A stretch of 61,514 nt of DNA, counting the filler, from Hausera hauseri (Eukaryota): the NCBI GenBank assembly GCA_046269625.1. It is 10 parts of 10 records of this genome, joined end to end, with 100 filler letters (N's around TTAATTAATTAA, not from the genome) between each part and the next. Parts side by side here need not be neighbours in the genome. Positions count along the whole stretch, not along the records: positions 1 to 14,061 come from JBJURY010699881.1; 9 more parts are not named here. One strand, written 5' to 3'. Of the stretch, positions 1 to 61,514 are shown in pieces. The position numbers were made by a program, and so were the translations under genes. Numbering within the stretch: position 1 is the first letter of the stretch; every line of letters begins with the position of its first letter. Below the pieces are notes generated by a model that saw nothing but the letters and a program-made list of their open reading frames with translations, searched no databases and was not told where the DNA came from.

Positions 1-1782
1 TGCTGGTTGGTGTGGAGGTCCAACTCAGCATTGCTCAAGTCTGAGCGTAACTTTTGAAGCAGAGCAGACGGTTTCATATTCCCTGTCTGTCGCTTGGTGA
101 AGACCAAGTTGAACTGGTCCTGTTGGTATGGCAGATATGCTTTGCATATGGCTGCTTTGATTTTGTCGAACGGGTTTTTATCTGACAGTAGCGTGTCCAG
201 ATCCATTATGGCTGCAAGCGTTGTTGGCTGCAGGTTTTGAATGAGTGTTAATGCCTTGTTTAGTTGGCCGGTGATGCTGCATTGAGTAGGCCATGTTTCA
301 AACACAGAACCACTTCAATGGCGTTCCGTCCGAATCTATGAAGAAGGTTGGACATGCTAATTTGTGTGGTTTGGCCTGTGTTGATGAAGCAGTTTCTGTT
401 TTTTTGTCGGGCGTAAGGTTGTCAACCCTGCTTTTAGTTTCGGAGTTGCCAGTGGTGGTATTGTCTACTAAAATTGTAGTGATTGCGCAATTATTCTTGC
501 GTAACAATTTTCCATTATAGGAAAATGTATGCTCGGGATACTGTTGGTTTAAAACTTCCAGCATTCCCGACATAGTTAGGGTCGATGGGAAGCGATGAGC
601 TTTTGTTTGACGCCAGTTTTGTACAATGAGTTGTACTTCGTTTGGCGTACCATCGGTCGATGTTATGTGATCACGTTCGATGACGTAAGTGAGTGTATCT
701 GGAGTGGTTTCGACGGCATTCGTGTGAGTTTGAGCCGGATTGCTATCAATGGCTGTGTTTAAAGTGGGAATAGGATGAATATCCATGGTTTTGTCCAAAA
801 GGGACGTAGGTGCGGTATTCGCTGCCACCATTTTAGAGGTCGGTATATTTGTGCCGGTCTTACCACTGGCCCACCACTTAAGAGCGATAAAACAGTACAC
901 CAAAAAGGAAATGAAACAATGACAAGAAAAAACGAGGTAATTGTCACAACTTTTATTGTTTACATAATCGCTGTTGACCGAGTTGATCGAGGCATACGAG
1001 GTATCCGTGGAGGATGATGCTGGGTAGTTTCGGAGACCGCGGCGTACACGGGTCGGAACGTCGTCCGAACTGGAGTCTGTCGGAGCTGGCTCTTGTGTCG
1101 GCTCCAACTGGCGGCGACGGAGTGGTATGGGAGCATCATTTAGGCTGCAGCTCACTGTCCTAGCCGTCCGCTTGTGAGTGGTTCGACGGTCAGGAATCAG
1201 CTGGCTTTCCGATGGAACCAGCGATTCGTACAGGCGATCGGTTGCCGCCATCAGTCGCAGGAACACTGGAAGGAAAACTGATGAGTTGAAGAGACGTCGG
1301 TTTTCCCTGTCCTAGTAAAACCTTTGGAGCATTCCGCTAGGTAGAGAATACGGGTTGCTCCGCCCCAGCTTGGTCAGGTTCCGTACGAAGCGGCTTTGTT
1401 GCAGTAACTCCCGTGTCGTCAATAAATCCGAATAAGACCGACACGAGGTTCTTTTGGCGGTGTTGCGGCGTCGATTTTCGCGGGAGGCGGTATTCTGTTC
1501 GGTGGTGTGTCGCCGTTCATCCGGTCGACCATGGTCCGGTGGTGCGGTGCGACTATCGACGCTATTGTCCGTCTTGGCATGTACCGGTCGGGGTATCTTT
1601 AGGATCCGATACCCCGAAGTCGGTATGGTTTGTCCGTCACCGAGAGTAGTGTTCGACAGTTTTTCTACGTCGGCCGGGATGGTCCTGGCATCGTTTTGGA
1701 CGATTGGTTCCCCGGGTTTTGTCATTTTGGCTGAATTTGCTTGCTGGTCCGACTTTTTCTTGATCGTTGTAAAAATGTTCAT
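1..1782 (-). mobile_element. gag: Ty3/Gypsy ORF1/gag with long N-terminal extension, degenerate; runs off the window start
   Basis: ORFs 1312-1782 and 298-1266 are in the same frame, separated by one TAG. A frameshift near 298 continues into a Gag core (CPTFF..P.KWF / FETW..I..KALTLIQNL..PFDKIKAAI..GNMKPSALLQKLR), a DUF7041-like/CsRN1-type pattern. Confidence 0.75.
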
Positions 1783-2074
1783 TTTGTTTTTTTCTCTTTA
1801 AAAATTCTGTCCAATCCTTGATTTGTGAATTTAAACAAATGGATTAAATCCACAGATCTTGATTGTTTTTTATTTTGTAAGTGCTGGTTATTTCAGCACT
1901 TGTAATTTTGTGATTTAATTTGTGGTTCCGTGATTTGGCGAAATTTAAAATTTAAGATTTGTGAATTTTAAATTTTGTTTCTGCTGATTTTATTTTAAGT
2001 ATTTTAATTTATGTGAGAGATTTAAATTTTGAGACTTGTGAATTTAAATTTTCTGAATATAAATTTTAATACTT

Positions 2075-2393
2075 TGTAAGGTGGAGCCTTACACCGCTGT
2101 TCAGTGATTAGAGGTACCGGAATTAACTGGCTCTCCGAAAACCTGCAGGAAAACCGACGAGTCAAAGAGTCGTCAATTCTTCCCGTCGTCGATTTTCCCC
2201 GTCGTCGATTTTCCCCGCCCCAGCACTTGCAATCCGCATTTCCGCTTTTATTATTTTTTGTTATTTGAGTGGGCTAATGTAAGAAAATTTGATTTTGGTA
2301 TATTTAATTTGACCGAATTTCTGATGTTCAAGTATTAGATTTAATTATTTATGTATGATTTTATACTGTGTTATTGTAAGGTGGAACCTTACA
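2075..2393. repeat. Two copies of a 19-nt hairpin TGTAAGG-tggar-CCTTACA in the putative retrotransposon leader
   Basis: Perfect 7-bp stems at 2075-2093 and 2375-2393, exactly 300 bp apart. Confidence 0.8.
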
Positions 2394-2738
2394 GGTATTC
2401 TGTTCTCTAGGGCGCAACTTCTTATTTATTCTTTGAGACAACCTGTTGGGGTAGGTCTGATAAATTACTTGTTAGTGAGTATCGAACACTAGGAAGTATA
2501 CTAATGTCGTTTCCCTTTTATTTATAGATTTTTTACAACCATCTTATGGACGGAATACCAAAGAGGGTTCTTAATTTAAGTTAATTAACCTTACTATAAA
2601 ACAAAATAAGGGATATTATTATTAAGATTTAATATTAGAACAATGATATTAAATACAAAATATAACACTCACAGTTGTTGAAATAATACATGATCCAAGA
2701 ACGAAGAATCATGAACTGTAAATCGGGCATATAGTGTC

Positions 2739-2860
2739 TGTTATATGTTGGGGTGGCCCATAATCAACTCCCACTATATAACAATTAAGTTATAGTCAAT
2801 TAAATTGCTCTTTAAGCAGGTTAGGATTACCGTTCTCGGTAAATCAGGATGTACCTTAAT
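2739..2860 (-). repeat. LTR 3' (R/U5) fragment related to the LTR at 27137-27260
   Basis: Ends ...ATATAACA on the minus strand. Shares ttggggtgg..c..ctatataacaat and the GAGAAC hairpin with the 27.1-kb LTR. No PBS follows. Confidence 0.6.
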
Positions 2861-4029
2861 AACTTTATTTGAGTTTACAGTATATGCAGGTACTACGTGT
2901 GAAATCCTATGCAAAATTTTAAAAACATCGTGCTCTTATCTATTTAAATTTATGTCCAATTTTTAGCCCTTAGGGTAGTCAAATCGATCTTAAGGATCGA
3001 AGATAAACTATCAAATCAATTTAAACCGTTTATAACACTAATGTATTTATTACTGCAAAACAGGAAAATTATTAATTCTGTTTCAAGAATCGTTCGTAAG
3101 TCTTTCCGATTTTTATACAACAACTGATAATTGAAAATTTCTCCACTGAAATTGCAAATTTCAAATCTGCAAATCGCAATATTGTAATCGTGTTTTCTTC
3201 TAATTTCCACCACTTATTTCTTACGTAACTACACAACAACAACAGCCCACATTTCTACACTGACTATTTATATATCTGACTGGGTGACTAATCAACTTTG
3301 CTTGGTTTAGTTTTGGTTTTTACAAATTTATTTTTAGTTCCTGAAAATTGTAGTGAATAATTTTGGTTTTGAAATAATGCCAATTTCTAAATTAGTTCTG
3401 GAAAATTCGCAAAAATTTTGTAATTTTTTTAATATTCCATAATATCACTAACATCATTTTCTACTAAATAGCAAAATTCTGATTGCATACGTCAAGTATA
3501 TACGGTACAATTTATGATTATTTACAAGTATACTACATGTCTTTTGTATATTGTGGATTTTTATCTTTCAAAACACGTATTTATATACAATCATTTCTAC
3601 ACTTCACATAAATTTGTAACAATTATATCATCACCATAAGAATTTTCCCATAAATTATAAGTCGAAAAGATAATTATCAATCAATAAAAATCAAAACCAG
3701 TCATTTTCGTAATATTCATTGTAGTAATAATTAATAATAGCTAATACACACAAAAAGGATCACTGGTTGTTCCACTGGTTGTCAACAATTTTAATAAAAT
3801 TTCAAATTAATTCACTGAATTAGCGAAATCATTTTACTCGACAATTCTTATGTCAATATTTTAAGAAATATGATAGTTAACTTGAAATAAGGTAAGAAAT
3901 TTGTATAAAATATTGCAACATTGTATGTTGGAATTTTACACACGAAATAATTATCCATATTGAAAACACCGGTGTCAGTCACATGGTTTTAGGAGTTTTT
4001 GCCTTAATGCAGGCCATAACTCTGTCCAA

Positions 4030-4870
4030 TTACCTCGTGGCGCCAAAACAATAAAACAACAAGGAAACAAAAAAATAAAAAAACAAAACTGGATAATTGT
4101 TGGAACATTTATTTTCATGACAATCGCCATACGCTGAGGCATACGATTCCTCGGTAGTGGATCGAGACGATCGGAGTGTACGAAGTCGACGTGGACGGGA
4201 TCGAATGTCGTCCGAGCTGGAGCTCGACGTCCGTGTCCACAGTGCTTTGATGGTACGGCAACCTGGAATTAACTGACTCTCCGAGTGAGCCAGGGATTCG
4301 TAAAGGCGGTCGGTTGCCGCTATCAGTCTGGTTAAGTGTCGTACGAAGCGGCTCCGTTGCAGTAGCTCCCGCACCGTCAGAAAATCCGAGTAGAGCCGGT
4401 ACGAAGTTCGCTTGCCGGCGTTGCGGCGTCGTCTTTCTCGGGAGACGGTATCTCGCCGGGTCAGGCACGGCTGGTCAGTCTTGAATGTCGAGGCTTGGCT
4501 GGTGTCTGGGTGTCGCATCGTTGTCAAATCTGGTTGGGATCGTTTAGGGATTTGGTAGTTCGAAGCGAGCCGCATATTCCTTTCGGGGACGGTGACGCCT
4601 ATTAGTGTGGCCTTCGCACCTTCCTTGGAGATGGGTTCTCAAGGTTTCGATGCCTTGGTTGAGCACAATTGCTTTCTGTCATAGCTGTCTGTCGTGGAAG
4701 GCATCTTGCCGCTGCCGCTGGTCGATTCGTTCATTTTTGATTTTCTGGCATTTTGGTCCTTGTGTATCTTTCCTTTCTCTTTTTCTTTTTGAAAACTTAA
4801 CTACTGACTTTAAACTGTGGATTTTTGATGAAAAATCCATATTTACTTTTTTGGATATTCCCATTTGTCA
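4030..4870 (-). mobile_element. Second, diverged copy of the Gypsy ORF1 N-terminal region
   Basis: RRRNAGKRTSYRLYSDFLTVRELLQRSRFVRHLT-RLIAATDRLYESLAHSESQLIP is clearly paralogous to about 1190-1470. It keeps the downstream hydrophobic segment. Confidence 0.75.
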
Positions 4871-4925
4871 AAGTTAGTATTGCCCATTTTTTGAACAGAT
4901 GTATTTCAAAACGGGAAATGTTGTT

Positions 4926-5165
4926 GAAACGGGTCGAGTACAGCGGATCACTCTTGTCATAGTTTGACGTATCTAACTGCTCGTTTGCTATCATTGCTGG
5001 CAGGAGCTGTAACCTCAAATAAACACGGCATTCGATAAAAAAACTATCTGTATCACCGGCAACAATATTAAGTTCAGACTGAAACTGGTGCCTATATGTC
5101 TCCGACTTGATATAATTTAGCTCATACATCCGTAACTTGGATAGATCAAGTACGTCATGTCCGAT
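4926..5165 (-). mobile_element. polB: Polinton/adintovirus-type protein-primed DNA polymerase B fragment
   Basis: IG..VLDLSKLRMYE..GDTDSFF..DTSNY motifs; highly similar in DNA to about 14530-14780. Confidence 0.85.
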
Positions 5166-5181
5166 TATTTAATTCGTACGT

Positions 5182-5209
5182 ATGAATGAATGAATGAATG
5201 AATGAATGA
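5182..5209. repeat. (ATGA)7 microsatellite
   Basis: Read directly from the sequence. Confidence 0.95.
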
Positions 5210-5223
5210 TTTACAAAATCACC

Positions 5224-5787
5224 TCAACAAATGGATAAATATTGATTTTTGTTTTTCACGCGTAATTCGTGAGGGATCCATTTGTTCAACTTTCTCACTT
5301 TTCCAATTTGTCGCAGGTGATCACAAACAGTTTTATTATCAACATCAAGTATTTTTGCGAGTTCCCGGATGGTTTGCCGCGGATTGAATTCAATAAGCTG
5401 TTTCAAAGCACAGTTATCAACGGACGATTGTCGGCCTGAGCGAGCTTTATCTTGAAGATTTGTATCTCTGGAACGGAATCTTTTGAACCAACGCTGAGCA
5501 AGTCGATCACTAACGGCGTTCTGCCCCACGCTAGACAAATATTGTGAGAGGCCTGATTTAAATTCATACAAAAGACACATTCGAATTTATTGTGACGTCA
5601 TAATTCCAATTAAGGTCTACAAATAAAGTAAAATAAAGATAGTGAAAAAGCTTTCTCTGAAAATTAAAGATTAGAATAGTTTAAAATTATTGATTATTAG
5701 ATTTTGTACATTCAACAATAAACGTAAGATATATACGCATTCAATTTTCAGTTTAGAAAAACCGGCAATACTTTTCCCTCAACATGA
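5224..5787 (-). mobile_element. Mariner element, 5' part (TIR plus N-terminal transposase), truncated before the catalytic domain
   Basis: WFKRFRS..LQDKARSGR and KWIPHEL (WVPHEL) motifs. Mariner-type TIR TA|TCATGTTGAGGGAAAAGTATTGCCGGTTTTT at 5789-5757 (minus strand). Confidence 0.85.
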
Positions 5788-6289
5788 TATTTATCTTAAT
5801 CACTTTTTGACAATTCAAGCATGTTTACTTGCGCATTTAAATATGCTTGGTTCGACTTTTTCGCATATTCAAGGATGCGATTTTCAATTCATTTTCAGCC
5901 CAATACCCGATGATTGTTCTTGAAGCCCAAACATGCTGTAATATATTTTGCAAGCCGAACTCCACTTTTTGACTAAATTTTAATCGTCGGCTTTATCTCA
6001 TGTTAGTCATCCTTTCGAAAAATGGTTCTCAAACTGGAATCCACGTTTCTCTTTGGGGTTATTGCCAAATTCCGTATTTTTTCTCAGTAAGAAAGGTCTA
6101 TGGATTGATTGTAGTTCATTTATTAAAATCGTCGAAATAGTTTGATGACTACAACCTTCGAATATTATGAATAGGGCCATATTTTCTGAAAACTAAAGTC
6201 GAAATTCGATTCAATCAATTTATAAAATTATGCAAAAATTATAAAGGATATGAAAAATCTTGAAAGGCAATCATCAATCACGGACTCAC

Positions 6290-8315
<2,026 letters not shown>

Positions 8316-9089
8316 TTCTAAATTGCGTCAATTTCAATAAAATGAGAAAAATTTACAAGTGTGTGTAATTAAAAATTTTATATTACTATATACTTATTGT
8401 CGTTGTATTTTAGATCTGTTCAGTCAGGTTTAATATGAGTTAATCAGATTATGACATCAGTATTAAATTTATGGAACAAGTCTTTATTTCTTTCGTTGGT
8501 AGATTTAATGATTGTATGAAAATAATATAGCTTCAGAACATCAATTCATATATATTTTAAAAATATTTGGGCAATGCTTAAACTTGTAAATTCGACTTGA
8601 TAATTATATTAAAAGACTGTTACACGAAGCATTTCAAAAGCAAGATCTAGAATAATTCTTGAATGTTTAAGCCGTTAAACTTAGCGGTACTGTTTCATAT
8701 TTCATGTTGCTGCTTTAGTTCATTTTCAGTAAAGAATCTGATGACAACCAATTATTCTTAATGTATAATAAAATCTAGAAATAGATCTAAACTTGTCAGT
8801 TTCATCTTTTAGTTTCTAAGTTTTTAAAATCATGAACTAAAGATACACCTTCAAAGTTTCTTGGATTTATAAAGGCATTCCGTAAGATATTTTTGTATAT
8901 TTAAGACAATGTGATCTTCATTCAAAAGTGAGAATTACAAAAATATAGAGAACGAAGAATTGATGGGTGCAAAACTCAAAAATACCAAAGCTTAGGTGAA
9001 TACAGAAAACTCTTTATTATATGCTGAATTTAGACGTTATGCATGGAAATATTAAATTGAAATTAAACTACATATAGAATTCATAGGTT

Positions 9090-9650
9090 TCACACTGGTT
9101 TGCCACCATACTATTGCACACCAACTATCCGTTTTCCATTACTAACTTAATATCATTACACATTTGTGGATACGTTTCTTCATAATAACTTGTTGGTTGA
9201 TTGTCTTACGTCGCCTCCGTAAAATGGGCATGTCTTCCTGACCATTTGTCAATATATCTAGGAATTTAAATTTGGTTTTCCCGTATCATGACACGGTACC
9301 ACACACTATGATAGTGTCTTCTTATACGTCACATTCAATCAGTAGATATACCTGTTTTCATTGATACTTTCTAATATATGCTTTTGTGATGATCCGTTAC
9401 ATTTATCATATTTGACATTTTATCACACTTTACTTTTCATTCTTATAGTATTGAAGCTCTTGGATGTACCTAATGTTTTTGCAATTTCCACTTGGCTTTC
9501 ATGATAAGTACTCCATTCTGGTTTTGGTGATGTGAGAGCCAGTTTCAGTGCCTTCTCACACCTTGGTTAACTGATGGTTCTAGGACGGCTTGATCCTATT
9601 TTTCGTACTTCTGCTTCTTCTTTTTCAATTATCTACAGCCGCTGTGATAC
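9090..9650 (-). mobile_element. Highly decayed Tc1/mariner-superfamily transposase remnant
   Basis: RPRTIS..SQVEIAKTLGTS (HTH-like) and IIVCGTVS*YGKT (VMVWG.IS..GK-like), with many stops. Confidence 0.4.
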
Positions 9651-10004
9651 TAGTTGAAATTATAATGATTATTATAATATGCTAGATAATATTTTCGTTC
9701 CGTCGTCATATGGTCAGAAGGTTTATGTCAAATAATATTCACGAAATTTCTATTTGAATTTGTAACTCTTGTATGACAGAAAAAAAAACAAATGTTCTTA
9801 AAAGAACGTTCAATCTTGTTAAACTAAATGACTTTTGCGTTAATTTCAGAAAGATGAAGAAAATGTCAAATTAATTATATTGAGAAATGTATCTATAATG
9901 AGTTGCATTCATCTTTATATTAGTGAAACATTTAAATCAAAACGAGATAAGTCGAAAAGTTTCATTTGATATTCATAGCAAAACAGAATAAATGATAAAA
10001 AGTG

Positions 10005-10938
10005 TTATTGTGTTGTATTATCAAGTTCAATATCGTACAAAGGTTTGGTGACCTTCACATGAAACATACGTCTTCTGCAAGCTTTTTTTTATTTTCTCTA
10101 GTCTTGAATGAGAGAGGAGCGGAATGAAATATTATTACCATTGTGACAAATCTATAGTGCACAAATCATCCAAAATGATCCCATCGTGCTCATTGGCATT
10201 GATATCCTTTAACGAATGAATGCTTCTTCATGTCAATGGGCTCGACAAATGTCGAACAATATACGAACGTTTCCCAAGGTCAGACGCTCCTATGAATGCC
10301 ATAATTTTATATGCTGACTAAATTATTGAGCAATTAAAAAACTTGAAGGTCAACACTTGCATCACCAACTTCTTTTTGAACGTTGGTTTTTCGAAGTGCT
10401 TCTTGAATACACTTTCATGTGTGATACAATACTTCAGCATATATTTTGAATATATTCCATAGTCTTCGGCAACGTTGAACATTTTTTCATTATTTATTAC
10501 TTCGTTCATCTACGAAACAATACAAAAGTTATGGAAATAAGTATAACTTAGACTGGTTACCTTGTAGATTCCTGAGGTGCATTTCCCATCGGGAGTTTGA
10601 ATGTACCGGAAAATTTTGATTTATAATGGTGCTCTGCATTGAGTGCTTGTGGTGTTCCATAAGACATCATATTCGGCATACAGAATTTGATACGTGCCTT
10701 ATCGACAGTAATTTTTTTGCAGGTGCACCAGCAAATGCCAATGCTTGCTACCATCAGAGGATAATTCCTCGTACATCCAAACGTATTTCTTATCTACAGA
10801 TAATTCGGCATGGTTTTTATGTACTTCACGAGGCTTAAGGCATCTGTCTTTATTACGCCTATGACCCATGTTCCTCTGGGACCTGCCTGGGTATCGTACA
10901 CGACATCCTCACCAATTTTTGTGTCGTGGTAGAATCAC
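10005..10938 (-). pseudogene. rep: Endogenous CRESS-DNA-virus-type replication initiator (Rep: HUH endonuclease + SF3 helicase), frameshifted and intron-containing
   Basis: EELSSDGSKHWHLLVHL (HUH motif, 10735-10743), FIGASDLGK (Walker A, 10270-10290), HDGIILDD (Walker B, 10165-10188) and ACRRR..V.KPLY (Arg-finger region), in the correct order. GT-AG introns at 10510-10560 and 10318-10365. Confidence 0.75.
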
Positions 10939-12538
10939 CTAAACATCATTTAAGTCCATTTCTATTATTTTCATAAACTGTAGAGTTGTAAACAATATAT
11001 GACAATTTCTTCATTTCTTAGTAGATTAGCATTGCTATTACTGAAAACTTCTACAGTTAATTTGAATATTAAAAGAGATTCGAAACAAAATATGTATATC
11101 CTGAAAATCCACGTGATATTATCATTGTGTTACAACATTTTAAAATAGGTGCATTAATACTTAATTAATACTTGTTGATTTGCAGGGAAAAGTGCTTTCG
11201 AATTCAGAATCGGAAAACTCCAAAAAATTCCTGGTCACGGGTGTACAAGACTTCCTGTGAAGAAACCCTTGTCATACGTTATCTTTAAAGTGTTTAAATC
11301 ACTTTGAATTATGATTTTCATGAACTGAATGTGATTACGTTTTTCACTGATGACTGATAAACTGGTGATCTGTAAAATTTGTTACATTTTTGCGGCAGTT
11401 TGAAAGAAACTTGCAAAATTTAATGTATTTAAGTAACAATACAGGAGATTATGTTCTTGTTTTTGAAATCTAAAACATCGCCTATAGTAACTTACAAGAT
11501 TCTAAGGAGTTGACTGAGTTGGTGAGGAATGTTTGAATTTATAATTGAATGACTTTTTTTGCCCTACTATCGTTATTTACAGTTACAATTAGACGCAAAC
11601 ATCGTGGTGTTTAACAACGATATGTTCATTAATTGGTCATAGTTTATTTCTTCATTATACCTTTATTTATTATACATTTTATTATTGTACAGCCTATTAT
11701 CCATATGATTTCTCCAATGACACAAAGTGATATCTAAATAAATATTCAGATATTTAATACTGTTCTCGCAGTAAGATTAAGTACGTTGAGCATTTTGGAA
11801 ACATCACCAGCAAATATGAATCTTGGACCGACGTCATACGTGAACGATATCTGTAAAACCAAGTGGGAAAACGAATCGAGTAATTGACCCAAAATAATCT
11901 CCATAATTATGATGAGGTTACATTTTGTTTTGTAAGAGGAATTGCAGGAATTCGTACATTGATGAGACAGGATAAAAATAAAACATAAAGAAGTAGATAG
12001 ATTCCTACTAACTGATGAATCAAAAATAAAACAATTTAGAAAACAATGAGGTGCTTAAAAGTACCAGACACAGACAAATGCAGTTAAATCTAAAAATAAA
12101 CTAGAAAAAACAATACGTGATTAATAAGCAAGCAATAAATCAATAAGTAAATCCCAACATTATTTAGACATAAAATTTTAAGCCACTTTATCTCGTTTTA
12201 TTATAAAACGGTATACTATGTCATTTTATTTCTGATTATGCGTAAAGTTCATTTTGTAGAATTATACCATTTAATTAAAAATCAACGATGGAACTTATGA
12301 TAACGATGCCAATAATTATTTTTCAATTAACAACCTTCGTATGTAGATCTAAAACACTACATGGTGATCAATGATAAATATTATGTGCATTTCTATGGAG
12401 AATATTACATAAGTGCGCACATTGAAATGTGTTCTAATTGTTATCAATAAATGTGTTTTAATATTCATATGATTAAATTTTATGGAGCTCATTTTATAAA
12501 CCATTTGTCAATTACATTATTTGTAAATATTTTTCGTA

Positions 12539-13188
12539 ATGTTAGAAAAAATAACAACTTTAGACAGAAAGGTAAATAAATATTTCACACCTGGTTCAGT
12601 TCTGCGAAAACATTGCATTGGGTTTTGGTTTAGAAATGAAAGAATATTATTCAAAAAAATGTTATTGGCATAGTTACAACTCACGGAGGAAAGTTGGTCC
12701 AACGAAAGCCAAACATCTATTGGATTGATTCGAAAAGTAAAGTTTACATTCCACACGAGGGTGATCGTATTATTGCCAAAATTGCGAAAAAGACGAATGA
12801 CTATTATTTTTTAGATTATGGAGGTTTTTCCTACGCCCATTTGAATTATCTGAATTTCCAAGAAGCAACAAATAGCAATAGCCCAGATATAAAAATTGGG
12901 GACATTATTTATTGCCAAGTAATTCTGGCCGGACGTGGCATAGAACCAGAAGTTTCTTGTATTAATAATATGGGAAAATCAGTCGGTATGGGTGTTATCG
13001 ACCATACTGATGATTCGGTCATTAAACTTTCCCTACCATCTGTGAGGAAATTGTTGGATATTAAAAATTTTCCCTATTTGAAGAAATTAGGGTTAGGAAT
13101 TTTGCCTCATGAAATCGTTATTGGTGCCAATGGTTGGATTTGGTTGTCGGCCAGATCGAGCAGAGAATACTCTACGCTTTTGAATTGA
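12539..13188 (+). pseudogene. EXOSC3: Exosome subunit RRP40/EXOSC3, intronless, with 5' frameshifts and a premature end
   Basis: YWIDSKSKVYIP..GD.II, F..AT..N.P.I.IGDIIY, EPEVSC and IGANGWIW motifs. The N-terminus (FTPG / LGFGL / IVTTHGG) is split over three frames. Confidence 0.85.
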
Positions 13189-14061
13189 CACCGCACATTA
13201 GTAGTTCAGCAATCTGTGATATCATTCAGCTTGTGTGTGTAGTGGAATGTTTATTCAATATTCTTATGGTGAATTTGTGTCAGAATTGAAATAAATTTGC
13301 ATTCGTTCTCTTTTTAATGTTGGTTTTTGTAAATGGTTTTATGAAAATATATTGTGGTTTTGTCCCACCAAAAGGTGTATTTGTAAAATTTTGGATATTG
13401 TTTGAGCTGTCACCATTTCTTATGTACAGTTTAGATGTTTGTACACTTTGGTTATTTCATAGATATTGATTAACAAAACGAATAGATAATTTTTGAAATA
13501 TCTACATGTTTATACTTTGTGGGTATGCACAAATCAGTCGAAATATAAACATTCTAGTTAATCGACATTCGAATTAAATATTGTAATCAGCCTAAACGTT
13601 GTGATCTTTAACTGATCGTTGTACGATTTTAAACGCATAAGCAATTAAACATTGTAACATACTGTGATCTTTCATTGTCATACGCTTAGTACATGAATTA
13701 TTTATAATTTATGGATAATGTTTGTGACTTATGGATGGTTTTGTTCTAATTTGGACAATTTCTAAATAAATTGTTGAATTTTGTGTATACAAAATGGCGT
13801 ATAAAACCTCAACATATGTAGTAAAAGTATACTCCCAAGTGATCGTTATATTATTTATTATGAGCATGTCTAACTGAGTTTATTTTGTTATAAAATGCGT
13901 CTGCTTAATTTAATAATCGTAACTTAAAGAATGGGATTATAGACTTTTTTAGTTGGAAAGTTTCATGGTTACGTCACAAAACACCTTTTAATAAGAGCCT
14001 AAAATGAGAAATTCTATATTTCACCATTTTTCGAAAGCGATTTTAACATATTTATACTCAT

Positions 14062-14161
14062 NNNNNNNNNNNNNNNNNNNNNNNNNNNNNNNNNNNNNNN
14101 NNNNNTTAATTAATTAANNNNNNNNNNNNNNNNNNNNNNNNNNNNNNNNNNNNNNNNNNNN
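14062..14161. other. Artificial contig spacer; identical spacers at 23214-23313, 27372-27471, 33006-33105, 38701-38800, 43077-43176, 47235-47334, 52568-52667 and 57416-57515
   Basis: Each is 44 N + TTAATTAATTAA (stop codons in all six frames) + 44 N. Confidence 0.98.
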
Positions 14162-14199
14162 TTTATTGACAGAAAATATAGTTACACATTTGCGACATG

Positions 14200-14862
14200 T
14201 CCACACATGTCAATATGCGACACTTTTGTTCTTGTCAATCCACTGGCATTTGTCGTTGAACGGATCTAATGCTTTCTTTTTTGAGCTGATTGTCATGAGC
14301 TGGTTGTTTTAGTGCCAATTCGCCCCTGATCCACCATGGTGCTATAACCGGTTTCATAAGCCTGTAGGTAGCTGTCGAACTGCAAGTCTGTCTGCTTGAG
14401 ATTTATGCCCTTGCATTTAAGGACTGGTTTGGTTTGGGTTTTGAGGGCATAGGATTTCGGCCGTAGGAAAATCGTCTCTTGATACTGAACGCAGCCCTTG
14501 CTTTCGTCTTTAAATTTGCCAATTACAGCTGCGAAACGAGTCGAGTACAGCGGATCAGTCTTGTCATAGTTCGATGTATCTAGCTTCTCGTTTGCTATCA
14601 TTGCCGGTAACGGTTGCGACTTTAAGTCAACTCCACAGCATTCAAGGAAAAACCTGTCTGTGTCACCTGCAACAATATTAAGTTCACACTGAAACCGGTG
14701 CCTATACGTCTCCAAATCGATATAATTAAGTTCATATATCCGTAACTTGGAAAGGTCAAGTACGACCTGACCGATATATGAGGGTTTATCTAAAGTAACC
14801 ATGTCTTTATCAAGGAGAACAGTTACCAGAGGTTTGTCGAATTTATTAAATTGCTTATCCAA
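14200..14862 (-). mobile_element. polB: Polinton/adintovirus-type PolB, C-terminal fragment
   Basis: KPSYIGQVVLDLSK, GDTD, DTSNY, IGKFKDE, LRPKSY and KCKGI, then frameshifted KKALDPFNDK. Confidence 0.9.
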
Positions 14863-14940
14863 ACCGAATTAGATAACAAATGTTGGAAGACAGCTAAAAT
14901 CATTGAAGTTTGGTCAGTGTGTATGTTTTGAGGCAATAAT

Positions 14941-15378
14941 GTGTTACTACCAGTAATAAAGGTTGTTTTCTATCGGTTTACCACAATTCAACAGTGGTTG
15001 TTTGTCGAATGTAAATCTCGTATTATGGATTTAGATGGAAAAAACGTAATCAAAGTTCGATGCAGTAATCTATATATGCATACAGAATGCGATGTAACAC
15101 ATGAATTTCCAAAAGATATGGTTTTAATCCAAATTGGTACAAATGCATATGAAAAGAAACTAAAGAACAATTGCAGTGATGTAAATGTTAACGATAAAAT
15201 GGACACCGTTACAGTTACTGAGACTTCATATCTACCCTGGCAGAGATATGAATCCAAAGATATTAAAGGTAAAGATGATAAAAATGTTAAAGAATTATTT
15301 AAGAAATATGAGATTAATAATATTGTGTCATCTCATCGAATCAATATAATATCAAAATACATGCAATTAAAGATTTGA
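14941..15378 (+). CDS. Hypothetical ORF, unrecognised
   Basis: 145-aa open frame in AT-rich DNA; no motif recognised. Confidence 0.25.
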   Translation: MLLPVIKVVFYRFTTIQQWLFVECKSRIMDLDGKNVIKVRCSNLYMHTECDVTHEFPKDMVLIQIGTNAYEKKLKNNCSDVNVNDKMDTVTVTETSYLPWQRYESKDIKGKDDKNVKELFKKYEINNIVSSHRINIISKYMQLKI

Positions 15379-16777
15379 AACATGGAACTTTGTCATCTAC
15401 ATCAGTTGGATACTTCGAAGAATACATTTAATTTGTTGGAATCACGATCGTCGTTGTATCGTATAAATCAATTATTCTTTATGATATTATCGCTAATTTT
15501 ATTGGCAAACTACATTGTGGTCAAAGTTTGCGAAGTCGGTTATTATTATAATGATAAGGCCCTTGTAATAATGTAAATTAATAAAATGTTTTATTACAGT
15601 ATATCGATAATTGGCAGAACCTTTATGTAACTTGAATTTTGGTTATAAAACCAGGTTTTTTGCAACTTCGTAAATATTACCCTAATAAATTGAATATACT
15701 TACCATTTATTAAATATGTTAGGCCTTTGAGGTAAGTCATATTCATCCAACGGTGTAACGAACTTATGAAACCGTAAATTGTATCTACATCATCTTAATA
15801 AGAATTGACAATTCAGGTGAATAAACACTTTTATTTTACAACAGGTGATTTATTCTACAGCATATTAGACAAAAATGTCTTGACTGTATTATTTTATTAA
15901 TTTTAATATTTATACAATTTTCGAAAAAAGTCGAACATACACACATAAAATAAATAACTTAATTTGTTTAAATAATGCACGAAGCTTTTCATTCAGTCTA
16001 CTTGTGTCAGTTTGTATTAATTTAGGTTAAACATGCTTACGATATAGATGTGATTTTCTATATTGACTTTCAAGTTACTTAGGCATTTATAATATATTGT
16101 ATGATAACTGCTGAAGTTGTCATAAAAGGCAAAATAAATAAAATAACTTGTTGAAAAATATAATTCTATTTTGACTGAGGCTGTAATTAATCTGGGGAAA
16201 TTAAAATATTAATAACAGTCGAAAATATCATGACTGTCACATTTATAATACAGTAAAGAGCTTATAAGCCTTCTGAACTTTCGTGGAAATTTTCAATAAT
16301 TTTGATCAATAAACTTCATTTACATGAAAATGTATATTTTATTCAATCATCGAATTTAAATGGAATTTATAACAAAGTTGAAACGCTATATATGTCGGTT
16401 AGTATCCATATAATATATAATTTATGCAAGAAGTTTATAAATCAAAATTTTTGCTATATTTCTTTTTGCCATATTAATACATATTGTGTGTTAAATTAAA
16501 ATAAAACACATACATACTAACACCAACGTACCTGTCAAATTTAAAATTTATTTGAAGTTTTAAGAAATAATTTGTTTCTTTGATGATGTAATTCTTTGAA
16601 ATTAAGAAGTTTATTTTGAAAGTCTTTTGTAAAGGTATTGTTTTAGATATAAATCATTGTTAACCGTTAAATTATATAGTAATATCGTTAAATTTTAAGT
16701 ACTGTGGTTCGTTAAGATATTATTTCATTTTTAGATATCTCTGAAAAAATCGAAGGAATAAATAATTCTATGATTTT

Positions 16778-17275
16778 ATGGCTTATCAAAATTTGAATAA
16801 TGTTACTCTCGAGGATTTAAGTCAATATACATCAACAGAAGAGCAAGCTATCAAATGGGCCCAACACATTGGACTTATTTCAAAGAACAAATTATGCGTG
16901 TGCGGAACAGTTATGAAAATGCATCAGAGAAACAGTATAAAAACAAAAGGCACTTTCTTTAGATGTCACACGAACAATTGTCGTCGAGAAATTAGTGTTA
17001 AAACTGGAACAATGTTTGCTGCATCTAAATTGGAAGTACGGATTTGTCTACGAATCCTATATTACTGGGTTTGGAATCGCACTTCCCAAGAAGAAACAAA
17101 ATTCGATCTCAATATAGGAAGTGATCAAACTATTATAAAATGGAAGGAATATTTAAGAGATATTTGTGCAAGATACTTTGTGAGAAATCCGATTAAATTG
17201 GGCGGTGAAGGAAGGATTGTTGAAATTGATCAAAGTGTGCTTGTTGCACGGAAATATCGGTTTTTCGTTGCCTGA
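16778..17275 (+). mobile_element. Merlin (IS1595/ISXO2-like) transposase, 3'-truncated
   Basis: N-terminal C-x-C...C-x4-C zinc ribbon, S.KTGTMF, and KLGGEGRIVEIDQS..RKY (consensus IGG.G..VEIDES..RKY). Confidence 0.85.
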
Positions 17276-17859
17276 AAACTTGTTGATGGCTCAGTTTCCT
17301 GAAGTCGTTCGTATATTCTAAGTGTTTTCTCTTTTATAATTTTTCCATCTATAGGTATTCTCGTTTTCACTAAATCTTCTATCCAAAACACCATAAGTTT
17401 TTCCGTTTTCTCTAAGATAGCATTTCGACTATATGAAGATGTTTTGGAACTGAGTTTCGATCCAGAAATTATTGATTGTCGAATAGAATTCTCATTTTTT
17501 TGATTGTTCTGGTAGTCGCTTCATTTAAACCAAAATCTTTGCCAACAGATATATCTGGTTCTCATATTGGCCCACATAAAAAATGTAAATATGTGTAATA
17601 TTATTTGAATATATTTATGAGGACAAAGTATGTTCAAAAAATCTAAACAGTAAAAATTCTATATTATGTCATTCATGCCTCATTGAAGATTTAAAACGAG
17701 GCCTAAATGAAGCTCAGAAGAATTTTACTTCAGGTTCCCAACGAACTGATGAGAATATTCCTGCGCGAGTCTCGCAAACCGTACAGAATTTTATTAAAAC
17801 AAGAGATCAAACTGAAACATCACATTAATCTCAGAAATACAGAAAACCATCAAAGATTA

Positions 17860-18290
17860 CTTCTTTCTTAATGTCATGAATGTTTAACAATACTGTTATC
17901 GGGAACTTTTGTACACTGTATAACACTCATTCACCTGATGAAAAACACGTATCTCAGCACATTAAATAATGCAGAATCTATTCACTATCCAATCATAACC
18001 AATTCAATTCAATAAGCGAAAAATTTCATTCGTTCCACCAAAAGTACAAGTTCCATCTTATTCTTACAAATGTGAAACGTGTTCCATGAATTTTGTCAAT
18101 GACAAACAGTATCTCATACACTTGCAAGGATCTACGCGTAAACGTACGAAACGAAAACTTCATTTGAGAAATTAGTTGTGGAAAAACGATCCGTCAATTT
18201 TTTGTGATACGTGTCAAATTTCGATTCCTGGACGGTTGATGCAAACTCATCTAAATGATGTTAAACACAAGCATAAGGCAGCATCAAAGA
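17860..18290 (+). pseudogene. Decayed multi-finger matrin/zf-met-type C2H2 zinc-finger gene
   Basis: YKCETCSMNFVNDKQYLIHLQG, FCDTCQISIPGRLMQTHLNDVKHK and a degenerate FCTLYN..QH, with stops and frameshifts. Confidence 0.55.
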
Positions 18291-19521
18291 CACCATTCTT
18301 CGCCAGGTAAAAAGCCAAGAACCGACACTAGTTACTGTGGATTCTGTAAGTAAGATATATCAAACGTTTAATCAGCAGTTAATCATAAGCAATCATCAAA
18401 GCATTCAGTAAACATTTTGAGTTGGAAAAGGAATATATATAAAAAGTCATTTAACGATAAAAAGTTTGCCATTCGCCTTTCCCTCTGCCTGCCAATTCCC
18501 GTTTTGTTGGCGGTCGACTGATCACCTTTTAAAAACAATCAGAGGAAATAATATGATCGTCAGTTCACCCGTAACGAGCAGGTAGGAAAATTCTAATGAT
18601 GAATCTGATCAAGATGAAAATGACGATAAAAACTCAAATCGTGACTTAGTTATTGTTGAAAGTGTCATGTGTTACCAGTTAAATAATAAAATGTCGATTT
18701 TGATTTTAATGAAAACATGGAATCGGTGGAACATGCCAATTTGAATTTGAATGAAATCACTGGAAATACCAGCGGATATGATTCGCTGATTGTCTAAATT
18801 GAACATGAAAGAAAAATAATTAAAACAAATCATGTATACTAGTTTGGCATTCGATATTACTTTGATTTCTTTTCTATTTGAATATTAACAATGTTTGAAA
18901 GATATCCCTTAGAACATTTATCACTGAAGATTCATTCAGGCAAATAATAATCTCTAAGATCTAAGGTCAAAATCAAATTTTATTTTGGACAAAACGATAT
19001 CATTTGGTCATTGCTGGAATTATCATCGTTGTTTCATTGCTCTGCACAAATCTTCCGGTTTTTCTAACATCTTTGGAACATGCGCAGTGGTTGTCAAAAA
19101 AGATTGGACGTTACTTCAAAATAATCAATTTCAAAGAAATCAGAAAGCTTATCCACCATCTGACCTATTATTTTATAACATCGTCGACAACTCAATCAGC
19201 AGAGAGTTGATCGAATCAAAAGGATTGTTTCTTTCAAAAGTTCTGATTACTATGTAGGTTACTATAGAAATTGTCGTTAAATGTTGATCAAATTTAATGA
19301 AACTTAATGTAATAAATATTACTAATATTTAGTTAAAAAATGAAGTTGTATACAGATACTATTATAATAGCTGTACTAATAATTATTAATTGATGCTTCT
19401 CTACACTTATAATTTTAGCATTTTCAAATTTCGGGGAGGGGTTTGGATTTATCCCCCAAATCCCACTTGGGTACGTAACTAGTTATGGAGATATACTGTC
19501 CAATTCTAAAACTATTGAATA

Positions 19522-19746
19522 CAGGCCTAATGTTGTGACACATTTTGATACGTAATATATACATTAACTTTAAATTTATTTACTTTCCCGTTTATTTAAA
19601 CCACTAACTTGAGAAAACATTTTTGAGGTTTATATAGCTAGAGGTAGCAAATATTTAATTAACAACCTTTGTTTTAAACGGGAAATTTAATAAATATATA
19701 ATAATCTATATAATATTCATCAAGATGCGTCACAACATTTACCCTG
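19522..19746. mobile_element. Tc1/mariner-type MITE
   Basis: Imperfect TIRs TA|CAGGCCTAATGTTGTGACACATTTTGAT ... ATCAAGATGCGTCACAACATTTACCCTG. Confidence 0.7.
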
Positions 19747-20494
19747 CGTTTGAAAATTTTCTAATAGTAATAATATGCAAATTATAGTATCTTATATTGC
19801 ATTAGGTAGAAACGGAGTAATTTAGTAATTTAAAATAAACACAATCTTGAACGTAAAGCTTAAAAAGGTATGCATTGTAACTTGCGAAACAGTACAAAGA
19901 GTTTTATTCAATGCATAAATTGCAACATTAAATCACTTTATACGCTTTTCTTTCAGCTTCACAATGATAAAATGACTTTTAGACACTGTTGTTTCGTTAA
20001 CGTAAAATTTCCAAAATTAGTGTTTATCACGTTCCAGAAATTGTGGAGAACTTTTGCCAAATCGGACACAATTTAGATTTATTAGTTCTCAAAAGTTAAG
20101 GTTTGAAAAATATTTTTCGTTTTCTCGAAATCAAGAAAATTCACATTCATAGGCTAAATTGAATTACTTGATGAAATACTCATTTAACAGATTCGCCTTA
20201 GTTAATTTAGTCAAATTTATAGAAATTAATTTGTTTAAATTTGTAGATCATGAAGTTGACAAACAATTCAAATTTGCGTGGAAGTGTATTTTCTAGGATT
20301 TTGAATGAAAATAATGGTATTTTTATCTTCATTTGAAATTTTTATTTATCTTATTGAGTAAGAGTCACGATAAGTTCTATGGCTTGTGGTGCTTATTTAC
20401 TCAAAAATTAAATCTAGTTAGTAGACGGTAATGAAGGAACTTGTTTACTACAAAAACTAGTACATTTACGTTTTGGTAATTATTTATCTAATTT

Positions 20495-21178
20495 TTGTGT
20501 GGAGTCGCCATATGGACAGTATTATTATTTATTGCTTTTTATAAATTCCTCACATTTTTATTAATTTTGTTGACTAAGAATCACAATAAACCATGGCTTG
20601 TCGACGGTACTAAGGAAGCTTTATTGCTAAAGAATAGAAATTCAGGCGAAGAAAAGCAAAACAAGATTGTGAATAAAGTAGAAACTGTTAATGCAGAAAA
20701 AATTAGTAAGAAATTTACATATATCATCGAAGATCCATTGAAAATGAAATTGGGTAATAAGTCATAAAATGTTTTTGTAGAAATATTCTTATATAGACGA
20801 CAGGGAAATGTATATAAATCAACTGCAGAGCATTTATGCCAGAAATACTGTTTATATTCCATCGTTCTGTGGCGTTGATGGTTTAAAAGATAATTACGAA
20901 ATTATGGTATTTTTGTTGTGCTATATGTTTTCTCAATTTTCGGTTATAATTAGATGCGACAACAAATTCAGAGTTCATTCAAAACTGATGCCCAGGAATA
21001 TCGACAGGCGCTTTCGTTTTATCGTAAAGCATTACGAAATCATCCTATTTGTCCAGTTTTTAAAGATTACTCAATTAAACCAAAGGAACGCGGAATAGAA
21101 GACGCATATGCAATGCACAGCAAGTTGTTTAAATTTTCAGTAATTACATTAGATACCAATTGTACGTGCGTATTTTGA
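20495..21178 (+). pseudogene. Spliced gene of unknown function with an N-terminal hydrophobic segment; 5' end probably degenerate
   Basis: Three ORF pieces joined in phase by GT-AG introns at about 20753-20795 and 20907-20953. No family recognised. Confidence 0.35.
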
Positions 21179-21835
21179 ATTGAGAAAAATTTGGTTGAAA
21201 GTTTCAGGTCTTTCACAGTTCCCAATTTAGCAATTTTCCTTTTCATTTAGTAAGATTTAGAGTTGGTTAAATGTCAAGAAATATTTACCATGAGATTACC
21301 AAAGAAATTAATCTGAAACTTCCTGATATCAATTTTGATTCGGATTCTGATTCATTAAATGACGGTGAAGTGAGTAAATGTATTTGTTGTCGATTCATGA
21401 CTTTTCTTATAATCTTAATTTTAATTTTCTTTGTTAAATATTTTGTCAGTTGAGAATTTCTAAATATATAAATATAATGGATTGGTAAATTGGTAAAAAT
21501 ATTTCAGGCGATTGTTAAACGAAATTAACAATTGGAATATTAATTTTGCCGAAATTGTCCATTGAATTTTGGAATATTTTAAAGACTTAACTCAATTATG
21601 TAGTAATTATAAAAATTTAGTATAATGACAATAAAAAGTAAATTAAATTTAATAATTAATGTTTTGACAAATTTTAATGGTTCTTTATGACGAAAATATT
21701 TTAATTATATTTCAAATTGAGAATAATACAAACTCAATGTTGTGAATATTCGAGTTTTTAAATAAACTGTCGGATAATTTTTATTATTAATATTCAATGA
21801 CCTTTTTTCATGTCCTATTTCGGAGTTGTTTGTAT

Positions 21836-22895
21836 GGGGTAAATATTTCAGTTGATTTAGAATGCGATTTTATCAGGATTTATTAAACAATAACAATTCA
21901 GAATTTGGTATAAAGCATAGTAAACTATAATTTTCATAGGATTCTCTGACAAGGGGTAAATATTTCAGTCTATATAACTCATTCGCCTTAGTTCTATTCA
22001 TTTTGTTTTAAACTATTTTCTTCTGCAACCCTTACAGTATTCAATAATTTAATTTAAATTAATTGGTTTATGATTTTTTATTTAACTTGAATGTTCATTT
22101 ACCGTATGAGTGAAAGTTTTGAAATAATTGTATATCTTGGGTAAATATTTCATTCCATAACACTGGTTAAAAGTGTTCTGTTGTGTATTGTTTCATTCTG
22201 TGTTTTCTACAATTTTTGAAACAACTACTAAGTCATTGGAAATTTTACAATAAATTGTTTATTTGGTAGTTTATAAAGCCTTGTAATATTTACCCCACAT
22301 GAGACTAATTGTGGATTTTATGGGAGTTAATATGTCGTTAAATGTAAAATCCTGTGTAAATTTCTTTAGTACAAAGTTGCTCATAAATGCAATTTATGTT
22401 TCATGCATTATAAAAAGATTTTTGATAGGGTTCTCTGAAAAGGGGTAAATATTTCATTCTGTATTACTGAATTATATTAGTTCTACACATTTCGTTTTTT
22501 TTACTATTTGTAAAAAAAAACAATATATGTATATTTTCCAGTATTCAATAATTCATTTGAAATTAACAATTAATTGTTTTTTTGGCTTTTTACTAAGCTA
22601 TACCTTTCATGTACCCATGGAAAAGAAATTTTTGTAATAATTGTATATTTGGGGTAAATATTTCACTCTACAGCACCCTGGTGTATTGATTCATTCTGTG
22701 TTTTGTACATCTTTAAAAACAAATACTATTTAATTGTTTCATTGGTAGTTTATACAGCCTTGTAATATTTACCCCAGATGAAACTCATTTTAGACTATGC
22801 GGAATTAATATTTCGTTGAATACGAAATTCTGCGTAAAAGTTTTTAGTATAAAACTGTCCATAAATTCAGTTTATTTCAATTTATGTTTCATACA
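21836..22895. repeat. Diverged tandem duplication of a ~490-bp unit rich in GGGGTAAATATTTCA motifs
   Basis: Motif at 21836, 21953, 22138, 22442 and 22651; inverted variants at 22282 and 22761. Offsets between paired copies are 479-513 bp. Confidence 0.85.
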
Positions 22896-23313
22896 TTTTT
22901 AATATGCGCAACAGTTTACTGAAATCCATAATTAAATTGATCAGAGGAACCGGTCCTCCAAGAAGTCCGTGCAGTAGGGGTGCGTGAGCCTCCCTATCAA
23001 CAGGGGCAAAGAATCAGTTTTATGAGTCCGTCATGACCAAGGCAGTAGCGTTAGATGCCACGGGAATCACAAGCATGTCAATATCGTAGAGTTGGTCCAC
23101 AGATGTGACTTTGACTCTACCTATGTAAGGTGTTTTAAGAACAATATCTCCGTCTCGCAGAGGATTCCATAAAGAAGAAAACTATGACGAAGCATTCCAG
23201 TACTATTATCAGGNNNNNNNNNNNNNNNNNNNNNNNNNNNNNNNNNNNNNNNNNNNNTTAATTAATTAANNNNNNNNNNNNNNNNNNNNNNNNNNNNNNN
23301 NNNNNNNNNNNNN

Positions 23314-23580
23314 TAATTCTCGAAGTTAAGTCTAGCGAGATACAAACTGTCCTGCTAGGGTCGCCAAATGTTATAATTGCGAGGGACACTATACAACTTC
23401 AGATTAACAGTAAATTGCGTTCTAATTTTCGATATAATTTGGTGCAGGTAAGGTTTTATCGTTCTCCATAAAACAGACTGTACCTTACTTATCTTTAAGA
23501 AATTTAAATTGAGAACAGGGGTACTGCTTGTGGTCCTGTGCTTAATTTAATCAGGTCTCCTCTTAACTATATAAGTTGCA
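23314..23580 (-). mobile_element. LTR 3' part, tRNA-Arg-type PBS and leader
   Basis: Minus strand reads ...TATAACA-TT-TGGCGACCCTAGCAGG (PBS 23351-23366). TATA-like TATATAG near 23570. Confidence 0.7.
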
Positions 23581-23649
23581 GTATATTTTAGGAACCTAGG
23601 GACATCAAATCGTTCTTAAAATACGATTTTTTTGCCAAATAATATGACT

Positions 23650-24000
23650 TACAGATAGCCATTTATCCTATTCACAACGTGTGGTTTTATCTGCAGTTGC
23701 AACAAATTTGCTCTGGGTACAACAAACTGAACGGTTTTAAATGTTTCACTAGCGTGCCACTGTCCACTTTCATCCAGTAGATCAAATCGCTTAAAAACGG
23801 ATCTCCTTCCAAGGTTTTGATATAGTCTTCTAGGAAATGAATTTTCTAAGATGATGGGGTGAATGTGGGCCCGATAAATGTTAATTTCTTCCATTTCTTA
23901 TCGTACTTTATGTACTGGCAATTTGTAGTAGCACCACAACATAAACGAGTAGCATTTGGTATTATACAACTTGGTACGTCTTTGTTCTTCTCCCACAACA
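23650..24000 (-). mobile_element. Decayed Tc1/mariner-like transposase remnant
   Basis: GRRTK..PNAT..KKWKKL..DPFLSDLIYW, a weak match to the Tc1 HTH-to-first-Asp region; many stops. Confidence 0.3.
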
Positions 24001-24228
24001 GCGTATAGCCTCATAAAATTTTCTATTTTTGCAGCATCTCCGCAATGATTATGATCTCTCACTATGATATTCCATATATCAGAGATTGTAATGTAATGAC
24101 TAATAATTAATGAACATTGAATTAATCAACAATGGACTAAGTAAACAATAATAGATTAACAATAAAATAATTGTTGATCAATTAAATAAAACATTGGGTT
24201 GTGAATTTTCTGAAATCCTTATATTTAG

Positions 24229-24398
24229 AGGAATTTTGTTCATTGGAACCTGCAACTGGTCGATGTAGGGCATACTTCGAAAGATACTATTTCGATAAAT
24301 CAACCGAACAATGCAAGACATTTGTATATGGAGGTTGTGGCGGTAACAAGAACAATTTTAAAACGTTTGATGATTGCCAATCGGCTTGTAATGAGTGA
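24229..24398 (+). CDS. Kunitz/BPTI serine-protease-inhibitor domain, terminal exon
   Basis: FCSLEPATGRCRAYFERYYFD..CKTFVYGGCGGNKNNF..DDCQSAC with all six Cys and P1 = Arg. Acceptor AG at 24227-24228; AATAAA about 20 nt after the stop. Confidence 0.9.
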
Positions 24399-27081
24399 TC
24401 AACCAATTTGTTTTATTAAATAAATTATTGTATTTTATTTATTCATTTCGCAATGTTTGTAACATGGCAAGGTATAACAAGTGTCATGATTATGGGGGTG
24501 ATATTGAATAAGGGTAAGAAAATAGTTGATTAATCGAAATTTTTCGTGAATAAATTTCGTAACTACTATTAACCGTCTGGCATGCAATTATCAAATAACT
24601 GCTATTGATATTTGTCCATATAAAGAAAACGATATAATATAATAATATTACAGTATTTTGTTGAAAATGCAATTAATATTACCGAACTTCTGCCACACGT
24701 CTTTGTTTTGACACTGGAAACAAAGACGTCCTTGAGACGTTGTTACAGATTTTGGACGTCATTGCACGTCAACGGATTAAACAATTCTTATTAGAGAATT
24801 GGAAAAATGGGAGTTCTGGCGCAGCTACCCTTCCCCATCCCTCATTTAATTAAATTGATACGTTTAAACAAAAGTCAACTTTTGTACTTGTCTTATCCCC
24901 GATTGGGTGAATCCGGAATTAATACTTATTCGCGAAAGAAGTAACCAGTTTCTGGCAAAAGAAATGAAGTGTCCAAAGGTATGAATTCAAACCATACAAG
25001 CAAAACTAGATCAAATGCTGAACACCTAAGATGAGTGTGTAAAACGAGGACGATATGTAGTTTGTGACAGAAGAAGGAGAAACTTCAGCTTAGATTTATT
25101 TTGTCTAACAAAACATGATAACTACATATTACGCTATATGGCTGTGTACTTGTAGAATTGATATATATGTTTGTATGTTATGCTGTATCAATAAACTGTT
25201 CAATGTTCCAAAGACTACATGAATACTAACCAATTACATCATCAGAATTAAACAATTAAATTAATTACATCGATTCATTACAGAGGAACATGGGGTTACA
25301 AAAAGTCATAACATTATACACACATTTGACCACCTTATAGATAAATATTGACATAATTGCTTAGCACTTGTACAGAATCCTCCTGTTATACAAAGTTATT
25401 CAACAATATAAAAAAGCGTTTCTCAAAGTTCGTTTCTGACAATTATTACATCAATCCAAACTCCAAATTGGACCGGTGTTATATGACTCATCTGCAACCA
25501 TCAAAATGTCTGTGCTTATTCGGCCAGAAATGTAATAAAAATATTTGCTACGTTTGGTATGCATCTAAAATTAGTGATTGATGATCTTCTCGTCCATTTG
25601 GGTTTCTAACTTGACCAATAACCATTGAACTTTGATCAAATACTGGATCCATTATTCTGATGACTAATCACCAATTTCCATTATCCGCATTTTATTACAT
25701 ATTATACAGAGGAATCAATATAAATTATTGAACATATCAAATTATTATCTTACAAACTTTATTACTAAGACAGTCAGACAATACAGGATATTTATATATG
25801 GTGGTTATGAAATTACAGAAGTTCAAAATGAATGCCAAATTCCGTTGAAAGGGGCTGCTCTTATCTATTTAAAAGCCCTTATGTTGAAGGCAATAAACTC
25901 GTACGCATTTGTTTTCAACATATTCACTAAAAATAACAACAACCTTCAGTTTAAAACTCTTATTTGTCATTATGGCTATTTCGTAACTCCAATCAAATAT
26001 GGTAAAATGTGATTGAGACCAAATAAATGAGTATAAATTACAGAAAAATCCAGTTGAAGTCCAAGAACGCCATGAAACATTTACCGTTGTTCGTAATTTC
26101 TGTAATTTGTCTTGTGCAAATAACTAATGGCTGGGGTAAGAAATTATTTTGATTTGTAAATTGCAATGATAATGTTGAATCGGGGTTTGATAAAGTGAAA
26201 TATAGTGAATTTTGTGTAGAGTTTACTATTGTGGGGTAAATTGAACATTTAGTTGTTAGAACCAAAACGGACCACCTGCAAAGGAGCATTTACGAAATGC
26301 GGTAATTCATTAATGCAGACAAAAAGTGCGCATTGTATACGTTCCCAGTGTTTCGTAACAAATCTTACATTTAAAACCATATTATTTCATTGAATGTAAC
26401 ACGGTCGCGTATACAATGCGTTCTTTTTGATTTCAATTAAAATCGAACCTTCATCTTCCAACAATTATTGAAGGAAATATAACATTTTGAAATTTGAATT
26501 TTTCCACATATCACTGAATTACCGCTGCTAGAATTTTTATCTTATCATTATTAACTTTCAGACAACGGTTTCATTAAATTTGGCCTGGGATAGAATAGAA
26601 ATGTTCCTTTGATGATATTCTTTAAATCAGTCGATTTTCAAGGTCATTTCAAGGTGAATTTTGTATTCACCGAATTTTTCTACGTGGATTACGAGAGAAA
26701 TTATTGTTTAGAGTTAGGCAGATTGAATGAAACTTACTGTAAAACATTTTTCACGTGATTTTGAATGATAATCGATGAAATTAATATTGTTTAACTGGTG
26801 AAGTCAACGTTAATAAAAATTAGAAAAAACTCTATCAATGTTTAAATCTATAGTATTCAAATTAGCTTTGGCCAATGAACGTTTATCGATAATCTTATTT
26901 TCACTATAACTTATTTCTTGTTTCACGCTGATTGAAATTTCCCTTGTCGTTTTAAGAAAGATGTATGTCTCTCAATATTCGTTCTCTTCTAAGCTAATTT
27001 ACTCATTGGGTTTTCTTATATTCCAAATTTGAAAATTCCCAATACTACATTTCAATTACTTGATGCCGGTATGTAATTATT

Positions 27082-27371
27082 TAATTCTCGAAGTTAAGTC
27101 TAGCGAGGTACAAATTGTCCTGCTAGGGTCGCCAAATGTTACATATTGGGGTGGTCCTTACACAATCTCCCTCTATATAACAATAGTTTTAGTAAATTTA
27201 GTTTGAATTATATGAAGGTACGGTCTATCGTTCTCGAATAGACTGTTTATACCTTAATTATAGATTATTTTCCTTTTATAAAGACGATTGCTGTTAACAT
27301 TGTGTTAATATATCTTGTAATTGTTATTCTTCACTTTTTGATAAACAAACGTTAAATACATAGTTTAAATA
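27082..27371 (-). mobile_element. LTR (truncated by spacer), tRNA-Arg-type PBS and leader
   Basis: ...ATGTAACA-TT-TGGCGACCCTAGCAGG (PBS 27119-27134). The 60-nt leader/PBS block is nearly identical to 23314-23373. Confidence 0.75.
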
Positions 27372-28333
27372 NNNNNNNNNNNNNNNNNNNNNNNNNNNNN
27401 NNNNNNNNNNNNNNNTTAATTAATTAANNNNNNNNNNNNNNNNNNNNNNNNNNNNNNNNNNNNNNNNNNNNTGAAATATTTATTACCAACAACAGACTGT
27501 ACATTGAGTCTTACTTCCTATACAGGCTTGGCAGATTGTCTACATTTCTAATTTGCAATCTCGCGTGTACTGTTTTGCATTTTCCGTTTAACTGGTAGCC
27601 GTTGTTTATCGGTGGAAGTTGTTGGAATATTTTGATCACTTGCAAATTGTTTAGCCATATTAGTCATTTCTGTATGTTGTTGGAGTATTGCTTTTTTGGG
27701 TTTGGTGAACATATTTAGGTGATGTCCGTGGCGGTTTCGAAATTCAGGGAAATTTTGATGTGATAATATTTCACATGAGGGGCATATGAAAAATTGGGAT
27801 CCACTGTACCGCACTGCATAATATTTGGATATTTAATAAAACTATGCCCGAAAGTTAATAACGCTGAGAAAAAAATTATGAATACTTCTGGTTGCAGCAT
27901 CTCATTCATGTGCTAAAATTCAAATTTAAGTGTGAAAAATTATAAAATAATTGATGTTAGTTTATCAATTTAATTTTTAAATCTGGAAATGTTCAATACT
28001 CATCAGATAAAAAGCACGCATTATAAACGTTCATAATGTCACATAACAGTTGCTGTAAAGTATATAATTTCATTGAATGTAGCACCTTGAATATGAGTAA
28101 ATCTGAATTTTAATTGTTGCATAGTTAATTAATTGAATTATTTATTGAAAATTCTATTAATTTAATTTTAATAGACTATTAAGATAATTCATTTGCCTGA
28201 ACATGATGTAATAGAAAACGATTTTATTTCATCATTCAAGATAATTTATCCTAATAATTACGTATCAAACAGATAATGTCAAGAATCGGTGTTATCTTTC
28301 AGCAGAAGTTAATAAATAAAACGAACATCATAA

Positions 28334-31300
28334 TTACATTCGACACAGGTGTTTATAAATTATTAAGTATGAATAAATGAAAATGAGATTTACCCGATTA
28401 TAAAGGGGATCGCATCCGTTACAACGTAGTACAACGTACTTAATACATTTTTTATTGGAATCTTTGATATAGACGTGATATTCAAATACTGATGATGCCG
28501 ACTGACGTTCAGTTATCCAAGAAATATTTACAACTTTTCGTGATTCACCAGCAAATTCAGTAAAATTATTGACTTTTGGCACTAAACTAAGGTGATTCAA
28601 AAAGGATAAGAGGAAGGATGATTACCGCTGCCTGTGTAGAAGTATTTTGTTTCAGATGCATTGCCTGAGCTTGCGTTATTCTCAGTTTTCAGATCCGATT
28701 CTGGCACAACTTTAACATAATACAGCATATTCAGTCGGAGTTTAGTTAGGACAAATGATGTTTTATCTAATGGACAGTATTATTGACATTTTTATTTTCA
28801 GTACTTGTTCTTTCTTCACGTGTACTGTTGTCTGGAGTCCAGTAGATAATACGATATGATTTTCTGCATTCATCTGAAGTGTATCTCCAATTTATCACAA
28901 TGCTCGATTCCGTCCGTGATACCACATCGTTTAAATACACCTGACCCAATGCTGATCATAACTTAGGAACAAATTCCATTTAAATAAAATACCTCGTGCC
29001 AGAGTGTAATGACACACTTTCTTATCATACTCTGACATACCAGCATTGTTTACGACTCTCAGAGTAAAACAATATTCTGTACATACTTTTAGGCCGTAGA
29101 ATGAGTGAATGGTTTCAATAATATTTGCGGTTGATTCGTGTCGATTTGTGTTATCAGTCAAGACAATGTTATAGGAATCTGGACGTCCATGTTCTGGTGA
29201 TTCTACAGGCGCATCCCATTGGAAAGTCAAATGCTGCACACCTCTAGCATGCAATTTCACATATGAAGGAACATTAGGTACTACTCAGGCAAATTATTAT
29301 TGCATTATTAACTACAGGGTGGGCCAGAAGTTAGGGGGCAGTGACACATAAATTATTCAATCACTCACGTACACATCTAACAAGCGCTGAGATTAATAAT
29401 ATTTATATCTGGCTTGTTTATATCCACGCGCTCAGTTTTAAATGATAAATTGAGATGGATAGGGCAACGGGGAGGACTCGAGTGGCTCCCAAGAAGCTGT
29501 GTACTGTACTAAACCACGAATAACCAATGCTTTTCATTTAATTAATCCGGAGCTCTGTCACAGAATTTTGAAGTGTATTTGTAAATAAAAGTATCGCTTT
29601 TAATCCTTAAAACGTTAAATAAACTGAACAGATTGCCCCCGTAACTTCTGGCCCACCCTGTATGTCATAATAACCTTACCAGCTAATTTGGTCTTTATCG
29701 ACAATCGCTTTACGTCAGCAGTTTGCCCTTTGTCAGTAAATGGAATTATGTATACAAAATATTGTTTATTATTATGAAGGCCAGTAAATTCAAATGATTG
29801 TTCTGTGATTTCCTTATCGACTTTTCTTGCACAGGAAATGAAAAATGACCTCACAGCATTATCCTTCATTGAATAATAATACATTACACATGGAAAATGG
29901 TTCCTTACATCATTACATGATCCACATGGTTGTTTGGCGTATTGTTCGCATGCGTCATGCTCATTGTGCAGAAGTACGGCATACCCTTGTGATGGACTGG
30001 AGTGAATTGGTGAGGACCAGGATAACTTTATTGACTGGGTGGAATCTGTTATTTGCACATTGGTTACGCATCCGGTGGCTACTGGGTGTTAAATTTTTGT
30101 TGTAACGAATTATTTGTACCCGTATCAGTGTTGTTACAAAGAGGAACGTCACAACGGCCAAAACTGTTATCCACAGGACACCAGGTATAGTCATCATCTT
30201 TTGTTCTCCTGCAGAAATTAGATTTCACATTGTCGTATCTGCCTTTGTATCGCGATTTGTTCCATTCTGTGCATGTTTGCCCATCGATTGTGGTTGATCT
30301 AATGCCATCATATCCAATGTTATTGGCGCAGTCAGTGAAGCAGTCTTAGTTCAAAAAGACAACATATAAAGAGGCAACAAGACAATTTACAAAGGCACAT
30401 TACATTCAATTGGTGCATTGATAAACATTTTAATACCTGATGGGCCAGCAGCAACGAATTCAGTTTGGTGTAATGTCAGATGAAATTTGGAATCCAATAA
30501 CCAAACGGAAACAACGTATTTGCCTGCGGATTGCTGCCATTCTGGAGAAACAAACAAAACGCCATCGTTCAACGGTTTGTCTATTCTTTTGTGTCGTACG
30601 TTCGAGCAGACTGTCTGTCGTGAATGATCACGTAGAGACAAGGCATTTGTGAGTTCATGACAGAAATAATTACTGTTCACCAAGGTCAGACATGAGGAAG
30701 TGTGTGCTGGATCAGTTAGTTGAATGATCAATGGAGAATTATCACATTCAATTGTATTCATTTGACTTAATGACAGACGAAGGAGATTTGAGGAGATAAA
30801 TGAGCCGCTGACAGAGGCAGAGTTCTACAAAATTAATCGTCGTTATGAATGGCAATAAGAAAAAAGAAACAGAAACTACAGCAGCAGCAGCGGCGGCACG
30901 TTTGCTGATGAAAGTAACAAACGCACTCTGCCCAACACCGCCTCTGTTACGCCATCCGTTGACCGGTGCAATTTCCAATTGATATTCTCTACATAATTTC
31001 AATTTTCCTCCGCCTACCCATTCGCCAGTACGTTGAATCGTTGTTTGCTGAATCAATTCATTTGGCTACAGTAGAATAGATTCAATGAAATTTCTCATTG
31101 ATCAGTTTTACGTGATTGCAAATGTTCTCCTTTCGCAGCCGAATTGCCACTTTGTAATGCTTCACGACGCCATTTATTCGCATTGGCCGACTGAACGAAA
31201 TGTGAACATACCCACCTGTAAATGATCCAACTGCAACGTCATTGACACGATCACTCTCTACATCAATATCATGTCAAATGATCCTTGCCAATATGCGACA

Positions 31301-32341
31301 TTACCTCCTTCTTCTGTCGCTACTTCCATTCCGACTGATTCTGATCGTCGACGTCCGTCAAAAGGCCGTATCGTCACAACGTATTTTGTATACGACAACA
31401 AATTACCAATGATCAATGACTGCAATTCATTCCATTGCACAAATTCCCTACGGCAGTCCTTATCAACGTCGATTTTTACCGAATTTTCATTTGTTATTTC
31501 ACTCATTCTAATGACAAATGACGTGCAGAATTTCACTGGATCAGTGACAGTCACGATGTACGTTTGCGGTTGATCTTGTTGATAAAATGGTTTCTGCCAT
31601 TGGACAACAATTGCGCTTTCATTTACTGCAACTGCTGATGCATTACGAACAGGACCCGTTGTGGAGAAATCCGTGACTATTTCCAGACATTTGTATAGAC
31701 TCGTTGTCCACGTTTTGTCTACAGATGCTGCACAGATTTGATATTTTGTTCGTTCAGTCAATTTCGTGATGTTCACATTATTTTCTGATGGACTTATCGT
31801 CATTGTCCACATTTTCTCACTGCTACAGTAAGGAAAATACCAAATAAAATTGCCTACTTGTCCATGATAATTAATAAATAATGACTTATGTCATTTTGCT
31901 TGCTCCATGATAAAAATGCACTGTTGATACCAACTAATGTGCCATTTAATTCTATCGTTTTCGTATTTATGTTTAAATTGCATGTTCTATTCATTGGAAT
32001 GACAAATTTTCTGCTCTTCATTGAAATGCTAATGGACAATGAAAGCAATTTGTCAGAATGACAAGGTTTAAATGTTTCATTGTTAATGTTACTAACATTG
32101 CAACCATCACAAAACACCTTCATCGTAACAAATAATAACATCATCAATCAACAATTACCTGCACTGATTCTGCCGTCAAATCATGTTTTACTTGTACTGT
32201 ACATCCATGAAGATCGCATTTAACTGCAGGTTGAACTTTAGACAAATCAGGAAAATCAATTTCACCAAAAATTATCGTCACCAACAAAAAAACTACCACC
32301 AAAATCGGCACAAATATTTTCCATCTAAATTGCATCAGCAT
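28334..32341 (-). CDS. Multi-exon secreted or surface protein with several fibronectin type III repeats and one kringle domain; 3' end unclear
   Basis: Signal-peptide-like start and repeated FN3 signatures (V.WQKP, L..YTKY.V, WDAP..GL..CTEY.F). Kringle exon at 30120-30344. Many 35-47 nt GT-AG introns. One splice-phase conflict near 30825-30899. Confidence 0.8.
29315..29660. mobile_element. Tc1/mariner-type MITE inside an intron of the FN3 gene
   Basis: TIRs CAGGGTGGGCCAGAAGTTA..GGGGCA at both ends, flanked by TA on each side. Confidence 0.9.
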
Positions 32342-33105
32342 TTCATTGTCGCTTTTTTGAAACTACAACGAAAATCAGAAAAATCACAAATTACTTATTT
32401 TCAATTAAATTATTCAAATAATAAATTATATAAAATCAACTTTAACACAAATTGATAAATACCGTAAATAAGTATTTGATTGATAACATTAGACAATAAA
32501 ACTAACAATATTTGCTGCATTGAAATCTACAAAACAATTTGATGATACAATGTTTAAAAGTTGATACATACTATAGTTAATTTTATGTATGTAATAAAAC
32601 AATTTAAAACTAATGGTACTTATCTAATAAGTTCACTAATGAGTAAAGATAGGAAAAACAAATGAAAAATTGTTTAAATTTATCAACTCAATGAACAGTG
32701 ACTTCCAAAATATTGTCATATGTAACAAAGACTGAAGATTAAATCCGATTATAAAAAATTATATTTTCATTAATCCACTTTAAAGAATTTTCGGTTCATT
32801 AAAAAAAATTATTATTTTTACCGATTTAATTATATACCTCCCCAAATTCGTCAGAAACTGTGAATCCATCTATCACTTAGTCATCATACCTCACTGGAAA
32901 TCGTGCATTTCTCTGAAGTCTTGAAAAAACAGCATCAAGTATCTCTTCGTGCTCGTCTCTCAGTTTCCTGTATGCCACTTGGAAATGCGTCTTACTCTAA
33001 ACAATNNNNNNNNNNNNNNNNNNNNNNNNNNNNNNNNNNNNNNNNNNNNTTAATTAATTAANNNNNNNNNNNNNNNNNNNNNNNNNNNNNNNNNNNNNNN
33101 NNNNN

Positions 33106-35660
33106 ACCAAAATCATGAGAAATGGGTCATGTGCAACAGCTGAAACAGAAATTCCATTAACCAGACATCGTACTATAGAATATTGGATCTAAAATAAAAC
33201 CAATATTATAAAATGCAGAATAGATCATTAAAAACCATATTTTTGTTGCCCTTTTTCATTTGATAAATTATACCAAATATATTATCGAACAACGACTAAC
33301 GGTCATACCTGGTCAACATGGTCAGACAGACCAGTAATAGTACAATGGGTCCCATCAACAACCACAACCATTTCAACAAAGAAAAGGACTATTTCGACAA
33401 TGCAACCCAGCAGTTCGATGATACCAACAATAGAACCTAAGAAGGATATTAAAGAATTAGATGTAATTATCCAACCAAGAACTAACTCATTGGTCATTAC
33501 AGTATCTGATCTAAAGTCTACGAATATAAAATTTGAATGTTATTCTGGTCATAAAGTGGTCGGTGAAGGAGTACTGACTACAGACGAACCAACATAATCC
33601 TGTATGCTTTTAAAGGCTGATACTCATTATGGAATTATTGTGACAGAGTTGGATGAAGATAGACAGGTCTTGCAGGTTATTAAAAGAATAGAAAAAACAT
33701 TAAAATTACCAATGATTGTTACGACGAGGATTATAGGAACAACTACCATGCGAATTCAAGTAGAAACCTCTAATAAATATTTTTGGATGGTTATCACTTT
33801 AGGCGTCCTTCTAGCCTTAATAATTGTATTATTACCGATAATAACTTATTATTCAAAAATAAGACGTAAAAGACGAAAAACAAAAGAAATACTGCACCAA
33901 TTAAAGTTACTACGGGAAGAATCATTAGATGAATCGGGAGATGACCCAAATGCGCCTTGTAATAAAGAGTGGCCAGCTGAAAAGCTAGCCAACCTAAACT
34001 AGCAGGTCGAAAGACCTATCAATAATGGGCAAATAGTCCCATCACTTAAATGACAGGCTATAAAGCCAGCCGATATTAAAAATTACATTCGCTCGACAAC
34101 AGATATTACTGTGTGCTTATGCACGCATGTTTACGACGAGGCTGCTAAAACCTTTGCGACCTATAAAAAGAAACGATTAAAACATAATATTTCTGTTATA
34201 TTATGGCCGCTGTCAATTGATGTATTTTTAGTCGGCGAATGATCCAAACAGGCCCAGCAACCAAGCAGCTTTTATCGCAATATCGTTGCCAATCTATTGG
34301 CGTCTAACAAAACCTATGTTTATTATGAAAAAGCTTCAGTGATACCAAACCATCTATAAGGACATACAACAAATCAAAGAAGTGGCCTTATAATTAAACT
34401 ACAAACATATTCTACAAAGCTATCCGACTTGATTGATATTACAAAAAGAGCCATGGCTATATATATATATTTCGGTATCAAAAGGAACCATTCAACTGAA
34501 AAGTAAAGTCGGTCCTAATGGAATTACAGACACAATTAACATTCCACCACCAACTACGATTAGATTAGATGAAAGATTCTTTAAAAATGTAGAAATGGTT
34601 ATCAGAACTATAAGTGAAAGTTATCCAATCATATATATTGAAGTCATTAAACAAAAAAGTATTTTTCATGACGAATTAAAACTATTCAATTATTCAATAC
34701 CAATTCCTAATGATTCCTTACTGGAAAAAGGTGCATCATTCAAAAGATCGACTCAAATACGAAAGGAAGATATAGTAATTGTGGCAACCAGTACCGCGTA
34801 TGTTATGGAACCTGTCCGCAAAATGGAAGTTGCCCTTATTGAGGTAACCATTATGGATTTGAATGGTAAGATTATTTTGGACAAAGTGTTGTGCCCACGT
34901 GACCGGATAGACAATTACAACAGCCACGTGACCGGCTTAAGAGAACCGGATATAATAGGACAGACAGATCTTTCACAGACGTATTCTCTGATCAAAACTC
35001 ATCTTGTCAGAAAAGTTATCGTCGCAATGAATATATTTCATACTCTTAACTATGTTCTTAGATGCAGTCACCACCTCGTGATGGGTATAAGAGATCTACT
35101 TTATCACGAGAGAGCTAACCCAAGACAAGAATTTAATGCTAAGTACATCCTAACCGCATTTAATAATGGCGTCTATCCCCAACGAACAAAAGCCAAGGCG
35201 AAATCGATGTTGAATATATATAATACCATCCCGGACTATAAAAATGAAAAATTTATAAACGATACATCACCACCAAATATCTTTACAGTCGATATCGAAG
35301 TTAAAAAAGATACAAATGAAATGGAAGATTATGCAAATAAACCCATAAGCAATGAACAATCCTTTCACACCCCTTTAACAAAAGATACGATGCTATTACC
35401 GACGAAACAACCCAAAGAAATAAAACAAAAACAATACAGTTCAACAGAATCCTTAGCTCAAATCACGGTCGGTCTAACAAAAAGTACAAGATAATAAATC
35501 ACCACTAAAGAAACGATTACATTAAAACGAAAAATTAAAGAAGATCAATGGTTGGAAATAGATGCAGTACGATACCGACGCCCTGACGGATCTTACAAAA
35601 TCTACCCTCTGAAGTCGAGGACGGCTTCATCTAAGGAGGGAAGTGTCGAACATGTGAACT
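33106..35660 (+). pseudogene. Accessory 3' ORF of an LTR retrotransposon: FN3/WSxWS ectodomain, Thr/Ser stalk, TM helix, cytoplasmic region, DEDDh-like exonuclease fold
   Basis: Frame +1 from 33106 to about 34460, broken only by point stops, then a frameshift at an (AT)n run into ORF 34433-35494. WSTWS at 33310-33324; TM YFWMVITLGVLLALIIVLLPIITYY followed by KIRRKRRK; REX4/ISG20-like IEVTIMDLNGKIILDKVLCP..IDNY.SHVTGL. Ends across the PPT. Confidence 0.65.
35633..35643 (+). other. Polypurine tract
   Basis: AAGGAGGGAAG immediately before TGT, preceded by the Gypsy-typical TCGAGGACG. Confidence 0.8.
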
Positions 35661-36342
35661 AAACAAATTGACATATTATGATCGTGCGAACTGACAATTA
35701 ATTTTTGTTGACATATATTAATATTGATTTAAAAATCCGACTTCATTCTTTTTGATATTATCTTGATCAAGTTCAACTCTCATGTAATTATATTTATCAT
35801 TGAAAAAAACAAATGTAAATTTCCTGCGATTTAACACTTAGAAAAGGGGTATATATATTTCAACATTTATCTGTAAAATTCATTAACAATTCATACATCT
35901 TGTATGTCTTATCATGTCTACAACAATTGTGAGTATGTTTTTGATCGATTTATTTTAGTTGTTTGTCCCTTTTATTATATATTATTAAAAGTTTAATAGT
36001 TTCACTTCGTATCTATTATTGTATATATAAAGGTATAATTTTTGGTAGTAAGTATAAATAAGATTAAAATTAGGGCCCTTCCATTTCAGCGTCCATAAAG
36101 TCGCTGATTTTAAACTCACTTATAATTAAGGGGAAAGACCGCCAGTATTGCCTCCTGGCGACGAACTCACACTAAGGCCAATTAAAAATCTTGAAATAAG
36201 TCATAGCTACCCACAGATGGCTACTTTAAGACTTAAATAAAAGATAAGTTTGAGGTGTACTGACCCAAAGTATGTTTGAAATAAATTCGAGGCTTGGTGA
36301 CTAAAATCTCCAAGCTAATCTATACGAATCTTAAACTTATCA
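35644..36342 (+). repeat. Long terminal repeat, about 700 bp
   Basis: TG...CA termini bracketed by a PPT and a PBS. Internal TATATAAA (about 36023) and AATAAA (about 36237). Confidence 0.8.
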
Positions 36343-36343
36343 C

Positions 36344-36360
36344 TGGTGCAACGAGTGAGG
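36344..36360 (+). other. Primer-binding site, elongator tRNA-Met-like
   Basis: TGGTGCAACGAGTGAGG one base after the LTR end; resembles the TGGTGCCCCGTGTGAGG complement of elongator tRNA-Met. Confidence 0.7.
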
Positions 36361-36496
36361 AGGCACACTGGCGTACAACACTCGAAATAGAGTTAACGCT
36401 AATATTGCAACTTCACGCACTGATTCAGCAAGGAGTAGTTGTGAATCAAACGAAAACCCTCTGATCAAATTAAATACCCTTATAGAAAGGAACCCA

Positions 36497-38700
36497 ATGT
36501 CTAGTTCTGGAATAGGAACTGGTTCAAATATAACTGCTACAATGGTCCTCCCGATGGATAAGTTTGAAGGAAAACCGGACCAAGATTATAGTGAGTTTTT
36601 GATGCAATATCAAATGTACTCACAGAGCTTCGCATGGTCAGACGAGCTTAGGATACAACGTCTTCCCTTACATCTTAAAGGAATAGCACTTACAGCTTAC
36701 AGATTATGATAAAACTGATTGGGCTAGCCTTAAGGACGCCTTGGAAGAAAGACTTTTAATAGACCCATCAGGAACAGGTCAAAATGGCGAGTTCAACAGG
36801 CGACGTCAGAGAAAAGGCGAAAGCGTGCAAGAATACGCATGTGCCCTTCAGAAATGGGCCCAGAGAGCCTATGCAGATGATGACATAAAGGGAAGATGCC
36901 CTCCTGGCTCAGTTTTGCTACGGAGTTACTAAGGAAATACAAAATTATATTATTGTGGCAGATCCCAACATATAAAGAAGGTGTTAGTAAGTCCAGTAAG
37001 ATAGAATTGAACTATGAAAGATTAAAAAATATTAAAAATCCTCACAAAACTGATGATAAAAAGATGAAAAACTCTCAGTTGAAGAAAAATTTTCAAAAAC
37101 CGTTCTATAAAATTCAGAATCAAATTGGACAACAGCAGAAGAAGGTTACGTGGCAACAAGATCAACTTCAGAAATCTGCGATGAAAAAACCAACGGTTAA
37201 TCAAAATGGACAGCCATTATGCTTTGCATGTCACAAATATGGACATATGGCTCGAACTTCTCCTAATCAAGGACAACCAAGTCAAAAAAATGTCTATATA
37301 GTAGGTAATATATCTGACAGGGATAATGAACACGAAACCACAGATACAGAACCCGAAGAAACAATTGAAAAGCTACAGCAAAAGATCAGATCCAAATTAA
37401 AAGAAAATAAAACCAATACAGTAGAAGAGGAAGATAAGATAGCTGAAATAAAACAGCTATATCTTGAATTAAAAGAGCAACAAATCTGTGAGAAAAGACA
37501 GAAAATGAATGATGAAAGTTCAGTTATTGCTCCTATTGGTAGACCCAAAAAGACTCCTGCATCAGAATCGGATGTTGAAAAGAAAAGGGTCAGAAAAAAA
37601 GATAAACCTTTGATACAAGAAGAAGAACTGAAGACTACGGAACTTAACTTACCTTCTGGAAGTAAAAGTGGAAAAAGCGAATCAAGTGAAGAAAGTAAAC
37701 CGAAGAAAAAGATAAAAGGAATAAGGAAAAAGAAAACAAATGAAAAGTCTCCAAGTTATGAGTCTTCATCTGTCGATTTAGATCAAGATGGCGTAGAAAA
37801 AATTCGGAAAATATCTAGCTATGCCAACCAAGAAATAATCGATGGCACTCGGTTTAAGCAAGACCTGTCTATGTTGCTATTGCCAACTATCAGCCATCAA
37901 CAATTTGCTAATTTACTGGATTTACTGTTAATATATGCTGCCGGTACAAGTCCATACCAGAACATCGTACGGTATATAATTTACCGATACGCGGACAGGG
38001 TGAGGACAATCGGAGAAAACCCTGAAGTAGTAGTTACTCTCCAACAATATAATCAAGACTTCCATGCTCTTAGAATGAAATCGTTGGATACAATAGTTAT
38101 GTTAAAACATAAAATTAACGAAATAAGCCAACCTCAAGGAGAATTGGAATTACGCTTTTATGGACGAGTGTTGATGGATTACGAAACTCTATATGAGGTA
38201 GGTATTTGGGAAAATCGATATAATCCCGTATGTATTACTTATAGACAGTCTGAGCAAGAGATAATTGATGAAATTATAACTGATGTTAGGCGAAAAGAAA
38301 TACAAGAGGCCGAACGCCAATATCAGGCTCAACCAGTGGAAGTGGGAGGAAATATACCTATATCGGAACAAATACAAACGGACAAAAGAAACCGTGGTAG
38401 ACCGAAAGGAACGACGAAACTTTACCAGTTGAAAGGCAGGAAAGCTAGAGATGACGAAGTTGTTCGAAGATTGTTAACAACGGAAGATGAATATGATGTA
38501 GATAATGTATCATTGGCAACATTACTACAAACCTTGCTAGCAAGAATGCACAATGCATTCGTTGAATTCAATACCAATTTACAAATACCAGACTCATTAA
38601 CGCAAAATATTAGGAACGAAATCGCAAAGATTAGTGAACAATTTGCAGATATTCCTACAGACGAAAGGATAAATGAAATACAGGAAAGAGATATATTATC
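36497..38700 (+). mobile_element. gag: Ty3/Gypsy gag (frameshifted) with a long C-terminal extension; truncated by spacer
   Basis: FEGKPDQDYSEFL..W..LHLKG.AL, RRQRKGESVQEY and the knuckle CFACHKYGHMARTS. About 480 further codons with no protease motif seen. Confidence 0.8.
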
Positions 38701-38931
38701 NNNNNNNNNNNNNNNNNNNNNNNNNNNNNNNNNNNNNNNNNNNNTTAATTAATTAANNNNNNNNNNNNNNNNNNNNNNNNNNNNNNNNNNNNNNNNNNNN
38801 CAAACCCTCAATCATGCTGACAAACACTCTTGATAATAATGATAATAATAATCTCAAATTATTAGCCATCTTACAATATGAAAATACTTTTTGTCAATGA
38901 GTGCTAAAGTAACGAAATTGGAAATTTTCGG

Positions 38932-39156
38932 TACTTGTTCAATTCACCCCCATTGAGTTTAGGAACTTTGAACTTGGACAAAATTTTTATTACTTTTAAT
39001 ATCCATCGAATATTCGGCATATGGTCTATGCGATTGTTAATTAAACGAATACATTTTAGATTGACCGAACATGAAGAAAACATTATAAATCGAATATTAG
39101 GAATATGTTGTTAACATTCAAAATTCCTAAGCATAGTGGGGTGATTTGAACAAGTA
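38932..39156. mobile_element. MITE-like inverted-repeat element
   Basis: TACTTGTTCAATTCACCCC ... GGGGTGATTTGAACAAGTA. Confidence 0.6.
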
Positions 39157-39537
39157 AACTTTTCAAGCAGTGGGTACCAGAAATTAGTTAAATGTTCCAC
39201 TAATTCCTTATGTACGCGGAATATATTTGTGTTGTTATGACAAACAACGCACCTTCCTTGGATCGATGCTTGGATCCTGAAGATCGAATGTAAATGGGGA
39301 CGCGATGCAAAGATCCACCTGCCTGGCCCTGCCTCCGTCGGAGCAATAAAATGTTAAATTTCCTTGAGGCAATAACAGCGAGGTTTAATACCAGTACCAT
39401 TCACAATATGATTGTAATAATCTGTCTAGTACGTCAACATCTCACAAATTTATTATTATTATTGTTAATTATGGCTGGTTGTACGGTGTTGAATGGACTA
39501 ACATTTTCGTCCCAGTCGTATGATAACCTTTACATGC

Positions 39538-40047
39538 TAGGGTTACAGTACAGTTACGGTTAGGTTTTTACGGTTAGGGTTACGGTTACAGTTACAGTTA
39601 TAGTTACGGTTACGGTTAAGGTTACAGTTATAGTTACAGTTACGGTTACGGTTACAGTTATAGTTACGATTACAGTTACGGTTATGGTTACAGTTATAGT
39701 TACGCTTACGGTTACGGATACAGTTATAGTTACGGTCACGGTTACGCTTACAGTTATAGTTTCGGTTACGGTTACGCTTACAGATATAGTTACGGTTAGG
39801 TTTACGGTTACGGTTATAGTTATAGTTACGCTTACAGTTATAGTTACGGTTACGGTAACGGTTACAGTAATAGTTACGGTTACGGTTATAGTTACAGTTA
39901 CGGTTACGGTTACAGTTATAGTTACGGTTAGGTTTACCGTTACGATTACAGTTACAGTTACGGTTACGGTTACGGTTACAGTTATAGTTACGGTTACGGT
40001 TACAGTTATAGTTACGGTTACGGTTACAGTTATAGTTACGGTTACGG
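39538..40047 (+). repeat. Degenerate telomere-like hexamer array (TTACGG/TTACAG/TTATAG, one TTAGGG)
   Basis: About 85 hexamers; canonical TTAGGG at 39574-39579. Confidence 0.9.
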
Positions 40048-40049
40048 CT

Positions 40050-43000
40050 GAGTACCGGAAAGCCATTGCGTACTGACGATGAAGTGAGGGATTTAAAGCA
40101 CGGTTCAACAGTTCATGTTATGTTCCAGTTAAAAGGAGGAAGCGAACTGACCGTAGATAAGCTCTAAGAACGTATCGCGGAACGACGAAAGCCCATAAAC
40201 GAGTTAGCCTTGATTAGAAGGAGGCTGATGGACATAAATTTGAGTGAACATGACTACAACGTGTTCTACCAAAGTTATAAAAAGATTTTCTCAAATGTCC
40301 AAGAGGAACTATGTTTATTGACGACCGCAGCTAGAAAATTAAAGAGAACGTAACGCTACTGGAGAAGGAGATGGAGAAGTTGGACATTTCATCGAGGAAA
40401 AGTCACATAGGACCATAGTAGCATTGAAGAATTGGATTGAAATAGAAGCGATGGTCAGGAGGAATGCCATAGAGAGAGTGAGAGGGATAGAAGCGTTCAA
40501 CACAAATCAAGATGGTCGATATTCACCCGTAGAGAATAGGAGGTCGTACTTTACCACGAGATCACGGGCTGTAAATAGAGAGTACGAGAATACGAATTCC
40601 AAAACAAAAGAATGAGAAGTTAAAAAGGGAAGCAATCAAACCACCCCAATATACAGCGAGAAGATCGATCCCAGAGATGCTGGAATTATGATAAGAACGG
40701 TCAATGCAAATTCGGAGAGAATTGTAAATATTTACATCGACCTAGTAAGGACGATCAAAAAAGGATATGTTGGTATTTCGAGAAAAAAGAATGTAGGTAT
40801 GGGAATAATTGTAAATTCCTACATGGAAAAATTGGTAGCAAGGAAAAGGATAAAAACAGCTATGACAAGGAGGATATAAAGCAAAAAACTAAAAATTCTT
40901 GTGAAAACATAATAGGCACGACAACAAAAGAATCCGCACCACGGGCATTAAAGAATGAAGAAGGAAAAGAAGAAAAAAGTAAACAAAAGGATGTTAGAAC
41001 CTACGTTACCCAAGGTTCTGAGGAGACAAGTGAACAGGAAGAAATAGTAGCTCTGAGAACAGTGGAAGTATGGTTAAAGAATGGGAACAGAATGAAAAAA
41101 GCAATAATGTTGTTAGACGACGTTAGCACCGACAGTTTCGTCGATTCAAAAATATGTGAAGAACTAGGTGTCGATAAGAAAACAGAAAGGTTGACGATAA
41201 CAGTCGTCGGAGAGAAACAGACTGAGATGTCTATTGACAGGGTCAATATGATATTGATAAATATGGACCGATCGGTAGAAGTCAAATTTGAGGCGATCGC
41301 TATGAAAAATCCAACTGGAAACATAAGGGCAGTGAATTGGTCCAGAAAAACAAAAATAGCCCCACCTAAAGCACTTAAGGTTTCCCACATTGTCGCACAA
41401 CTTAGAAGTAAATGGTATTGTTGGGGCAAACTTTAGAGTTACACAGGTAAATCAGAAATATATGGCAAAATGGGTGCGCCAGTGGTGCGGTTAACTCCGT
41501 TAGGCTGGACCTGTGCAGGACAAATAAAAAAGGAAGAAAAAACATAAATAATAATTTCATAAGAACATTTTGGACAAGGACAGAGGAAATTCAAAATGAT
41601 CTGAGCTACCTATGGGAGGTCGACTTTAACATGGACGAAAAAGAGTTTGAGAGGAATAAGCAAGACGAAGAGGCAATAAAGCGGATATTAAAAGAAACAA
41701 TTTATCAAGAAAATAGATATTGTGTGCCGTTACCATGGAAAGGGGGATACAACCTGAAGTGGAAAACAATAAATGGATGGCAGAAAAACGATTGAAAACT
41801 CTGAGGAATAAGTTAGATAAAGATGAGGAGGCAAAAGCGGCCTATGAGAAGGTAATAGAAACACATACGAATGAAGGGTATATCCGAGTAGTGGAGGAAC
41901 AAGAGGAACAAGAGACAGCTTGGCTGTTGCCACATTTTCCGGTTATGAAAATCAATAGGGAAACCACGAAATGCTGGATAGTTTTCGATGCTGCTTCGAG
42001 ATATCGGGGAAAGTGCCTGAATGACTTTCTAGATCCTGGCCCGAAATTACAATTAGACATCATAGATATTATATTAAGGATGAGAAAACGACCATGAGTT
42101 GTCATATGTGACATCCAGGAAATGTTCTTACAGATTAAGGTGAAACAATAAGACAAAAAATATTTAAGGTTTCTATGGTATAAGGATGGGAAACTTAAGA
42201 CATACGAGTTCAATCGGTTAGTATTTGGGTTGAACGCCTCTCCATTTCTGGCACAATTGGTATCAAGGCATAACGCTGAAAGGTTCAAAGACAAATTCCC
42301 CAGAGCCGTAGAAACGATGGAATACTCTACGTATATGGATGATTGCATTGACTCTGTCAGCACTGAAAAGGAAGCTGTTTCGTTATACAGCGAGCTAAAT
42401 AAGATTTGGAAAAAGGCTAGGATGGAACCACGCAAATGCGTGTCAAACTCTAATGAATTGATAAAAATAATACCTATCACGAACCGAGACAAAGAATTCA
42501 ACATACTGGAAAAACCGATGTTGTCACCAAGACGTTGGGGATGAAGTGGAATATCGAAGAAGATAGATTCAAGTTTGAAGATCGTCGTAAGCAAGAAATG
42601 GAGATAACAAAAAGAACAATATTAAGCGCATTGGCGAAGATGTTCGACCCGTTAGGTTTCCTCAGTTGTTATACATTATCGGATAAAGTGTTTCTACAGC
42701 AACTGTGGATGACGAAAGTAGATTGGGATGAAAAGATCCCGAAAGAATTGAGTGAGAAAATAAGGATATGGATAAAAGGAATGGAGAACCTAAGTACAAT
42801 GAAGGTAACAAGGTATTTATATTTTAAGGAAGGTAACGACATTGAGATACATATTTTCTGCGACTCTTCAAGGTGGGGGTTTGGGGCGGTTGCTTATTTA
42901 AGATTGATGGTGGAAGGAAAGATTAAAGTAGTAATCATATGCTCGAAAGGTAAGGTGACACCGGTAAAGGCTGTAGCCATACCAAGACTGGAATTGATGG

Positions 43001-43076
43001 CAGCCTGTATAGGAGTCAAGCTAGGGAGAAAAGTGAGAAAAACTCTGTGCAACAAGAAGGAAGATATACAATACTG
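40050..43076 (+). mobile_element. BEL/Pao LTR retrotransposon gag-pol, 5'-truncated and degenerate
   Basis: Protease ALRTV..LLDDVS, LTPLGW, RT LPHFPV..TTK..IVFDA..CLND.L.PGP.LQ and YMDD, and Pao-type RH FDPLG..WD..HIFCDSS..IPRLEL. Confidence 0.93.
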
Positions 43077-43299
43077 NNNNNNNNNNNNNNNNNNNNNNNN
43101 NNNNNNNNNNNNNNNNNNNNTTAATTAATTAANNNNNNNNNNNNNNNNNNNNNNNNNNNNNNNNNNNNNNNNNNNNTATGTATTTAATTTGATAATTTTT
43201 GATAATACGTTTCATTAGGTGCAGCCAGTTCAGTGTATATTATAATCGCTCGTCCAATGACATTAATATAAGATTTCTTTTCCCGAGGAAGCATTCATA

Positions 43300-46200
43300 A
43301 ACACGAGGAATCGACTCGAATATTCTGTATTACTGTTCGGTGATTGCATATTCAGTACTGTACTGACAAGAACAATATCCACAAAGGCATTTTGACTATT
43401 TCGAGGCGGAGCATTGGGAGCCCACCTGTGGGCCCGACACGGCGGCGACGAAAGCCCGGCCGTGCCCAACCACATGGGCCAAAGGGTACCGGCCACAGTG
43501 GGCACCACACTCCCACCAATCGTTTCGGTGGCAGTCGCTGCAACGGTAGAACAATAGCTAAATCAGCTAAGTGCTGAAAATGCAGCACTGTATGCAACAA
43601 TTAACAATATTAATAATAAATTGAATGAACTTTTGCTGTCCCGCCGAAGGGATTTTGTCCCTGATCGCGCCATTTCTTTACATAGAAGCCGGTCACAGTC
43701 GCCTGCGCGGTCATCTATCTACTATTATCATAGCAGATTCAATAAAAGTGCCAAAAATGCTGCCTATGGTGCAGATTTTACAATAAAAGTCTTTCATCGG
43801 ACACCGTTGTTTGCATTTACCACGAAAAGTTTAAACATCAAGCCCATAAATGCATTGCAGGCTGCACTTTCAAAACAGATTCGAACGACGGACGTGCCAC
43901 TTTTCTTCTAATAGTCGTCCTGGTTCACCTTTCCAAAAAAACTAAGCTTGCCGCCAGACGTCACGGCAAACTCTGGCAAAGGCACTGCTTTACCTTCTGA
44001 ATGCCGACACGCCTCTTTTGCTGTCTTTAAAGGCTGCAATCACTGCTCTTACAACGCAATCCATTGATTTTATCATTGACACAGGTGCAGCGATCTCTTT
44101 ATTGCCATAAACTTTTCCTGTCCAAAATTCGCCATTCAAAATCAAGTCTTTATACACCGCTTTGGGTCAACTGCTGTACATTTATGGCATGGCTAAACTA
44201 TCTTTTACCTTACCAAAATTTCCTTCACCTTTCCACTAGACGTTCACAGTTGCTAATGCCCAGATGGAAATTCTATGTTCTAATTTTTTATCCCGTTATA
44301 ATTTATTGGTTGACTGAAGTCAACGATGCCTGAGGAGTGGCACCACTGACAGCGTTAGTAAGCACATAAATAGCATTTCGACTACCACGCAGTCGATCGA
44401 TACGCGGACATCAATTTTAAGGAAATCAAAAACTAATTCGAATTTTCGTAACAATTACATTTTATTTCATAAATTTTTAAATCATAACGTTGATATTCAG
44501 TCGATGTTTGATGTCGATAATTGTGGTACTGTTACTAACGTTAATTCACTCGACAAAATCACTTCATCCAACACCATTTTCAATTCCACCGTTTTTCACC
44601 AAATACCAATTGACTTTACATAAGCAAACAATTCACAAATTGCATCCGCTACTACTCAAGCTGCTTCACCATCATCACTGAATCTCTCACAGTTGCCTGC
44701 AAGTTTGCAGCAATTCGTCAACACACAGTACTTTACATAACATAGTTACACAGCACCAACGACCAATACGTCAAAAGGTACGACCACTATCACCCCGTCG
44801 CAGGCAGGCTGTAGAAACCAAATGTCATGAACTAGAACGCTTCGACATTGTACGCCGTTCTAAATCACCTTGGTCGTCACATTTACATGTCGTACGAAAA
44901 AGAGCGGAACTTTTAGACCATGTGGCGATTATCGACAATTGAACAACTTGACCATTAATAGATGCATACCCCCTGCCACTCATCAAGAATATCTTGCATC
45001 GCCTTAATTCAACCGCAATTCATTCGACCATCGATTTGACCAAAGCATATCACCAAATACCGGTGGCACTGAATGACATAGAAAATACTGCTATCAATAC
45101 TCCTTTTGGTATCCACAAGTATCTGTTTAAGCCATTCGGTTTGCGAAATGCGCACAGATTTTTAGCGACACATTGACTAAATTCTCTCAGATTTCCAATT
45201 TGCGCACCTTTACATCGATAATATTATGATCGTTTCCTCTTAAGCCAAGCAACACGAAGAACACCTCCGTGCAATATTCCAACGCCTTAAGGACTATAAT
45301 TTACAAATCAATTTTGACAAATGCCATATCTTCAAAAAGTGCATCAACTTTTTGGGTCACGTTATTTGACCAGAAGGCCACTCTCTCCAACCAGACCAAG
45401 TTGAAGCCATTAAGAATATACAGTTACCACGTACGACCACTGAAATGCGCAGCTTGCTTAGTACACTACACTTTGCACATAAATATATACCATATTGTTC
45501 TGAACTGACAGAACCATTTGCACACTTAAGCGGCGGCAAAAATATCACAAAATTCAATGGATACCTGAACTGCTTGACAAATTTGATAAGCTATGCAAAC
45601 GAATTAAGACCGTGAACATTCTCGCTTTCTACAAGCCTGACGCGGAACTTATCCATACCACAGACACTTTAATCACTGCGGTAGGTGCTGTGCTTTACCA
45701 AATCCACAAAGGAAAAAACCAACCGCTGGAATTTTTCTCTGGTAAGTTAACACCGCCTGAAACTAGATACTCAACGTTAGATCGAGAATTATCGGCCATC
45801 GTTCTCTCTTTAAAGCATTTTTTCCACCTACTTGTCGCTTGCCATTTTACCATACAGACCGATCACAAGCTCTTAATTAACATAATGGCTATGAAACATC
45901 CTTCCACACGCCAAGAACGACAGATACCATATCTGTCGACATTTAACTTCGACATAAAACATATTAATGGGGTTGCCGATTTTTTATCTAGGTCGGTTAG
46001 TTCGATTAATTTTCACCAATCTTTACTCAAGCACAACTTCAACAGAACCAGCCATTTCAAAACATGCTTAATTCTTTCAAGTCTTGCACAAATATTGACG
46101 GCGTGGCTTTAGACACTTCCAAATCAGGTCAATCCGCAATAATTCTTGCACCATCTTTGCAAAGGCAAACATTTAATAGTGTACATTCGCTACACCATCC

Positions 46201-47130
46201 TGGTGCTAAAGCCACTTTTCGATTACTTCACCGACAAGTAGTTTGGCCGTCAATGCGTTCTGATGCGCAGGCATGGGTTAGGGAGTGTGTGGCTTACCAA
46301 AAATACAAAACAACTAAGCATCTAAAGCCACCACTATTCCACTTTTCCTGCACATTGCGTTTCAAATCCGTGCATATTGACATCGTCGGCCCTCTTCCTC
46401 CAGACAACAGTCAGCAATTCATTCTCATTATGATGGACCATTCCTCGAAATGGCCAGAAGACATCCCTCTGCGGAGCATAAATACCGACACCATAGCTGA
46501 TGTTTGATTGGTATATGGATTAGCAGGTTTGGATTACCTCACTTCATCATCCAGAACCAGGGTCCACAGTTTGAATTTAACCTGTTCAAATCTTTTGTTA
46601 ACCGATTGGGGATCCATCACATACATACTACGCCTTATCATCTCCAATCGAATGACCTTCTAGAACGTTTCCACCGAATATTGAAAACGTCACTAAGAAT
46701 CCTTGCAGAGTCCAACACTAGTTGGACAACCCTTCTTCTGATTGGTTGGCGGAACACTCCGTCTGATTCTACGGGATTCTCACCTATTGAAGCCTTATTC
46801 GGGGTTTCTGTACGATCGTTATTTGAACTAATTGCCCTGGACGACACTCTAACAAATGAAACGATACGGGCAGCGCAAAATCACTTCGTTACGGTCAGCA
46901 GAGATTCATTCTGCAGGTTACTCCACAAAGACAAAACATATTTACCCGAAGATTTGTATTGGGCAAAATTCGTATGGCTAAAAAATCAAACGCCGTGCTG
47001 TTTTCAGCCGGGGTATCTGGTGTCCTATAAACTGGTGCAGCTACATTCGCATAATTTCTAAAGACGGAAAAGCACTTACAGTGCATATCACGAACTTAAA
47101 GCCCGCCTTCTTTATCGACGACACTTAACC
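43300..47130 (+). mobile_element. Ty3/Gypsy (CsRN1/Mag-like) gag-pol, degenerate
   Basis: YYHSRF gag motif, protease IDTGA, RT RPCGDYRQLN / DLTKAYHQIP / PFGLRNA / YIDN, RNase H AVGAVL..YST.DREL..TDHK, integrase HPG..WP.M..HIDIVGPLP..ERFHR.LK. Confidence 0.93.
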
Positions 47131-47949
47131 AATCGACACGTCGACTCCTTTTCGCACTCCTGAACTTCCTGCTGTTCCTAAATCTGCTTCTACACCTGTC
47201 CCACCTCCTCCTTTTGCTTTTACTTCTGCTTCATNNNNNNNNNNNNNNNNNNNNNNNNNNNNNNNNNNNNNNNNNNNNTTAATTAATTAANNNNNNNNNN
47301 NNNNNNNNNNNNNNNNNNNNNNNNNNNNNNNNNNAGTTGAACAATTCAAAAACCATAAATACGTGTATGTTATAATAATAATCATGGACTATAATGGAAA
47401 TTGTACACATTTATTACAATTGACTTCAGTAAAATGGAGGTAATTTGTATCATTGTGTAAATATCTATTGTTTACAATGAAAACAAACCTTTGATGTAAA
47501 TATAGATGCAATTTCATTTCACGTTTTTCTTGTTTAAAAACTGTGTTTGGAAAACAATTCAGCAGGTGACAGTCTCTTAAAAAGTCACGGTACAGCGAAT
47601 ATTCCCTCAGAAATTTATGGTTGTATAATGGATACAACTTGCATTATCTGCGCAACGCTATTCAATTGCCATTGACGCAAACGGTCAAAATCAAACCGGT
47701 GAAATATGGTCCATTGGTGAAAAGGATCACCGACGATGATTTGGATACAATTGAAGACACAATTAGAAAAGTTGACAGTGATTTGGCAATGAGTAACGAT
47801 ATCCGAGATACATCGTCAATTTTTCTCAAATTAAATATGGCGAAAATTATGGGTTCACATGGTGGAGAAACAGCAGCAGCAGCAGCAAAAGCAGTTTTGC
47901 CATGCGTGCATGTTTTATTCCAAACACCAATGTCCGTACGCCCAACTCT

Positions 47950-50900
47950 TATTTCGCCCAACCACTTACGCCTATCATCATCGCATGATAAAGCGACTTT
48001 TGTATTGGTCATCGTATACAGCTGGTGCACAATCGACCGGATGATCGTTTGTGACACAGCAGCCTTTGACTGTCCTTCTTCTTCATAGATACGGTGATAA
48101 TCACCGTGGTTTATTTCCATCTGAGCCAACTGAACTCCTTTGGCGCGCATTTTCGGCCCACCATCAGTTAAAAGGCTAATATTTTGACCATAGAAATATC
48201 CCTTCCCGATAATAAACCCGATATTCACTTTCATCCTTGAAGCAGCCCGTTTTGTTGGTGATCGCGCTGCTGTACAATGGATGATTCGGTGGGTAGTTGG
48301 ACGTGTCCTGTAATCCGTCTGACTGCATTTGCGGCAGTAGCTGTTCGCGATTGACTTTTTTCAGCCGCAGGAAAAAACCGTCTGTGTCACCGGCAATTAT
48401 ACTAATGTCACAGCCGTAAAACATTTGCCGGTAACGTGCCAAGTCGGGATACTGTAACTCATACATCCGCAACTTGCTCAGGTCCAATACCACTTGTCCA
48501 ATGTAACTTGACCGGTTCAGAACGACTTCTTCACTGTTTAACAGCACCGCAACCAATTCATCGGCAATGTGCATTGACTGCCGAAACTGTGCCTTGCAGG
48601 TATACGTAAACAGCCGATTTTCGCTGTTTCATAGGTGTACATCGAGCCGCTTTTTCAGATTCTCCACTGTTTTTCCTCACAGGGAATTGTTTTGCAGCTT
48701 GTAGTAGTCCTTTTCGAACTTTGTGCAATCTGCGGCTCGTTTTTGCAAAATACCATCTATGTACTCCTTGAATATTAAAGCCTGGGCAAATCGGATAGCG
48801 CGATAGAGCTGTGTGATGCGTACACCCAACCGAAAGTAAGACTGCAACAGACGACAATGAACTATGTAATTTTGCTTGGATTCATGCGTCATAAGCAGCT
48901 TCTTCACCTTCGAGCCCGGCGTACATTGGCTAATTGGTGCAACCGGCAGTTCATCCAGAAATTCATCAACTTATCTGTTACCACGAAATTGACCTCCATC
49001 TAGTTGCCGACTGAGCTGTTTTCTGCTGTTGTTGTGTCTGATGTCGACAGCTTTTCCAGTATTGTGTCTAGGTCTTGTTTGTCGACTACCCATTCAAATG
49101 CACCCAACGGCAAGGGTTGTGAAAACGTCCAGCCGTACAGGTTATTAATGTCGATATACAACAGCAATGTGGTATCATCACTGGTTACGTGATGCTTGTT
49201 AACAAATGCCATACTGCGACGAATACCAACGTCAAACATTCGGTACATTTCCGAGTCTTTCAATAGCTCGATATCCCGATCCAGTGACATCATAGCTGAT
49301 GCCCAACTCATTCCGGATATTGAGAAAAAATTGAGTGACTCAAGCATGTCTTCTGCCAAAACTTTCGCTTGAAACGCATGGAATACATCGGTTAATAAGT
49401 ACATATCCAGTTTGAGATACTGGAGCATGTACTCCAGCATGTTTGTACGGCCGAGTTCTGTCCAAGATTCTTGTGCTCTTTAATATTTATCTTCTGTGGT
49501 GCCTGTCCATCGCGGCGGTAATTACTCGGCTGTCCGGAGTCGCTCATATGATGTTGCAAAGTCATATGGAAATATGCCTTTGCTGCTTGCAATATGGAAC
49601 CAATTTATTCGTGCTGACGAGGACAGGTACTTCTTCATTTTTGTTGGGATTGTGGACAGTTCCCAGTGCGGAAATCCGTTGATTGTCCATTTCAGTATAT
49701 GGTGACAATAATAACCTTGCAAATTATGAAAGATCACCGGTAGGAATGGCCACACACGCCTTGCCAAATTGCATGAATTGCATGCTGCTCCTAGGAATCG
49801 ACCGGTAAAATGATCATGATCCGGTACGAGCCGTCCCTGTGCATTAAAAGGCAACATTTTGTGGCAGGGACAACATTCATCAATGACATCGAAAAGCAGC
49901 GGTTCATATTCTCATGTTTGTATCAAGGGCTTAATGCTATTGTTACTGTACCACTGTACGATTTCCGTTTCCACTATCGTTTCCAACTGTTGCAGGAAAT
50001 CGCGTAAATAGTTCCAGCTATGAAAAACGTAATTGAGGCTTTTATTAGAACAACCAACATACCCACGGCGATTGGAATGTGTTTTTGGTTGAATACGTTA
50101 TGCCGTGGTAGGATTGCCTCGATATCGGCCTATACCACATATGCTGGACTCTCTGTTTTCAATCAGTCACTGAATCTCAGCTCTTTTATGTATCTTGTTG
50201 TCCCTGATAAATTTTGTCTGCACAGCACCACATGTTATTCCAATGTCGTTTTTGACCTGAAACCATGGAGATATGTAGGACACCATTTACAATTTATAAG
50301 CTTTTTGATAAATTGGTAGTGATCCATGTTCAGCAATATGTCCAAATTGGTTACTTACACGTAGTGAAATTTACCTTCTTGCTCCAACAGCAACAAATTC
50401 ACCGAGCGTCCATTCAGGTTCCGACTGAGATAAATTATATCCACGTGTGGGTTTTGGTATATATTATCGTCTGCCGGTATTTCTACTATAATGTTGTACC
50501 GGAAAACGTTGATTGCGAGAGTAGGAATACGCCGTTCAAATGTCGGGATGGATTTCTGTTTCATCGGCATCCAGCTTTCATCGAATTCCAATTCGGCAAA
50601 ATACTAGCGATACTGCTTTGGACGATTTGTATGATTTCTAACCACTTCGTCGTATTTGAATATAGCCAGGATACTGTAAATAAAACAGTATTTGTCGTCG
50701 GAATTTGTGCATTCATTACCGCCAAAGACTGCTTTAGAGATGCAGGTGTCGGTATGAATGACCATTCAGACAAATATACCACGTCACTCGACTTTGTTAT
50801 GATAAAGCCGAGAGTGGCAATTCGTATAATTCGCCATTCACTACCCTTTTCTGTATAGTTGGCAATTTTCTCATCCAACTTTTCGCCTACATCGGCAATA

Positions 50901-51100
50901 AAATTTTCAGAATGCGGTACGGCTCGATGTGACAGGTACCATTGTTCCTGTCAACTTCAACGTTTTCAAATTCTGCGAGTGCATAATATTTCAGTTTGCA
51001 GTTTCTGCGTTTGAATTTCGCCACTTCTAATTTCAACCGACTGCGCACACTGGACGGAACATACCTCAGCTGTAATGTTGTTGTCATGTCCACCTACAGT
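47950..51100 (-). mobile_element. polB: Polinton/adintovirus-type protein-primed PolB, near full length and heavily frameshifted
   Basis: GSEWRI, INVF, LLL.E..HY, DHDH.TG.F.GAACNSCN, FHNL.GY, KG.FPY, YLKLD..LL.DVF, YIDINNLYG, YYKL.NNS, IGQVVLDLSK, GDTD, G.FKDE, RAKGV and ALS..DD.R, in order. Confidence 0.92.
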
Positions 51101-51159
51101 TTCTTTAGATCGTACATGACAGTTATGGAAGGTTCCTGTTGTTGCACCTGCTCCTTCTG

Positions 51160-51621
51160 CTACTGTTCGGTACTGTTTTGGATGTATTCATCAAGACTTC
51201 TTGAGACCTGACGTTTCCTGATTCTTGAGGGGATACTGAGTTTTTTTGTCGCCATCGGTATTTCCTTTTTGTAGCACTGAAACTGGTTAAAGTGGTCCTT
51301 GTGCTGGTTATAAAATTGTTCACAGTTGATGTCATCAACTATCGAACAAATGGGACAGACGTAGGCCACTTTACCATGCAGTGTTGTGGCGCCATAGTGC
51401 TGCTGCAGTACGTTATGGCAACCATTAACGTCATGCACTCTACTATTACAGTACCGCGGGTATGTGGGGCATTGCACAATCATCATCTTCTTCGACCGCG
51501 TAAATGGCCCAAGATAAGGCTTGTAAATCGCATAAAAGTCCGCGTATGAACAAGAGACCGAAATGCTACCGCACGTTGGGCACAAATATGAGTCCGTACC
51601 AACGGTGTAATATTTAGCCAT
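51160..51621 (-). CDS. Cys/His-rich ORF upstream of PolB; may be the frameshifted N-terminus or an accessory gene of the Polinton-like element
   Basis: CPTC and CPIC..H..H motifs, same strand and immediately 5' of PolB. Confidence 0.4.
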   Translation of the reverse strand: MAKYYTVGTDSYLCPTCGSISVSCSYADFYAIYKPYLGPFTRSKKMMIVQCPTYPRYCNSRVHDVNGCHNVLQQHYGATTLHGKVAYVCPICSIVDDINCEQFYNQHKDHFNQFQCYKKEIPMATKKLSIPSRIRKRQVSRSLDEYIQNSTEQ

Positions 51622-52223
51622 CTGCTGATTGCACTTCTCCTGCTCAACGTGTATGCGCGAACCCAGTACATGGGATAATTAGTACACCTCTGAATGGAAA
51701 ATAAAATAAAATAAATGTTTTATATTAAGTTATAAATACTATAAATTGGAATATGACAATTTATTTGTCGGTCCTTTATAACCAATTATTCTAAACGCTA
51801 CAACAACAACAACTAAAAATCACATGGAACAGTATATTGAAAACGAGATTAAGAAATTGACCAATGACATTTTGAATGGACATGTGTTTGATATTCAGTT
51901 TTTGTGTGAGCTCGCAGAAACCAGAATAATTAGTCCACGGAATATATTGAATTAATTGTCAGATCTCTATTTATACAACGTATCAAAGATGAAATGAGAC
52001 GAAAACGGCAACAACAACGACGGATTAATTTCCTCATTGGACTTGGTTTTTCTGCTTCGCTTTGTATTGTAGTGAAAAAGTTGATTGACAGTATTTAATC
52101 ATACATTTGTACATATTTTGTTGTGTTTGTTTTCGTAAATTAATATAATTTATTTCTTGTGCCTTTGTTGTTGTTACATTTTAGTATAAATACTTGTGCT
52201 TCGTTATGGCATGACATTACGAC

Positions 52224-52567
52224 ATGTCCCATTTATCAGAACTCATTCGTTTGTATCATTCCTTCGACGGTCTCCGGAGTTACCTTTACAATCTTGATCG
52301 ACCTTTACATGATGCACTATTATGTTCTCCCGAAGAGATATTCCGGCGTGCTGGAAAGAATTGGAGGGTACGGGAACCTTATCTACGACATATGAAGCAG
52401 GTTGTTGGTGACATTGACATGATATTCGGTCAGATTTTTCGCACATGGCAGAAATTGGCGGATACCTATGCACTGTGTGCCAGCAGTCAACGTCAAATGC
52501 AGTATGTGGATGATTTTGTCCAAAGCGACCAGACGATGTGGTTACGTTCTCATGTGGCAATCGGCGG
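52224..52567 (+). CDS. Hypothetical ORF divergent from PolB, truncated by spacer; possible Polinton accessory gene
   Basis: Open ATG-initiated frame with base composition like the PolB region; family not recognised. Confidence 0.3.
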
Positions 52568-53699
52568 NNNNNNNNNNNNNNNNNNNNNNNNNNNNNNNNN
52601 NNNNNNNNNNNTTAATTAATTAANNNNNNNNNNNNNNNNNNNNNNNNNNNNNNNNNNNNNNNNNNNNAAAGTTTATTTTACGCAATATCATTTCACAAAA
52701 ATTTAGAAATTTGATATATATTTATTTTTTGTAATCTACAATTGTATCATCTGCTTATCATAGAAGAATTGCCTATAAAAAGTGATGAATGTTAAATATT
52801 AAATCATTTATTTCGAGATTAAGATTTCATTTATGAATTTCTGTTTTATCGTATGATTATAAAGAAGACACTAAATGTATTTCAGCTACTCAACGAAGAC
52901 ACCATTATTATTTGTGTAGTCATTCTCCCTTTTTATACCATAATAGACGTTTTCAATTAAACCTCACGGTATTGTTGTAATTCGATTTTTCAGGTTTCTT
53001 GATTTGAAAGAGACGTAATACAGTGTAATATAGCATAAATGTACTATTAATATAATTGCGGATTACGTATAACCGTTTTTCTGATTCATCTTTTTCGACA
53101 CCGATTTGACTTTTTTGTTTGCTCGTATTCGAAAACGATATTTTGGTAACAGCTGCACGCCCCCTTGCAATAGTCTCGCGCTCCACAGGTTGGAAACCAC
53201 TGGGTTAATGTGTCTGTGTATTTGTGATTTAATGATTAATCATTCAGGTGCAATTTTTGGAAGAGGAAAAATGTGCAATGCGTTCTTTGATACAGGATTC
53301 GGTGAGTTTGCGTTTGTTGAAATAGTTTTGATTTTTTAGAGGGTTCAGAATCCATCAGTTCCTGAGGTTTGTTATCTAATGACTATTGTGTGATTATAAT
53401 AATCCCCTTGATACGTTATTTATTTGACTGTATTTTTTATGTTTTTGTTAAATGCGATTATTATCGTTTTCTGGAGAGATAATGGCCGGAAAGGTTTAGT
53501 TGTTTGCGATTGAATTACACATAAATACATACTCCCTCATATTGGGTATCGATGCTGCCTTATCTGAATCTCGAAGAATCCAGAATGAGGTTTCGTCATT
53601 TATGAACAAGAGGAATTGTTTTTCCATAGAATCTATGGCATAATCACTGGAAGAATAACGCACTAGGCAACTGAAATACGAATTAGAATGCAATTTTCA

Positions 53700-53945
53700 A
53701 AAATTGACAAACTACCAACTGAAAATGTTGTTTTTAATTTGGATTCCTCATCCAACGAAACCTAGTAATATTCCTTACCCAAGTCTATTGTTGAAAATAA
53801 TGTTGTTCCCCATGTGACATCTAACATATCTTCAATATTTGGGAAAGGAAACAATGGCCTTTCTGTAATGGAGTGTAAGACTATAAAATCTAAGCATAAA
53901 CGTATGCTTGCTTTATCTTTCTTAAGTACACGTACTCTGATTAGA
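53700..53945 (-). mobile_element. Ty3/Gypsy reverse transcriptase fragment
   Basis: KKD..IRLCLDF..L...FPFPNIEDMLD....LFSTIDL...YY*V.LDEES..KT.F. Confidence 0.8.
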
Positions 53946-54289
53946 AATTATATGATCCCCTAAAATGCAAAACTTAACTATACATCCTGTTGCTTCAAAC
54001 GTAGCATCATATTTCAAAATTTAACACGCTTAATCTGCATTAGCTAAAACATAAATAATTTTTGTCAGAACAAGCAAAAACTTTACTGTTTTAAAAATAC
54101 GCATTTGTTTAATAAATGCAATGCATAAAATACACTGATTACATTTTATGTGACCCTTAACTTTTCATGTTTTTGTTTGTGTACATTTGTTATGAATTAT
54201 TCTTATAACCAACACACCATATTTAACAATTATTTTTAATTTTAATACCCAGAATAGTCATCATTTTTAAAATAACTTTATACATCCGT

Positions 54290-55290
54290 CCTTTCATTGA
54301 TGGAATTAAGTTTTTTAGATATTCCTCCGGCATTTCTTCCCAGGCTCGATAATTTGATGCTTTCTATTGAGAAACGGTGTTATATTGTCATCAATTGGAG
54401 TATATTTTTCGAGAAATGTATTTTGAGCAGTTTCCCATGGGATTCAAGTCGGGAAAACAAGGTGGCCTTGGCAAAACAGGAACTTTATTCTTGGCTAACC
54501 ACTCTTGTGTTGATTTTGAAGCATGAATAGGCGCATTGTGCTATTGGAAAATACTTCCCTGCCAGCAATTCTAACTCTATCACGAAGTAGTCCGCAGCTA
54601 AGTATATCCGGATAATCTTGGGATGTTGATCGTGGGTGTATAAGTTGTAGTTCGCTCCCGCCGCGATACTCAAATGCTGTCCAGAACACACATGAGCTGC
54701 CTCCTACAAAATAGTTTAAAATGTACAAATGTTTAAGAGATGTGCCCCTTAAATTACCAAATTTACGATTTGAAAAAATTTTCTTTTCCTTCCTCAAATC
54801 ATGCCAATTGTACGCGAATCCATCCAGACCGTCAAGGTTGAATTTTTTCTCATCGGAAAATATAACTTTCTCCTACTCTTTCGTCCACGTTGGATGGTCT
54901 TTTACAAATTCAAGACGGTTCTGCTTCTGTTTCCTGCTGAATGGTGGTTGAGTTCTTCGTTTTCGCCATTTTAAATAATTTGTTGATTTTACAGCGTTGT
55001 AGACGGTCCTGAAACTGACTCTAATTGGCAATTGTCTGAATCGATCGAATAGATTCTCTTCCTGAAGCAGCTAAACGTAACACGATTCGTTTGACTATGG
55101 GCTTAAGTACTTGTTTCCTACCTCGGAAATGATTTTACTTTTTATCTTTTTCACCTAGCTTCAATACATTGCGCACAGCGCCAGGAGTACGATTAATTTC
55201 TCTTCGTATTTCTAATTGAATATCCAGTACTTTTAAATGCCAATACCTGACCAACCTCTAACTGACTTAAGTGTTTAGCACGCGCCATTT
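54290..55290 (-). mobile_element. Tc3-like (Tc1 family) transposase, degenerate, with a 54-nt intron
   Basis: MARAKHLS, FSDEKKFNLDG.DG...WHDLRKE, RKFG|GGS..FW.AF (intron 54704-54757) and P..PDLNP. Confidence 0.88.
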
Positions 55291-55899
55291 TATAAATTTT
55301 AGTAAAGCAAAACAAGAAGCGCGCCAAAATAGCAAAAAAGAAGAGTTTGAAAATATATTTTCCATTTTTAAGTTTTACCAAAAGGGGTCATATAAATCGT
55401 AATAACGTCGTTTTAAAACGTTTTTTTACCTTTTGCGTTTTCAAAGATATGAAATCATAAGAATAAATTTGCATATAATAGAGAAAACCTTACTCTTTTA
55501 TCCACAAGCACGAGTACAGTCAAAAAGCATGTGCAAAAAAGGAGGCCATATAAGATGTAATAACTTAAGTGTAAACAAATATAAAGTTATACTCTTTGAA
55601 TTCAGATACCTTGGTAAAGATCAATATTTTCTCCCGAAGCATTTCGTCTTTAGTTTATAATTGTTATTTGATTTATTATTAATTTTACTATTTATTTTTG
55701 TGCTATGTATCTTTTTAATTAAACTATTATACATGCAATGAAACAATCTATTATTATTGACATCGTTTACGTATAATACAAAACTGCAGATGTTTGTGCA
55801 AAAATAGACCTTATATTTATAACAGGCCTGCATTATTTTTCAGTGTAATCATGTGAAGAGGTGTTAAACGACTATATAATGGTGCAAGTGCCCTAAATT

Positions 55900-57290
55900 C
55901 AGTATTGTCAGGAACTACTGATGACGAAAATGAGGATGTCTGGATCTAATGATCAGAATAATAGTGTTGCAGATGCAGAATATGAACTGCCTGAACCTAG
56001 AGTATCTTCTGACGATGAAGGTGACAGTTCTGAAGGTAATTTGCCACAGATTCCATCTTCAGCAAATGAAATTGATGATGATATACAAATGAAGACGATG
56101 ATATTAAAAAGGAATGTAGGCCTAATGTTATGCCTTCTTATAATGAAGTTATTCAGCATGTCAGAGTGCATCGACGCTGTAGCGAAGAGTTACTGAACAG
56201 TACATCGGCAGTAATGGGACCATCTGGCAAACAAATCCTCTTCCAAATGGATGTAGACAGGCCGTAAATGTTATGAAAGCTGTAGGAGGGTTGAGTGTAT
56301 ATGGTCGCCGTCATTGCAATGTAAGTGCTGTTTCCAATTGGAATCTTTTTTGATGACACTATTATGGACACAATTGTACAGTAAACTAATGACAAAGCAA
56401 ACAGCATGGATTCTTATCTTGTAATTGACGCAGATGAACTACGTAAATACATTGGCCTAACTATACTTATTGGCGTATACAAGGGTAGAGGTAAGCCAGT
56501 AAGAGCTATATGGTCAGAGTAAGAAAGACATAACTGCATAAGTCAGTTTATGAGTCGACGAAGATTTGAAATCACCAAATTTCTGAGATTTGATCTTGCA
56601 TGTACTAGACGGAGAAGACGTCTGCAGTCTAGGTTTGCTCCAATGGGAACAGTATTTGATATGTGGGAGCAAAAATTATCACGATCCTATATTCCATTTG
56701 AATGTCACCGTTGATGAAACACTAGTCCCATTCCGTGGCCATTGAAGTTTTAAGCAATACATGCCGTCAAAACCCGCTAAATATAAGAAAGTTTTGGTTT
56801 CTCTGCCATGCATCAACTGGATACTGCGTTCGTATGAAACCTTATCTTGGAAGGGATAATAGAGCATCCAGAACGACCAATGAGTTTGAGTCAGCAAGTT
56901 GTTTTGGATCTAACAATTAACCTTGATGCAGGCATAACAGTCGTTACAGATAATTTCTTTACATTGTTGAATCTCCTGCAAGAACTACGAAGTCGTAATT
57001 TAGGTCTTGGAACCATGAGAAAAAATCGTCAAGAACTTCCAAAAGAGTTCACCCTCAAGACAAGTTATGCCCTTCAATTTTTGGATTCAATGCTGATGCG
57101 ACCCTAGTTTCATTTGCTCCTAAGAAAAACAAGTGAGTCATGCTACTCACCAGTGAACACAAGAGCTGATGTTAATGATGAGTCAAAGAAGCCCATGATA
57201 ATGCTAACTTACAATCAAGGAAAAAGCGGTGTCGATCATTTGGATCAAATTCATGAAGCCTACACATCACGCAAACGCGTTTATACTCTG
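55900..57290 (+). mobile_element. piggyBac transposase (PGBD4-like), degenerate
   Basis: Acidic N-terminus, MSRRRFE..FLRFD, VTVDETLVPFRG, QYMPSKPAKY, VVTDNFFT, GTMRKNR and YNQGKSGVDHLDQ. Confidence 0.9.
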
Positions 57291-57515
57291 GCGAGTAGTT
57301 AGAAGGGACGAGTTGGCGCCAACCCCCCCCCCACCCCCCGGGGAACGAAAAAAACAAACGGAAAGAGGACACATCCCCGGGGAAGAGAAACCGGCGAATG
57401 GAAAGAGGACACGTCNNNNNNNNNNNNNNNNNNNNNNNNNNNNNNNNNNNNNNNNNNNNTTAATTAATTAANNNNNNNNNNNNNNNNNNNNNNNNNNNNN
57501 NNNNNNNNNNNNNNN

Positions 57516-60500
57516 AAATTTGCTTTCCCGGATACAGTGACTGTTTATCCATTAGCCGATCAAAATTTGTTCTAATATCTTCTAAAGTACCAGTTGTAAA
57601 CTGTTCTTTTTCAATTTCGAATGGTGATCTGATGCACAATGAAAAGAACATCTCAGTGTCTTTTGTATTCCGCAGAACAACACGTTTCTTAAATTTCACC
57701 GACTTGCTAAGCGCAAAGCCATTATTCGTCTGCAGCAGGGAGCTATACGGGGCAATTAATGAAACTTCTTCTACTTCTTCTGCATCAGGATAGTCGATTT
57801 GAAGTCTTGGCTGCAATATTCTTGCCGTAATATCCAATCGTATTTGATTAACTAAGTACTGATGATGTCGTACTATTTTATTCTTCACCAACAAATCTTT
57901 AGCATTCAAAGAAATAATGCCCAGCAAATAGTTATATAAATCAATGCCCATATTTTCGTCCCATGTGTAATGCCCATCAGAGGTAGGATCGGCTGGTACA
58001 AAATGAACTGTAATAAATGCAAAAGACTCGGCAGCAATGTGGAGTTGATACGGTTCACAGAAGATGGGAAATTTGGATAGGGTTCCATCATGTGGTCGGA
58101 TGATAGTAGAAATGAAATTCGTAGTTGCATTCAATAATTGAATATCCTCAGAGAACTCGGTTCTATCTGTTGCATTTACATGGTTATCTTTCGAGCAAAC
58201 TGTTCGATCCGTTGCATTTAATACTCTCTCGGTAATTTGCCGAGTTGTGCTACTGTTATCAGTATCAATCGTTTCATCATTTCTGGTATCTGATCGTAAC
58301 GAATCAATATTATTAGATTCTTTAGTCTGACAATTTTCGTGACTAATTGGAAATGGATCGCCAAAATTGACAATGAAATCAATGAGTTTATCATCGGAAT
58401 CATTCGCATTTCGATACATCTCCAAATTTATATACATATCGTATGGACTTTTGTTGTTCAGTCGTATTTGTCTTGTTACAATTTCATGGCCAACGGGTTT
58501 ACTACCTAGTCTAAGAATAGGTTTCTGATCCTTTCTACCAGCAGTCATTGTAAATTCAATAGGAGCTCCAATTATACGAATGGACATAGGAATTGTAATA
58601 GGTTCGGTTTCGACTGTCTCCGTAGTTCCAGAAATCGTAATTTTATCCCCGTATGAACCCCACATATCGTTAAATGCAGTGACTTCAACGACGACCTTTT
58701 CATAACTATCAAGTATTCCACTAGAAGGATTAAAGTCAACTGCCAAACCATTTTTATGCTTAAGTTTGTTTTTGCAAAAATCATAATGCGCCAGATAGTC
58801 TGGTTTGCTTTGTTTGTCTGCAAGATTCGGTTTCAATTTGAAATTTACTTTAACATCATCTGACGATGCTTTGAAATAATCAATCAGAATTGAAAATTTC
58901 GTCACGATAGAAGTCGTATTTTCTATGACGATGTACTTTTTGACGTCTTGAAAGATGGCTACATCTTCACCAAAATCAATGCTTGTATGTCGTTCACATG
59001 AATCAATAGTATCTAAAATACTATATTCCAATCGAGGTCCTCGACATATTCCAACAATTTCCAAAACAATAGGTTCTGTCATATTTTCAATCAAACATGG
59101 AACGAAAATATCTTCCAATTCCGTCACAACAGAGCACGTAACTGCCAATTTTACAATAACTTTACCATTCGGTGATAAAGTTCCTGATTGAGGATCACAA
59201 ATAACGTTCACAACATTTGACTGATCTCCACGAGGACTTTGCCAAACGTATCTACATTCAACATGGCTCTGGTTGCATAAAATGACGTCAAATATTGTTG
59301 GAGAGATGACGTCAAAAATGACGTCAAATATTGTTGGTGGAGATCTGTTTCCTACTAGGGTAACCAAAAGAACTCTGTAATTTGTGCCTCGCAAATCTAA
59401 GGCCATGTAATGTCCACGTTCATTGCCAGTTGGTATTTTCATCTGAAGTGACATTTTTTTCAAAGTAGCATACTGACGTTTCTGTATGTTTTTCGTTAAA
59501 AATTTATTATTTATCGAAACAGTTCCATTGGTTATTCCAGAATGGTAACTCGAAATAGAGTTTGAAGGATAATCCATTGCGGAATGATTCTGGTCAGAGC
59601 TGGAATGTAAAGAAAAGATACTCGGGTTTGGATATGGGGTTAATGGTGAAAACAATGGTTTACAAACGCCGATATCATTAATTTGTGATGAAGATTTCGA
59701 AGGAAGGATGTTTTTAGCCACCACATGATTTGGACACGTTGTATATTTCGGATTTGGTTTTAAAATCGACGACTTCATGCGGCATTTTTTGCTCGCCCTT
59801 AACTTAGGAGCATGACCAGTTCTCTGTACCCTGTTGAAAAGTAAATTCATATGACTGTTCTGAGAAAAGTAATAAAGTGGCGCCGGTGTCAGAGATGGAG
59901 GATGTATGTCGATGTTTGTATAAATCTTATTATGCCTTTTAGATGGATATACATGAGGTTGACAACATGACTGATACATCACAGGAGCAGGTTTCAGTTT
60001 GGGAATATCAGTGAAGACTTTCTCACAAAATGATAATGGGATATTAACGAATTTTAGATTTGGATCGTATTTAACTGATACAATAACGCATTCATCATCA
60101 GAATCATCGGTAATATTGTTATTGTTCTGATCGTGCATCTCGTTCTCAGTGACAGGCACTTTCGTGGTTATAATTACATCTGCATCACTCTGCTCTGATA
60201 TTGTTTCATTGGGAGTCTGACTTCCAACGGATGCAACAGTCGATTCACATTTACCATCATAATGGACACTTTCATTAACATCAGGAGTATCAAGTGGATC
60301 GGTATCGGAATTACAATTAGAATTTACAAGAGGATTCGGAACAAGATGATCGTCAGAATTGTCAGGAAGAGTATTATTTTGACAATAAGGATTTGGTTCT
60401 ATACTTTTTTCAACATTACTGCAATCAGTATTGACCTTTTCAGGTGACTCGATGTCCAGATCTTCCGTATCAATTTGAAGACAATTCGACGGTTGTAATG

Positions 60501-60993
60501 ACACGGGGGAGAGTGTTGAAGTAGCGTTCAATGAATTTTCTGTATTCAAAGCATCTTCTGTGATTGAAAAATTGCACAATTCTTGATCTGATGAGACCCT
60601 TTTAGTTTCTGATTCTTTAATACCATTACTATTTCCTTCAATATTTCCATTCAACAAAACTTTATAATTCTGATTTTCCTTATCCTTACTGATAAACAAC
60701 GAAATATGGTCAAATTGACTACATTCGTCCAATTTCTTGTGCGGTGAACATGACTGTCGTCGTTTGCATTTATTAATTGCTAACGTCAACGCAGCAATGT
60801 CCGGCTTGCTTTTCCGTTGTGCCGTTATTCTTGTCGGTGAAATTGCCGGGGATATGTTAATTTTCACTTTTGGTTCTGTTTTGTTCGATGCATTTTCAGA
60901 TGGTCTGAATGGTTTCAATATTTCTGACACCATTGTTGTTATTTGGTATTCTTGTGATACCGGTATATAAAAAATTCCATTAGTTAATTCCAT
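57516..60993 (-). CDS. Mosaic ORF: hexokinase N-terminus, ~470-aa low-complexity insert, hexokinase phosphate-1 segment, DLEC1/CFAP81 internal region; truncated by spacer
   Basis: VSEILKPF (about 60993-60898) and IPTGNERGHYMALDLRGTNYRVLLVTL (about 59340-59480) are hexokinase-like. 59285-57516 matches DLEC1 (P..G.L.P, PC....M..P..L, DFG, NDMWG.Y.D, R.G...G...VTR..RLNN.SP.D). Confidence 0.8.
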
Positions 60994-61514
60994 TAGTGCG
61001 TCAAAAGAAATGAACGACTGAACTGTTTATTGCTTTTAAAATTTTCTATAATCAATTTCTAAATTAATCATCAAAAAATGACTCATTAAACCGTACAATA
61101 AAATGAAATAGACTAATATAAAACATTCAGTAATCATACAATATATCGAGTTTATTTTGTTTCAAATTCCAAAAATAATAGTTTCCATATGTAATCAAGT
61201 GCAGTGCAACTTTTCCTTTGATTTTGATATCACTTTTTATCGCTGACATCTTGGGGTTTAACATTTTAACCAGCATATGTAATACTGTTGTATGTTTTTT
61301 GTAACATAACGCTTTGGTCTTTTTGACTGTGTTTCAATGGCACTTAGACATCCGCTTTTACTAGAGAAACTTCTCTTTCATAAAATAATCTTCATTTATT
61401 GGTGGTCTCCTGAAAAGATTATTGAGACAAATGAAATGTATCAAAAGACCAGAGAATCGAGAAAAACTGTCAAATTTAAATTCTCCAATTGCATTAAATT
61501 CTCCAATCGTAAAA

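Follow-up and report, generated by a model that had tools for sequence, protein, structure and literature searches.

The window, meaning the whole stretch of 61,514 nucleotides of Hausera hauseri DNA analysed here, consists of short contigs chained via N spacers. A Rep element lies on the first of these contigs (1-14061), which it shares with the following host loci:

about 6290-8330, minus strand: multi-exon PFKFB gene (Pfam match)
12027-12146, plus strand: frataxin-like exon (E 0.004, below the cut-off) with in-frame stops, a probable pseudogene
12640-13188: RRP40

With PFKFB and RRP40 on its contig, the element is joined to host genes within genomic DNA, and its insertion point lies between PFKFB and the frataxin-like/RRP40 region. 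Three PFKFB introns measure 46, 57 and 47 nt, and their flanking exons match consecutive positions of the 6PF2K profile of Pfam. Their donors are loose (GTAACA, GTGAAT and GTGGGT), one of them sharing GTAAC with intron 1 of the Rep. PFKFB carries an in-frame TGA in the window (6666-6664, minus strand) where runs X1 and X2 both read a sense codon, with another base at 6666; the TGA is either a variant private to the window or an error of assembly.

Elsewhere in the window there are fibronectin-III repeats, a Pao retrotransposon, a mariner HTH and a DLEC1-like gene, and because of these the host is likely an animal. Pao elements are mostly metazoan. The DLEC1/CFAP65 Ig-like domains occur in an open frame of 1188 codons (57460-61026, minus strand) in which a short hexokinase fragment is embedded, and about 84 GGTTAC-like units in tandem (39541-40047) adjoin the Pao retrotransposon. 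Decayed fragments at 4797-5168, 14293-14868 and 47662-49911 resemble protein-primed PolB of the Polinton/adintovirus type; Pfam DNA_pol_B_2 matched 49000-49476 with E 3e-4, and the remaining fragments were judged by eye. The contig end at about 13950-14061 is a very high-copy repeat with a summed depth of >22,000 in run X1.

The Rep element itself is made up of the following features, listed in the direction of translation:

10939-10941, minus strand: in-frame TAG, taken by the sequence-only reading as a splice acceptor
10138-10938, minus strand: main Rep frame of 267 codons, supported by profile scores, with the nuclease, the linker and the first half of the SF3 helicase
10735-10767, minus strand: motif II region, with the conserved Glu (10767) followed by HWH (10743-10735), an HUH motif
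10594-10611, minus strand: candidate motif III in the FRYIQTPDG stretch, whose Tyr at 10605 aligns to the invariant Tyr column of an 89-row alignment
10510-10560, minus strand: candidate intron 1, 51 nt, phase 0, AAG/GTAACC, a T-rich stretch and TAG
10318-10365, minus strand: proposed intron 2, 48 nt, with a 39-nt variant from 10356
10267-10290, minus strand: Walker A, GASDLGK
10165-10188, minus strand: Walker B region, HDGIILDD
10083-10137, minus strand: remnant between Walker B and the Arg finger, frame broken
10005-10082, minus strand: C-terminal piece bearing the Arg finger and the PLY tail, in a frame different from the main frame (18.1 bits)

A phmmer search of 1.84 billion proteins gave two matches at E<=0.001, one of which was a CRESS Rep (P0003, E 6e-4). 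The other, to P0002 (E 4e-12), a cadherin-like protein with 15 repeats, was rejected as a repeat artefact. Rep profiles built from 68 relatives, gathered starting at P0003, scored the main frame at 45.2, 41.1 and 54.3 bits, and nothing outside the element exceeded 5 bits in the window. The Arg-finger tail (RRR..V..PLY at 10082-10035, followed by a stop codon at 10007-10005, minus strand) was, with its 18.1 bits, the top position over all six frames of the window. The sequence-only reading had placed an HUH motif, Walker A, Walker B and this tail on the minus strand; by phmmer and by the Rep profiles, which match at 41-54 bits, their presence at these places goes beyond chance. In the motif II region the His is invariant and the Glu near-invariant across the 89-row alignment. 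The region was also matched by Gemini_AL1 of Pfam (E 0.0038, below the curated cut-off) and by the TYLCV Rep structure 7vg8 (E 0.34). On the main frame as a whole, Pfam returned only Gemini_AL1 and REP_ORF2-G2P, both weak and below the cut-off. A fold search placed Rep nuclease domains in the top PDB rows, none of them reaching E 0.001, and gave 131 viral matches at E<=0.001 whose named top rows were Reps; since the model used in both cases was itself derived from the Rep alignment, these matches are not independent evidence. No match was obtained with a word-based protein search or a viral-contig scan using the X-read frame, and plasmid and phage tblastn searches and PHROGs gave no useful match to the Rep. 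By its motifs and profile scores we regard the element as a genuine CRESS-type Rep, with a predicted HUH nuclease joined to an SF3 helicase.

The remaining nuclease motifs are less distinct. An ungapped scan of 10800-11100 found no motif I block above chance. The candidate motif III is without the Lys of YxxK; in the structure model it falls within a predicted helix, and the ungapped motif scan did not place its block above chance in any frame, including the two in which the catalytic Tyr region had been sought. The Tyr at 10605 is a candidate of uncertain standing, and the catalytic Tyr is not securely identified. The sequence-only reading had invoked a frameshift to reach FRYIQTPDG and to bring intron 1 into phase. 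No such shift is required: a single frame holds the HUH motif, the Tyr, both GT-AG segments and both Walker motifs, and crosses two TAA stops. A parallel open frame runs from 10793 to 10557 on the minus strand, and in spliced alignments two of three profiles switch into it near 10631-10637, so that compensating frameshifts near motif III are possible.

The gene is heavily decayed. The main frame has six stops in its 267 codons, at codons starting 10911, 10701, 10623, 10512, 10320 and 10230. From Walker B to the Arg finger there are 32 codons compared with 51-74 in 98 relatives, about 30 helicase codons being missing, and in the 10083-10137 remnant motif B' is absent and motif C was not recognised on scanning, a loss that we read as decay. 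Walker A is without the Thr/Ser that 107 of 108 relatives have. The density of stops in the Rep corresponds to roughly 0.06-0.11 substitutions per base of neutral decay. A reassigned genetic code was rejected, as stops of all three types are present. Judged by these lesions, the Rep copy is dead and cannot function at present.

Contigs of run X1 cover 9096-10836 with no differences and 10807-12400 with one, crossing both ends of the element. Because these contigs match with 0-1 differences, the lesions of the Rep are not assembly errors, with the proviso that run X1 is possibly the source of the window itself and hence not independent. Run X2 is a second sample holding pieces of the element and of its flanks, none of its contigs bridging an end by 31 bases. 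At a depth of 2-3, its pieces differ by five substituted bases and one deleted base within 10043-10198 and have two differences in 10274-10467. A second path in run X1 leaves the element at 10807 as a 60-nt contig of depth 10 without a match in the window; it is either another haplotype or another copy, differing beyond that point. A 37-nt match of run X1 at 10564-10600 with seven differences was treated as chance.

The sequence-only reading had proposed multiple host-sized introns. The 51-nt GT-AG segment at 10560-10510 (minus strand) is there as described, starts 14 codons past the candidate catalytic Tyr and is predicted, with good confidence, to be a genuine spliceosomal intron. Cutting it, with X at the junction, raised the score of all six profiles (+1.4, +1.6, +1.4, +2.8, +4.4 and +5.6 bits), and among 203 equal-length cuts it ranked 2, 23, 2, 6, 3 and 4, respectively. 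Its T fraction of 0.45 lies above all 722 overlapping background windows, an in-frame GTAA donor at an intron-1-like distance occurs for only 20 of 245 codons, and its length, a multiple of three, falls within the host range of 46-57 nt. Unconstrained spliced alignment used the acceptor at 10510 in two of three profiles, the third not reaching it; this spliced alignment took its donor at 10553, not 10560, with a different upstream frame. In the structure model, itself built from the Rep alignment and thus no independent test, residues 118-147 form the sole internal stretch with pLDDT <50. The gains amount to a few bits, in a linker from Tyr to Walker A that varies from 81 to 133 residues among relatives, and because no relative is close, none directly tests either intron junction.

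The 48-nt GT-AG segment at 10365-10318 also exists, but its standing as an intron is equivocal, with the profiles split: cutting it changed their scores by -3.2, +4.9, +0.5, -0.4, +4.7 and -10.7 bits. Cutting both segments scored below the intron 1 cut alone in five of six profiles and left a spacer of 72 residues from Tyr to Walker A, compared with 81-133 in 65 of 66 relatives (the odd one, 25, is a misplacement of the pattern); the unspliced linker of 105 lies inside that range. The segment carries Phe-Asn at -16/-15 from Walker A; Phe stands at -15 or -16 in 57 of 107 relatives, with Phe-Asn nearby in 28. The 48-nt cut moves the nearest Phe to -14, a register held by only 2 of the 107. Unconstrained spliced alignment never used intron 2 with any of three profiles, and the segment has pLDDT 72-82 in the structure model, again derived from the Rep alignment. 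In favour of an intron are its T fraction of 0.42, reached by 1.4% of background windows, its GTGA donor, a class that 30 of 245 codons have by chance, and the two profiles that gain 4.7-4.9 bits on cutting. That intron 2 is genuine appears doubtful to us; 10318-10365 is more likely a coding linker ahead of Walker A in which a nonsense TAG mimics an acceptor.

Both segments do remove stops, as had been claimed, but only two of the six. The further candidate acceptor near 10939 has its AG at 10940-10939, within the in-frame TAG. A third candidate at 10138-10098 (GTAA donor, 41 nt) has ordinary T content and yields a stop on joining; a motif C seen there by eye found no support in the scan. Multiple introns are not supported: one is likely and a second unlikely.

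Capsid genes were sought in 8350-10010 and 10940-12650 by tblastn with 274 ORFs from related loci, and none was found, although a heavily spliced or decayed one could be missed this way; ten ORF-family profiles and Pfam, run on 12 flank frames, produced no score higher than the controls did. On the plus strand at about 11050-12050, short exon-like pieces, divergent from the Rep and without a Pfam match, alternate with GT-AG segments of 37-60 nt. Reading the spliced-looking plus-strand stretch at about 11050-12150 as a divergent capsid gene was rejected in the absence of any capsid match. The best hairpin candidate for an origin reached -3.4 kcal/mol without a clean loop, compared with -6.3 to -10.7 kcal/mol in three relatives (L007, L011 and L012). 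The sequence-only reading had likewise seen neither a capsid gene nor a convincing origin stem-loop, and these flank searches and hairpin energies agree with it.

It had further left open a rolling-circle transposon, an option that gains nothing from our results. No second Rep copy was found within the window and no element termini were recognised, an 8-bp direct repeat (9999-10006 and 11287-11294) being at about chance level. Contig depth over the element is 13-17, like that of the flanks. An apparent empty site, a run X2 contig joining 10009 to 11294, proved false, consisting of two matches of 21-24 nt with 153 other letters between them and unrelated outer ends.

The relatives of the Rep are distant. 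It shares 36% identity with P0003 over 67 residues from Walker A to Walker B and 13-22% with relatives in the 89-row alignment, the best whole-protein match being about 22%; further scans for relatives gave distant Reps only, among the matches listed. A quick tree (116 columns, 108 rows) put it in no supported clade and on an end branch of 2.64 against a median of 0.35, a long branch that rests on columns taking in the doubtful intron 2 segment. Because this branch far exceeds the 0.06-0.11 of neutral decay, most of the divergence likely predates the death of the gene. The parental Rep lineage was thus likely an unsampled one, already far from sampled Reps.

Loci of relatives were fetched, 78 of them with a Rep match and many redundant. 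One (L011, IMGVR_UViG_3300020043_009888) represents a free CRESS genome that carries a nonamer hairpin and a capsid resembling Gemini_coat/TNV_CP. Its Rep has a GT-AG intron of 122 nt (1105-1226) separating the conserved Glu from the HUH motif, a site that differs from the candidate sites in the element; GC is 0.38 in the intron and 0.52 in the exons, both of which are open. The loci examined included no virus intron at the site of intron 1. Because this free genome has a Rep intron of its own and spliced Reps have been published, a virus-borne intron is the simplest reading, and by analogy intron 1 is probably of viral origin.

On balance we lean towards a dead CRESS-virus Rep fossil of an unsampled lineage, with one genuine 51-nt intron that was probably virus-borne. 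A virus would have infected the ancestors of the host and replicated in the nucleus, where the host spliceosome would have spliced the Rep transcript; judging from the host introns observed, it would handle introns of about 45-60 nt. A Rep-bearing piece without recognisable capsid or origin may then have integrated at the position where it is found, between PFKFB and the frataxin-like/RRP40 region, and its lesions would reflect neutral decay after integration. The fossil of an unsampled ssDNA virus was one of the options raised from the sequence, and a dead Rep among host genes fits it.

It is also conceivable, if rather unlikely, that a Rep captured in the distant past lived on as a host gene or a capsid-less mobile element, diverged under selection, gained one or more host-type introns once integrated and died only recently. 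Geminivirus-like transposons and expressed Rep-like genes have been described, as far as the consulted part of that survey goes (PMC3198968). The divergence from sampled Reps is far above neutral decay, but an unsampled virus accounts equally well for the long branch. Catalytic positions are altered (the Lys of motif III, the Thr/Ser of Walker A, the short helicase), as would also be expected under decay. Intron 1 fits the host in size and donor, unlike the 122-nt intron of L011; intron gain, however, is a rare event next to the inheritance of an intron from a virus. There are, moreover, no termini, second window copy or empty site, and the depth is like that of the flanks.

Less probable is a Rep fossil free of introns, both GT-AG segments being accidental, AT-rich inserted or decayed sequence ending in a nonsense TAG. 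Each in-frame TAG brings an acceptor with it, and for 122 of 245 codons there is a GT in frame at 36-63 nt upstream; lesions are also plentiful elsewhere in the element, and the unspliced linker stays within the range of relatives. Intron 1, in contrast, combines the rare GTAA donor with the highest T content in the element and a host-like size, and all six profiles favour the cut. Still less probable, in our view, is a dead representative of an unrecognised, animal-resident, capsid-less HUH-SF3 family, either a CRESS-derived transposon or a family of domesticated genes, lying far beyond sampled Reps and having gained two or more host-type introns after the viral stage. That a viral or foreign fragment was merely mis-joined into a host contig would suit a window chained from short contigs and a Rep without close relatives, but is very improbable, given that the two run X1 contigs run into both flanks at flank-like depth, that run X2 has diverged pieces, and that a replicating virus would not carry such lesions.

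As a fossil, the element would link what is probably an invertebrate host with a very divergent, unsampled lineage of CRESS Reps, and intron 1, if true, would be one more independent site of a Rep intron; with Rep fossils and spliced Reps already known, both points are increments. If intact, multicopy or conserved relatives existed, the locus would instead document a route from an ssDNA virus to an intron-bearing animal element.

The Walker A-B signature and the Arg-finger tail of the element are shared with unclassified CRESS viruses (P0003, P0037, P0045; L003, L007, L011), and the HxH nuclease with the P0045/L007 subgroup. We take the helicase motifs of the P0003/L011 group to be CRESSV6-like. 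This tentative label comes from these motifs and from the geminivirus-like capsid of L011, read with the relevant part of PMC6668415.

The intron of gemini- and genomovirus Reps lies nearer the helicase than intron 1 of the element, and no member of that intron-bearing clade was among the matches examined. In the portions of the sources consulted, Rep introns are described for mastre-, becurto-, capula- and grabloviruses and Genomoviridae, and at another site for circoviruses (bioRxiv 10.1101/687855), and spliced Reps are predicted for 36 cruciviruses (PMC7468197). Like the element, these Reps have a GT-AG intron inside an HUH-SF3 rep gene, but the helicase of the element belongs to another group. 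With introns predicted in cruciviruses and present in circoviruses and L011, there is only weak ground for taking an intron outside mastreviruses and genomoviruses as a sign of gain in the host.

Endogenous CRESS Reps resemble the element in being Rep-only insertions in non-coding host DNA (Liu et al. 2011, PMC3198968; Kinsella et al. 2020, PMC7493932). According to the sections consulted, degraded Rep insertions are common in eukaryotes (PMC3198968; PMC7493932), and most endogenous Reps are degraded by stops, frameshifts and deletions, as here (Liu et al. 2011, PMC3198968). The element differs from them in its likely intron and in having no close viral donor known. The word 'intron' is missing from the main texts of both articles, supplements aside, and the literature searched, subscription papers and supplements aside, described no endogenous CRESS Rep of animals with an intron of host size.

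Replitrons likewise place a CRESS-Rep-related HUH endonuclease in eukaryotic chromosomes, and Replitron-1 has two introns (Craig 2023, PMC10288648). In the part of that work consulted, they have no helicase, are mostly HUQ, occur in multiple copies with terminal direct repeats and are not reported from animals (PMC10288648), whereas the element has an SF3 helicase. Helitrons combine Y2 with an SF1B helicase, unlike the SF3-type helicase found here, and Pfam searches gave no Helitron family match to the element. By its predicted domain architecture, the element is to be filed with endogenous CRESS Rep fossils, not with Replitrons or Helitrons.

Follow-up and report, generated by a model that had tools for sequence, protein, structure and literature searches.

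Two likely separate accessory genes, for a membrane protein and a REX4/ISG20-type pseudonuclease, at the decayed 3′ end of a multi-copy LTR retrotransposon of Hausera hauseri

Introduction

Does the env position of this LTR retrotransposon hold a single host gene in which a receptor-like membrane protein is fused to a nuclease, as the initial annotation proposed, or are there two genes? Accessory genes in this position are a route by which LTR retrotransposons gain virus-like abilities. The LTR retrotransposons Juno and Vesta of bdelloid rotifers carry non-envelope ORF3 genes (available text of PMC5408684). Here we analysed contig JBJURY010224298.1 from the Hausera hauseri assembly GCA_046269625.1, which occupies positions 33106-38700 between N-linkers in a window of 61,514 nt (the whole DNA stretch that was analysed). 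All features described below lie on the + strand.

Results

A polypurine tract at 35631..35643 (12 purines in the last 15 bases), preceded by a hairpin (z −2.5), is followed by an LTR of 699 nt at 35644..36342, which has TG..CA ends, AATAAA at 36236 and 36280, and no second copy in the window. Behind it lies a primer-binding-site-like sequence starting with TGG (36344..36361), with tract and primer site placed exactly at the two edges of the LTR. In run X1, 12,930 contigs matched the stretch, most of them less than 95% alike. A total of 112 contigs matched positions 33940-34520; the middle of the LTR had a single-copy-like depth of 13. The stretch is an LTR retrotransposon with multiple dispersed copies, and the copy analysed is broken and 5′-truncated. 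The polypurine tract and the LTR had been correctly annotated, and the view that this is the 3′ region of an LTR element, rather than a solo LTR next to a host gene with introns, is upheld. The ORF, for which a single occurrence had also been considered, was found in multiple copies.

Upstream of the LTR, 7 stops were counted in the 466 codons of frame A (33106-34503) and 2 in the 409 codons of frame B (34433-35659), versus 6.5% expected in each case, and an open frame of 353 codons was seen in 0 of 2000 shuffles. Frame B stops at 35660-35662 inside the LTR, so that the reading frame terminates across the polypurine tract as annotated. The coding region is real, intron-free and multi-copy; its description as one frame of about 2.5 kb did not hold, since a TGA at 34240 has no listed difference in related contigs and the N-terminus of a nuclease family follows directly behind it.

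Related contigs were compared at five stops. Those at 33595, 34000 and 34051 in gene 1, the upstream part, and at 34357 in gene 2, the downstream part, differ (the latter three are altered in 25, 14 and 4 contigs, respectively). The TGA at 34240..34242 is the only one with no listed difference, and none is listed there in contigs about 85% alike. Among the differences listed (40 of 55), none lies in 34226-34258; few contigs cross the TGA, including one X1 contig (depth 46) and one X2 contig (depth 31). A family profile built without the window located the N-terminal domain of gene 2 in frame A from 34246-34267 (E 1.4e-5; best elsewhere E 0.09). These sequence comparisons suggest that the TGA likely marks where gene 1 really ends, and that gene 2 begins behind it. 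A point against two genes is that gene 2 adjoins the TGA directly and in the same frame, and that its first part contains no in-frame Met. The ATG that overlaps the TGA opens just 22 codons in another frame.

The junction could also be used for programmed readthrough, in which a leaky, conserved TGA would give the membrane protein and a minor form with a cytoplasmic pseudonuclease tail tethering RNA at the membrane. Such a mechanism would fit the in-frame, spacer-free junction without Met and the lack of a listed difference at the TGA, as well as the third codon positions behind it, which take 13 of 24 listed differences (p 0.028); this bias, a sign of selection, equally fits a separate gene 2. 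Readthrough has a precedent in SIRE1, where a single stop separates pol and env (available text of PMC2829016). Against this, no stable structure that could serve as a readthrough hairpin was found behind the TGA (z +0.31), the nuclease gene is unfused in relatives, and a variant lacks most of gene 2. A hydrophobic stretch immediately upstream of the TGA complicates the topology of a readthrough product. We regard readthrough as distinctly unlikely.

Gene 2 (34243..35662) comprises a family-specific N-terminal domain with an IPNxL motif, a dead DEDDh domain of the REX4/ISG20 type, and a tail that ends inside the LTR. Its frame is interrupted by stops at 34357 and, twice, at 35492-35497, and switches near 34460-34500. 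The nuclease domain alone matched ISG20 weakly (E 0.059) and Pfam RNase_T not at all, and its single-sequence model was poor (pLDDT 48), with weak RNase H-like rows only. Through relatives the homology is clear. The family profile had four matches in the PDB, to ISG20L2 (E 1.5e-22), ISG20 (7.6e-14), SDN1 (6e-11) and PolC, and the Atlas, queried via relatives, gave RNase_T at 0.92. The match to the ISG20/ISG20L2/REX4/SDN1 group (PDB 1wlj, 7yw5, 5z9x) covers the whole nuclease domain; unlike these proteins, gene 2 belongs to an element-like clade and has an extra N-terminal domain. The annotated REX4/ISG20-like domain is real, but every catalytic residue has been lost, which had gone unremarked: the ExoI, II and III positions carry A/S, N/T and Q/K.

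Proteins with this N-terminal domain and a DEDDh domain made up 14 of 20 phmmer hits; left out were four exonucleases of cellular type, which served as outgroup, P0012, which we take to be a plectin-like repeat protein, and P0016. In the tree, the 15 family rows formed one clade (100/99) apart from the four cellular-type exonucleases. The closest relative, P0003, has an unbroken frame and is also without catalytic residues. ExoI D-x-E is kept in 9 of 16 relatives, 8 of which also keep H..D, and is lost in 7; active relatives have His in ExoIII. By this comparison, gene 2 is a member of an apparently old, element-borne family with putatively active and dead members that stands alone in relatives. 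An X1 contig (depth 115) joins 34406 to 35578, a variant that skips most of gene 2, and shows that gene 2 is dispensable.

Pairwise comparison of P0001 with P0003 was not significant, and the C-terminus of gene 2 resembled relatives only marginally (in the best case, 26 of 500 shuffles). Viral contigs yielded nothing for the nuclease family, the primer site or the ORF1 described below, and phages nothing for P0007. A suspected TIR/SEFIR resemblance of the tail had no Pfam support and was discarded. P0003 and P0019 start with a hydrophobic stretch, which is a point against the two-gene reading.

Five relative loci were inspected for gene order (L001/L002, which are one element, L003, L004 and L005). 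Their records fall into two series, and a single host may be the source of all. In all of them the nuclease gene is unfused and has its own Met, and upstream of it there are stops in all frames or a stopped ORF. In L002, a membrane ORF fused to an aspartic protease, with no RT before the membrane region, stops about 260 nt before the nuclease gene. In L004 and L005 the gene precedes an LTR-like end, in which a hairpin is followed by a brief run of purines and then TG; their purine tracts are weak (40-53% purine). L006, one of six loci, looked like a bacterial exonuclease locus and was dropped.

These findings bear on the proposal of the initial annotation that a single captured host gene encodes receptor and nuclease in one frame, in which case the stop at 34240 would be a nonsense mutation of old date that the sampled copies have inherited. 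The frame is indeed the same on either side of the TGA, and the other four compared stops are not common to related contigs. However, the TGA falls at the point where a family begins that is free-standing elsewhere, contigs about 85% alike have no listed change there, and the nuclease clusters with element-like and not with cellular relatives. Word-seeded searches found no longer relative of gene 2 among 896 candidates, which is weak evidence, and none near its own length among 461. The captured fusion was not borne out, and we consider it very unlikely.

If the contig were an assembly mosaic of repeat copies, no single molecule would carry membrane gene, nuclease gene, LTR and gag in this order. 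The contig is short, none of the listed Logan contigs covers the full stretch, and depth differs 20- to 1000-fold between its parts, all of which would fit a mosaic. Nevertheless, contigs bridge the border of gene 1 and gene 2, the variant contig reaches 35578 beside the polypurine tract, L002 has the same order of gene types, and the LTR has exact flanks, which makes a mosaic highly improbable. In our judgement the anatomy, with two accessory genes before the polypurine tract and LTR, is very probable.

Gene 1 (33106..34242, at least 378 codons) would encode a type I membrane protein. Its 5′ end is cut by the contig edge, and it contains stops at 33190, 33229, 33595, 34000 and 34051. A YQIYYR..WSTWS segment (33274..33324), read from the sequence, resembles the end of a WSxWS-type FN3 domain. 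It is followed by a Thr/Ser-rich stalk (33355..33435, 52% T+S), a predicted Ig-like, probably FN3-type, beta-sandwich (33439..33720), and a transmembrane helix with a basic stop-transfer run (33787..33885). The helix itself (33787-33843, hydropathy 3.1) is the only strong hydrophobic one. The motif, stalk, helix and stop-transfer run had been annotated, as had LKADTHY in the second segment, and all are present.

The two FN3-like segments that had been proposed fared differently. The second is supported by its predicted fold, while for the WSTWS segment the model has a pLDDT below 50. The AlphaFold2 single-sequence model of gene 1 has a mean pLDDT of 44, and the sandwich reaches 50-64. VIA gave the second domain a Z of 7-8, with FN3 tied with many non-FN3 Ig-like folds. 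The best Foldseek match had an E of 1.3e-3, with nothing at E≤0.001; by title, 38 of 46 rows were fibronectin, monobody or FN3-receptor entries, and we assume that the receptor entries contain FN3. Neither piece of gene 1 matched Pfam fn3 at E≤10, which host FN3 exons elsewhere in the window do match (3e-6 to 2e-10), and no homology between gene 1 and these exons was detected. A PDB sequence search with the FN3-like pieces gave 0 matches, and a word-seeded search with residues 1-300 found no homologue among 2079 candidates. On the basis of the model, the second ectodomain is probably FN3-like.

The tail was inspected for the Box 1 JAK-docking pattern and contains none; it is basic, then acidic, with no proline-rich hydrophobic stretch near the helix. 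Cysteines at residues 9, 37, 47 and 48 form no CX9-10CXW..C..C motif in the visible part, and the preceding domain may lie past the contig edge. An origin of gene 1 from a class I cytokine receptor is plausible from its sequence: WSTWS is present, but no Box 1 or cysteine motif is seen in the visible part and the searches gave no homologue. In the 227 visible ectodomain residues, the 5′ part lying beyond the contig edge, there is neither RxxR nor a second hydrophobic stretch. This agrees with the initial view that the protein is not a fusogenic env, as the visible part has no sign of fusogenicity.

Gene 1 might instead be a fast-evolving surface protein of the element that does not derive from a receptor, with a mucin stalk, a generic Ig-like sandwich and an anchor. 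It would then serve for attachment as a minimal env-like factor, and WSTWS would be due to chance or convergence. The lack of fn3 and PDB sequence matches and the tied VIA folds are consistent with this. The membrane ORF of L002 shares the stalk-TM-basic-acidic plan of gene 1 but has no WSxWS and no detectable homology to it (278 of 500 shuffles scored as high). The dominance of FN3 entries among the Foldseek rows points the other way, as do shuffles, in which WSxWS occurred in any frame in 14 of 2000 and, combined with the upstream Y..R, in 0 of 2000, for a pattern picked after being seen. We consider a non-receptor protein unlikely, though a serious contender. It would be compatible with the two-gene anatomy.

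Behind the primer site, an ORF1 (36497..38700) that we call gag-like, by resemblance and by its position, belongs to the next unit or one of the same family. It is broken near 36707-36940, has a very high depth, and runs off the contig. A degenerate zinc knuckle (zf-CCHC E 0.066, last Cys absent) is followed by a charged region and a ubiquitin-like domain at 38057..38209 (Pfam PF00240, E 2.9e-5, 24.2 bits vs a cut-off of 25.4; RAD23 UBL, E 0.087). Pfam gag had no match in ORF1, the Atlas no usable match for the ubiquitin-like domain, and neither protease nor RT was found on the contig. The Gypsy membership and the effect on host signalling that the initial annotation proposed are accordingly no more than putative.

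Discussion

Taken as a whole, we think it rather probable that the locus represents the 3′ end, now decayed, of an LTR retrotransposon present in multiple copies, with two likely separate accessory genes before the polypurine tract, having the functions proposed here. The functional reading of the two genes, derived from their sequences, is tentative when taken by itself. According to the predicted fold, gene 1 likely encodes a single-pass, non-fusing surface decoy or attachment protein with a fibronectin-type ectodomain. It likely derives from the mRNA of a host FN3 receptor, and its protein would bind ligands or neighbouring cells and not signal via JAK, since no Box 1 is visible. Gene 2, possibly made from a subgenomic or reinitiating message, likely encodes an RNA-end-binding protein. 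This protein could attach to the 3′ ends of the element's RNA, protecting them from host REXO/SDN-type nucleases or competing with these enzymes, and active relatives would trim RNA ends. The presence of active and dead members in one family allows a direct test of what such nuclease genes do for the element.

Cytokine-receptor decoys are a tactic of large DNA viruses. If gene 1 encodes such a decoy, a retrotransposon would be using the same tactic. More far-reaching would be an undescribed, cargo-laden LTR lineage, with a ubiquitin-like domain in gag, that captured a WSxWS ectodomain of cytokine-receptor type and, through a leaky UGA, connected it to an ISG20-like nuclease that is dead. The surface receptor decoy and optional RNA-binding tail would then form a virus-like immune-modulation cassette within a retrotransposon; we judge this quite improbable.

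In class I cytokine receptors, as in gene 1 as predicted here, a WSxWS motif ends a beta-rich segment and is accompanied by a further FN3-like domain and one TM helix, going by the accessible part of PMC1963337. Unlike them, visible gene 1 has a mucin stalk after WSxWS and neither a four-cysteine motif nor a Box 1-like motif or sequence match. Juno and Vesta resemble our element in that additional genes lie behind pol and ahead of the 3′ LTR, among them a DEDD exonuclease and short transmembrane ORFs without env homology (PMC5408684, text as available). Their nucleases, which have kept the catalytic residues and lack a TM domain, are DEDDy/RNase D-like, and 'Fibronectin' and 'ubiquitin' have 0 occurrences in the accessible text of that paper. 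In contrast, the nuclease described here is a DEDDh protein of the REX4/ISG20/SDN1 type that has an N-terminal domain of its own and is dead in this lineage. Its gene comes immediately after one for a membrane protein whose ectodomain is predicted to be FN3-type. The PDB matches of the nuclease and the ExoIII His of active relatives do not fit the rotifer DEDDy type.

SIRE1 also has two frames separated by a single stop at the 3′ end of the element, with an env-like gene expressed by stop-codon suppression; it is a plant copia element with a pol-env junction (PMC2829016, in the part available), whereas readthrough is only a possibility here. The giant gypsy element Burro of planarians has a Gag with CCHC knuckles, behind which lies an extended cargo region that includes a Ubi2/SUMO-like domain, and accessory ORFs (PMC6431247, as far as accessible). 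The likeness is by description alone and concerns only the gag-to-ubiquitin-like order; its env-like region, which is fusion-protein-like, lies between gag and pol, and the accessible text names no DEDD or FN3 gene.

Literature searches, with limited coverage of subscription papers and Repbase, found no report of a cytokine-receptor or WSXWS retrotransposon and, by title, none of a DEDDh or FN3 cargo gene in LTR elements; the accessory ORFs of Burro may have been described. Within this limited search, two cargo types were not found in print, namely the REX4/ISG20-type family and a membrane protein whose ectodomain is probably of the FN3 receptor type. The only match of the search for FN3 together with LTR was, from the accessible part, work on a hookworm virus.

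Layout of the Element and Its Coding Frames

The contig at 33106-38700 shows the 3′ end of an LTR element with two cargo frames. Context was taken from the contig itself (33106-38700), from two sequencing runs (X1 and X2) and from relatives; the adjacent contigs of the window, which joins ten short contigs by N-linkers, are unrelated to this one. Two frames poor in stop codons lie upstream of the LTR. Frame A spans 33106-34503 and has 7 stops in 466 codons; frame B spans 34433-35659 and has 2 stops in 409 codons. Shuffled sequence contained 6.5% stops, and an open frame of 353 codons arose in 0 of 2000 trials. In frame A, the YQIYYR..WSTWS segment and a stalk rich in Thr and Ser come before a further beta-rich domain, a single membrane helix and a stretch of basic residues. 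A TG..CA repeat unit of 699 nt, the LTR (35644-36342), directly follows a purine tract whose last base is 35643. Behind the LTR come a primer-site-like sequence starting with TGG and a gag-like frame from 36497. Flanked by an element 3′ end upstream and a 5′ end downstream, the LTR is arranged as in a tandem pair with one common LTR, or as in an assembly closed through the LTR. We consider the anatomy with two cargo frames well founded, with some room for doubt.

In the gag-like frame, a zinc knuckle is present in degenerate form, and a ubiquitin-like domain scores just below the Pfam cut-off (E 2.9e-5). It leaves the contig after about 730 codons, and no protease or RT was found within the contig. 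Its layout is reminiscent of planarian Burro, for which PMC6431247 describes a Ubi2/SUMO-like domain behind gag; this likeness is a tentative lead. The gag-like frame and the accessory genes likely belong to the same element. The very high read depth over 36497-38700 suggests a large repeat family.

A TGA Likely Separates the Membrane Gene from the Nuclease-like Gene

A profile built without the window places the N-terminal domain of the nuclease family in frame A from 34246-34267 (E 1.4e-5; next-best place 0.09), directly behind a TGA at 34240. The stops at 33595, 34000, 34051 and 34357 are ascribed to decay, because related contigs differ at them. At the TGA no difference was seen among the 40 of 55 differences listed, and the position is covered by one contig of depth 46 (about 85% alike) and another of depth 31. 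Behind it, 13 of 24 listed differences fall at third positions (p 0.028), before it 5 of 16. The counterpart of the nuclease-like gene stands alone in all four distinct relative elements; their loci belong to two record series and perhaps to a single host. At one locus (L002), a stop and about 260 nt separate this gene from a preceding ORF, in which an aspartic protease is followed by a hydrophobic segment, an ectodomain, a stalk rich in Thr, a membrane helix and lastly a run of basic residues. Two other loci (L004, L005) close with a hairpin, then a short run of purines and TG; this likeness to an LTR start is suggestive only. Taken together, the TGA and the unfused relatives speak against the initial annotation, which had read membrane protein and nuclease as one fused frame.

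The border itself counts against a clean two-gene reading, since it has neither spacer nor in-frame Met, and an ATG overlapping the TGA opens just 22 codons in another frame. Stop-codon readthrough joining both genes is a less probable alternative with a precedent in SIRE1 (PMC2829016), but no stable structure was found behind the TGA.

The Membrane Gene Is Predicted to Resemble FN3 Surface Receptors

For the membrane gene (33106-34242), Pfam fn3 gave zero matches even at E ≤ 10, while genuine FN3 exons in other parts of the window matched strongly. A PDB sequence search was without match, and no homologue was present among 2079 candidates. In a single-sequence structure model of residues 1-205 (X at three stops; mean pLDDT 44), residues 112-205 form a beta-sandwich (pLDDT 50-64), and the fold of the WSTWS segment was not resolved. 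VIA-align matched this sandwich equally well to FN3 and to further Ig-like folds (Z 7-8). Foldseek returned 0 matches at E ≤ 0.001, and by title 38 of 46 rows were fibronectin, monobody or FN3-receptor entries. WSxWS occurred by chance in 14 of 2000 shuffles.

The class I receptor definition also demands a four-cysteine motif and Box 1, according to PMC1963337; neither was seen in the visible part of the gene, whose 5′ end is missing. Of the proposed cytokine receptor, WSTWS, stalk and membrane helix stand. The build of the gene is probably that of an FN3 surface receptor, but it does not qualify for the class I cytokine receptors. In L002, the membrane ORF follows the same plan without detectable homology. 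A different contig (28931-31890, minus strand) has exons of a host gene that encode several FN3 domains; they show no detectable similarity to the domain of the element.

The Nuclease-like Gene Belongs to a REX4/ISG20-type Family

By itself, the nuclease domain of the window (gene at 34243-35662) matches weakly (ISG20, E 0.059). A full phmmer scan gave 20 matches (top E 4e-21). In 14 of them, a common N-terminal domain that carries an IPNxL motif precedes a DEDDh domain; five of these 14 match Pfam RNase_T. The profile of this 14-member family matches ISG20L2, ISG20, SDN1 and PolC exonuclease, and Atlas was concordant, which bears out the REX4/ISG20-like fold first proposed. In a midpoint-rooted tree, with deeper branches mostly open, the window copy and the 14 relatives form one clade (100/99) separate from four cellular-type exonucleases, and the relative P0003 is sister of the window copy (100/98).

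The ExoI acids are kept in 9 of 16 relatives and gone in seven; eight of the nine also have the ExoIII His and Asp. The window copy has none of the catalytic residues. As the unbroken P0003 also lacks them, their loss is probably older than the decay of the window copy. Rotifer LTR elements carry DEDD cargo genes that are active and DEDDy/RNase D-like (PMC5408684), whereas the window copy is DEDDh, REX4/ISG20-type and devoid of catalytic residues. A DnaQ-like domain is among the known accessories according to PMC6338049. In the literature searched, outside which most subscription papers lie, we came across no account of a REX4/ISG20-type family, nor of an FN3/WSxWS membrane gene, at this position.

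Copies and Read Depth

X1 accounted for 49% of sampled words and is possibly the source sample; X2 accounted for 14%, with more distant copies. X1 contigs near-identical to the window have a depth of 10-13. Summed X1 depths, which do not equal copy numbers, were 313-2105 for the ectodomain and membrane region, 38-206 for the nuclease region, 13 for the middle of the LTR and about 8,000-48,600 for the gag-like frame; they exclude a single-copy host gene. In X1, a contig of depth 115 connects 34406 with 35578 (letters between not given), so that a variant without most of the nuclease gene probably exists. X2 has other joints, at 34460-35048 and 35101-35578.

Putative Functions

A subgenomic or reinitiating message could give rise to two separate products, one at the cell surface and one in the cytoplasm. 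The surface protein, without visible fusion features or Box 1, might serve as a decoy or in attachment. The catalytically dead DEDDh protein might attach to RNA 3′ ends and protect them, or be a competitor of host nucleases; inactive DEDD derivatives retaining RNA binding are noted in PMC5408684. We put forward both functions tentatively, and they may well prove different.

Further Observations on Relatives and the Window

In L002:3-1679 (also in L001, the same element), an aspartic protease is in frame with a membrane protein of two hydrophobic segments, with no RT between, and the nuclease gene follows; this may be a lineage of LTR elements that lacks RT. In both L002 (to 1679) and L004 (1-112), the ORF that precedes the nuclease gene has an acidic tail and a final T/S-E-V, which we take to resemble a PDZ-binding motif. 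Small ORFs behind the nuclease gene (L002:3590-3961, L004:2264-2557) share an alike C-terminal stretch and gave no Pfam match.

Elsewhere in the window, a 1168-codon open frame (57521-61026, minus strand) combines DLEC1 Ig-like domains with a short piece at residues 525-561 that resembles hexokinase (Pfam E 1e-8) and is a chimeric retrocopy or a misassembly. A broken BEL/Pao element (40624-43074, plus strand) has two CCCH zinc fingers in its first frame (E 8e-12), and a different LTR element is represented at 45504-47061 (plus strand) by fragments of RNase H and integrase. Three related fragments (4797-5168, 14293-14868 and 48176-49911, minus strand), with no Pfam match for the one piece scanned, presumably resemble the protein-primed DNA polymerase of Polinton-like elements. 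We also observed a single open frame with an RRP40/EXOSC3 coding stretch (12640-13188, plus strand), a 12/18-nt tandem array (39472-40131) and a duplicated, diverged segment of about 490 nt (21931-22794).

Follow-up and report, generated by a model that had tools for sequence, protein, structure and literature searches.

How did a single reading frame of Hausera hauseri (assembly GCA_046269625.1) come to combine parts of a hexokinase (HK), of the ciliary protein DLEC1 and of a third, unrelated coding sequence? The window (the whole stretch of DNA analysed, 61,514 nt) consists of 11 stretches set apart by 10 identical 100-base spacers, and the chimeric ORF lies alone on the last contig (57516-61514, 3999 nt). 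On the minus strand, a stop-free frame runs from an ATG at 60993 to 57517 (1159 codons; composition-based chance of such a frame, about 1e-37), confirming the 3.5-kb stop-free mosaic described in the first-pass annotation; its 3' end is without a stop, and the frame enters the assembly spacer at 57515. Given that the window is made of contigs joined by spacers, linkage of the "neighbouring genes" to the chimeric ORF is not demonstrated, and the broken, intron-rich genes with which it was previously contrasted need not be its neighbours, being placed on separate contigs beyond spacers. Those contigs carry RRP40, a fibronectin type III receptor and transposon remnants, in keeping with an AT-rich, intron-bearing animal.

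Along the ORF, the parts are ordered as HK-a, insert X, HK-b, a 36-nt filler, a DLEC1 piece and HK-c. The locus is a collinear HK backbone in which two stretches were swapped for pieces of unrelated genes, with four joints (60888/60887, 59492/59491, 59337-59301 and 57593/57592, located from contig ends, loose ends and matches). Three junctions had been annotated before, at about 60898, 59480 and 59300; these joints exist at shifted positions, and the one at 57593/57592 was added. Neither a second HK, X or DLEC1 sequence within the window nor any Rfam match (0) was found. Six runs contained part of the contig (at best 0.96 of its words), four of which (X1-X4) were aligned, as contigs only, while X5 and X6 (shares of 0.07 and 0.06) were omitted. 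The features are as follows:

61420..61514, no strand: end of a high-copy repeat and end of the contig; depth 5719 (run X1, last bin), several different loose ends at 61420-61496
60994..61419, minus: upstream non-coding region, stops in all frames; common to other HK copies up to about 61044, remainder locus-specific
57517..60993, minus: whole chimeric ORF, 1159 codons, 3' open at the contig end
60958..60997, minus: probable small in-frame scar, codons 4-12; perfect direct repeat of 12 nt at 60997 and 60984
60888..60993, minus: HK-a, 5' part common to other hexokinase copies; bin depth 368; 60888 joined to 59439 in a run X2 contig
59492..60887, minus: insert X, 1396 nt, 465 codons, S/N/P-rich, probably disordered, 0 in-frame stops
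59338..59491, minus: HK-b, phosphate-1 region of hexokinase, motif Gly replaced by Arg
59302..59337, minus: 36-nt in-frame filler of overlapping flank copies
57593..59301, minus: internal DLEC1 piece, 1709 nt, intronless; both ends within Ig domains (start at position 20 of 105 of the sixth, end in a later one)
57516..57592, minus: HK-c, hexokinase resumed and cut by the contig end; HK1 267-292, Pfam Hexokinase_2 from about position 39-48 of 242
57416..57515, no strand: assembly spacer, not biological (44 N, 12 bases with stops in all frames, 44 N)

The hexokinase origin of the backbone was best supported in its central and terminal parts. HK-b was matched by Pfam Hexokinase_1 at aa 514-550 (E 1e-8); the first Gly of its DLGG motif is replaced by Arg, which bears out the annotated return to hexokinase with DLGGT changed to DLRGT. 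It is one residue short before the phosphate-1 motif with respect to solved hexokinases, and its best single-domain match was PDB 1bdg, a schistosome enzyme (34.3 bits vs. 26.1 for the best HK1 domain among the matches listed), a weak pointer to a flatworm. HK-c (aa 1134-1159, the last 25-26 codons, 57592-57517) matched HK1 267-292 in the PDB search, and its 77 bases were all the same as in other HK copies (77/77). The HK match halts at HK1 ~98-103 and restarts at 267, with about 163 HK codons absent at the DLEC1 site (HK1 numbering). HK-a, with start codons at 60993 and, in frame, at 60933, had no PDB match on its own at E<=10; the hexokinase-like start (VSEILKPF) reported earlier was therefore supported only indirectly, by multi-copy depth and by a contig joining HK-a to HK-b. 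Unlike HK-a and HK-c, HK-b showed little extra depth and carried sequence changes, which hints at some age. A search for the parent HK with aa 500-560 gave none in two candidates, and none of 24 viral candidates was related to HK-b.

An active hexokinase requires an intact phosphate-1 motif (DxGG) and the sugar-binding and catalytic residues of HK1 104-266, a segment that includes the catalytic Asp; the former is altered and the latter are missing. With the phosphate-1 Gly changed to Arg and the catalytic region gone, any chimeric product would be incapable of acting as a hexokinase.

The second major part was assigned to DLEC1 by Pfam (Ig_DLEC1_6th at aa 565-648, E 9e-16) and by a PDB match of aa 571 to about 1090 to mouse DLEC1 (9ijj_O, E 4e-33). 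The annotated internal DLEC1 stretch of about 590 aa was thus correct in identity and reduced in length to about 570 codons, since the last 25-26 codons are hexokinase. The piece spans only residues 986 to about 1500 of mouse DLEC1: homology to the DLEC1/FAP81 orthologues is clear, while their full length (about 1640-1740 aa) with whole Ig/ASH domains is absent. Its closest relative, P0002, was 48% identical over aa 587-1127, and the 3' end of the piece falls mid-domain in that protein (aa 574 of a match at 547-597). Lineage-specific changes were similar in the DLEC1 piece and P0002 (38 vs. 44 in 490 columns, with fish outgroups; p 0.58), so that at the sequence level the piece appears to have undergone neither decay nor excess change. 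Further DLEC1 relatives were found in none of 5570 longer candidates, 29 metagenome stretches and 84 viral stretches.

A model of HK-b, DLEC1 and HK-c had a mean pLDDT of 43, with two or three Ig domains (pLDDT 70-87) as its sole usable part; its top Foldseek match was mouse DLEC1 9ijj_O. In this model, strands of HK-b and the filler may complete the first Ig domain, a low-confidence feature that could be an alignment artefact. If made, the product is neither a kinase nor a working DLEC1, but a disordered arm followed by two or three complete Ig domains and a truncated HK tail; it would most likely have no selected role so far. The breakpoints lie within domains, and look random rather than selected.

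Insert X showed the pattern of a coding sequence, with no stops in frame vs. 23-53 in the other five frames, and codon-position GC values of 0.41 (GC1), 0.38 (GC2) and 0.31 (GC3). No homologue was detected in the ESM Atlas (two blank results), PDB (0) or Pfam (nothing above cut-off), and none of four candidates from viral contigs was related to it. The annotated stretch of about 470 aa of unrelated, S/N/D-rich sequence was in this respect upheld, and refined to 465 codons rich in S/N/P. The sole match among 1.84 billion representatives, the repetitive Daphnia protein P0005 (68 aa at 35%), was rejected as summed chance matches, and a single-sequence fold (pLDDT 31.6) was uninformative. Low-depth variants of part of X, about 90% alike, were present in run X1 (depth 2.9 and 4.7). 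An intron was ruled out as the nature of X by the coding pattern and by the lack of GT-AG at its ends. A strong donor-like site was noticed at 60689 within X, without matching intron-like sequence.

In agreement with the earlier statement that no intron is evident in the frame, no canonical splice signals separate the parts, and a GT-AG pair able to remove an insert was absent at every joint. Splicing would be unable to restore HK, because HK codons are missing. An acceptor-like site (59355-59345) and a donor-like site (57590) were detected, both weak and both inside HK sequence.

The joints themselves carried a record of how they were made. Three elements make up the filler between HK-b and DLEC1: the DLEC1 start copied perfectly over 23 nt, a slippage copy of 11 nt and a few bases resembling the HK end; no codon shuffle out of 200 gave such a 23-nt repeat. 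The contig has five perfect, closely spaced repeats of at least 11 nt: three at the filler, one (12 nt) at the start codon and one within the upstream repeat. Templated from nearby sequence, the filler is the kind of scar that alternative end joining typically leaves, and it has the direct or inverted flank copies that define insertions by SD-MMEJ or TMEJ. The 12-nt repeat in the start region probably represents a further in-frame scar, as it lies where other copies diverge, with exit at 60985 and entry at 60957, while no templated scar was seen at the X joints. As in class 2 templated insertions, target-site duplication and poly(A) were absent and recipient bases had been deleted. Regarding possible carriers, 95 nt of repeat were found on the upstream side only, the 3' side being beyond the contig, and no terminal inverted repeats were found among the 25 longest of 47 inverted pairs in a contig cut at both ends.

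The joints, for which support from reads had been called for, were compared with the run contigs, and all four were crossed in run X1, three of them by 30 nt. These results rest on 26 pieces and 16 loose ends among the matches listed, a further 116 pieces and 40 loose ends lying outside the listing. In run X1, the interval 57563-59439 is covered by one contig of 1877 nt (depth 127, no differences), which spans the HK-b/DLEC1 joint and enters HK-c by 30 nt; contigs covering 59462-60131 and 60417-60917 extend 30 nt over the two X joints. The first joint was bridged by 35 nt in run X2, and the third was bridged in run X4; a small residual depth was observed near the third joint. The bridging rule of the tool is 31 nt, and the overhang of just 30 nt on the HK side probably reflects the break point of a k=31 graph on entering a repeat. 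Runs X2-X4 were of low depth and of the same year, and were not counted as independent; X1 may be the source sample and X2-X4 carry-over, so that joint support amounts to one good data set.

Depth differed markedly among the parts: 83-92 over insert X, 127 over DLEC1, and 368-421 (bins) over HK-a and the near upstream region, with a residual depth of about 850 per base, inflated by overlaps, over HK-c. The HK parts are multi-copy. Upstream, depth was 421 at 61000-61133 vs. 113.7 at 61134-61267, with a loose end at 61044; because other HK copies share sequence to at least 61044, the hexokinase promoter suggested in the first-pass annotation has a plausible upstream context. A loose end at 57592, present in all four runs, reads N-T-E-W-G-A-F-G-E (hand translation), the sequence that normally precedes this point in hexokinase. 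A run X2 contig links 60888 to 59439, omitting X, and the DLEC1/X depth ratio of 1.46, together with the contig boundary shared at 59439, suggests that DLEC1 is present and X absent in about a third of the locus copies. Letter differences in runs X2 and X3 were treated as probable errors, since they lay in contigs of depth <5, included changes at conserved DLEC1 residues and were not templated by nearby repeats.

Over 57650-59123, run X1 had exactly one contig, with a flat depth of 127.3 in all 11 bins and no residual in both bins checked. No near-identical donor of X or DLEC1 was seen in run X1 at 80% likeness, and contigs were unbranched on the insert side of all four joints, although contigs drop records and simplify graphs, and absence read from them cannot be proof. 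A young copy made within this genome would be expected to produce branching there and to be picked up at that likeness. Of the refuting condition stated earlier, an only DLEC1 locus whose parts are spliced apart, one half agrees with these data: the DLEC1 copy appears to be the sole near-identical one in X1, but no canonical splice signals separate the parts.

On balance, the locus is read, at about even chances, as a young chimeric gene or pseudogene, produced by two replacement captures during germline break repair, probably templated by cDNA, and as yet without a role. Fragment capture, as first annotated, was substantiated by contigs crossing the joints, by the collinear HK pieces and by one templated scar. 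One member of the multi-copy HK family would have been hit by two germline replacement events, each removing an HK piece and closing the gap with a coding stretch copied from another gene; template switching and alternative end joining would have united the pieces, the 36-nt filler being the resulting scar. About 163 HK codons would have been replaced by DLEC1 and a short HK stretch by X; depth suggests that DLEC1 was captured first and X second. The templates were probably mRNA or cDNA, because each insert consists of coding sequence only, lies in sense orientation and has no introns. In mouse testis DLEC1 belongs to the germ-cell genes, and in Chlamydomonas it is a protein of the central apparatus (PMC7642295), which agrees with capture in the germline, and mouse Dlec1 exons 28-33, as given in the same source, total about 830 bp, so that the vertebrate gene is intron-rich where the captured piece is intronless. 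The open frame would be due to sense-strand templates and to a scan that selects long ORFs, and possibly to nonsense-mediated decay of out-of-frame versions. Against a young capture stand the lack of a near-identical donor, the changes in HK-b, the low odds of four in-frame joints and of frame survival given below, and the presence of a clear templated scar at one joint only; templated insertions, as described in PMC5110952, leave donors intact.

Age and frame were considered together. The perfect repeat caps divergence since formation at about 6%, and the identity of HK-c (77 nt) caps it at under 4%. Under neutral change, the frame would survive with a probability of 0.20 at 1% divergence, 0.04 at 2% and 0.0003 at 5%. 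Four joints would all be in frame by chance in 1/324 cases for DNA templates and in 1/81 for sense-only templates, which is not proof of selection, because a many-window scan for long ORFs could reach such values. Nor does another HK-derived copy keep its frame: on leaving the shared sequence at 60922 it meets a stop two codons on (hand translation). The filler, the one-residue shortfall of HK-b and the start-region scar all preserve the frame, as does a 15-nt deletion in run X2. Scars, frame and lack of decay mean that the chimera is either very young or selected. Of the earlier proposal that frame keeping indicates selection or a very recent origin, youth gained support at the joints (23-nt repeat, 77/77), while selection is not demonstrated and near-identical donors were not seen. 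A very young copy should be accompanied by near-identical donors and none was seen in run X1, hence a paradox, to which older selection, lost donors and foreign donors are possible answers.

The first of these answers is an older chimera kept by selection, whose donors diverged beyond 80% or were lost, with HK ends homogenised by gene conversion and the 36-nt repeat arising later; its product would be a germline or ciliary scaffold with Ig/ASH domains and a disordered arm, under the HK promoter. It would account for the unseen donors, for a 3.5-kb frame that is intact even though more than 2% neutral drift would break it, for the frame-preserving scars and run X2 deletion, and for the drift of HK-b. 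It is considered rather unlikely, given that the perfect repeat sits exactly at the joint, that HK-c is identical over 77/77 bases, that breakpoints fall within domains, that about a third of the locus copies seem to be without X and that the chimera is absent from a collection of 15 billion proteins.

A retroelement route, with HK as passenger in an LTR-type element and a reverse transcriptase switching among co-packaged mRNAs to insert X and DLEC1, was judged unlikely. The anatomy resembles that of LTR-mediated retrocopies as reported in PMC5131818 (carrier ORF partly replaced, several parents, de novo filler), the inserts are in sense orientation, a high-copy repeat lies 430 nt upstream, and Bel/Pao and Gypsy-type remnants occur in the assembly. 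The upstream repeat, however, was not assigned to an LTR element, HK copies appear by eye to share diverged upstream DNA, which fits duplication at the DNA level, the filler of 36 nt exceeds the reported 2-26 bp and resembles end joining, and the donors would still be missing.

Recent capture by a resident HK copy of inserts belonging to a different genome, be it that of a related species, prey, a host or foreign sperm, is quite unlikely, even though it would explain together the young scars, the lack of donors in X1 and the undecayed DLEC1, and would give a place to the low-depth X variants, unless these are carry-over or artefact. Both GC3 (0.30) and the CpG ratio (1.05-1.09) are like those of the window's other genes, so that any foreign donor would have to be compositionally similar; two outside captures are rare a priori, and no relative was found in viral or metagenome contigs. 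Very unlikely is a broader proposal, in which the HK family is a landing cassette that repeatedly takes in-frame mRNA pieces from foreign or used-up donors, giving a set of putative expressed chimeras. Among the loose ends listed, several different sequences depart from the shared HK 5' end, at 60985, 60957 and 60922, as this proposal would predict.

That the pieces were moved rather than copied, so that these would be the sole remaining DLEC1 and X after a complex rearrangement, the DLEC1 part perhaps being spliced as an exon, is decidedly improbable. The single near-identical copy in run X1, the undecayed DLEC1 and the splice-like sites at 59355-59345 and 57590 are compatible with it, but those sites are weak and within HK sequence, two genes would have to break and fix, the remaining DLEC1 exons would need to flank a collinear HK gene, and mouse fertility is reported to need DLEC1 (PMC7642295). 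Misassembly or a library chimera, suggested by three joints at which X1 contigs reach just 30 nt into the HK side (below the 31-nt rule) and by the possible source and carry-over status of the runs, is most improbable in view of joints lying within contigs (depth 83-127) that a separate assembly pipeline produced, of the 30 nt probably being the expected k=31 graph break at a repeat, and of in-frame collinear HK flanking each insert, unlike misjoins.

Under the preferred reading of a young double capture, the locus shows with unusual clarity exon shuffling that involves neither introns nor a visible transposon carrier: it unites two kilobase coding captures, four in-frame joints and a readable scar, with uninserted and probably half-inserted forms in the same samples, so that raw reads could test the order and mechanism of chimeric gene birth. 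Truly absent donors would point to a new gene under selection, to the loss of a conserved ciliary gene or to animal-to-animal transfer; if donors exist, the chimera would be a lucky in-frame pseudogene. The joint sequence was not found in metagenome contigs (0).

Chimeric genes of mixed parentage are well known (PMC5470649), and no description of a hexokinase/DLEC1 chimera was found in titles and abstract starts. The present one was filed under no known class, because an intact donor, LTRs and TIRs were not seen. Its unusual traits are that the scaffold is a gutted metabolic gene, that two kilobase-size replacements are in frame and that the donors are missing. Class 2 TSIPs, as outlined in PMC5110952, likewise patch a germline break from a distant transcribed source, with recipient loss and without target-site duplication or poly(A), whereas here two patches of 1.4 and 1.7 kb lie in frame in one gene, about 490 nt of the recipient were lost at one site and donors were not seen. 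The LTR-mediated chimeric retrocopies presented in PMC5131818 share a carrier ORF partly replaced by internal gene pieces and then resumed, but the carrier here is a metabolic gene family, and no LTRs were seen on the contig. SD-MMEJ, or polymerase theta, scars of the kind treated in PMC2943611 resemble the filler in their overlapping flank copies and multi-round synthesis-dependent end joining, and account for one joint, not for kilobase captures. With Pack-TIRs (in the account of PMC8277862) the locus has in common template-switch gap filling in a multi-copy sequence, although no TIRs were found in the contig and the carrier is a host coding sequence. As in the jingwei-type chimeric retrogenes covered by PMC5470649, a metabolic gene was newly fused in frame with parts of unrelated genes; in jingwei the enzyme copy is the insert and is active, while here, as far as the sequence tells, the enzyme is a gutted scaffold.

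At the shared hexokinase (HK) 5' region, which the chimeric ORF has in common with other HK copies, several differing sequences in contigs of sequencing runs X1 and X2 departed or joined at window positions 60922, 60957, 60985 and 61044, and rearrangement may also have occurred in those other copies. Within insert X, the coding stretch for which no homologue was found, the part at 60109-60446 was ~90% alike to two X1 contigs with a depth of only 2.9 and 4.7; these could stem from a relative or from carry-over, or could represent a rare variant. In the DLEC1 piece, 15 nt (57865-57879) were deleted in-frame in one X2 contig (depth 4.2), which could reflect either a sequence error or a genuine allele. 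A DLEC1 linker contained a 42-nt tandem duplication (58143-58220), with copies 75% alike, that was not present in P0002, the closest relative of this piece; the duplication was regarded as an older event.

The 100-base spacers, all identical and each carrying a 12-base all-frame stop motif, were located at ten places within 14062-57515; the contigs on either side are unrelated, and the order of genes across the spacers carries no meaning. The following features were recorded on the other contigs:

12640-13185 (+), RRP40 exon
28931-31890 (-), fibronectin type III receptor exons
36359-38700 (+), Gag-like frames, judged by eye
40624-43074 (+), Bel/Pao remnant in which CCCH zinc fingers and Peptidase_A17 were recognized
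45504-46109 (+), reverse-transcriptase RNase H piece
49003-49911 (-), fragments of protein-primed DNA polymerase B and of endonuclease VII
5227-5586 (-), mariner HTH
39540-40045, short-period tandem array
19529-19739, imperfect palindrome of 210 nt
21931-22875, tandem duplication (69%)

RRP40 and the fibronectin type III receptor are ordinary host genes. Among the mobile-element remnants, the polymerase and endonuclease fragments at 49003-49911 were taken to be Polinton-like. The Gag-like frames, which include a zinc-knuckle-like motif, showed a weak ubiquitin-like match (E 4e-4, below the cut-off), and are possibly a retroelement carrying a captured domain.
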